Origin: Sphaerodactylus townsendi
Lineage: Eukaryota
DNA: 64,000 nt
Reading direction: 5' to 3'
Assembly: GCF_021028975.2 (NCBI RefSeq)
Contig: NC_059428.1
Location: 31,124,001-31,188,000 of the forward strand
Part shown: in pieces, positions 1 through 64,000 of the stretch
Layout: every line of letters begins with the position of its first letter
How positions within the stretch are numbered: position 1 is the first letter of the stretch
The notes under the pieces: model-generated
What the model was told of the DNA's origin: nothing
Seen by the model: the letters and a program-made list of their open reading frames with translations, nothing else
Databases searched by the model: none
Position numbers and translations under genes: made by a program

Positions 1-13810: not shown

Positions 13811-14070
13811 TGTGCAGCAAAGCACTAGCAGCAAAGCAGGATCTTCCATAGAGAAGACAGGTGATGCAGCCAGCTGGAGGGTGAGAAAGCACTTTCACAC
13901 CCAGAGCAGAAAGGAAAACAAGGCAGGGGTTTCCCACGCCACCTTCTCCTGGCCCTCCCCAAAGACCCATGGCAAGAGCAAGGGGGAAAGCTAACATTCT
14001 AGTAGGTTTTCACTGGATCTTGACATTCGGCCATCTCCATGGAGGTCCTCAGGGGTAAGGCAAGGAAAAA

Positions 14071-14352
14071 GCAGCAGTGGCGTAGGAGGTTAAGAGCTCG
14101 TGTATCTAATCTGGAAGAACCAGTTTGATTCCCCGCTCTGCCGCCTGAGCTGTGGAGGCTTATCTGGGGAATTCAGATTAGCCTGGACACTCCCACACAC
14201 GCCAGCTGGGTGACCTTGGGCTAGTCACAGCTTCTCGGAGCTCTCTCAGCCCCACCTACCTCACAGGGGGTGTGTTGTGAGGGGGGAAGGGCAAGGAGAT
14301 TGTCAGCCCCTTTGAGTCTCCTACAGGAGAGAAAGGGGGATATAAATCCAAA
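14071..14352 (+). mobile_element. Squam3-type SINE
   Basis: Full-length copy whose tail runs into a compound microsatellite. Confidence 0.85.
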
Positions 14353-14446
14353 CTCCTCCTCCTCCTCCTCCTCCTCCTACTACTACTACTACTACTGCTA
14401 CTGCTACTGCTACTGCTACTGCTACTGCTACTGCTACTGCTACTAC
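14352..14446 (+). repeat. Compound microsatellite (CTC)n-(CTA)n-(CTGCTA)n
   Basis: Directly visible. Confidence 0.95.
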
Positions 14447-14948
14447 GCCAACAGTAGCATCCCAAAAACACCCTGGTAGATGTTCAAAGCATGCTGCCTG
14501 TTAAATACTGATATTCTGCTCTTCCATGAATTGCCTATCTTAAAAAAAAAAGACTGGGTTTCCCTAACCCTTGGGAAGCTGAGGAAATCTAGTTGACAGT
14601 CTGTTGTTTGTGTTTCCAGCAGAAACTTTCTGCAAATGTTTGGACCTAGCTGTTCCAGCAGATTTTTCTGCTTGAAGATCAAATAAACACTCACTGAAAA
14701 CATCTGCTCCCTGATCAGTAGTGCTGACTTTCAATTTCCAGAGGCAGTTTATCAGGCTCTCCCTCTTTGCTCTCTCTTTCAGGCTACAGGTACCAGATTA
14801 AACAGATAGCCTGGCCTACCAGGGCAGGACAAATCATATGACATGTCAGAGAAAAAATTTCTGGTCAGATAATTGAAGCACTTTGAAATATTCAAACATG
14901 AGTGTGGTTTGCCTGGGATCTTGATTGGTAAATTTATGGGGGCACATC

Positions 14949-15140
14949 CAGAGGTGGGATCCAACCAGTTCTCACCACTTCTCTAGAAGTGGTTACTAAT
15001 TTTTTCTGAGTGCCGAGAAGGGGTTACTAAAGAAACCTCCCTGCCCAATAGGGACTGGAGGTGTGTGTGTGCGGCGGCTCCACTGTTTCAATCCCACCAC
15101 CATCGGAACCTGTTATTAACATTTTTGGATTCCACCACTG
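14949..15140. mobile_element. hAT-type MITE
   Basis: CAGAGGTGGGATCCAA...TTGGATTCCACCACTG; perfect 8-bp TSD GGCACATC. Confidence 0.85.
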
Positions 15141-15690
15141 GGCACATCCCTCTCACAAAGAGGAATGTCACCTAAATTTGCAAGCAGCCCCTTTTGCTTG
15201 CTTTTTCCTCAAAGGCCCGTCATAAGACTGCAGGATCAACCTGGTTGTGACCCAGATCTTCCGCCACCTAAGGCATCAAATTAGAAAAAGGCAAGGATAG
15301 CCATCTACTACCACTGTAAAAAATGTTTATAGCTGAAATGCTGTATTCACTTACCATTTAATGGGTCTTTATGGCGATCGTTTTCAAGCTTGAGGGGCCT
15401 AAGTGGATGGATCCTGTCCAAAGCACCAGTCCTTTATTTGTTTATCTGACAATCTGGATGTTTATAGTATTTGCCTGGATATATAGTGTTATGTAAATGC
15501 TTTATAGGATTATGCCTTGGCTAGGAACATCTCTCCCATGGACTTCTTCCTGTCCTGGAAGTAGTCTCCTCTGCCACTCCTCTGATTGGTCACTGGTCCT
15601 GCCACCTTCTTCCCAACAGCAGAATGTAAACAAAGTGCTCCTGGCAAGCCGCTTACATACCCAGCATCTCTATCCTTATTCCCAGTTAGG

Positions 15691-15971
15691 CAGGGGTGTA
15701 GCTAGGGAAAATAGAGCCCGGAGCAGACTGTGAGCATTCTGGGGCCCCCATGGGCCCCAGCACTTCAGTGCCCCCATGCCCCACTTACCTTAGCCAGCAG
15801 CAGAGCCTAGTGGGGCAGGGCTGAGAGGGGGTATGCAGTGGCCTCCGCTGGGCCTGGCCATGTGAGGTGAGGGGGGAAGGAGGAGGAGTGATTTTCTGCC
15901 CCCCATGTGATCCCAACAGCAGCCGCCTGGAGCGCCTATCCCCACCCTGCCCCATGGAAGCTACTCCACTG
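15691..15971. mobile_element. hAT-type MITE
   Basis: CAGGGGTGTAGCT...AGCTACTCCACTG; perfect TSD CAGTTAGG. Confidence 0.8.
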
Positions 15972-16242
15972 CAGTTAGGTCTCTTCCCCTTATGGGCTTC
16001 TTCAGTCTTGCCAGCCCATCTTGGTGCTAACTCATCGCTGTTGTTCAGCCTGATCAGGCTATTCTCTCAGAACTGAACTTCCCTATAGTCTCCTCAACTA
16101 CAAAACCATTTCACCCACAAGACATGGAGCACACTGCTTTGATCAAATTTGTAGCCCTCTCTGGCTGCTTTTCATTCAACTAAGCATTGAGAGCCTGCTC
16201 CTGCATCTTCTGTGGCTGCTAGGATTCAAAAAATTTTGGAAG

Positions 16243-16643
16243 CAGGGGCGTACCACTTAGGGGAACATATGGGGGCAAATGTCCCTGGGCGGTGCCCATT
16301 TAGTCACGTGAGGGCAGACCCCCCCCCCACATCCTTCCTCCTTCCCCCTGGGTTCCACATGGCAGCACTCTCTGGGGAAGGAAGGGGCCATCCCTCTGCT
16401 GATAGCATGCCAGGCCAGCTGCCCCAAGGATGCTGCTGGGCCAATCCCACCACTGTCCCATCAGCGAGCCTTTTGGGTGATGGCCCAGCCGGGTGGCAGA
16501 GCAAGTTGGGAAGGTGGGTCCCACAGGCTCCTGGCCTTTGCCAGCCTTTAGCCCCTCTTTTCACCCCAGGGACTGCCGGGGGGGGCGGGGGGAGGAAAAC
16601 TCAGTTCTTGCCCCAGGCTCCATTTTCTGTCAATATGCCACTG
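16243..16643. mobile_element. hAT-type MITE
   Basis: CAGGGGCGTA...TATGCCACTG; TSD TTTGGAAG/CTTGGAAG. Confidence 0.7.
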
Positions 16644-18367
16644 CTTGGAAGAGAAAAAATGTACCATCCCTTGAACTGAGATTTAATGTGTGGAAATGGC
16701 TGAAGCTCTTCATGGCATGGAGGTAAATTTCCTCACCTGGCAAGTAACATTCCATTGGGCCTTTATGAAAGTGTCAGAAGACTCTTTGTTTGTGAACCTA
16801 TCGAGTTATCAGATGTTTGATTCTGACAGTAGTAATCTGCAGTACTACAGTCAAAGCTCTGCTCTCAACCTGAGTTAGATCCAAATGGAAGCTGGTTTCA
16901 CAAACCACGCTGTAAACAAAGTCTGCCACATAAATATCATGATGTAATGTTACCCCATAGGTCAGTAATGAGCTGGTATTTGTACAAGGGACTGACTACC
17001 TTTACCTTTCTTACCACTTGGGAAGATCCGCCCAAACTGTCTTCAGCCAGTGAATCACCGGATATAGGGAAATGCAGCCCCCCCCCCCCCAGGCATGACA
17101 GTGCCCCCAACTTAACTACAAAGAAAACTGTTAAAGGCTGCAGTCATAAGAACACCTACCTGAAAGTAAGCACCATTAAACATAATAGAATTTACCTCTG
17201 AGTAAACATGCATAGAATTGCACTGTAAGTCCTTTCATACAGTTCCTAGTATATCTTATTCAACAGGTATCAACAATAACACCCTTTTATCAAAGGCTAA
17301 ACCCGTGTTAACCATTCACATCCCCCTAAACTTGCTTGTCATGTGCCTGTATGCACACCCACAGAATGAAAACAAAGCAATACAGTTTACATCCTGTCGA
17401 CAGCCTACTTCTGTTCATCTGATAAAACAATACTCTGGATTTACTAGAAGTTGAAAAAGACCAAAGAAGTCTTTGTTTGTGTCATAGGCAATACAACTGT
17501 GCTATACTCTTGCCTTTATCTCTACTTCAACATAGGTAAGACAGCTTTGTTTTCACATGGTTATTGATTATTAACTAGCTTTGTGAAAGGTTACATTTCT
17601 TCCAGATATACCACTGGAAGGACTTGGGAAAAATCAATGGTGTGAAAGCTCAATTCACCCATTTTTCTCTGGTCCCCCTTTCCACCCTTGGTGATCTGGC
17701 TTCCTTTCCCACAACCATTGGAAGCAACAAAAACACAAAACAAAACAAGAAAAGGAAAACAATTAAATGCATGATCATATTTACTATCAAAATAGAACCA
17801 TGTGTGAGCATATAGATAATGCTTTCTTTGTTCTTTCAGTCTCACAACAATTTCATTCTTCCCTGACGCCACCAAGCGCTTTCATACAAACATGTCTAAT
17901 TTGTTCAGATGTAAATTGATATTTAAATGCTTATATTATCCCACAGAGAGAGCCAGTGAGGTGCATTGAAGAAGGGCGGTGGACTCTGATCTGGAGAAGC
18001 AGGTTCAATGCTTCACTCCTTCACATGAAGCATGCTGGGTAACCTTGGGCCAATCATAATTCTCACAGAACTCAGCCAACGTGGAGGCAGACAACAACAA
18101 ACCATTTCCGAATGTCTCTTGCCTTGAAAACCCTTGGGGGGGGGGGGTGTGTGCCATAAATCAGCTGTCACTTGACAGCAGTTTCCACCACCACATTATC
18201 CCACAGGGGTTTAAGTCAAATTCTCTTTTATCTTTTCATTTCTAATTTATATTTATTGGATTTGAATTCACTTTCATCTTTCTTCTTTCTGTATTATATT
18301 TATTGTGGTTTTATCCAACCCTTCCCTTTCCCACAAGCAGCTCAGTGCAGTTCGTGTATTTAAATCA

Positions 18368-18653
18368 CAGCGTGGTGTTGTGGTTAAGAGCAGGTGGATT
18401 CTAATCTGGAGAACCAGGTTTGATTCTCCACTCCTCCACCTGAGTGACAGAGGCTTATCTGGTGAACCAGATGTGTTTCCGCACTCCTACATTCCAGCTG
18501 GGTGACCTTTGGCTAGTCACAGTTCTCTATGAACTCTCTCAGCCCCATTTACCTCATAAAGTGTCTGTTGTGGGGAGAGGAAGGGAAAGGAGCTTGCAAG
18601 CCAGCTTGAGTCTCCTTGCAGGAGAGAAAGGTGGGGTATAAATCCAAACTCTT
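18368..18653 (+). mobile_element. Squam3-type SINE (related SINE head at 17948-18070)
   Basis: Head, core and tail match. Confidence 0.8.
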
Positions 18654-19647
18654 TATCATTCAAGGTATAGTAGTATGAGAGACTGGTCCAAAGTCACCAA
18701 GGCATTTATAGAGATTTATATCCAGCACCATTAACCCTAATCCAACACTTCAACCACCACATTGCACCTGCAGTCTTTCCCTCCATAAAACATGTTTCAG
18801 TCCAACAAATTCAAACAGCTGTTTCAGTCATTCGTCTACTAATTACACCAGAGAAGCAACTCTGTCAGTCTGTTGCAAAAAATACATAAATAAATTGGAA
18901 GTCTTGTGGCACTGTAAAGCTTAACACAATTTTATTCCAATGTAAACATTTGTAGACTAAATCCCTGGGCCCCAGTTCCCCCAGTACGCCTCTGGGTATT
19001 TCTTAGTGGTCTCCCATCCAGTGGTGTAGTGGAGGGGGGGGGGGCTAGAGTCCCAGAAGAGTTTGGGTGTAGCACAGTTGGAAGGTGGTGGGACTCTATT
19101 ATTGGGGGGGTAGTACAAGGTGAGCCCTGGGCACTGTTTTACATAGCTATGCTCCACAAGTACTAACCAAGGACAGCCCTGTTTAGCTTCCAAGATTTGG
19201 AAAACTGGGCTATGCTTGGCTATTCAGGTCAGTGTTTTGAAACTTTCACCAGGCCTAAATATATATATTATTTAGGTTGTGGCAGTGCCTGACAATCTCA
19301 GTGTAGATAGGAAAGTACAATTTTAGAGGTGATACTACTATGCTAAACCACTGAATAAATGTTCGATTAAATTAAAAATACCATGTGAAGAGGAAAGAAA
19401 ATAGACAGGCTGATAGGGAAGGTAATCAGGATTACCCAAAAGATATGATTAGAGTTTAATCCACATGCCATATGTTTTTACAGGGGGTTAGGAGAGGGAG
19501 TTTTTGAAGTCATGGTCAGTCTACAACCTTCTGGTGGTCACCAGAAAAAATGCATCCTATGTGTAAACAATATATACATTGTTTTGCCAAAGACTTTCAT
19601 GGATGGAATCAACTGGCTGTTGTGGGGTCTCCCAGCTGTCTGGTAGT

Positions 19648-20830
19648 ATTTATTTATTTAGTCAGTTTTTATCCCACCCTTCAAATATATCCAAGGGCAG
19701 GTTACAGCAATCTAAAAATGCATTCAACATTACAATAAAATAGCATCATAACCAGGTAAAAATTCCTAAAAACATACCTAAAATTCTCAAAAAAACATTT
19801 CTAAAAGCAATTAGCTACTCCCTTCCTAACCACCCCTGCCCCCCAGGTGCAGATGGAGGACAAGTTCCAAATAAACCCAGTAGCCTGGGGGTAGATGACA
19901 TCAATCAGTCAAACTCCAGGGCAAAAATGATGGTCTTAACCAGGTGCTAAAAAGTGTATAGGGTCGGTGCCTGTCGGACGTCTAATGGGAGGGCAATCCA
20001 CACAGTGCGGGTATAACAGAGAAAGCCCTGCATGCAGCCCCTATTCCCCTCATCTCAGAGGGGAAAGGGTCTGCCAGCAGCCTGCCCCCCATCCCCCCCC
20101 CCCCGTTGACCTCAGTACCTGGGCTAGACTATATGACAGAAGGCACTCCTGCAAGTAGTCATAACCAACACCTTAATTGAGCCCAGTAGCAAACTGGTAA
20201 CCAGTGCAGATTTTTCAGTGTACCAGAGCTTGGACAACTGTGGCCAGGTTGTTTTGGTCCAAAAATGGGCGGAGCTGGCCAACCAGCCAGAGACATTAGT
20301 AGGAATTCCCCAGCCTCAGCTCCCACCTGCACCTCCATGGACAACTGGATATCCAGGAGGACCCCAAATCTCTCACCTGATCCTTTTGAGGCAAAATCAC
20401 CCCGTCTAGGCAAAGGTGACACTCTGTGGACTGGACCAGTGAGGAACAGCTGGGTATCATCAGCATATGGATGGCAACCCACACCAAACCGCCTGATGAC
20501 CTTTCCCAGTGGCTTGGCTTCATAAAGATTTTGAATAGCATAGCACAGGAAACAGCACTGAACCTTGGGAAACTCCACAAGAGGACTCCCAGGGCTCCAC
20601 ATTCCCTATGGCTATCCTCTGGAACCTCCCACTAAGGTAGGAGGAGAGCCACTGTAAGACAGTGCCTCCCACTCCCATCCCCCACAGACAGTTCAGCAAG
20701 ATACCACAGCTGATGGTATCAAAAGTCACAAAGAGGTCAAGGAGAACCAACAGAGATGCATGACCCCTGACTCTCTCCCTGACCAGGTCATCCATCAGAG
20801 CAACCAAGGCAGTTTCAGTGCTGAACCCCT
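19648..20830 (-). mobile_element. L2/CR1-group LINE 3' fragment
   Basis: LLVLLDLFVTFDTI, GVSQGSVL, YADDTQL, LHWLPV; (TAAA)n tail on the minus strand near 19650. Confidence 0.8.
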
Positions 20831-20860
20831 TTTTTTCTCTCCTGATGTTTCACCCACATC

Positions 20861-20985
20861 CATGGCTGGCATCTACAGAGGCATGTCATGGTAAGATATG
20901 TTTGTCTCCGTGTTTTTTACTGAAACATCAGGAGCTGAAACTACCAGGCCACTGCCACACAGTCTGGAAAACCCAAAACTGCCAG
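20861..20985. mobile_element. Penelope-like element fragment (other arm at about 19582-19648, split by the L2 insertion)
   Basis: tggctggcatctacagagg and gaaacatcaggagc...ccacacagtctggaaaaccc match the family. Confidence 0.5.
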
Positions 20986-22099
20986 TATATATTGTTTTCT
21001 TGCCACCCTCCTGCAAGTGGGAAGGATGATATGATGTTTGACCTCAAAGTTCAAACTGAATTCTTATGTTCATAGATGTATTATGGAAAGCAGAGAAAGG
21101 CCTATTCTTCTTTCTGGATTGCCAACCCTTCTTTAGGTCAAGGAGTTCAAGGATTATCTCTACTGAAAATGGAAGATTCTAGTCCATTATCCTTCCACTC
21201 AAGAACTGCACAAAGAGGGGGAACCACAGCTTTCCTGTAAGATAGCATGGGCCTCAAACCAGATATTAGTGCTTTATATACTATGCCACTGAGACAACTT
21301 TAAGGTTCTTAGCTGCTGATCTTGAGCATTGTTGATGCAACCATCCAGCAGAAGCAGGTAATGTTACTTGCTATCAACACACCTGTGCAGAACCCTGCTG
21401 ATTCAGCAATTTGGTCATGTGACAAAAGGGACTGATGACGTTCACTTTGCCTTATCTGCTATCAAGGCCCAGCTAGACTATCCCATCTAAGTAGTTCATC
21501 ATTGCACAGACATTTGAGCTGCTACCTTATTCGATGAGTTGGCCTTTGTCAACAATTAATTTAGTGCAGTGGTTAGAGTGCTGGGCTAGGATCTGGGACA
21601 CCTTGCTTCAGATTCCCACTCTCTCCCATGGAACCTTGCTGGGTGATCTTGGGCCAGCCTCAGAGGCGTAGCTCCAAGCGGGTGCGTGCCCCTGAGGGGG
21701 CATGGTGAGGGCATTCCAGGGGGTGGCGTGGCGTTCTGGGGGTGTTCCGTGGTGTTCCAGTCTTGTCCCAGTCTACCACAAAGGCAGCTGCTGGGGGATA
21801 AAATGCAGGGTTTCCATCACTGCCTCAGCAAATGGCAGATGTGGTACCTGGGGATTGTGATAAAGACCATAGATATTAAGAGAAATTCCTAGAGTAGGGA
21901 GGGCATTTTCCCTCCTCAGTTTTTCAAGTTTGGGGGATGAGGGCCAAGAGCAGGCAGCCAAATGATGTCTAATAAAATGGAGAATAGGAAAATGACATTG
22001 TAAGCTGTTTTGAGTCCTCTTTGAGGATGAAAGCAAGATATAAATATATCTAAATAAATACATGTTAGGAACCCCATGGCAAGCTACAATACTGCAGTC

Positions 22100-22356
22100 A
22101 AAGTTCTGCTCATTATTTGAGTTCGATCTCAACAGAAGCCGGTTTCAGGTAGCTGGCTCAGGGTTGATTCAGCCTTTTATCTTTCTGAAGTTGGTAAAAT
22201 GAGTACCCAGTTTTCTGGGAGTAAAGTGTAGATGATTAGGAAGATAATGGCAAACCACCCCATAAACATAGTCTGCCTAGTCAACATGATGATCTGACAT
22301 AATCCCATGGGTCAGTGATGACGCCGTGCTTGCGCAGGGGACCACCATTATCTTTA
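22100..22356 (+). mobile_element. Sauria SINE (Squam1)-like element
   Basis: ggctcagggttgattcagcctt…ggtaaaatgagtacccag core and ggcaaaccac segment. Confidence 0.65.
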
Positions 22357-22559
22357 ATACATAAATAAATCTTTTCTGCCTCATCTTATACCACAAACTA
22401 TCTATTCCGTCTGTTCTAGCTATGGTGGTCCATATATGCAATTGTTACTTGAGGTAACATCAATACAACAATTTTTAAAAAATTATCAGTGTGTAGTTAT
22501 CAGCTATTCCCACTGCATCTAAACCACCATGCCGGTTGACTTTACCCAATGCTTGGATA

Positions 22560-23100
22560 CAGCAGCTAAAAAATAATACACAAGAACTCCCCCCTCCCCC
22601 TGAGCTGTCATCACTGTTAACTAGCTTGGCATTCCCTTATCACCTGCTCACGCAGGCAGAATTAAAGAGAATTAGCTGTAAATCATGTAAAATTCATGTA
22701 CTTTTAAGGGAAACTGTTTGTTCTACTTAGAAATGCTCTTTAGAGAGAGTGTTTCGCATTAGGACACCAGCTAATGGTGCTCCCTGGAGAAGAATCAATT
22801 TGCTTTGCTTTTTATTGCTTGCTCACTCTGTTTGTCTGGCTTTGCTTCTTGGGCGAGTCACTGTCACCGCAAATGCATCGCCGTCAGCTTGGCATGAGCT
22901 GAATTTCAGAGACAACAGCTAAAGTGATTGGGTTTTATGGAGTAAGTGGTGTTTATAAGAACAGCCACCATCACCTGTTAAATCATTCTGTGCAGATAAC
23001 AGAGTGACTGGATGCTCTTGTTTGGAGGAAATGTACCCTCCTGTTGAAAGTAACAGAAAGTGAATAGGCTTTATTTTGCCAAAATTTCATGGAATTGTGT
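22560..23100 (+). promoter_or_regulatory. Candidate distal enhancer (Area IV-like)
   Basis: Non-repeat block upstream of the Area I-like element with FOX (TGTTTG, TGTTTAT), ONECUT (AATCAAT), GATA (AGATAA), Cdx/Hox (TTTTATGG) and TAAT motifs. Confidence 0.35.
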
Positions 23101-23119
23101 CCACTCTAGTAGAGACAGA

Positions 23120-23480
23120 TTCATAGAATCATAGGCCCCTTCCACACATGCAAAATAATGCGTTTTCAAACCACTTTCACAACTGTTTGCAAGTGGATTT
23201 TGCTATTCCGCACAGCTTTAAAGAGCACTGAAAGCAGTTTGAAAGTGCATTATTCTGCATGTGCGGAATGAGCCATAGATTCATAAAATCATAGAATCAT
23301 AGAGTTGGAAGAGACCCCAAGGGCCATCCAGTCCAACCACCTGCAACGCAGGAAGAACACACAAATCAAAGCACTCCTGAAAGTTGGTCATTGAGCCTCT
23401 CTTTAAAAACCTCCAAAGAAGGATACTCCACCACACTCCAAGGTAGTGCATTCCATTGTCAAACAGCCCTTACTATCTTC
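23120..23480 (-). mobile_element. CR1 3' end with (ATTCTATG)n tail, MITE inserted in the tail
   Basis: tcatagaatcatagagttggaagagacc..ccatccagtccaacc is the reverse complement of the CR1 3' terminus. Confidence 0.75.
23134..23274. mobile_element. PIF/Harbinger-like MITE (family A, variant ending GAATGAGCC)
   Basis: TIRs and TSD ATA. Confidence 0.8.
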
Positions 23481-24113
23481 CAACACCAGAACTTGCAACT
23501 GAAACCATCAAGTTCAATGGAACTTTTTCCCTAAGGAAATTGTTCCCTGTCAATTTTCATCATCCTTCAAGTCCTTTCCCTAACCCTCCATGAAAACAGT
23601 GACTCCCCACCTGAGACCTCAGGAACCCTGGCAGTGGATGGTGGGGTTATTGCAAGGGATACGCAAATTTTGATCTAACGGTTATTACGTATTTTTGCAA
23701 TCAATGGATTCTAATTTTACTACCAGTATCATATGGAGGGGCTGCAAAAGGTTAGGGTATTAAAAAGCATCCTCATACTCAAAAAAGCAGAGAATTGCTG
23801 TCTTAAATTACATTATCAAAATATGTTACTCAAAAATGGGTGCGTCTCATGTGGAAATATTTAGAATTTTTTGAACTGACTGTTTGAAGTAGTGGAGTGA
23901 AAAAGAAACAGCACAAATTTTGTCATTAAATTGCTCTTTATTCAGAAAGCCTGTAAACAACTATATAAAGTAAATGTCACTAAGCCAAACTGCTAACAAT
24001 AATTTGATATCATTGTTCTTGTTTACACATAATGTAGAAATAATTTGGTATTATTCTTCATGTTTATATATAACATAATTTTAAGTACAATATTATTGTA
24101 CACAAAATTTTGT

Positions 24114-24115
24114 AA

Positions 24116-24190
<75 letters not shown>
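24114..24190. repeat. (TTA)n microsatellite
   Basis: Directly visible. Confidence 0.95.
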
Positions 24191-24192
<2 letters not shown>

Positions 24193-24441
24193 TGAATGTG
24201 ATCCCAGATTCCTTTTAAGTATAGGAACTAAAGGTATACAAGCATTTGGAGGGGGATGTCAGTAATTTCTCCATTCCACCAGATTATTAAACCATTTGTG
24301 TCATGCCCCCAGAGAAGCTCTTATTATTTTCTTATTAAGTCTCAGTTGTCCCTATAGCTAGTATGGGTTTAGTTCCTTGCATAGTGTTCCAAGGGAGGGA
24401 ATTTTAGTTAGACCCTGTCCCTTTAAGAAATCTCCCTAGAG

Positions 24442-24574
24442 CAGGGGTAGGGAACCTGCGGCTCTCCAGATGTTCAGGAACTACAATTCCCATGAGCCAA
24501 TTGGCCATGCTGACAGAGGCTGATGGGAATTGTAGTTCCTGAACATCTGGAGAGCCGCAGGTTCCCTACCCCTG
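24442..24574. mobile_element. hAT-type palindromic MITE
   Basis: Near-perfect hairpin CAGGGGTAGGGAACCTGCGGCTCTCCAGATG…; perfect TSD CCCTAGAG. Relatives at about 36310-36490 (rearranged) and 53032-53147. Confidence 0.85.
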
Positions 24575-25815
24575 CCCTAGAGGCAGTCTTCTTTTATTAC
24601 CCAGCAATGCCCCTGTTTAGCTCAGTCAGTCTAAGGTGCCAAGGCAGTTGGAAGACTGCAGTATATGTTACATCTATGGTGTATAGTCTCTAGAGAACAT
24701 ACAGTTAAAGTGTTAACAGAAAGTAGAATCCAGATAAAGGACACTAAAAGAACCAAAAGGAAGCACAGACAAAATTGACTTTCTTGGAAGAAATCAAGGA
24801 AGAATAAAAGTCTACATCTTCAAGTTTGTTCACCAATCAAGCAAGTACCTTATCTTAGTCAGACCCTGGGAGGAGTTAGGGTCTCAATTCTTCTAAGCAA
24901 TTAACCTTTTTTTAACTGTTACACCTAGTTTGTGAGTCTCCCACTCTGTTCTGGCCAAGTACAGGGCATCTAAGACTGTTTTACTTGGGGAAATGAATAA
25001 TTTGGGAGGGGGTGTCTTAGCCCAACATCTTTCTCATATGAGCAAGGAGAAAAAATGAACATGAGGCAGCATTATGCACACAGCAGCAAAATAATCAGGG
25101 AATTGCACTAGAGGAGCTACTCTGTAAAATAAATCTGCATTTGTATAGCCATGCTCTGCAATATGTTGCATATATCAGATGAAGGCAAAGAAGGGTCTTA
25201 ATTTGTGCACTAAGCATAAGCACAACTGAATCAATGAAACCCAACATTCATGTCAATTCAGTGTTGTGGATGAGCTGTTTCTTCAGGTGCTTTCATAATG
25301 GACTGCAAGACAATTGAAATTCCTGTCTGATCCAAAAGGCATCTAGATTGGGGCTTTTGAGAACTGAAGGCCTATGATATGTGCTTCAAATAATATGTCA
25401 GGGATGTGGACCCTCATGCCACATTTCTTATTGGGGACGGATAGGCAAGAGAAGGGTGTGTCTTGCAGAGACAAGTTTGCACCATGAAGATCAAAGTCTT
25501 CTGTGAGGCATTGAATGCTCCCATAAACTGGAACCATCATGGCTTTGAAATATGATGTTAACATGAAGCATTAGAAGAAGTAGAAAGCCAATTACCATTT
25601 CTGTGGATGAAATCTATCAGCTCCTATGCCCTCAATGAAGAGGACTCCAGCCACTCAGAACAGGACCTTGCTAACTGAATTCTTCCAGCAAGAAATCTTC
25701 TGAGATCCAAGCAAGATTTTTTTTCAGTGGCATCAGCCTTTTGAGTACTTTGAATGCAAGCTGTTTAGGACTTACAGAGGGTAAAAACAGCACTCTGAAT
25801 CTGGTCCAAAAATTA

Positions 25816-26361
25816 GCGTATATGCTCGTGTATAAGTTGACCCGAATATAAGTTGAGGCACCTAACTGTACCACAAAACACTGGGAAAACTGATTGACTC
25901 GAGCATAAGTCTAGGGTGGGAAATGCAGCAGCTACTGGTAAATTTCAAAAATAAAAATAGATACGGTTGGGCACTAATTGGGGGTCTGTGCCACTGACCC
26001 CCCATCTCACCAATCCCAAGGTCTCTGCCAGCGACCTCTCCATCCCGCAGCTTGTCCAGATCACCCAGGTCAACTGGCTGTCACCCGCCAAGAGTCAGGG
26101 GCCAGTCGCCGCCGAGAAGAAGGCAGAGGAGAGCGAAGCAGAGAAGGAGGCTGAGAAAGCGGCTGAAAGGGGGGAGGCAGAGAAGAAGGCAAGCAAAGCA
26201 GAGGCAGAGAAAGTGGCTGAAAGGGGGGAGGCAGAGAAGAAGGCAGAGGGGAGAGAAGACACAAGAATTTAGTGGGACTCTCACTTGCGTATAAGTCGAG
26301 GGGGGCTTTTTCAGCACAAAAAATGTGCTGAAAAAGTAGACTTCTATGCAAGTATATATGG
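25816..26361. mobile_element. Tc1/mariner-pogo-type MITE
   Basis: TA-flanked ends resembling CCGTATATACTCGAGTATAAG…CTTATACTCGAGTATATACGG; internal purine-rich tandem repeat 26110-26260. Confidence 0.65.
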
Positions 26362-26759
26362 TAAGTGGTAGCCAGTGCAGTTCGTTCATAAACCACAGGG
26401 CTTCAACATTCATCACATAGGGTTTCAGACAATATTCTGACTGGGGCATTTTGTACCAACTGGAGGCTACTCCTGCCCAAGACACTTCACTATTTGTCCC
26501 ATTGGGGATAAGGAAGCATGTTTTGGCAGGTTCAGGTCTGTAGTCTGGGAGGGTATCCTGGTCGTGCGAATACCAAGGATGCTCCAGCTCCAGAGATTCT
26601 ACAAGAATCGGGTTATTGATGTGTAATGACCAAGTATGAATTATAATCTGGGTCTTTTAAAGAAAATTATCTTGTGGAAAATTCTTATTCCCAGACATTA
26701 TTCCTCTGTTTATAGGGGCGGGGGGCAGGGGCGGGGGCGGGGGAGGAGGATAGATTACT

Positions 26760-26935
26760 TAAAGATGTAGAGTCTGTCTCATGCTTGCTAATACAGTGCA
26801 TTTCCACTGTCCTCACAATATAATTGTTTTACTGCCCTTTCTGTTTATTTATCCATAAGGGGTGCTGCTGTTAAATGGCTTGGGAGAGCAATTGCTTAAT
26901 GGCTCAATATTAAATCAAATGCTCAGTGGCCTTTG
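26760..26935 (+). promoter_or_regulatory. Pdx1 Area I (PH1)-like enhancer
   Basis: TAATTGTTTTACTGCCCTTTCTGTTTATTTATCCATAAGGGGTGCTGCTGTTAAATGGCT closely follows my recollection of mammalian Area I. It carries a homeodomain TAAT site (26821-26826) and a FOXA site TGTTTAT (26842-26848). Confidence 0.65.
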
Positions 26936-27436
26936 GACAATATTGGTGGAGGGGAGGCTCCATCTTGGCACTGACCAGCCCTGGAGCTGCTTAACTTCAG
27001 CATGGTTTCTGCATCACAAGCCTGTAGCCCATAAACCTGTAAAACCTGAACGTACCACTCCTGGTCCACTCTTTGGCTGAGTGACATTGTTGGGAATGTA
27101 GTATTGGCACCTTCAAAGGTCTTCTCACCTATTTATTGATAATTTAGATTTACTAAACTGCCCACCCCCGAAGGGCTCTGGGCAGTGTACAATAAAATAC
27201 TTCAGTTAAAATACATCATAAAATTTAAAAGCCACAACAACCACCAATTTAACACAGACATCAGTTGGCGAACGCTCTATATCCCGAGAACAGGAAAAAG
27301 TATGACCCCTATCAGTGTAGGAGATGGCACCCATCAGCGGCTGTCTCCTCAAAATGCCCGGTGAAACAGCTCTGTTTTGCAATCCTGTGGAACTGTTCAA
27401 GTACCCGAATGGATGGAGGCAGAGTGTTCCATCAGG

Positions 27437-27555
27437 CAGAGGCATAGCTTCAAGGGGGCGGGCGGGGGCATTCCAGGGCAGGGCCAGACAGGGGTGTGGC
27501 AGGGGCAGAGGACACACCAGTACACCGGGTGCTTTCCCCCCTCACTCTGTCCCTG
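27437..27555. mobile_element. hAT-type MITE
   Basis: CAGAGGCATAGC...CCCTG; TSD CCATCAGG/CCACCAGG. Confidence 0.65.
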
Positions 27556-28559
27556 CCACCAGGCTGGGGCCAGAACACTAAGGCCCTGGCCCAAGTGGAG
27601 GCCAGCTGCATCATGGAGGGGCCAGGGACCTATGATAAATAAGAGAAGTCGCTTAATTCCCCCATCTGTCTAAAGATTCTACATACAAATAAAACATCCT
27701 CCTTTTTTCATAATGAAATGAAATGAAATGAAAACGACATTATGAAATCAATTTGGAGTAGATTCGGAACAGATTCAAAAGTAACTTCTTACATAAAGCA
27801 TAATCAGTTTATGAATGGGAAGGGACTGTGGTGTGATTGTTGGTAAAACATTTGCTTTGTGTGGAGAAGGTTCCAGGTTCAATCCTTGATCATTACAGAT
27901 AAAAGGCTCAGGTGATGTTTTTCCTACAGAGGGAGCTTTACTAAATAGTCAGTGGCTAGATAGGGCCTAGGGTTTGGCACCTTTACTCTATCATGCTGGT
28001 TCTATCCCTTTGATATTAGACTGATACTCAGGAACTTCCTTCCGCCTTCTTCTCGACCACTTCTCCATCTTTCTTTTACCATGCCTAGAGGAAGAATGGG
28101 TGCTCTGTGCATCTGTCCCCATCCAGCTAGAATAGGATAGATTAGTGAACCTATCTATCTACCTTTCTATCCAGAATGGAGTTCACTAATAAATACTCTT
28201 TTTATTAGATTAGAAACTACAACTGACTCCAAGTTTCTTTTGTGTAGGCTTGCCGTGCATTGGGATCCGTCATGCGCACGCACACGAGATAAGGCTTCTG
28301 CTGTGCTCTAAGCCATCCGTGCACTCTGCCAAATACGATTAGGAATAAACTCCAAATGCCAGGAGCTCTTATTCCAACAATGTGAAAGATTCATAGCAAG
28401 TAGCTGCCAGTCAGAATTCTCAATACTGGCCTTGGGAGAGCAAGAGTGTGACTTTGTGGGTGTCCATGAATTTTGTTTACAGCTTCAAGTTGTGGTGATG
28501 GCCACTGCCTTGTGTTAGATCAGTTCTTGGAGGATAGATCTTCTATCAGTGGACGTTAC

Positions 28560-29670
28560 CCATCATAGCTATATGGTGAACAAACATGTAAATAACAGTG
28601 ATCTACTAGATATGCTATATCTGGTCTTCCAGATGGCGTTTGACAAGGTACATCCTCAAAGGCTCTGGAGGAAGCTTAGCAGTCACGGGGTAAGAGAACA
28701 GTTCCTTTTATGGAGCAGAGAGCAAGTGTAAATAGCAAATACTCTCAACTGAGAGAAATGAAAAATGGGGTCCCATAAGAACTAATATTGGAGCCAATGC
28801 TATTTAACTTGTTCATAAATAATCTAAAACTATTTATTTATTTATTTATTTTTATTTTTATTATTTAGATTTTTATATCGCCCCTCCCCAAGGGGATGTG
28901 TACTATAGTGGCTAAGTTTGCAGATGACACAACGTTTATTCAAGATGATGAAAACCAAGACTGACTTTGAAAAGGAAGATTTCCCAGAGGATCTCCACAC
29001 ATTGGGTTAGTAAGCAGCACCGTGACAAATGAAGGTCAGTATAGGTGAGTGTAAGAACAAATCCCAACTTTGGAGGTGCATGCTAGTAGGCTCTGAACTT
29101 TATGAGACTTGAGACCGAAAGAAGAAGAAGAAGAGTTTGGATTTATATCCCCCCTTTCTCTCCTGCAGGAGACTCAAAGGGGCTTACAATCTCCTTGCCC
29201 TTCCCCCTTCACAACAAACACCCTGTAAGGTAGGTGGGGCTGAGAGAGTTCCGAGAAGCTGTGACTAGCCCAAGGTCACCCAGCTGGCATGTGTGGGAGT
29301 GTACAGGCTAATCTGAATTCCCCAGATAAGCCTCCACAGCTCAGGCGGCACAGCTGGGAATCAAACCCGGTTCCTCCAGATTAGATACACGAGGTACATG
29401 CTAGTAGGCTCTGAACTTTATGAGACTTGAGAGCGAAAGACACCTTAGGTTGGCAGTGGATAGCTCAATGATGTCAACCCAATGTGCCACAGCAGTGGAA
29501 GAATAAGATGGAATTCTAACATGGGAGTTATTACAGAGGGATTAGAAATGAAGAACTAACACGAGTAGAATGTCTCTCTATGGTACAGCTTCATTCGGAA
29601 TGCTGTGTGCAGTTCTGGTCACCGTATCTCAAAAAGGACATTGCAGATCTGAAAATAGTACATTGGGGCA
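28560..29670 (+). mobile_element. Degraded CR1 LINE RT fragment, interrupted by a SINE
   Basis: LYLVFQMAFDKV..RLWRKLSSHG, aagtttgcagatgacac (KFADDT) and tgtgtgcagttctggtc (CVQFW). Confidence 0.75.
29123..29393 (-). mobile_element. Squam3-type SINE, 5'-clipped, flanked by a 50-bp direct repeat
   Basis: Near-identical to the 14071 copy; flanking repeats 29073-29122 and 29391-29440. Confidence 0.85.
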
Positions 29671-29899
29671 TTGATGGTTGGTGTCGTGCCTGTGCTCTTC
29701 CGCAATGAGGCAGACTCAAAGTCTAGTGAAATGTGATTTTATGGAGTACTTACTAGGGATACACAACTGGCTGTTGCCAGAACTGATATTCAATAATCAT
29801 AGCAGTAAGCATAAGGCCAAGCTAAAGCCTTCCACCTGCCAAAACACATCACACATCACACACACACACACACACACACACACTCCAACCTATCAGGAT

Positions 29900-30620
29900 A
29901 TTTATGAAGAACCTCAATGAGAGCAGAAGCAGAAACTTGCTGTGCATAAACCCATTCATCCTTCCCCAGGGAGAAATGCTTCCAGCAGGTGAGGTACTGA
30001 AACCAGCTCCACTGGAGCTGAGAGTCCAGAATCTGTATCACCTCGTAATGAAAGTTCTCATCAACCATGATGGGCACAGGGACTGTGGTGCCAGGATGCC
30101 ATACATCTGGGAGAGGCGCCCATTTCAGAAAGCTGGGATGAAAGGTGAGATGGATGGCCCTGTAAGTCTTAGTGATGTGATTTGACACTTAGGCAATTCA
30201 AGTTTCACAGTCACATCACCGATCACACATTTAACTGGAAAAGGTCCCCAACTTGTGTCGCAGTTTTTTGGCAATGTAGGTTCTTAGTGGAAACATAGAC
30301 CAAGCCCCACCTACATTTCAGGGTGTTTGTTGTGAGGGGGGAAAGGGAAAGGAGTTTGTAAGCCCCTTTGAATCTCCTTACAGGAGAGAAAGTGGGGATA
30401 TAAATCCAACTCTTCTTCTTCTTCAAGTCCCCCATCACCAGAGACGGGGCTGGCAAGTGTTTTTATCCACATATTTTTAGAGGAAGCTTTAGCCTGCTCC
30501 ATTGGCCTTGCCTCCTAGATCCTGGTTTCCCCAGGATCTCAGATCTGCAGAGGCATCCTTGGGACATCTCAGGTCAGAGGTAGGTTTACCCTCCTGCCCA
30601 GTGAGCACCTTAAATGGGGA
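29900..30620 (-). mobile_element. Gypsy/chromovirus integrase C-terminus plus chromodomain fragment
   Basis: IHLTFHPSFLK...PIMVDENFHYEVIQILDSQ...QYLTCWKH...EWV, matching the chromoviral HxVFHxSxLK plus chromodomain pattern. Interrupted by a SINE 3' half at 30300-30424. Confidence 0.75.
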
Positions 30621-31039
30621 TAGTTCAGTAGTTAGATGCACCACATTGTTATAAGTTAATTCAGCCAATGCAATAACTCCAGCGCAACTGACTGGCTACT
30701 GTCTGAAGCAGGATGCTGGACTAGATAAACCACTGGCCTGATCCAGCAGGATTCTTCTTGTGTACATAGGGTCTTATCTATTTAGTATCTTACAGTTCCT
30801 CTGAACATTATTTTCTTGGGGGCAAACAATACCTGGCTGTCAGGTGCTGGAAGCAGGATAATGGAACTTGACATGATCCACTGAGAATTCTTGCTTTCTT
30901 TTCATCTGCAGAAATCTACTTCACTCAGTTAGAAGAAGCTAGACAGAGAATTGGGTGTCAAGGATTCTCAGCTATGGGATTTTGCTCTCCTGTGAGACTG
31001 AGAGAACTAGATATTGATGAGGAACAGTTGGCATTATGT

Positions 31040-31430
31040 GCAGCATAATTACTAAACAGAAATCTTTCCCAAGGCATCTGTTTATAAACATATTAGCAAA
31101 TCATTGGGTTTTGAGTAATTAAGTGATTGTGAAGTGACCCTTGGAAGAAATGGGAGTTATTGTGATCCAGTTTGGGATCTAGCTAGCTATGGAGCAGAAG
31201 ATAAGGCAGATTGATTGGAAAATGAGACACAGGAGAGAACAGCAAAAGTTGATTCTCAGCTTCCAAACTTATTTTCTTCCTTCTAGCTGCTCCAAGTTTG
31301 GCTCCTGTGATTTCCTGGGTGTCTCTCTCTGGTGTCCAAAGAGATCGGGAACCAGTGAAGCAAGTAGACGGGGGCTTAATTTTGAGAGAAAGGTGCAATT
31401 AGATGGTGAGTGCAAAGTCAACATGAACAG
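31040..31430 (+). promoter_or_regulatory. Pdx1 Area II-like enhancer block
   Basis: Core 31347-31424 GGGAACCAGTGAAGC...TGCAATTAGATGGTGAGTGCAAAGTCAACAT aligns with recalled mouse Area II and has a forkhead site GTCAACA at 31417-31423. The upstream part has palindromic TGTTTATAAACA and TAATTA sites. Confidence 0.5.
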
Positions 31431-31469
31431 TGTGCCTGAGTGAGAGAGCAGGAGCAAGTGAGACCAAGT

Positions 31470-31660
31470 AAGGGAAGTGATCTTTGTCCTTTGGGCTGCT
31501 TTCCGCCCCCTCATTGCCTTGTCACCAAGTCAACCAGACTCAGCTGGAAAGGAGCAGATTATTTATCTCCAGGGGTCAGTCCCTTTCAGGCTACCCAACT
31601 AGCTCCGGGCTAATCAATGCTCTCAGTACAATGAGCTTATTCACAGGTTCCAGGGCACAG
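31470..31660 (+). promoter_or_regulatory. Candidate Area III-like block directly after the Area II-like block
   Basis: Non-repetitive. E-box CAGCTG 31541-31546 and ONECUT-type AATCAAT 31612-31618. Its position matches the mammalian II-III order. Confidence 0.3.
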
Positions 31661-31978
31661 AAGGGAAAGGGATACTGAGGTGCAAGGCATCTGGCAAATG
31701 TATTGCTCCATCCCTCCATCTCTGTGTGTCTCTCTCTGCACTGGTGCATCATCCTGAGAAAATCACATGGCCAAATGGATACCCAGTTTGGGAGATGTTG
31801 GGGTATGCACAAATGTGACACTCTTTATGGTGCATCTCTGTATAAATCTGTATCCCAGATACAGCTGTTGCACCAAGATGTAAACTTTATTCACTTTATA
31901 TGCTGACTATGCAAAAGACTTAAGATCAGCATTGGTATATGAAGGGACATATTTAGAAGGCGATCTAAGAAATTCATG

Positions 31979-32267
31979 GAAGAAGAAGAAGAGAAGAAGA
32001 GTTTGGATTTATGCCCCACCTTTCTGTCCTGTAAGGAGACTCAAGGTGGCTTACAAGCTCCTTTTCCCTCCTATCCCCACAACAGACCACTTGTGAAGTA
32101 GCTGGGACTGAGAGAGTTCTGAAGGACTGTGACTAGCCCAAGGAATGTAGGAGTGTGGAAACTCATCTGGTTCACCAGATAAGCCTCTGCCACTCAGGTG
32201 GAGGAGTGGGGAATGAAATCCAGTTCTCCAGATTAGAATCCACCTGCTCTTAACCACTACGCCATAC
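31979..32267 (-). mobile_element. Squam3-type SINE
   Basis: (GAA)n tail and tRNA head. Confidence 0.8.
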
Positions 32268-32590
32268 CACTACACAGGAAGATATAGCTATGAGTGGCCA
32301 TGGTGGCTAAATTGAACTTCCATCATCAGAAGCAGTGTAATTGGAAAGCCACCTGCTAAGGGGGCAATTTGCTAAATAGCTTATTGGAGGTACCTGGTTC
32401 CTCCTGCTGAAAAAGTATGATGCACTAATAGACAGATAGGAGGTGCCAGGGCTCAGGGGTAGAGCAGAAGCTCCAAAGTTCAGTCCACAGCATGTCCAGT
32501 TGAAAGGATCAGATTAGGTGGTAGGTGATGTAAAAGGAACTTACCTGAGACCCTGGAGAACAGTTTGAGTAGACAATAGGAGCCCTGCAT

Positions 32591-32745
32591 TGTTGCAGGC
32601 TTTCATAGCTGGAATCAACTAGCTGTTGTGGTTTTTCAGAGCTTGGTGGCCGTGGTCCGGTAGTTTTTGCATCTAATGTAAGTCAGAAGCAAAAACTACC
32701 AGACTATTACCAGACTATGATCACACAGCTCAGAAAATCCACAAA
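32591..32745. mobile_element. Penelope-like element fragment inserted in a Squam2-type SINE
   Basis: Same inverted arms (ggtagtttttgc / gcaaaaactacc). Confidence 0.6.
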
Positions 32746-33087
32746 TACCAATACTAACCTCAATGGGCCAGGGGTATGTTTCAGTATAAGGCAGCCCCAT
32801 GTGATGCTTGGTCTTATCCAGCTGGGATGTATGTTTGTTTATGTTCTAGCAATACTTTTAAAAAAATTCTGCTGTGTGTTCAGGCCATAATACCATCAAT
32901 GACAGAGGCGCGCTATACTGATATGCCACTACTACACCTAGGTGTGCTCTTCTCATGTGCATGCAAATAGTGGCTTTTCAATGCCTGGAATGAATATCCT
33001 GAAAGGACTGTTAAGGGTGCATGGACTGGACACTGTTTTATTAGTCCTGCTAGCGGTTTGCCTGTCTTTCAGATAGATAAAGCTCTG

Positions 33088-33330
33088 TATTGTCGAAGGC
33101 TTTCACAACTGGATTCAACTGGTTCTGGTGGGTTTTCTGGGCTGTGAGGCCGTGGTCTGGTGGATCTTGTTCCTAACATTTCGTGTGAAACAGACTTCCC
33201 TAATAGTGTGTAACAGACTTCCCTCTGTGATACACCTCTGAAGATGCCAGCCACAGATGAAGGCGAAATGTTAGGAACAAGATCCACCAGACCACGACCA
33301 CGCAGCCTGGAAAACCCACAACAACCAGAT
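33088..33330 (+). mobile_element. Penelope-like inverted-repeat element with hammerhead core
   Basis: Arms of about 65 bp are reverse complements of each other (…ggtctggtggatcttgttcctaacatttcg / cgaaatgttaggaacaagatccaccagacc…). Core CTGAAGA 33238-33244 and GAAA 33265-33268. Confidence 0.75.
33235..33275 (+). ncRNA. Minimal type I hammerhead ribozyme motif
   Basis: CCT-CTGAAGA-T-GCC...GGC-GAAA-TGTT-AGG. Stem I CCT/AGG, stem II GCC/GGC, loopless stem III with a U-G wobble. Predicted cleavage after GUU (33272). Confidence 0.55.
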
Positions 33331-33630
33331 AAAGTTCTGTTCCACTTATTTTGTTAATTAAATAAATGATTGCAAAGCCTCCATGAAGGGTCTTTTTGGG
33401 TCTCTCTTTTTTGAGAAACCTCCAGGAAAGGGACAGTTTCCAAGGACTTGTTCAGAAAACAGTAATTATGGTACAGATGTAAAGCTAGCTGGCAGGGACG
33501 GGGAGGCATAAACAGGAAGTCCCATGTATGTTTGGAAGCAGGGTGTCATAGAAGAGTAGCAAAATGGGGCTATGCTATTTGGAAGTGTGATTAAGAACCA
33601 AACTGATCCATGTATACTGCTTTAAGCAAC

Positions 33631-33826
33631 TTGTGCACTCCAACACACGCCAGCTGGGTGACCTTGGGCTAGTCACAGTTCTTCGGGGCTCTCTCACCCC
33701 CACCTACCTCACAGGGTGTTTGTTGTGAGTGGGGAGGGGAAAGGAGATTGTAAGTCCCCTTTGAGTTTCCTTACAGGAGAGAAAGGGGGGATATAAATTC
33801 AAACTCTTCTTCTTTTCTTCTTCTTC
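33631..33826 (+). mobile_element. Squam3-type SINE 3' half
   Basis: Core plus (CTT)n tail. Confidence 0.75.
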
Positions 33827-36800
33827 ATGAGGAAAGAGGACACCAATATGATAAATAAACATTAGGACTGTAGTTTATTTACCAACACTGGTCACATTGA
33901 ATCCCTGATACACAAGATTTCTTCTTTCTGCATAACATAGCATTTAACAGGAAGGAAATGCCACACTTAGTATATTACTTGCTTTAGTTTGTATGTTGAA
34001 CTGCCAGAGGGCAGTTCCCTCAAGTTCAACAGAATAGGGGAGAACCAAAAGGAGACTTCCAAAATGAATATTAGGCTCATGTGTTTAGATCCAGGGTCCA
34101 ATCTTATTTCTTTGTTCATTTATGTTATTTATAGTTTACTTCTCTCACTGACGTTCAAGTTGGTTTACACATTATAAATCAATGCAATCAACATTTAATA
34201 AGCACTGTAATAGGGCTAGGAATTGTAGAAATTTTGAAATGGAGCTGTCACTAGAGCAAAGCATAAGAAATAAGAATGACACATTAAACAATGCAGAACA
34301 TGGCATTACGTCAGTAGAACATAGTACATTTTCCTGGACCAATTGGTTGTGATTCAACCTATTTTAATCTGGCTACTAAGTTCCAGCTTTCTTCTCTGCA
34401 TTACTTTAGAGTAACTCTGACTTTAGGTTTGTAGAATACCCTTGGAGAGGATCATAAAGTAAGACAATCTCCTCTTCATTTGTCCTGTGATATTTAATGG
34501 GAGACCATGAGAAGTAAGTCAGTTGCGATGTATACATCCTATCCCTTCAGTCTATATAACCCTGCCCTATTTCTTGGTGCAACAGAGTGCAATGGCATAT
34601 TGGTAATTCTTTTAATTCCTTATCTGAAAATACAGAGAGCTGGTGTAAAAGAAGAAAAAGGCGTTCCAGGGGCATGGTGAGGGTGGGACGGGGGACGGGG
34701 TGGAGGACACACTGGTGCACCGGGTGCTTTCCCCCCTTGCTCCTCCTCTGTCAGGATCCCAACATAGCTGTGTACGATTAGCACTTTGGATGTTCAAATT
34801 CTAATAATTTATGGTGGAGGAAAGTTCCACCTAAAGCAACCAGTCAAGATAATTAAAATGTGTTTTAAGATTCTCTCTCTGGATGGTCAAATACATTCAT
34901 TCTCTTCTCCCTGTCTACCTTTGGTCTTTTCCTTCATATGCTCTCTTCACTTTACAATACTCTTGCTGCCTGATAAGACCCATCCTTAGTATTTCCTCTA
35001 CATTTCCCCCACTCTGGGTGTTCTACCTGCCTACACTCATTTGCATGATCTTCTCTGCTGCTTCTTTGAAAAATGCACATAGTGGTGAGAACCAACAAAT
35101 AGGCTGCAGAGAACAGAGTACAGACATGAAGCTTCAAGAGTGACTTCATGCTATTCACTCTTTCTCACCTGGTCTGCCTTGCAGGTTTGTTGTGAAGATA
35201 ACATGTGGAGGAGTGGACCATGTATGGCAAACCTGAGATTCTTAGAGGGATGGGCAGAATATAAGAGTGGGTCTGTGGCTCATGGGTAGAACATCTGCTT
35301 TGTGGGCAGAAGGTCCTCCTGGCATCTCCAGCTAAAAGTGTCAAGTAGGTGATGTGAAGGCAGCTTCATGCATTGAATACATAACATGAATGAAGATGTG
35401 AGCCCCTCCTTGCTCTGACTCTGTGCTGGGTTGTGATGGGATGCATGAAAAGAAAGGATTTACAGATGTTCACGTTTAGAGACTGACAGATGATGTTTGA
35501 ATACTAGGATTCAACAGGTGACAATTTTTGATGGAGCAAAGCTGTAGAGGGAAAGTATGAAATTGCATCGCAAAGCTTATGAACATCAGAAGAGCCCTGC
35601 TGGATCAGACCAGTGTCCACCTACTTTTTTCCAGGCTTGCGTGAGAGACCTTAACTTACTTCCTCTCAGACAGCGGGTTCAGTTTCCATTTGCATCTTTG
35701 GATGCTCTGATACTATTAAGAACAGTCACGTTCAGGGAACAAACCAGCCACACTTGAAACATTTTAAAGTTCAAAAATGCTTTCAGAACAAAATGACATT
35801 TCCCATTGAAACAAAAAGAGAGGTTCAAATGATCAAATTTGGTCGCCTTATTCTTTTTTCCCTAGTACGCAAAGTGTGTCTTGCATGTATAGTGGAAGAT
35901 TGAACTAAAGATGTCTTGGTTCCTGTGTGGAGCTACTCCACTGCATCACTTCCAGAAAGAAAAATTGATAAATAACCCTAAACAGGCCAAGATTCTGTCT
36001 CTGTCTAAAGCACAACTCCTCTAAAAAGGTGGTGGTGGTGGGAGAATATATTAGCTTGAGAAGCTCAATATGTCTGGTCTCCCCCATTTCTTCATCCCCC
36101 CAGTCTGTCCTTGCCTCTGATTCCATTTCAGCTCCCTCCACGACTCTGGATGAGATGACTGAACCTTCAGTCATCGAGAGTCCCACCTTCCCTCGAAGGA
36201 CTCTGCCCTTTCTCTCTTGCTGCTTCTGAGACTTGGGCCGATTCCCCATGGTCAATTACCTTGATGGAAAGGTGCAGTTTATTTTCAAACTTGGTTTGAT
36301 CTGAATAGGGAACTTATCCCATCAGCCTCTGTCAGCAGGTAGGGCTGATGGGAATTGTAGTTCCTGAACATCTGGAGAGAGCCGCAGGTTCCTGCAATTC
36401 CTGATCCTAAGATCAGGGTACAGGAACCTGCAGGCTCTCAGATGTTCAGGAACTACAATTTCCCATCAGCCTCTGTGTCCAGCAGGTAGGGGCTGAGTAG
36501 GGTGGATTCTAATTTCAGAGAAACCTGAGTCCTACAGATCTAGATTGAATTTCCTGGTGGGGATTTGGCCTGACTCAAGAAAGGATCTGAAATATTATTT
36601 GACTGTAGACATTTAAACTGGCATAAAGTCCCCACAAATATTAAGACTGCTGGTTCAGAAGAAACATCTAGTTTAAAAAGCAAAATATGCTGTGTCACAT
36701 TTATTGGTCCCAGCCAGAATGAATCATGAGCATGTAAAATTATCATTGTGAGGGATTTTCAGACATTTTAGCTTGATTGTGGTTTCTGTCAGTGATCCTC

Positions 36801-38839
36801 TAAAAAGGCTCGGCAGTGGAAAGTGGTATCAAGGGTTGCTGCTTCAGGAGTTGGGGCACTCTGGTCTAATTAAAGCAGTGGAATATGTTACCACTGGAGC
36901 TCCTTGCATCCAGCTGGTGTCAGATTCTCTCCTCCCTCACCACCCTTTCCAGAGACCTCTTAAGCACAACCTCATCTGTGGGACAGGCTTCTCCAGGAAG
37001 TGGCGGGCTCTCATTCTCTGGGGTTTTTTAAGCAGAGGCTGGATGTCCTTCTGACAGCAGGGCTGACTCTTAAGCAGACCGTGAGAGAGGGGACAGGAAG
37101 GGATATTGGCGCTGAGCTCTGATAGCCCTTTCTTACATGCCCAGGGTAATGCCAATCTCCACCTTGGGGTTAAGAAGGAATTTTCCTCCAGGCCACATGG
37201 TCCAAAGATCCTGGAAGGGTGTTTCTTTTAAACCTTCCTTGGGGATAGAGGAGGGATCACTGGAGTGGAGTGTGGGTGTTGTGAATTCCCTGTATTGGAC
37301 TAGATGGCCCTTTAAGTTCCCTCCAGCTCTGTTTTCAGGCAACAAAACTTGGAACAGCTGGTGTTCTCCCCCGTCTTTCTAACACCTTCCCTTCCCTCCT
37401 TGGTTCCTTGGTCCCCTTCTGTGTGTCAGACTAGGGACTGTAAGCTTCTGGGGCAGGTTGTGCGGATAACTCTGTAAAGCGCCCTTGCCTAACCAACAGC
37501 CAGCCGCCGCCACAGCAGCAACAACTGATACATTTTCTAGGCCAGAGCAAGATCCTACCTCTCCGGCTATCTGCCCCCATACACACAACTCCACAAAGAA
37601 CAATTCCACATTCAAATATTTGTGAATATATGGTCAATATTAGTAATAATTATGGGTTGTTGTGTATTTATTTAAATTTTGTTTTATGTTTAAGATATTT
37701 CTATTCACTTATATGAATAAAATGCTGCCTGGTAAGTAAACTGCTGACTTTTTGAAGGAAAGGTCTCCTTTCTGTTTGCAAGCAGAGCCTTGTGGTTGCA
37801 GGAACCGAGCGATAAGCCGTGTGTGGCCTTTCCTAATCTCTGGCTGATAGAATTCACCCGGGTCGACAGGTTTCCTAGGCCGGAGAGGTTTAAAATTCAA
37901 CAATCCTGGACACTTGTTGATTGAGCTTAAACAAACGCGAGGGGCGGCCGAGCGAGCCCCGCCACCTGCCCGGTTCGGAGGCCCGGGGACGCTCCCCTCG
38001 CCCCAGCCGGGAACAGACGGCCTTGGAAAGGGTTTCGGTTGGACTCTGGGAAGTCGCGAATTTGTTGGCACGGAGTCACAGGCATCCAGGAAGCCGGAGC
38101 GCCGACTCAGACGCCACCGCAGTCAGGACGTATCTCTCCATCCTACTGCTTTTGTACCCCTCCCTGGACCCGAGCAACCCAGGCCAGTTTACGCGGGTCT
38201 TTCCTCTCCTCCATCTTGTGCTCACAACAGCCCTTCGAGGTAGGTTAGGCTCAGAGATTAGAACTCTCCCTCACCGGCGAGCTTCGCGACTAGATATTTA
38301 CGCCCTGGTCCCTCCGGTAGCCCTAGATGGGAGCTGACCTCTATGGGGTATGAGTGGTAAATGGAGACACACACACACCCCAGCTAAGGGGCTTCCCTCC
38401 TTCCTTCCCTCCCTCCCTCTCTCTCTCTCTTATCCGTGTCTCTCCCTCTCGGGAAAACTTGGTCTGAACTGACAAGGTCGCGATTTCTGTTCTGATGAAC
38501 CAGTCTTATTTTGCAGGCCCTCAACCCTCATCTTGCTGTCCTCCCTGGAGAACTTTGTGTGTTGGAAAAGCACAGAATTTAAGTTAAATGCCAGATCTAA
38601 CTGAGGGCGAATTGCGGGTCGGACTGTCAAGAAATCGTTAGCCACGGAGTTCGGCAGTTAATTTATTTATCTTTTGTTAAAAGGAGCCAGGCTCAGCCCT
38701 GCATGGAAACCACCCCTTTTGACCAGAAGCTCCACCTGACAGACGCAGTTTATCAGAGAGTGTGACAAAGCACTTTGCACCTGCTCAGAAACGCTCTCGC
38801 TAGAAGTTTGATGTTTGCCCCATTCAGGCTGAGGCGGGC

Positions 38840-39146
38840 AGGTAGACTCCGGCCACGTGACGCGGGCGCATCCAATGCCAGAGGGCAACAGCAGAGCTGT
38901 GAGTACATTGTGAGGAAAGCGAAAGGACGTGGAGGGATCCAAGGTGCTCAAGAGCGCCTTCGTATTGGAAAGGCGCCGCCCAATGGGGACGGGAGCGCGC
39001 CTCACGTGGCCGGGCGGAGAGCCAATGAGAAAGCTCCCCCGGGAGGTTCTGGTCCTCGGGTCCATCCGCAAGTTGGGGCAGGCGAAGGGGACCTGTCAAA
39101 GGTGTCGCCCAGCCCGCGCCGAGTGCGTGGCTCGCCCGGACGCGCC
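38840..39146 (+). promoter_or_regulatory. PDX1: PDX1 proximal promoter/5'UTR in a CpG island
   Basis: E-boxes CACGTG at 38854-38859 and 39003-39008. CCAAT at 38872-38876, 38980-38984 and 39022-39026, ATTGG at 38964-38968. No TATA seen. The CCAATGG...CACGTGG...AGAGCCAATG layout resembles the USF-bound mammalian Pdx1 promoter (from recall). Confidence 0.8.
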
Positions 39147-39576
39147 ATGAACGCCGAGGACCAGTATTACGCCTCCAGCCAGCTCTACAAGGAGCCCTGC
39201 GCCTTCCAGAGGTCCCAGCCCCAGGACTACTCCCCGAGCCCCCCCGCCTGCCTGTACATGGGGCGGCAGCAGCAGCCAGCGCCGGAGCCCCCTTACCCCG
39301 GCGCCCTGGGGGGGCTGGAACAAGGCAGCCCGCCAGACATTTCTCCCTACGAGGTGCCCCCCATCACGGAAGATCCAGGCCTCTCCCACCTCCATCACCA
39401 CCCGCACCAGCATCCCCCCCACCATTATCCGCAGCTGCCTCACCCGCACCCAGAAGCTCTGCCCTTCGGAGACGGGATGGAGGCCGGCGCTCTGGAGGAG
39501 CCGAGAGCCCCGCTGCCTTTCCCGTGGATGAAGTCCACCAAAGCCCACGCCTGGAAGGGCCACTGGAGTGTCGCGG
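39147..39576 (+). CDS. PDX1: PDX1 coding exon 1 (transactivation domain and FPWMK hexapeptide)
   Basis: gccATGa start at 39147. Translates [22 protein letters not shown]...[11 protein letters not shown]...[13 protein letters not shown]...[15 protein letters not shown], matching the vertebrate PDX1 N-terminus. Ends at phase-1 donor G|GTAAGA (GT 39577-39578). Confidence 0.97.
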
Positions 39577-40272
39577 GTAAGACGCCTTCCTTCTTCCCTC
39601 TCTCGCTGGGCTGCCCCCACCCCGCTTCTCCTGGCCAGGTGCTGCTTTCAGGTGGCCGACGAGGGGCACCTGGCTGCCAAGGGAGGGGACCAAGCTGGCA
39701 CCCGCGCCAAGTCTCCAGTCTTGTCTCCTCGAAACGCATGCCCAGGCCCCAAGGAGATCGGCTTCTGCCAAGGGCGCTCAGGAGCTCCGGGGCTACACCT
39801 GGCCTGAACAGGTTTCCTTCCGTTTCCTATTAGCAGCGGCAGTTGGGGCCCCTTGGATGACGAGTCCAGTTTCAGGGGAGGGAAATGATTTCCATACATC
39901 GCAGAAGTGGACACACCGGGGGCTTTCTGAGCTCTTGTGCCTGTCTCACTGGCCGCAGGTGCGGTCCGGAAAAAGACCTGCAACACTCGGTGGTGGCGAT
40001 AGGAAGGGGCTGGAGGTTGGGGGGATTCGAACCCATCTTTTGTGATGTTTTACGGCAGGGAAATAAATCGGAACAGAACTAGAACGAGGACACGGAGGGC
40101 CATAAATGAACTCACCACGCTTGTTATGATATCAGCACCTTTTCCCAGGTAGGCGGACACCTGTTGGGAAAACAAAATCGAACAGTGTTAATTAGAAAAT
40201 TATCATAATCACCTCCATATTGTTATTAATAACTTCCTGGAGCACAGTGAAAGGAGGTGGATGTTTGACAGA

Positions 40273-40402
40273 GGCCCCTTCCGCACATGCAGAATAATTC
40301 ACTTTCAATCCACTTTGCAGCTGTATGGAATAGCAAAACCCACTTGCAAACAAGTGTGAAAGTGGATTGAAAGTGGATTATTGTTCATGTGCCGAAGGGG
40401 CC
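40273..40402. mobile_element. PIF/Harbinger-like MITE (family A)
   Basis: TIRs and TSD AGA. Confidence 0.8.
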
Positions 40403-40934
40403 AGAACCTAGGGGGATGGAAAGGTCTGCAAACCGGTGAATTAGTGGGTCTGAGGGAAGTTAAATCTGGATATAACCCCAAACACAAAAGGTCACAATTG
40501 CGGCCAAGATGGCAGTAGCCAATCTAGTTTGACTCACTCCAGCTCGCAAAGAGGTTCGTCGGGAGCAAGTCCAAGAAGCCGTTCCCCCTAAAGCGGTATA
40601 AACTTACCTGCTCACCCAGCAGTCCCCAGGGCGGCCTCCGCGGGTTTGTAATGCACACCTGTGGGCAAAGGTGCCCTGTTTCAATTAAGTCCTTCTTGTT
40701 TCTTTGAGATTGATTCCTGGGGAGTAGTTCTTCGCAGCCTTCTGGTTCTGATTTGCAACCTTTTGTAAGGAATAGAATCCGTGCTAACTTCTGAGCAAGA
40801 TCATTGGGATCTGGTCATTTTAAGAACAGGTGTTTTGATTAGTAACTGCCTCCGGCCGTGCTTTTCTTCCCTCAAAAGGAAACCTCGTTTTGCCTTCTGA
40901 AGTACAAATATATATATATATTTTATTTTTTGTT

Positions 40935-41046
40935 TGTTGTGGATTTTCCGGGTTGTGAGGCCGTCCGTTGTCTGGTGGTTTTAGGGCCACATAGCTCGGA
41001 AAACCCACAACAGTCAGTTGATTCCAGCCCTGAAAGCCTTCGACAA
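40935..41046. mobile_element. Penelope-like element, internally deleted (arms only)
   Basis: tgttgtggattttccgggttgtgaggcc / ggccacatagctcggaaaacccacaaca followed by gttgattccagccctgaaagccttcgacaa. Confidence 0.65.
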
Positions 41047-42041
41047 TGTACTTTTGAAAACTCAAATTCCCTTCTCATGAAATTCTGAAGGGGGTCTGTG
41101 GAGTCTGTTTCTCCCTCGTTTGCTTTCGATTGTAACAGGATCTGAACCCCCAAAAAATGCAACTATCTGCCTGCCATTCACTCAATTAGGTGCATAAAAT
41201 TACGTACTTAATTTGTTTATGTGGGAATTGAAAGGGGCAGAAAAATAATTATTTCCCACCTCACATTCAAAGGGTCCCGGAACCTCAATTCACCATTGAT
41301 TTAATTGCCTGTGCATTTAAACCAAGGGACAACGGGACCAGTAGTGCAGTCAAGTAGCAGTATTACCGAGATCTGCCTGGCAGAAACCCATTTCTGTGCA
41401 CTTACGCACACTCGTGAGTAAACCGTAGTGAACTCCATGGAATTTACTTTCGCTTAACCTTGCTCAGAATTGGCCTGTTTGGAAAAACAAAATCTGCTTT
41501 ACTTTCGCAAAAGCGCCATTGTTACGCATAACATACTGGTAGTGGGTAAATTCTGTGGAACTTTTGCTTTGGGTCGGACGGTTATTCATTCAGAAAGGAT
41601 CGCTGCCTTTCTCTCACTGACCTGGATTCAAATGAAAGAAAAGCGACCCCCTTAAAATGTGAAACACACCAGATGTATTAGTGGGTGTAAGTGTCACTTG
41701 CGTGAGAGTGTGAGACGATCCCCCTTTCATGCCAGACCCATTTGTGTTGAATTTAAATAAATATCCTCCTTCTATTTCACAGTGGGGCTGCCGGTAAACA
41801 AACAATTGGATGGCTGTTTTTCGGGATTAAATGATCCCCTGCTAATTTCAGGAGGCCTCACTCCCAAACGAGTGGATCCTAAAATTAATCTGGGTGCTCT
41901 GTCTGAGCCAGCTTTCAGGATCCACTGGTGTGGCCCGTGGGGTTTTGCTCACAAGTCTCCCCACAAGACTGGAAAGCAACCAGGGTGGAGCATGGATCCT
42001 CCATGTGCTTTTCAGCTCTGTGGAGCTTCAAGCTCTTTCTG

Positions 42042-42169
42042 GGCCCGTTCCGCACATTCAGAATAATGCACATTCAATCCACTTTCACAATTGTTTGAAA
42101 GTGGATTTTGCCATTCCGCACAGCTCCAAAGTAGATTGAAAGTGCATTATTCCGCATGTGCGGAAGGGC
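42042..42169. mobile_element. PIF/Harbinger-like MITE (family A)
   Basis: Same TIRs; TSD unclear. Confidence 0.75.
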
Positions 42170-43197
42170 AGGGCCCCGGTCTTGGGAGCGAGTTGGAGTA
42201 AACTGTGTGGGACAGAACTTCCTTCTCTCCGCAGAAATAACTGCACAGAGTGCAGGCCTGTGTATCTTTGTGCAGGCCTGTGGTTTCTTATGAAATTAAG
42301 GGGAAAGGCTGCGTGGGCATCTCTAACGTTCTTCAGTAATCCCTACAAGATCTTACAGAACAGATTTTGCCAGAAGAAAGGGCTTCTGGTGGCCACCGTA
42401 GACGTGGATCCGGATGCGCGCCTGTTCGTCCCGTCCCACGGAATGTGCGCGTTTGGCTTGCGCCTGGATATGCGCGTTCGCATGCAGAGCAACGAAACCG
42501 GATCATCGGCGTCCGTCGGTCACTTTGGTCCTCGGCTCGGTTATTTGGGATAGGGCTGGTTGATGCCGATGGATCCCAAGAGAATGGATTCTTCCAGAGA
42601 GAGCTGCTGGCGGGGCTTCCCGCAATTGTGATCGGCTCGCGGCCATTAAAACGCGCGCCGCAGGATCAGTGAAACAAACGCCATCCCGTCCCGTTGGGGT
42701 TTTCTCCCATTCTGAGTGGTTTTGAACTCAGAGCAGCCGGAATGAAGAACATGAGGGGGGCGGGGGAAGGGGTGTGTGAGTTTCACACACTGAATTCACA
42801 AGCCCAGTCGTTGCCTGCCCTAGGTTGACACCGTGGCGTGTCACTTTCTCTTTGTGCGTGTGAAGAAGAGACGCGTCGGGTCTCTGTTTTAATTTGGCAC
42901 TAAACCTATTCCAAAGCTCCCGGAAGGTCAGGAAACCAACCAATGTAGCCACTTTAGAAACCGGTGCAGAGCAAACGGAGGCTGAAGCCCCAGCGGGTTG
43001 GCTTCCTTCTTGAATCCTGTGGGGCTTACTTCTGAGTAAACATCGGATGATCCCCTGTTGCTATTTCTGGTTTTATGATAACTGGTTAGTTACTTATGAT
43101 TGCTGATGTTTTATATTGTGATGATGTTGTTGTTCCCCTCCCTGGGCCCCACGGAGGAGGGCGGGATATAAATCAAAAAATGAAATATAAATAGATA

Positions 43198-43314
43198 GGC
43201 CCCTTCCGCACATGCAAAATAATGCGTTTTCAAACCACTTTCACAACTGTTTGCAAGTGGATTTTGCCATTCTGCACAGCTTCAAAGACCATTGAAAGCT
43301 GTTTGAAAGTGCAT
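43198..43314. mobile_element. PIF/Harbinger-like MITE (family A), runs into an assembly gap
   Basis: Left TIR and body match the 23134 and 47499 variant. Confidence 0.75.
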
Positions 43315-43476
43315 NNNNNNNNNNNNNNNNNNNNNNNNNNNNNNNNNNNNNNNNNNNNNNNNNNNNNNNNNNNNNNNNNNNNNNNNNNNNNNNNNNNNNN
43401 NNNNNNNNNNNNNNNNNNNNNNNNNNNNNNNNNNNNNNNNNNNNNNNNNNNNNNNNNNNNNNNNNNNNNNNNNNNN
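43315..43476. other. Assembly gap
   Basis: Run of N starting inside a hairpin MITE. Confidence 0.99.
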
Positions 43477-44522
43477 CTTAGAGACCTGCAAGATTTTGGG
43501 GGCATAATCTTTTGAGACTCAAAGCTGCGCTTTGGTTGGAAACACCCCCATCTTGCTGGTCTCTAAGGTGCCACTGCACCCAACCTGAGTATTCATTCTC
43601 TTGCAGACCAACCCGGCTACCGTCTGCAACCGAGGCAGGACGAGGCCTTCTTCCCTCGAGACTGGGGTGCCTCGTAGTGGGTACGGGCTACTGTCCTCCT
43701 TGTCCTCCGGAGGGGACAAGAGTCAAGAAGGCCCAGTTTGGTGGGGGGGGGGGGCTGCGGGAACGAGGCACTCTCCTGGAAGCGCCGTTGGGGAAACAAC
43801 CCTTCTGTCTGCGGTTGCACAATGTTATCGGAGCCAGCGTTTGGCATGCTCTGGGTCACGCCTTTCTGCAAATATTGCGCGACGGACATTGTTCAGCTAG
43901 ATCGCAGAAATAACGGGGGGGGGGGGGCTTATAAATGTATTTCTGGGGTTACAAACGGAGACCAGCCCATCCCAAAGCTCGGGGGTTGGTGGAGGGAAGG
44001 GACCCAGGCGACGTCATTCTCTGGATCCAACAAAACTAAGCCTAGACACAGACCAGAAAGTGAAAGCCCTGGCAGGATAGCAAACCAGCACCCCTGACCC
44101 TCTAGTACAGATATGGGATTTAGGACACAGAAGAGGCCTCGCTTCTGTGCCCTTTCTATGGAAGGGACCTGCAGAAGGGTCCCAACGGATACCCACTTCT
44201 GGAGGGTAAGTCCTGTAGAATCCGGCGGTGACCTTTCCTGGCGAGTACATGGTGCCCAGCTTGGACGCCATTTCGTTAGATCTGGGAAGCTAAGTAGGGT
44301 CGACCCCATCAGCACTTTAGATTCGAGGTAAGGCAACCGATTTGCGGGGGGGCGGGGGCGGGATGTAATATGTTCTGAAAACTGCAGTTTCTCTTTAGAG
44401 CGAAGACATCAAAATCCCTCAGCGCACGATGTTTATCACGTGGGTGGGTGTGTTAACTTGCGTGGAAGGAGTTTAACGCCCCAGTTTTAACGTGGATAAT
44501 TGAAAGCAACTGTTTTAATTGA

Positions 44523-44678
44523 GGCCCCTTCCACACATGCAGAATAATGCACTTTTAGTCCACTTTCAAAGTGTGCGGAATAGCAAAATCCACTTACTGT
44601 GCGGAATAGCAAAATCCACTTGCAAACAATTGTGAAAGTGGATTGAAAGTGCATTATTGTGCATGTGTGGAAGGGGTC
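44523..44678. mobile_element. PIF/Harbinger-like MITE (family A)
   Basis: TIRs, TSD TGA, and an internal duplication of gtgcggaatagcaaaatccactt. Confidence 0.8.
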
Positions 44679-45732
44679 TGAGTCTGGTCGAGAGCCAGGA
44701 AGAGGCCCAGAGGGGTCTTGCGCTGCATCGAGATTTTCCCAGAAACCATTTGAACATCTGATGCGCTTTCTAGGGTGGATTCCGCACAGCATATTTATAT
44801 CGAGTTGCAATCGTTACAAATGGACTTTTGGTGTTTCCATTTTGTAGCTGTCAGGTAGTTTTTTCTATTTGATAGTATTTGATGACTGACATATTTTACT
44901 GTTAGATATCTTGGTTGCTATTGAGGTTTCACATCTGATCCCGTCGGAGACCCGCTAATTTCAGCATCAGTGGGTTTAGACTGGAGCAACTACGCATCGA
45001 ATCGCACTGCCAAGCACTTACAAACTCTCACCTTCAAAATGCACGTCTGAAATTTGATTTTTTTAAAAAATAAAAACAACTCAAAATCTCAGCGGCAATA
45101 GCTGAAATGGTTGCCAAAGTTTCGATAACTGCACGTCTTCATTTTTGTCCCAGTCCTAACTTTGTCTGCTTTAAGCCCTCAACTGCCTGAAGGAAAACAA
45201 CGTCGGTCGGTGGAACAATATTTCAAAAACGAAAGTTTCGCATCAGTTCCTGACCTTGAAAGTTAACCGACTGTGCAGCGCTAACTCATAAGTGCCCGTT
45301 ACCTGGGCAAGCCCCCGCCAATCTTCCCCCACCCCCCAACCTGAATTTGGTGATCAGCATCTATTGGTGAACTAGCGATATGCATTTAATTTTCCAGGCA
45401 AGGTTCTTCAAGGCGCAGTCCTGACCACACGTATAAGGAAATAAGTCCAACTGAACTCAGGAAGATTTACTTCTGAGAAAAGATATCTGCGCTATGACAG
45501 TCACTTTGTGGCACTGGTCATTTTCAGTTGATTTCCATAAATATGCAGAAGATGCTTATTTTAGACTGCGTCTCCAGGAACGATGAATGAAAAGCAAAAT
45601 CCAGAAAGCAATTGATACCAATCGCTGCCTGGCATAGGTTACAACACAGCCCAAGGCTGAGGAACTTATTTATCCCATTTTGGGGAAGAAACTCGGAGAA
45701 GGGATTCACCCATGCTCGAGTTTCTTGGCTCT

Positions 45733-45850
45733 GGCAGATTCTGCATGGGCCAAAAACAGCGGTGTGAAAGTGGTATAAACCCTTTTAAACAGTTTTATAC
45801 CATTTTACACTGTTTTCACACTGCTGTTTTTGGACCATGCAGAATCCGCC
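45733..45850. mobile_element. Palindromic MITE (family B)
   Basis: TIRs GGCAGATTCTGCATGGGCCAAAAACAGCGGTGTGAAA / TTTCACACTGCTGTTTTTGGACCATGCAGAATCCGCC. Confidence 0.7.
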
Positions 45851-46609
45851 CCTGAGATTTTGAAGGAACACTTCACATTTCGAGAGTCAGTCAGACCTAG
45901 TGGCTGGAGGAGACACAAGTTGTCCTCCCCACTCTGCTGAGGAAGCCTCCGCACTCCCAAACTCTCAACCTTTCCTACCTCACAGGGTTGTTGGTGGATA
46001 AAATGGAGACAAGGAGAGCAATGTAAGCTACTTTGGGTCCCTTTGGAGAGAAAGGTGGGGGTATGAATGAAGTAAATTAGTAATATAATATGTTAATGTA
46101 GTTCTCCAACACTGATAATGTCCTCAGGGCAAGGCACATTTGCTCATTCCCATAAAATCTGTAAGCATGGTTATGTATAGGTTACAGGCAGAACTACACT
46201 GCTGGACACTCTGGTTTACTCACCATATAATGCGTGGTTGATCCCACAGAGATGAAAGGTGTTGACTCCAAAAAAGTATCTGAGGTAAATGTATTAACTT
46301 GCAGTTCACTGATGATTATGTGTTAATACATAATCCTTAATCCTTCAACAGCAATCATGTTTGTCATATATACAGACATATTTTAGTGGGATTTCCCACA
46401 GGAAATGTATACAATATGAGTGATATATATGCTTCCTTAAATGTTCTGTTATACATCAGCTAAGGAGCTGTGGCCAAACTGGATCGTAAGTTTCCAGGAT
46501 TTACCAGTGGCTGATGTGCACTAATAAAAACAGCTTTACTGGGGCAGGCTGTTCACAGGAGCTCATAACATCACATCCATAAACTTGCATTGAATTCAGA
46601 GAGATCTGA

Positions 46610-46707
46610 GGCCCCTTCTGCACATGCAGAATAATGCACTTTCAATCCACTTTCACCATTGTTTGCAAGTGGATTTTGCTATTCCACACAGTATCCAGCT
46701 GCCAAGT
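46610..46707. mobile_element. Truncated family A MITE abutting the Penelope-like fragment
   Basis: Left TIR and body only. Confidence 0.7.
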
Positions 46708-46734
46708 GAGTAACAAACTTCCCTCTGTGATACA

Positions 46735-46775
46735 CCTCTGAAGATACCAGCCACAGATGCAGGCGAAACGTTAGG
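46735..46775 (+). ncRNA. Minimal type I hammerhead ribozyme motif in the PDX1 intron (Penelope-like fragment 46708-46825)
   Basis: CCT-CTGAAGA-T-ACC...GGC-GAAACGTT-AGG. Palindromic stem III, one stem II mismatch. Predicted cleavage after GUU (46772). Confidence 0.55.
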
Positions 46776-47498
46776 AACAAGATCCACCAGACCACGGCCA
46801 CACAGCCCGGAAAACCCACCGCAATAAGGCTAGGTTTTGTTTCTTAAGTCTTTTATCTGGTTCAAATAAATGGAAAAGTTATTGGGATTAATACAAGTGT
46901 TAGGAAAGGAATGAAATAAATGGTACTTACTTATGAGTAATGCACACTCAATCGCTTTCCAATGCTGTGCCCCTTAGTGTGAAGCAGCTCTTCTATTAGA
47001 TGATATTGGTGAACAGATAGTGGGATACTGATAATATCTGATCATGGAAAATTGGTTCCCAATATGAACCAGGATCAATGGCTGATCAGTGGTGTTGTTT
47101 TTTTAAATTTTACATTTGTATGCCTTCTTCAGAGGAATTTGGTGTAGTGCACATAGTTTTTTCCATTGTATGCTCACAACAGCCTTATAAAGTAGGCTAG
47201 ACTGACCAGGAATTATTTGACTAACATCGTCCAGAAAGAAATTCAGGGATATAAACCTGGTTCTAGTGCTGCACTCTAACCTCAACACAAGATTGTCTCT
47301 TTTTTAAAAAAGCACAACTCAAACTAAGATGTAATCCAGCCAAACGTACTGTTAATTTAACCTTCATAATATTCCGGCTGAATCCTGTATTCCTGCAATC
47401 TTCAGATACTTATTATTTGACTAAGGAAGCTTTGACTCCCAGAGCTTATACCTTGAAAATCTAGTTGGTCTTTAAATTGTTACTGGACTTGAATCTTA

Positions 47499-47639
47499 GG
47501 CCCCTTCCGCACACGCAAAATAATGCGTTTTCAAATCACTTTCACAACTGTTTGCAAGTGGATTTTGCCATTCCGCACAGCTTCAAAGAGCATTGAAAGC
47601 AGTTTGAAAGTGCATTATTCTGCATGTGCAGAATGAGCC
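47499..47639. mobile_element. PIF/Harbinger-like MITE (family A variant)
   Basis: TIRs and TSD TTA. Confidence 0.8.
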
Positions 47640-47749
47640 TTAGTCTTCTATGGCAGACCAATACTACTACTCCGCCTACAATTGCCTAGTACAGACTGTC
47701 TGTGTTGCTCTGTACCTGACTCTACTATGTAATTCTTGCACCCTTAGAT

Positions 47750-47885
47750 ATTGAGTGGTGGTTTGCCATTGCCTGCCTCTGCCTCCCAACCCTTGAACTT
47801 CCTTAGTGGTCTCGCATCTAAACGCTGCGAGGGACCACCCCTGTTTAGCTTTTGAGATCGCGCTAGGCTGGACTATTCCGGTCAT
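47750..47885 (-). mobile_element. 5S-rRNA-headed SINE remnant (related pieces near 19140-19230, 26950-27005, 44270-44315)
   Basis: Reverse strand reads gatctcaaaagctaaacagggg…gatgcgagaccac, similar to the 5S internal control region. Confidence 0.45.
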
Positions 47886-49458
47886 GCTGTGTATTCAAAC
47901 ATATACGCACAAATGGTGGAGACATGAGCACACACATGCGTGTAAATGTATGTGTATACATTATATTTATTATTTATCGAATTTATTATACCGCCCACCC
48001 TCAAAGGGCTCACATATGCTCATATACTCACATATGTGTGCATGTTTATTTACACACGCACATCGACGCTTCTGCTATACTGTTGTAAAGGGATAGCGGT
48101 CTGAGCGTGCCCTAGCAGAATAAAACAATAGTCCAGTGGGATTCTAAAGACTAATGTTTGTTTCAGTATGAGTTTTCATGAGTAATCTTCTTCAGGTATA
48201 GGTGAAGGGGAAATCATCTTGGGAAATCTTATGGGGAAGGTTACGATATATATATGTAAAATATATATATAAAAATATCCTACCCCATACACGGACCAAG
48301 CTGCAGTCAAAGGCAAAACCTTTTTATGTCTGCTGGCGTTTAAGTCTCGGTAAGAGAATTCAGTGAATGTCAGTCCGTGAACTTCATTCCCCGGTGAAGA
48401 AAGGTTACCTGCGCGGCCGTGAAACATAAGGAGGAGCCAGTTCTGGGAGTGAGCCCCTTGGGACGCGAGGAAACCTGAACTAGCGGATTGGAAGGTTTCG
48501 CTCCGGGGGTCTCCTCGAGCTGCGGCCGAAGGGGTTTCAGAGCCCTTCCAATGGCGAGCGAGGCCACCAGATCTGGTGCTCTGATCCATCGGAACCGGAA
48601 AGCTTCAAAAAATTCTGAAGTCCGCAGTCCGGATGCAAATGTCAAGAAAATAGAAAAAGAACTCTCAAGGGGCCAAATCCGCAGTCCAGATATGAGCTGA
48701 AATTATTTCTGAGTCCACTGGATAGGACAACACCAGCAACGCCTGGTCTACCAGGAGAGTCCTCTACCACATGGCGCTTGGTCTTTTCGCTCCGGGAGAG
48801 AAATTTGCCTGGAAGAAGCCGTGCCTATTTGGGGTTCCAGCCGCCCAAGACTACTTTCTCGTCAAAAAGACACTGCGGGGCTGGGGGTGGTGGTTGGGGG
48901 TGGGGTGGGGGAGCAGAGATTCAGAGGGCTGATACTCTGGCTCCCCTCTCTTTTAGCTTTTGATGGTTCTGCAGCTCGCTTCGCCTCAGATGGTTCCCCA
49001 GCCAGAGCGCAGCGCAGTCAAGGGAACGGGTTCGGGACGTGGGTCCCTCCGGAGCCTCTGGTTCGTGCCCCCCTCCCTGATCTCAGGCCACATCCCTGCT
49101 CCACCGCTTGGGTTCTTTTCCCGCTCGCTCTCCGGAGCTCCTTCTGTTACGACTCTCTTCCTGTGTATTGGAGGGAAGGTTTCCGCTTTGACTGTCCCAA
49201 GCCCCGTCCGATGCCTTTTTGGAGTACTGTGGGGGTGCCCAGGGTGGAAGTCAGGAGGAGGTCCACAAACCTTTTTCAAGCAGCGATCCTCACAGCACTA
49301 AGGCGGCTGATCTTTGGGCTTCATCTTCTACCGCAAGCAGATGGCAGTCTTCTTTGGGGAGGGCCATCCATCTGGTCAGCCGCAGCCCATTGGCAGTGGT
49401 CATACTTCTCCTGAAGGGAAGTGTTCCTTTGTAAAACTCCTGGAGGAGGAGGAGTTGT

Positions 49459-49700
49459 CTGTTGTGGGGTTCCCGGGCTGTGGCCCTGGTCTGGCGGTTT
49501 TCACGCCTCCCGTTTTTCTCTGGCTGGCCTCTTCAGAGACAGGTCCCGGTAAGACGTGTCTCTCCCGGTGCCTCTGAAGGTGCCAGTCATAGATGCGGGT
49601 TGGGAAAACCCTTAGGAGCAAAAACTACCAGACCATGGTCATACAGCCCGGAAAAACCACAACAGCCGGTTGATTCCTGCCCTGAAAGCCTTCCACAACA
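49459..49700. mobile_element. Penelope-like inverted-repeat element, hammerhead core degenerate
   Basis: Arms ctgttgtggggttcccgggctgtgg / catacagcccggaaaaaccacaacag. Core is CTGAAGG with a disrupted GAAAC. Confidence 0.7.
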
Positions 49701-50601
49701 CGCACGCAAGGACGCACGCACTCACACACAATAAGTTACATTGGCTAGAATGAAAAAGCACCCTAGTGTATAAATCGGTAGATTTTGTAAAAGTGTTATT
49801 TTGCCCCCGGACTCTTTTCTGTTTACATAAAATAACTCACACATTCAGCGACACCTGTGGGGTCATTTCTTATTGCCTTTTTTGCCATTTCCCCCTCCCC
49901 TACAAAGTGCAAGAGGCTAACGCGTTGACCCCAAGAAAAAGAAATAATGTTTTTTAGATGTAACCTTTCCCATTGCTATCTGTGGGTTTCCAGAAATTCG
50001 AGAGTCTTCTTACCAAGTAAGTAATCCCGTTTAGCTGCAAAGAAACTGGCCCTGAGAAATTTCGGTTCCAGCCATCAGTAGTCCACTAATTTACTTTGGT
50101 TTGCTGTCAGTGGGCTACAAAATGGTGTGGAAATTGAGTGGAGGATGGAGGATTTCCCCGAAGACAGGTCCGGAAGGCGTTTTGTTTTGGAAACCAAACG
50201 CATCTCAATGGTACTGAATTGAAACGCGACACTCCATTGAAACGCGACACTCCATTGAGAAGTCACTCCCCCCCACCCCCAGTGTTTATGAACATCGTAT
50301 TTTTTTTTCTGTTGGCGTGCATGTGTGGTTTTGTGTCCCATTTCAATTTCCAGATTTTGCATTATCAGCTGGATTCCCAAACAAGTTTGCCCAAAGTGTT
50401 TAGGACAGGATATGTCCAGGGTTAAATGCTTTAAAAAATAATTTCAGTGACAGAAACCAGAGCCAAATTAAAAATCTCACTGCCACTCGAATTCCCAACA
50501 TAGGAAGTCGCCCTTTTCTGCTTTGTTACCTACCAGTTTAAAATGTATGAGCGGGCAGCTGTCAGAAACCCAACATTTCAGGCTGCAGTCTTATACGTTT
50601 T

Positions 50602-50734
50602 TCCGCACATGCAGAATAATGCACTTTCAATCCACTTTCACAATTGTTTACAAGTGGATTTTGCTATTCCACACAGTAAAATCCAGCTGCAAAGTGCATT
50701 GAAAGTGCGTTATTCTGCATGTGCGGAAGGGGCC
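50602..50734. mobile_element. PIF/Harbinger-like MITE (family A)
   Basis: Same body; left tip eroded. Confidence 0.75.
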
Positions 50735-51224
50735 TCAGACCTGAAAGCCCAGGAGCTGAACAGAATAGATTCCAGGAGGCATGAGCCCACAGCTTCAACT
50801 GCAGGATAAAGCAAACAATAACAATCATAATTTAACAAAATCACAGATCTTCAGCAACTGCTGACCTTCATACATACTGCCTTCTTCCCAAGAATCTAGC
50901 ATGTCCTAAAGTACTCCAGCAGTATGTTTATTTTATGATTTTATTATTATTTTATTTCATGTATACCCCACCAATCTCCTGGAGGACTTAGGGCAGTTTA
51001 CAAATAATCCAAGCAATGTCACCTTTTGTAATTGAGAGATATATACTCAAGATATATGGTACTGCCCAAGATTTCGGGGGGGCGGGGTTAATGTTGCATC
51101 ACATTTGCAAGACTGGAATAATTTGTAGTTTCCAGTCTTAGTGGAGACTTGCTGATGACTGCTACAAAATATTAGGGGGAGGGTTTAAACCCAGTGGGAG
51201 TCGTGCAGTCGTGGAATGGGCTAC

Positions 51225-52365
51225 TTAGGGCGATGATAAGCCGCCCCTTCTCTGGAAGTCTTCAAGCAGCCGCTGGAGGAACGCTCTTCAGGGATGCTTT
51301 AGGTTAGGGCAGTGATGGCGAACCTTTTGAGACCGAGTGCCCAAACTGCAACCCAAAACCCACTTATTTATCGCAAAGTGCCAACACGGCACTTTAACCT
51401 GAATACTGAGGTTTTAGTTTAGAAAAACTGGTTGGCTCCGAGGCATGTGTTACTCGGGAGTAAGCTTGGTGGTAGTCGGTGGCTTTGCTTTGAAGAAACA
51501 AGTAAACTCTTCGAACAGGTGACTCATGTGACCCTAGGAGGGTCTGCCTCAGGAAGCAAAGCCACATTGCCAGCAACTGAGGCTTACCTCGCAGGTAAAG
51601 CGATTACTTCTGGAGTAACAAGCCCTCCTAGAGGTCGTCAGTCACACCGTTCGAAGAGTTTGCTTATGAAAATCAGTTAGAGGTTTAACTTAGTGCTTAA
51701 CTTAGAGGTTACTCTAATACGGCTTCCCCAAAACTAGGTCTTAGGTTTAATGCTAATAATCGAGCCCAGCAGCCCACGCCAGCCTAGATGTGTGTGTGGG
51801 GGGGCAATGACAGAGCCCCCCCCAAGCACTTATGATGAACTCTGTTTGTGTGTGCCCACAGAGAAGGCTCTGAGTGCCACCTCTGGCACCCGTGCCATAG
51901 GTTCACCATCACTGGGTTAGGGTGTTGAACTCATTTCTTACCAGGCACGGATATGACATAAAGGTGCCTTGGACCGGAGGGGAGGGCGTGTGGCTGCCCA
52001 GCAGGACTGCCAGCACACGTTAGCACTATCTCCGCTGGCTAGGCCACTGTGTGCTCCCAGATCAGATTGGCCCTGGGGGTATGTGGGAGGGGGGAGGATT
52101 GGCTGCCTGGGCAGGCACTGGGGGAGGTGCTCAGCTCTGGGGTTGGTGGCTGTCAGCTGTCAAGCCCCCAGTGGGCTCCCCATCCCAGATCAGGAGTGTG
52201 TGTGTGGGGGGGTCTCAGCCAGCTGGTGGGCATATTAAACTCTCACAAGGGGCCAAATCTGGTCCCAGCCGCATGTTTGACACTTGTGTTTTGGCAGATC
52301 CTGCATTGAGCAGGGGGTGGGACTAGAAGGCCTGGATGGCCCCTTCCAAACCTATGATTCTATGA
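51225..52365 (+). mobile_element. CR1 3' fragment split by two nested hAT-type MITEs
   Basis: ccttctctggaagtcttcaagcag...gggatgct at 51245-51300 resumes as gatcctgcattgagcagggggt...ccttccaaacctatgattctatga at 52297-52365. Confidence 0.7.
51310..51914. mobile_element. hAT-type non-autonomous element
   Basis: TIRs CAGTGATGGCGAACCT / AGGTTCACCATCACTG; perfect TSD GGTTAGGG. Confidence 0.85.
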
Positions 52366-53892
52366 AGAATATTTTCAGGTCAGTGACTCTGCTCTTCAAA
52401 CCCCCAGAAGAGAGCAGAGCCTCATTTGTTTCCTCTGTAATCCTTTCACAACCGCACTGGGCAGAAAATAGTCTATTTCACCCAATCTGTAGTTTGCTGT
52501 TTCTTAGTGACCTTGGAGCAGTTTCTGCCTTGAACTGACCCTTTTTCAGTTTTCAAGATGCTGCGTAATTCTTATCAAATCTGCATTCCAAAACGGATCA
52601 GTGTCCAGTCCACACTGGGACATCTACAAAATTCATGTTGTGAGAAGGGCATAGTGATTGCGCCCCTTCAACCCATTGATTTCACGAGCTTTGGGGAGGG
52701 GGGGGTGAACCTTGTTTGGGTAGACTACGTATTAAGGGCAGGGTTCTAATTTTCCTACTGTCTTTTCATTCTGTCACATTACTGTAATGCGACATGGAAA
52801 GTAGGCTGTTTGAAGTGACAAAGACGGAGTGGCAACCTTTGCTTCTTAGAAACTCTCACATCAGCAATAGACAGATTTATATACATTTAATTAAGGCACT
52901 GCTCGGTCAGTCCATTAAAAGGCAGACAACTCGTCTACTTTCTCATAAGAAAGAAGTATAGGAATTTGACCCCGTCTTGTGTAGACTGAGCCTTGGTAGG
53001 GTTTCTACTGAAACTTTAGTGGCAATCCAAGCAGAGGTCTGCAACCTGCGGCTCTCCAGATGTTCATGGACTACAATTTCCATCAACCCCTGCCAGCATG
53101 GCCAATTGGAGAGCTGCATCTGGAGAGCCGCAGGTTGCAGACCCCTGGATTAGATCCTTAGACTTCTCAACTGGCTGCCTCAGGTCTCCTTGGGAAAACA
53201 AAAAACCTCCTTCCCCACTAGAGTAAGGGACTCAACCAGCTGTTACGGGTTTTCTGGGGCTGTGTGGCCAGGGTCTGGTAGTTTTTGCTGGAGTTCACTG
53301 CACAGAGAAGTGGCTAGCATACTGATTAAAAGGGCAAAGGGTAAATGTTTATTAGGAAGTGCATTTAGCATAGTGAAGACGGAAAGACAGCCTGCTGCTA
53401 TCTTGGTAGCTAGGAAGAGTCTGTTTTTCTAACTTCGGAGAAGAAGCAGGATATTAGACCTGAGAGTATCAGTCTAGGGACAAGAAGTGACACAAAAGGA
53501 AGAGGGGTCGCTAACTTTACAGCCCTCTCTTGCTGACCACTTGCCTGCCCCCTGCTGGGTCTCCTTCTCAGTTCCTTTGCACAGTAGATATTGGTACATC
53601 CAACACCCCTTCCCAAGGTCTAGTGTGCAAAGTCCATAAGATTCATCTTCCCACAGAGACCTTCAAATGTCTCTCCAGGTAAGGGCTCGGTGAACACATC
53701 TATAACCATTTCTTTTTCAGGACAGTACTAAAGTCAACAAGCCTTCACATAGGTTTCTCACAAAATATTTCACATCCATATGGCTCAAGTGCTAAACCTT
53801 TTTATCACAGTCCTCTTTGCTTTCATACCAAAAGATCAAATCATCCATATAAGTCAGAATGTGAGTCCACCTGTTGTCTCTGTACCTTGAGC

Positions 53893-54284
53893 CAGAGGTG
53901 TAGCTGGGCCAGAGTGCTCCTGATGCGCACTATGGCTTTTTCGCACACCCCCGGCGCAGCACACATACCCCCCCCCCCGTGGCACACACAGCCCCGCGGC
54001 GCCCCCGCACTTACTTTAGAAACTGTGCAAACTGGAGAACAGACCTGTTCCCTTCCAGGCTTCAAAGGCCCTAGTGGGAACTACATTTCTCAGGAGACCC
54101 TGGGAAATGTAGTTCCCACCAGGGCCTTTGAAGCCTGTTCTCCAGCCTGCTCGGTTTGTAATGTAAGTGTGGGGGAGCGCCGTGGGGGGAAGGGGGGGAG
54201 GGGGAATTTTCCACCCACCACATGACCCAAAACCGTGCGCCCAGTGCACAGTGCACCCCCCTCCCCCTGGTAGTTTTGCCAGTG
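53893..54284. mobile_element. hAT-type MITE inserted in the Copia RT
   Basis: CAGAGGTGTAGC start; perfect TSD CCTTGAGC; internal palindrome 54061-54132. Confidence 0.8.
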
Positions 54285-55810
54285 CCTTGAGCACAGGCAA
54301 GGTTCTGCTTTGCCTTGTTAAAATCATTCTTTAGTAAGCTCTTGATGAAGCTTTGGGTTCCAACACTGGGCTGCCTGTTTCAATCCATGAATGCTCTTAG
54401 AAGTTTGCACACAAGAAGCTCGCCCTTGTGTTGTCCAAATCCTGGTGGTTGTTCCATGTAGATTTCTTCCTTTATTTCTCCATGTAGGAAGGCAGTCTTT
54501 ACATCTAGGTGCTCAATTTGCATCTTTCTTGCAGCTGTGGTGCTCAAGAGCAGAAAGTGTGTCTGACCGCTGGTGGAAAGGTTTCTTCATAGTGTTCTCC
54601 AAATTTTTGAGGGTAGCCTTTTGCAACCAGTCTTGCCTTGTATCTTCTCACTTCCCTTTCTGCATGGTCTTGAAACTCTTGGTCTTGAAAACTGCTTGCA
54701 TCCTACTGCCTTCTTTTCAGGTCGTAGTTCTGTAAGTGTCCATGTTTTGTTTTGAGTTAATGCTTCATTCTCTTCTTCTGTAGCTTTCATCCATCTCTCT
54801 GCTTCTCTGACAGCCATCCTTGCAATGTCTTCCCATGCGGAGGGTTCTGCAACCATTGCTGCCTTTGCAAGACAAGCATATCTCAGAGGTGGTCTGCCCA
54901 TGTTTGTTCTGGGGGAATGCTTGAGGGTTGTAGCCCCTTCTAGCTGAACATGTTCTGCAGATGCTCCATGTGTGCTGTCCATGGTGCTGTCATCCTTAGG
55001 TGCTTCAAGTGTGCTGTCCATGGTATTCAGATAGACTGCATTTGGCTGCTGTACTTGATTTTCTCTGCTGAGATGAAATTACTGGAATCTGCTTTCTCCT
55101 TTTCATCATCATAAACTGCATCACAAATGTTTAACTCACAAGTTTTAGGGTTAAGGATTTTGTATCCTCTGCACCCCTCAGAATATCCTATAAAATGCCT
55201 CCTTCTGTTCAATTTTTAGTGCTTCTTTCTAGGAATTTAAGCATATGCTTTTGATCCAAAAACTTTCAGATGGCTCACACTGGGCTTGCCCAAACCACAG
55301 TTTATAAAGAGTCTTATCAGCTCCCATGGCTGGCAATCTGTTTTGTAAGTAAGATGCTGTATTAATGGCCTCTGCCAAGTATTTACCTGGTAGTTTGGCC
55401 TTAAACAATATGCATCTGGCCATTTCAGTAAGGGGACTTTTTTTTTCTTTTTAGCTGACCGCTCATTTCAGGACTAAATGGAATAGCCAACTGATGTTCA
55501 ATTCCACATTCAGTCAATAATGCTTTCATTTCATTTGAGCAATATTCTGCCCCATTGTCTGAGTGTAAAACCACTGAGGTCCTTTGGAATCTATTTTTGA
55601 CTAATGCAAGGTAAACTTTAAATTTGCTCAGAACTTTGCTTTTATGTCTGAGGAACTATGTCCCTTTATATTTTGAAAAATCATCTATAAATATGAGGAG
55701 ATATAGGGGCCCTGAAGGAGTCTCTGTTTTAAATGGTGTACATAAATCTGTACAAATAAGCTCCAGAGGATGCTTTGCTCTCAGCCTGCTTGATTTCTTT
55801 GCAAAGCTCC

Positions 55811-55950
55811 GTCCCCTTCTGCACATGCAGAATAATACACTTTCCATCCACTTTCACAATTGTTTGCAAGTGGATTTTGCTATCTGCACAGCCACAAAGT
55901 GGATTGAAAGTGGGTTGAAAGTGCATTATTCTGCATGTGCTGAAGGGGCC
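55811..55950. mobile_element. PIF/Harbinger-like MITE (family A) inside the Copia integrase region
   Basis: Same TIRs. Confidence 0.75.
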
Positions 55951-56619
55951 ACAGTCTGACATTCTTTGCCTTTAGGCAAGTATCACATTTCTGTATTTAC
56001 TGAGAGCAGTTAACAATTTGCATATTTTTTCTTAAAGTCTGACTCTCAAGCTTTAATAATTCTTTATCACAGTTACAAAGTTTGCATAACTTTTGGCAAT
56101 GAGATCAACAAGTATGACGTCGTCATCTTCCAAGACCTTTCCAACTAACTTTAGCTGGTCAGTTAGAATCTCATTAATATGCTGATTTAGATTGCCTCCT
56201 TCTGGCAAACATTTCACAAGTAGCTGATATTGCAGAAACATCATTGTTAAGATTTCTTTTCCAAACATTTTTTTTAACTCCTGAAAAATTTCAGCCACTG
56301 TATCCAAAATGTCTGTCCCGGATAATAATTAGTCTGATAAAGCTGACACAATAATACCTCTGGCTTTCGAGTTCCATTTCTTGCAGTCCTCATCTCACTG
56401 GGCTGGTTTTGTTGTTGAAAGAAAGCTCCATAAGTTTTTGTGCTGCAACAAGGTGTATTTGTGTTGTTTTTTGTAACTGTGGGTTTATATTTGGTAACTA
56501 AGTGATTTTTTTTAATGTTATGGACATATATTCTAATGATTTGAGTATTATGTATTTTTAATATTTGTTGAAGTAAATAAAAATGTAATACAGAAAAAAG
56601 GAAACATAAAACATTTTTC

Positions 56620-58010
56620 CTGCTGTAAGATCGCTTTCATTCACAGTCTCCATGTGGAACGAACTGGTAATTAACTATGAAAAAACCAAAATAATGGTCT
56701 TCGCTAGAAGACCCCCTAGTCATACATGGACCATCAATAACAGACCCATAGAACAAGTTAACCAGTTCAAACATTTGGGCATAACTCTTACTAGCAACCT
56801 TAATTGGGCAGTACATAGGAAATTAGCACTCGCTGCAGCTAACAACAGTGCCCTAGCAATTCAGCGTTTCTTTTTCACTGTGGGCCACTAGTATATACCA
56901 TCCGCATTGAAGGTGTTCAGTGCTAAATGCGGCTCTCAGCTCCTCTATGGAGCACCTATTTGGATCGGAGCTATAAACAAAATATAAACACAGCCCAGTC
57001 CCGTTTCTTCCACAAAATTATGGGCTTACCAAATTGTGCTTCATATGCAGCCCTATGTTTAGAACTCGGGCAAATATCATATGCCACGATGGCCTGGCTG
57101 AGAACTGTCAGATACTGGCTACGTATCCACTCATACTTGCAGGATCACTCCAGTTTGTTACACCTCATGCTTTCCGACTATCGCAAATTCTAGGTGGCTG
57201 GAAACTAGTTGAGGGAAAATCAACACTCTTGGCTTTTCATTAGAGTCGTTAGTCCCTCTTTTCCCTATCAGGAAGCATACTATAGCTGCTTGAAAAATCT
57301 AAGCCGCTTATTAAGAACAAGAGTATCGGGATATGATAACAGCTGCGAGGAAAACGTGTTCCCCCCCTGACCTCTGCTTATTCCAAGTGAACAAGGACAC
57401 ATGGCCAATTCATTTACAGTGTGAATCACTCTCAACCCTAAAATTAAGAAGAGCTTTAACACTGGCCAGATTCAATCTTAATGCCTTCTATGCTGCTCTA
57501 TGTAGCAGATACTCAACAAATTGATAAACAGAGGAGGCTATGTCCATGCAATATGGGTCAGGGTGGAGACACTCGATCATACCCTCTTTCATTGTGTAAG
57601 GTTTGCAAAAATCAGAATGTCACAATCTGCACTTATCCCATTTCTGTATAACAATCTAACTGATGCTCTTAAGATACCTATGCTTTTGAACAACATGGAT
57701 CCCACAGTGTGTGAGAATGTAGCAAAATTTCTGCTAACAATAATAGACGTAAGTCTAGATGAATACCAACCAAAGTCTATGTATTATGACCACATATAGC
57801 CAGCAGTAATTTTTCTAGCTTCTGTCAGTATCCGATGACGTTTAAGTGAGTTAACTTAGCTGAAGGAATGTCCTATAGTTACAGAAGGACCATGTATATA
57901 TTTTAGTATTTAGTATTTTAGTACCAGTGTCTATAATTGTGAGCAATAATGGGCAAATTTTGTATGCTGATTTTGTATGTTTATTTTATGCCAATAAAGG
58001 CTTGTGATGA
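56620..58010 (+). mobile_element. 5'-truncated non-LTR retrotransposon (RTE-X-like) nested in the Copia element
   Basis: RT C-terminal motif INYEKTKIMVF...IEQVNQFKHLG, RRALTLARFN, CCHC-type ETLDHTLFHC, and AATAAA at 57993-57998 before a short tail. Clade assignment tentative. Confidence 0.7.
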
Positions 58011-58480
58011 TAGTAGATCTATGCAAGTGTCATACCTTTACTCACAGGGGGTGGCCATCTTCTGTGCCTTTTGTCTTTGTGCCCTAGTTATCTGAGCCTG
58101 GGGCAAATGCTTCCTTTTTCTTTTAATCCTTGCCATTAACTCCTGGACCCATAACCAAAATGTTGGAGTTTACTGCACAGAGAATTGGCTAGCACACTGA
58201 TTATAAGGGCAAGGGGCAAATGTTTATTAGGAAGTACATTTACAATAGTAAAGAGTGAGAGATAGCATGCTGCTTCCTTGCAGGCTAGGAAGAGTTGGTT
58301 TTTCTAACTTGGGAAAAGAAGCAGGATATTAGACCTGAGAATAGCAGAATAAAGAAAGACAAGAGGTGACACAAAAGGATGGACACTAACTTTACAGCCC
58401 TCTCTAGCTGACCATTTGCCTGCCTGCTGCTGGGCACTCCTCCCAGTTCCTTTGCACTTTATACATTGCTTTAGACAACA

Positions 58481-58660
58481 GTTTTTGCTTCCAAGGTTTG
58501 GTCGCATCTATGGCTGGCATCTTCAGGGGCATGTCACGGTAAGCTGTGTTTCTCTCCATGACACAGAAAAATACCTCTTCAGACATGCCTCTGAAGGTGC
58601 CAGCCATAGATGTCAGTGAAACCTAGGAGCAAAAACTATCACACAGCATGAAAACCCAGG
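58481..58660. mobile_element. Right part of the Penelope-like element split by the Copia insertion (left part 53232-53285)
   Basis: Removing 53286-58485 rejoins ggtctggtagtttt-tgcttcc…. Two oppositely oriented degenerate hammerhead cores are present. Confidence 0.75.
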
Positions 58661-58779
58661 TTTCCAGTTTATTTTTATGAATAAGGTTACTGGCTGAAGG
58701 TTAGGAAATACCCCGGGATTTGTGGGGGGGGGGGGGGAGCCTGAGGAGGGGGGATTTGGCGAGGGAAAGTGGCATCAGT

Positions 58780-58945
58780 GAGGAATAATGTCGCAGAGTC
58801 CACTTTCCAAAAGTGGGGAATAATGCCACAATCCACTTTCTAAAGTGGGGAATAATGCCATAGTTCCAAAATGGGGAATAATGCCACAGAGTCCACTTTC
58901 CAAAGTGGGGAATAATACAATTGGGGAATAACTTTCCAAAGTGGC
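58780..58945. repeat. Imperfect minisatellite, unit about GGGGAATAATGCCACAGAGTCCACTTTCCAAAGT
   Basis: About five to six full or partial copies ending about 130 bp before the exon 2 acceptor. Confidence 0.8.
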
Positions 58946-59074
58946 CATTTTCTCCAGGCTAATGTGGCCTGGAGATCGTCTGTAATCCCCGGAGATCTGG
59001 GGTGAGCAGCCTGATCGCTGCAGCAGGGTCTGTCCGGGATTCTAGCCTCTCTAACCCTCCCTGCTTTCCCGCAG

Positions 59075-59445
59075 GTGGCTCCTACGCGGTGGAGCCGGAG
59101 GAGAACAAGCGGACGCGGACGGCCTACACGCGCGCGCAGCTGCTGGAGCTGGAGAAGGAGTTCCTCTTCAACAAGTACATCTCCCGGCCGCGGCGCGTGG
59201 AGCTGGCCGTGCTGCTGAACTTGACCGAGCGCCACATCAAGATCTGGTTCCAGAACCGCCGCATGAAGTGGAAGAAGGAGGAGGACAAGAAGCGAGGAGG
59301 CGCCGCAGGCGGCGGGAGCGGCCGGGAACCGGAGCAGGACTGCGCCGTCTCCTCGGGGGAACTGATGGCCAAGGACGAGGCGGGCGAGGAGCGGCTGCCC
59401 ACCAGCCCCACCGCCTCCTCTCCCCAGCCCCCGGCGGCCCGGTGA
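59075..59445 (+). CDS. PDX1: PDX1 coding exon 2 (homeodomain and SPOP/PCIF1-binding C-terminal motif)
   Basis: Branch-point-like CTAAC 59051-59055, pyrimidine tract and CAG acceptor ending 59074. Encodes [60 protein letters not shown] (Xlox-type ERHIKIWFQ) and [15 protein letters not shown] stop at 59443-59445. Frame joins exon 1 (430+371=801 nt, 266 aa). Confidence 0.98.
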
Positions 59446-60243
59446 AGAGCGCAGCAGCCTCTGCCCTCCGGAGGACTTTCAGAGCAGGGCCAGAAAAAGC
59501 TCTTCCGAGGAAACAGAACTCTGGACTCCGCTCCGAAGTGGTCCTAGCTCGGCTGACTGTCCAGAGACAACGGGGCAGGGGGGGGGGCGATGGGGGAGAC
59601 TGCGGAGAAGGGGGGGAATGGGGACGCAGCCCCTGCCACCCTTGGAGCGCCCCTTTCTGGAAAAGCACCCTCCCCCGTCTAGAAACCTTTCCCAGAGATG
59701 TGCTCATCCAAAATTGAATACAACAATAATGATAATAATCACGCCAGATGTTTAAACCCCGGCCCTCCGTTTGGCTAGGCTGGCAGGGGCTGGTGGGAAT
59801 CGTAGCCCGGGGAACATCTGGAGGGCCAGAGTTTAAACGATTCTTCCACGGGATCAATACATGGCCATGTGGACAATCAGGGTAGGGGGTGGGGGAAAGG
59901 GGTCTGGGGATATATGAAGCAACCGCCCGCCCTGTTTCCAGACGCGTCTGGTTCGAAATACAATTCCTTGAGAAACCAAAGTAGTCTTTTGTCTTTCACT
60001 GGGTTCGAGCTGGGCTGGGAGGATCTTGAGAAGGGCGGGCTTCAGGGATCGGAGGTTGTTGGGTTAGCAACTCTCAAGACACCCCAGTGGGGGCTCCCTG
60101 TAGCTCACCAAATTGTCTAAGGCAAGCCATGATCCTCCTGGTTGATGTACCTGGAGCGGAGGAGTGTTTTGGAAGGTAGGTGAGGTCTTGCCCAGGAGGG
60201 CTTCTAATTGGGCACTGGATATCAATCTTCATTGGCTGTGCAG

Positions 60244-60249
60244 ATTAAA
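60244..60249 (+). terminator. Candidate PDX1 polyadenylation signal (ATTAAA)
   Basis: First A(A/T)TAAA hexamer I found after the stop codon, followed by GT/T-rich sequence. Not testable without transcript data. Confidence 0.3.
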
Positions 60250-60493
60250 ATAACAGTGTTTCACCGAGAGCTGCCACTTGCTCTCTCTCACTCCTCTTCC
60301 TTGGGTACATTTTTAACCCCTCCTTCTCCCCTGCTCTTGGACTTCTTCTGTGTTTGACTCTGCCTCCTGTATCAGAAGCCCAAAGATGCCCACATGCTCA
60401 GAAAGGCTTTGGGAGTGATCAGGGAAAGCAAGATCAAAGAACCCATCCTGTCTCTCCTGCTGGGTCTCCTGTTTCCCGGACTGCAGGGACTAA

Positions 60494-60793
60494 AAAGAAG
60501 AAGAGTTTGGATTTATATCCCACCTTTCTCTCCTGTAAGGAGACTGGAGGAGGCCTACAAACTCCTTTCCCCTCTTCTCCCCACCACAGACCCCTTTTGA
60601 GGTAGGTGGGGCTGAGAGAATCCTGAGAGAACTGAGACTAGCCAAGGTCACCCAGCAGGAATGTAGGTGTGAGGGAACACATCTGGTTCACCAGATAAGC
60701 CTCTGCCACTCAGGTGGAAGAGTAGGGAATCAAACCTGGTTCTCCAGATTAGAATCCACCTGCTTTTAACCATTGCACCACTGCTGGCTCTCT
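60494..60793 (-). mobile_element. Squam3-type SINE
   Basis: Full-length, reverse orientation. Confidence 0.8.
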
Positions 60794-60961
60794 TATCCTG
60801 CCCTCCAGAACTCAAAGGGCCATCTTCCTCCACCTCCTTATGTAGGGAATCTACTCCATTGTATTGCTTCTGTATCACACTACAACCTGATTTGCAGCTT
60901 AAGACCTTGTTGCAGGTCTTTGGTTCTGTATACCATTGGTTTCTCTTATAAGATGCCTGAT

Positions 60962-61155
60962 GGGGAGGGGTAGTGCCTCGGTAGTAGAGCACTGCTTGGC
61001 CAGCAGAAGGTCCCAGGTTCAATCCCAGGTATCTCTAGATAAAAGGACTAGGCAGGAAGTGATGTGAAAATCCTCGACCTGAGACCCTGGTGAGCCTGCT
61101 GTCAGTCTGAATAGACAATCCTGACCATGCTGGACCAAGGGTCAAGTTCAGTTGG
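60962..61155 (+). mobile_element. Squam2-type tRNA-derived SINE (degraded relatives near 10165-10335, 27817-27915, 32440-32800, 35270-35370)
   Basis: gtagagcactgcttgg..cagaaggtcccaggttcaatccc head; cctgagaccctgg...tagacaat body. Confidence 0.65.
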
Positions 61156-61159
61156 CTGT

Positions 61160-62110
61160 TGTGGCTATTGTTATTAATTTTGTTTAATATCACAGTTTCC
61201 AGTTCTTTAACTGGTTGTTGGTCTTTCATTACAATTCAAGCCTCACCCAGAGGCCTAGGATCTTGTCATGTATCAGTGGAGTATTCATGCAGATCCCAGC
61301 AGGGCTGCCTTATGAATCTGACAGAGGTTGCTTTTGCCAATTTGAAGATGTCTCAAGTGCCGCCCTACTGTTTTCAGGATGGCGCCCAGGGTGCCAGTTA
61401 CCACTGGGACGACTTCAGCGGGTTTGTGCCATAGTTGCTGTATCTTGATTTTTGAATTGAAACATTCAGTGACCTTCTCATGGTCTTTTTCAGTGACCCT
61501 ACTGTCACCAGGTATTGCTATGTCAATTATGGTCACTTTCGGGTCCTCAATCACTGTGATGTCTGGTGTATTATGTGCCAACACTGTGGCTGTTTTGATT
61601 CAAAAGCCCCACAAGATCTTGACCTTCTCATTTTCCGTGACTTTCGCTGGACAATGTTCCCTCCAGTTTTTAGCTGCATAAATTCCTGCATAAATTCCTG
61701 CATAAATTCTAGTGGATCATCTTGGCCACTGAGTTGGGCCTCTATGCTCAGTCTGGCTATGTTTCTGCACCAGCTGAGTACATGATCTACCGTTTCCTTG
61801 ACTTCCTTGCATAGTCTTCACTTTGCATCATCTGAGGATTTTTCTGTTCTGGCCCTGATCGCATTTGTCTTAATGGTGTGCTCTTGAGTCATCATCATAA
61901 TTTAATTTTGCTTAATCTCACAGGTGCCAGTTCTTTATCTGGTTGTTGGCCTTTCATTACAATTCAAGCTCCACCCAGAGGACCTAGGATGCTGTAATGT
62001 ATTGGCATAGTATTCACGTGGACCTCAGCAGAGCTGCCTTTTGACTCTGACAGATGGTAATTTTGTCAATTTGAAGATGCTTCAAGCACCACCCTAGTGT
62101 TGTTGTTGTT
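61160..62110 (-). mobile_element. R4/Dong-type LINE 3' fragments (restriction-like endonuclease)
   Basis: HNTPDITVIE...IIDIAIPGD..EK...VVPVVTGTLGA. A second copy of the same 3' end lies at about 61890-62100. Confidence 0.8.
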
Positions 62111-62432
62111 TAGATTTCTATCTCACCCATTCTCAACTGGTGTAGGGTCAGGGCGGCTGAATTCTGTTAGGCCCTGGTCCAGTAGTTTCACCTACATCTA
62201 TGGCAGAGGTCTGTCATTTCCCAGGAATTATTATTGCACTAACCAAGAAGAAAAGAAGACAGGAGCATGGGGAAATGAAGCCCAGCCTCAGCCAGTTATT
62301 TGAGGGTCACAGGCTGGGATGTTAACAATGCTCCCCTGCACAGTTATGCCTTTAAAAGCCCACTGACTTCAACAGACCTAGTCTGCAACTGCTGGCAGTT
62401 TACTTGGCAGAGAAGTGGTTAATACACTAGTT

Positions 62433-62722
62433 CAGCGGTAGGGAACCTTTAACACTCAAAGAGCCATTTGGACCCATTTTCCATGGGAAAAGAAAACACT
62501 TGGAGCCGCAAATAAGTTTTTACATTTAAAATAAAGATAACACTGTATATTTTGGGTTTTTTTACCTTTTACTCCGCTCATTCTGAGAAGCGCATGGATG
62601 CACCCGCCCTGCTGCCTGCAGGGCGGGCAAGGATGGGGCCAGCGGCTCAGGCTGGCGTGGAGCCGCAGTGCAAGGGCAGAAGAGCCGCATGCGGCTCTAG
62701 AGCCACAGGTTCCCTACCCCTG
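62433..62722. mobile_element. hAT-type MITE
   Basis: CAGCGGTAGGGAACCT / AGGTTCCCTACCCCTG; perfect TSD CACTAGTT. Confidence 0.85.
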
Positions 62723-62872
62723 CACTAGTTAAAAGGATAAAAGAGTAATTGTTTATTAGAGAAGAACATTTAGAATAGGAAAGAGAGGAAAGATAAGGCA
62801 CTCTTACCTTGCTGGCTAAAGAGAATCTGGTACTCTAGTTTCCTAGAATAAGCAGGACACTAGACCTAAGAG

Positions 62873-63100
62873 TAGAGGAAGAGTGGGATTTGTATCCTTT
62901 CTCCACCACAAGGAGCCTCAAAGTGTTTTGCAATTGCTTTCCTCCTCCCCTTCCCACAACAGACACCTTGTGAGGTAGGTGGGGCTGAGAGAGTTCACAA
63001 AGAACTGTGACGGCCCAAGGTCAACCCAGCAGGTTTCAGGTGGAGGAGTGGGGAATCAAACCTGGCTCTCCAGATTTGACCCCACCAATCTCAACCACTA
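62873..63100 (-). mobile_element. Squam3-type SINE (short form) in the solo LTR
   Basis: Core and head match. Confidence 0.7.
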
Positions 63101-63600
63101 GCTGGCTTTCTAGTCTTCTAAGGAGAGACAAGAGGTGACAGACACCAAAGGACAGAGGCAAGGAAGTAGGTATGGGGGGGGGGGGTGTTCTCGGGTTCAA
63201 AAAACCCCATTACATGTCCGAAGCTCTGCCCTGTTTGTGGGTTTTTTGTATTTTTAAAGTGTTTTTCATTTTTGGCCTGGAGGGGACACGGTTTTTAGGC
63301 TAGCAGCACCAAAATTTCAGGGATCTTTTGGAAGACTCTCCTGATGATACCACCCAGGTTTGATAAGGTTTGGTTCAGGGAGTCCACACTTATGGACTCC
63401 CAAAGTGGGTGCCCCCATCCCCAGTTCCAGAGTCGAAGCCTATACCCCTAAGCGCTGCTGGACTCCAATTCAAATGTTCTACTGCACAAAAACACGGTTT
63501 CTCCTTGGAAACATCCCATGACTGCGACATAACATAGTAGAAATACAACTTTCTCCTCTGCTTCGCATCCCTAGCAATGTCGCTCATTCCCAGGCTCAGA

Positions 63601-63906
63601 AATAATAATACGAGTTTGGATTTATACCCCACCTTTCTCTCCTGTAAGGAGACTCAAGGTGTCTTACAAGCTCCTTTCCCTTCCTCTCTCCACAACAGAC
63701 ACGTGAGGTAGTTCTCCACAACAGACACTTGAGAAAGTTCTGAAGAACTGGGACTAGCCCAAGGTCACCCAGCAGGAATGTAGGAATGCGGAAACTCATC
63801 TGGTACACCAGATAAGCCTCCGCCACTCAGGTGGAGGAGTGGGGAATCAAACCTGGTTTTACAGATTAGAATCCACCTGCTCTTAGCCATTACACCACAC
63901 TGGCTC
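63601..63906 (-). mobile_element. Squam3-type SINE
   Basis: Full-length, reverse orientation. Confidence 0.8.
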
Positions 63907-64000
63907 AGCATCTGTGCACAGGATACCTGCACCTCGTCTGGATTGACCGGGTGGTGCACACCAGGTATGGGTCTGTGTACGGAGGGGCATTATAAAGTTG

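What the first reader, a model, noticed from the sequence alone, without database searches (positions are those of the whole stretch)
31347..31424. Apparent Pdx1 Area II orthologue in a reptile, though Area II is usually called mammal-specific
Seen: GGGAA-CCAG-TGAAGC-AAGT-AGACGG-GGGC-TTAATTT-N11-TGCAATTAGA-TGGTG-AGTGC-AAAG-TCAACAT, downstream of an Area I-like block. Recalled, not verified: mouse Area II reads about GGGAA-TAAA-TGAAGC-GTCG-AGATGG-AAGC-CAATTT-N11-TGCAATTAGA-CCAGA-AGTGC-TAAG-CAAACAT, so the two are colinear with one indel and keep the homeodomain-type AATTAG site and a forkhead site (GTCAACA). Established: Area II drives beta-cell Pdx1 expression and is described as absent from chicken and non-mammals. 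Inference: it may be an ancestral amniote enhancer lost or eroded in birds.
Basis: partly seen in the sequence, partly recalled or inferred. Interest (0 to 1): 0.8.

Follow-up and report, generated by a model that had tools for sequence, protein, structure and literature searches.

The report
Gecko copy of Pdx1 Area II
A short conserved stretch 7.8 kb upstream of the gecko Pdx1 gene is a true counterpart of the core of the mouse "Area II" pancreatic enhancer, so this enhancer, still widely called mammal-specific, is old, is kept in lizards and alligator, and has decayed in birds.

Summary
The window is the Pdx1 locus of the gecko Sphaerodactylus townsendi, with the ATG at 39147. The string at 31347-31424 is present as described. 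It lies at about -2076 to -2000 from the mouse start site, inside Area II, and it ends in the published FOXA2 site.

A profile built only from mouse, platypus and Xenopus Area II finds one significant place in the 64 kb window. That place is 31319-31434, with E about 1e-6. It also finds the same block in Rhineura, Eublepharis, alligator and, degraded, a turtle. It finds nothing in macaw or duck.

The block sits where Area II should: after Area IV (22615-22836) and Area I (26771-26955), and just before Area III (31471-31625). It is 83% identical between gecko and amphisbaenian, while the sequence just upstream of it does not align at that stringency.

Only the 3' core is shared, meaning the forkhead site and the AATTAG site. 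The two large-Maf sites that work in mouse are seen only in the two mammals.

Novelty is moderate. Mulley and Holland (2013) already found Area II in frog and coelacanth, but could not find it in Anolis. Function in reptiles is inferred, not shown.

The parts
31347..31424 (+). Counterpart of the Pdx1 Area II core (the finding itself). This is the best local alignment to mouse Area II, L003 7835-7911.
   Evidence: z = 7.7, 0 of 1000 shuffles
31319..31434 (+). Extent of the profile match to the mouse, platypus and Xenopus Area II model. The 5' 28 bases have low alignment confidence.
   Evidence: E = 1.1e-6 and 2.8e-7
31394..31403 (+). TGCAATTAGA, a homeodomain-type ATTA core. It is identical in Sphaerodactylus, Rhineura, platypus, mouse and Xenopus. 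It differs by one base in alligator and in Eublepharis, and is lost in the turtle.
31417..31423 (+). GTCAACA, a forkhead-type site at the position of the mouse FOXA2 site GCAAACA. It reads GTAAATA in platypus and alligator, GCAAATA in Xenopus and GTCAATA in Rhineura.
   Evidence: the published mouse FOXA2 oligo of the PH2/Area II domain is in PMC3807017
31471..31625 (+). Counterpart of the 5' part of Area III. It is shared with all nine other species, both birds included.
26771..26955 (+). Counterpart of Area I. Gecko 26786-26904 is 81% identical to mouse Area I, E = 3e-23.
22615..22836 (+). Counterpart of Area IV. It is 76% identical to mouse L003 3968-4166 (about -5943 to -5745 from the start site), E = 6e-37. 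It is also shared with turtle, alligator, platypus, macaw and duck.
39147..39576 (+). Pdx1 coding exon 1, from the ATG to a G|GTAAG splice donor.
59075..59445 (+). Pdx1 coding exon 2, which holds the homeodomain. The limits are approximate.

Best explanation
Window 31347-31434 is the gecko counterpart of the 3' core of the Pdx1 Area II enhancer. It lies in a conserved upstream array, in the mammalian order Area IV, I, II, III, that has been stretched to 7.5-16.5 kb from the Pdx1 ATG. The orthology is shown here. The function is inferred: the block probably works as a FoxA-dependent enhancer module for Pdx1. A forkhead factor would bind the GTCAACA site at 31417-31423, and a homeodomain-type factor the AATTAG site at 31394-31403. 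The module would act together with Area I and the adjoining Area III to drive Pdx1 in pancreatic endocrine cells. It lacks the two large-Maf sites (B2 and B4/5) that give MafA/MafB input in mouse. The core dates back at least to the frog-amniote ancestor. It is kept in squamates and alligator, degraded in the one turtle examined, and decayed beyond recognition in the two birds.
For: Locus identity: exon 1 is 100% identical to a Sphaerodactylus townsendi protein, and the next hits are Pdx1 of other geckos.

The mouse partner lies in Area II. The only PstI and BstEII sites in the mouse region fall at -2918 and -1927 if the start site is 90 bases upstream of the ATG. This matches the published PstBst fragment of -2917/-1918, and a Maf-type TGCTGA site falls at the published B2 position of -2124. 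That puts the mouse block at -2076 to -2000, inside both published definitions of Area II. Its 3' end is the published FOXA2 oligo of the PH2 domain.

Homology: the profile from mouse, platypus and Xenopus gives the window E = 1.1e-6, alligator 3e-20, Rhineura 4e-8, turtle 4e-6, Eublepharis 1.5e-5, and no hit in the birds. Shuffle tests give z = 7.7 for the gecko, 10.5 for Rhineura, 18 for alligator, 6.5 for turtle, and -1.2 and -1.4 for the birds. Gecko against platypus Area II by blastn gives E = 1e-9.

Order: Areas IV, I, II and III are colinear with mouse.

Constraint: gecko and Rhineura are 83% identical over 31347-31625, and in the word-7 search the alignment starts exactly at 31347. The forkhead and ATTA sites keep their positions. 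One- and two-base indels among the squamates and a blank Rfam search argue against a coding or known-RNA reading. Contigs from related organisms in several studies hold the stretch, so it is not an assembly artefact.
Against: No functional data exist for any reptile, so binding and enhancer activity are inferred from mouse. Identity to mouse is only 60%, and a plain +1/-1 blastn did not find the match. The squamate forkhead site has C where other species have A at the third base. That this still binds FoxA rests on my recollection of the HNF3 consensus TRTTKRY and was not tested. The functional mouse Maf sites are absent, so beta-cell selectivity may differ. The ATTA core is broken in Eublepharis. 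Iguanians, snakes and tuatara were not sampled, and a published search failed to find Area II in Anolis.
Confidence: 0.85

Rival explanations
1. The block is orthologous to Area II but does a different job in reptiles. Without the Maf sites it may simply be the upstream end of one Area II-III unit. That unit would drive broad early pancreatic, duodenal or gastric Pdx1 expression rather than endocrine or beta-cell expression.
For: In sauropsids and frog the block runs almost straight into the Area III block, with a 40-50 base gap. The MafA/MafB sites B2 and B4/5, through which beta-cell-enriched control works in mouse, are seen only in mouse and platypus.
Against: The FOXA2 element that is functional in mouse Area II keeps its position. 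Birds keep Area III but have lost this block, so the two can evolve apart.
Confidence: 0.12
2. The similarity is chance or convergence of short factor-binding motifs.
For: Identity to mouse is 60%, and the shared runs are short.
Against: The profile gives E = 1e-6 with a single hit in 64 kb. None of 1000 shuffles reached the observed score. The position between Area I and Area III is the same in eight species. Alligator and platypus bridge the sequence gap, each at 68-70% identity to both gecko and mouse.
Confidence: 0.01
3. The block belongs to Area III, or to a spacer, and not to Area II. On this reading, calling it Area II is a matter of labelling.
For: It lies only about 50 bases from the Area III block, and the best plain blast hit to mouse in this region is the Area III anchor.
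Against: The mouse partner maps to -2076 to -2000, inside Area II by both published definitions. That numbering was checked against the PstI and BstEII sites and the B2 site. The partner also contains the published Area II/PH2 FOXA2 oligo.
Confidence: 0.02

Closest known systems
Mouse and human Pdx1 Area II (PH2) enhancer, mouse -2153/-1923 (Gerrish 2000; Samaras 2002; Vanhoose 2008, PMC2504898)
   Same: The position is the same, between Area I and Area III upstream of Pdx1. The 3' core is colinear over about 78 bases. The forkhead site sits at the place of the mouse FOXA2 site, and the TGCAATTAGA motif is identical.
   Different: It lies 7.8 kb from the ATG, against 2.1 kb in mouse. The 5' third of mouse Area II, with the Maf sites B2 and B4/5, has no recognisable counterpart. 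The forkhead core reads GTCAACA instead of GCAAACA. No activity data exist.
Area II-like sequence reported in Xenopus tropicalis and coelacanths (Mulley and Holland 2013, PMC4471637)
   Same: It gives the same conclusion, that Area II predates mammals. The Xenopus block found here (L005 7769-7841) aligns with the gecko block.
   Different: That study could not find the element in chicken or in Anolis, and left open a loss across all reptiles. Here it is found in three squamates and an alligator, which places the loss after the split between birds and crocodilians. Their alignments are images, so I could not check that their Xenopus block is the same one.
Pdx1 Area III (bound by Ptf1a; Wiebe 2007)
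   Same: It is the neighbouring conserved block, at 31471-31625, and is shared by all ten species.
   Different: Area III is kept in birds, while the Area II core is not. The two blocks map to different mouse coordinates.

Membership tests
Pdx1 Area II enhancer (orthology) | Lies upstream of Pdx1, between Area I and Area III, in the same orientation | tested here: met
   Area I is at 26771-26955, the block at 31347-31434, Area III at 31471-31625 and the ATG at 39147. The order is the same in alligator, turtle, platypus, mouse and Xenopus.
Pdx1 Area II enhancer (orthology) | Significant sequence homology to the mouse Area II interval (-2153/-1923) | tested here: met
   Profile E = 1.1e-6, the only hit in the window. 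HOXD70 z = 7.7 with 0 of 1000 shuffles reaching it. The mouse numbering was checked with the PstI, BstEII and B2 positions.
Pdx1 Area II enhancer (function) | FOXA2 (HNF3beta) site | tested here: inconclusive
   A forkhead-type heptamer sits at the homologous position in every species except the turtle. The mouse site is the published oligo. The squamate variant GTCAACA fits the HNF3 consensus only by my recollection, and binding was not tested.
Pdx1 Area II enhancer (function) | Large-Maf (MafA/MafB) sites B2 and B4/5 | tested here: not met
   TGCTGA and TGC-N8-GCA occur at the B2 and B4/5 positions only in mouse and platypus. Neither occurs within 130 bases upstream of the block in the three squamates, alligator or turtle. 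The alligator profile match starts only at the core.
Pdx1 Area II enhancer (function) | Pax6 binding | not tested
   The paper that defines the site (Samaras 2002, PMC133887) is not held, so I had no site sequence to compare.
Pdx1 Area II enhancer (function) | Beta-cell-selective enhancer activity and nuclease hypersensitivity | not testable with these tools
   This needs reporter assays and chromatin data from reptile pancreas. No RNA run holds the stretch.

The most novel reading that the evidence does not exclude
What is specific to mammals is not Area II but its 5' large-Maf module (B2 and B4/5). That module was added in the mammalian stem to a much older FoxA plus homeodomain core, one that frogs, squamates and crocodilians still carry. 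Birds let the core decay in place into GC-rich sequence and run Pdx1 without it. Squamates fixed an A-to-C change in the forkhead core about 200 million years ago, and this may have altered which factor binds.
Probability: 0.45. Interest if true: 0.6.

Novelty: new member of a known kind. Interest (0 to 1): 0.5.

Why it matters
Area II is the Pdx1 enhancer most tied to beta-cell formation and maturation. Its supposed restriction to mammals appears in paper titles and in recent reviews. Finding the core in lizards and an alligator, but not in two birds, turns a story of mammalian gain into one of ancient origin followed by loss in birds. It also separates an old FoxA/homeodomain core from Maf sites that may be mammalian additions. 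That offers natural variants for reporter and replacement experiments on how beta-cell Pdx1 expression is built. The advance is limited, because the pre-mammalian origin was already reported in 2013.

Tried and rejected
- Plain blastn (+1/-1, word 7) and a +1/-1 local alignment of gecko against mouse found only the 26-base Area III anchor. A profile and HOXD70 scoring were needed to find Area II.
- Three look-ups gave no DNA: Mus spicilegus Pdx1, Trichosurus, whose file was too large, and Sceloporus. No marsupial or iguanian was therefore sampled, and the published negative result for Anolis could not be re-tested. All 12 look-ups are used.
- Five papers are not held: Yang 2017, Samaras 2002, Wu 1997, Wiebe 2007 and Hunter 2013. 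The Vanhoose supplement is not held either. The Mulley and Holland alignments are images.
- Mouse Area IV taken at -6529/-6047 gave no hits. The conserved part lies at about -5943/-5745, inside the alternative -6200/-5670 definition.
- A stronger profile from all eight positive species, and the alligator block alone, still found nothing in macaw or duck; the best E-values were 5.8 and 10.
- A coding or RNA reading was rejected. There are only short ORFs, and they are broken by indels between species. There is no Rfam match above threshold.
- A repeat-family reading was rejected, because the element is single-copy in the window.
- Laid contigs of relatives show the stretch in several studies. 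The list of differences was cut short, so I drew no substitution rates from it.
- Operator rules: no human or primate contig was fetched. The N runs were left alone. The two Pdx1 exons were handled separately by reference, and the joined coding sequence was not searched.

Full report
**What the locus is.** The window encodes Pdx1 on the + strand. An open frame at 38775-39833 contains the typical Pdx1 N-terminus starting at 39147. The homeodomain exon lies near 59075-59445. Exon 1 was searched by reference, with the region option. It is 100% identical to a protein of the gecko Sphaerodactylus townsendi, and the next hits are Pdx1 of other geckos, lizards, turtles, birds and mammals. The finding at 31347-31424 therefore lies 7.8 kb upstream of the Pdx1 ATG. 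The two exons were handled separately, and the joined coding sequence was not searched.

**Check of the observation.** The string is in the window exactly as quoted. I fetched Pdx1 loci with 10 kb of upstream flank for nine species:
- mouse (L003)
- platypus (L007)
- Xenopus tropicalis (L005)
- alligator (L006)
- a turtle (L002)
- macaw (L004)
- mandarin duck (L009)
- the gecko Eublepharis (L001)
- the amphisbaenian Rhineura (L008)

No human or primate contig was fetched.

**Is the mouse partner really in Area II?** Published coordinates count from the transcription start, not the ATG. If the start site lies 90 bases upstream of the ATG, three landmarks fall into place. The only PstI and BstEII sites in the region land at -2918 and -1927, matching the published PstBst fragment of -2917/-1918. 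A Maf-type TGCTGA site lands at -2124, the published position of block B2. The mouse partner then spans -2076 to -2000. That is inside Area II both as -2153/-1923 and as -2139/-1958. Independently, its 3' end is the oligo published as the FOXA2 site of the PH2/Area II domain, and the ChIP primers of that paper bracket the block (PMC3807017).

**Is the match more than chance?** Plain blastn and a +1/-1 local alignment of gecko against mouse found only a 26-base anchor in Area III. More sensitive tests were needed, and all agree.
- **Profile search.** An nhmmer profile was built from mouse, platypus and Xenopus Area II only, with Area III excluded. It was run against the whole window plus six other loci, on both strands. 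The results are in the table below.
- **Shuffle test.** Its z-score was 7.7, and 0 of 1000 dinucleotide shuffles reached it. The same test on other species is in the table.
- **Bridging species.** Gecko against platypus Area II by blastn gives E = 1e-9, and platypus against mouse Area II gives 5e-23.
- **Block identity.** Identity of the gecko block is 60% to mouse, 68% to platypus and to alligator, and 79.5% to each of the other two squamates.

| Species | Profile E-value | Shuffle-test z |
|---|---|---|
| Sphaerodactylus (window) | 1.1e-6 at 31319-31434; next window hit E = 5 | 7.7 |
| Alligator | 3.3e-20 | 18 |
| Rhineura | 3.7e-8 | 10.5 |
| Turtle | 4e-6 | 6.5 |
| Eublepharis | 1.5e-5 | not run |
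| Macaw | no hit | -1.2 |
| Duck | no hit | -1.4 |

**Context.** The gecko carries the whole mammalian array in the same order:

| Element | Window position | Support |
|---|---|---|
| Area IV | 22615-22836 | 76% to mouse, E = 6e-37 |
| Area I | 26771-26955 | 81% to mouse, E = 3e-23 |
| Area II core | 31347-31434 | as above |
| Area III | 31471-31625 | shared with all nine other species |

The Area I counterpart is 4.4 kb away from the finding, not adjacent to it. Between gecko and Rhineura the word-7 alignment begins exactly at 31347 and runs to 31625 at 83% identity. A word-9 search extends it only weakly into the flanks: 67% over 31276-31849. These two lineages split deep in squamate history, roughly 200 million years ago by general knowledge. 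This is the clearest sign of purifying selection. The element is single-copy in the window. It has no Rfam match above threshold. It carries one- and two-base indels between squamates that rule out a coding reading. Contigs of related organisms from several studies hold the stretch, so it is not an assembly artefact.

**What is conserved and what is not.** Two motifs keep their positions.
- **The homeodomain-type motif.** TGCAATTAGA at 31394-31403 is identical in Sphaerodactylus, Rhineura, platypus, mouse and Xenopus. It differs by one base in alligator and in Eublepharis.
- **The forkhead heptamer.** It sits at 31417-31423. It reads GCAAACA in mouse (the FOXA2 site), GTAAATA in platypus and alligator, GCAAATA in Xenopus, GTCAACA in both geckos and GTCAATA in Rhineura.

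The turtle has lost both motifs, although its block is still detectably homologous. The two large-Maf sites through which MafA and MafB act in mouse (B2 and B4/5) occur at their positions only in mouse and platypus. They are absent from the three squamates, the alligator and the turtle, and Xenopus has a TGCTGA elsewhere. The alligator profile match begins only at the core. So the shared element is the 3' core of Area II, not all of it.

**Birds.** Macaw and duck keep Areas IV, I and III. The 445 and 318 bases between Area I and Area III contain no assembly gap. They are 66-69% G+C, and in duck they are partly a GGA microsatellite. Neither a profile from all eight positive species nor the alligator block alone finds anything there. 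The interval is about as long as in alligator (334 bases). This suggests decay in place rather than a clean deletion, but that is an inference.

**How it most likely works.** The orthology is shown. The mechanism is inferred from mouse. A FoxA factor would bind the forkhead site, and a homeodomain-type factor the AATTAG core. The block would cooperate with Area I and the adjoining Area III to raise Pdx1 transcription in pancreatic endocrine cells. That GTCAACA still binds FoxA rests on my recollection of the HNF3 consensus TRTTKRY and of the TATTGAC site of the transthyretin promoter. It was not tested. Without the Maf sites, beta-cell selectivity may be weaker or achieved differently. The main rival reading is that in non-mammals the block is simply the upstream end of one Area II-III unit with broader activity.

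**Comparison with what is known.** Area II is called the only mammal-specific Pdx1 control region in primary papers and in reviews up to 2024. Mulley and Holland (2013) reported Area II in Xenopus and coelacanths. They could not find it in chicken or Anolis, and suggested a loss in birds or possibly in all reptiles. A full-text search found no other paper that mentions Pdx1, Area II and reptiles together. The new points here are three:
- the core is present in three squamates and an alligator;
- this places the loss after the split between birds and crocodilians;
- the Maf module, rather than Area II as a whole, may be what is mammalian.

One possible reason for the negative Anolis result is that the array lies 7-9 kb upstream in the three squamates examined, far outside the 2-3 kb where it sits in mammals. 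This is speculation. I could not fetch an iguanian locus to test it.

**Verdict.** This is a new member of a known kind: the counterpart of a known enhancer in lineages where it was thought to be absent. Interest is moderate, because the pre-mammalian origin was already in print and because function in reptiles remains untested.

Noticed in passing
window 22545-22927: This is a deeply conserved block shared with turtle (79%), alligator, platypus, both birds and mouse. It corresponds to Pdx1 Area IV. The conserved part in mouse lies at about -5943/-5745, which fits the -6200/-5670 definition better than the -6529/-6047 one.
   Followed up: partly
window 39577-59074: The single Pdx1 intron is about 19.5 kb long. 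It spans about 4-6 kb in mouse, turtle, macaw and platypus, judging from the gene spans in the fetched loci. It is also long in Eublepharis (about 15 kb), Rhineura (about 19 kb) and Xenopus (about 25 kb). An N run lies inside it at 43315-43476 and was left untouched.
   Followed up: no
window 31417-31423 and the same site in L001 and L008: All three squamates have C at the third base of the forkhead core, where the other species have A. This creates CAAAGTCA, which loosely resembles a nuclear-receptor (HNF4-type) or Maf half-site. The change has been kept since the squamate ancestor. Its effect on binding is unknown.
   Followed up: no
window 30679-30768 and 35577-35618: These are copies of a dispersed repeat. 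Each also matches two places upstream of Rhineura Pdx1, so it is probably a squamate SINE-like family. Such insertions may account for part of the stretching of the enhancer array.
   Followed up: no
L004 8663-9107 and L009 9923-10240: In macaw and duck the interval where Area II should lie is 66-69% G+C. In duck it holds a GGA microsatellite. A faint, non-significant resemblance to the alligator block remains around a GAGAGGAGG stretch.
   Followed up: partly
L002 8254-8343: The turtle block has lost both the ATTA core and the forkhead site, and it abuts a GT microsatellite. Only one turtle assembly was examined.
   Followed up: no
window 38814-39146 (protein P0001): The public Sphaerodactylus townsendi protein that matches exon 1 starts about 330 bases upstream of the conserved Pdx1 ATG and has no homeodomain Pfam hit on record. 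The gene model for this species looks wrong.
   Followed up: partly
window 37756-37996 and 38907-39146: These are proximal promoter blocks conserved with Rhineura (79% and 73%) and with the turtle. They are the likely core promoter and proximal control region of Pdx1.
   Followed up: no
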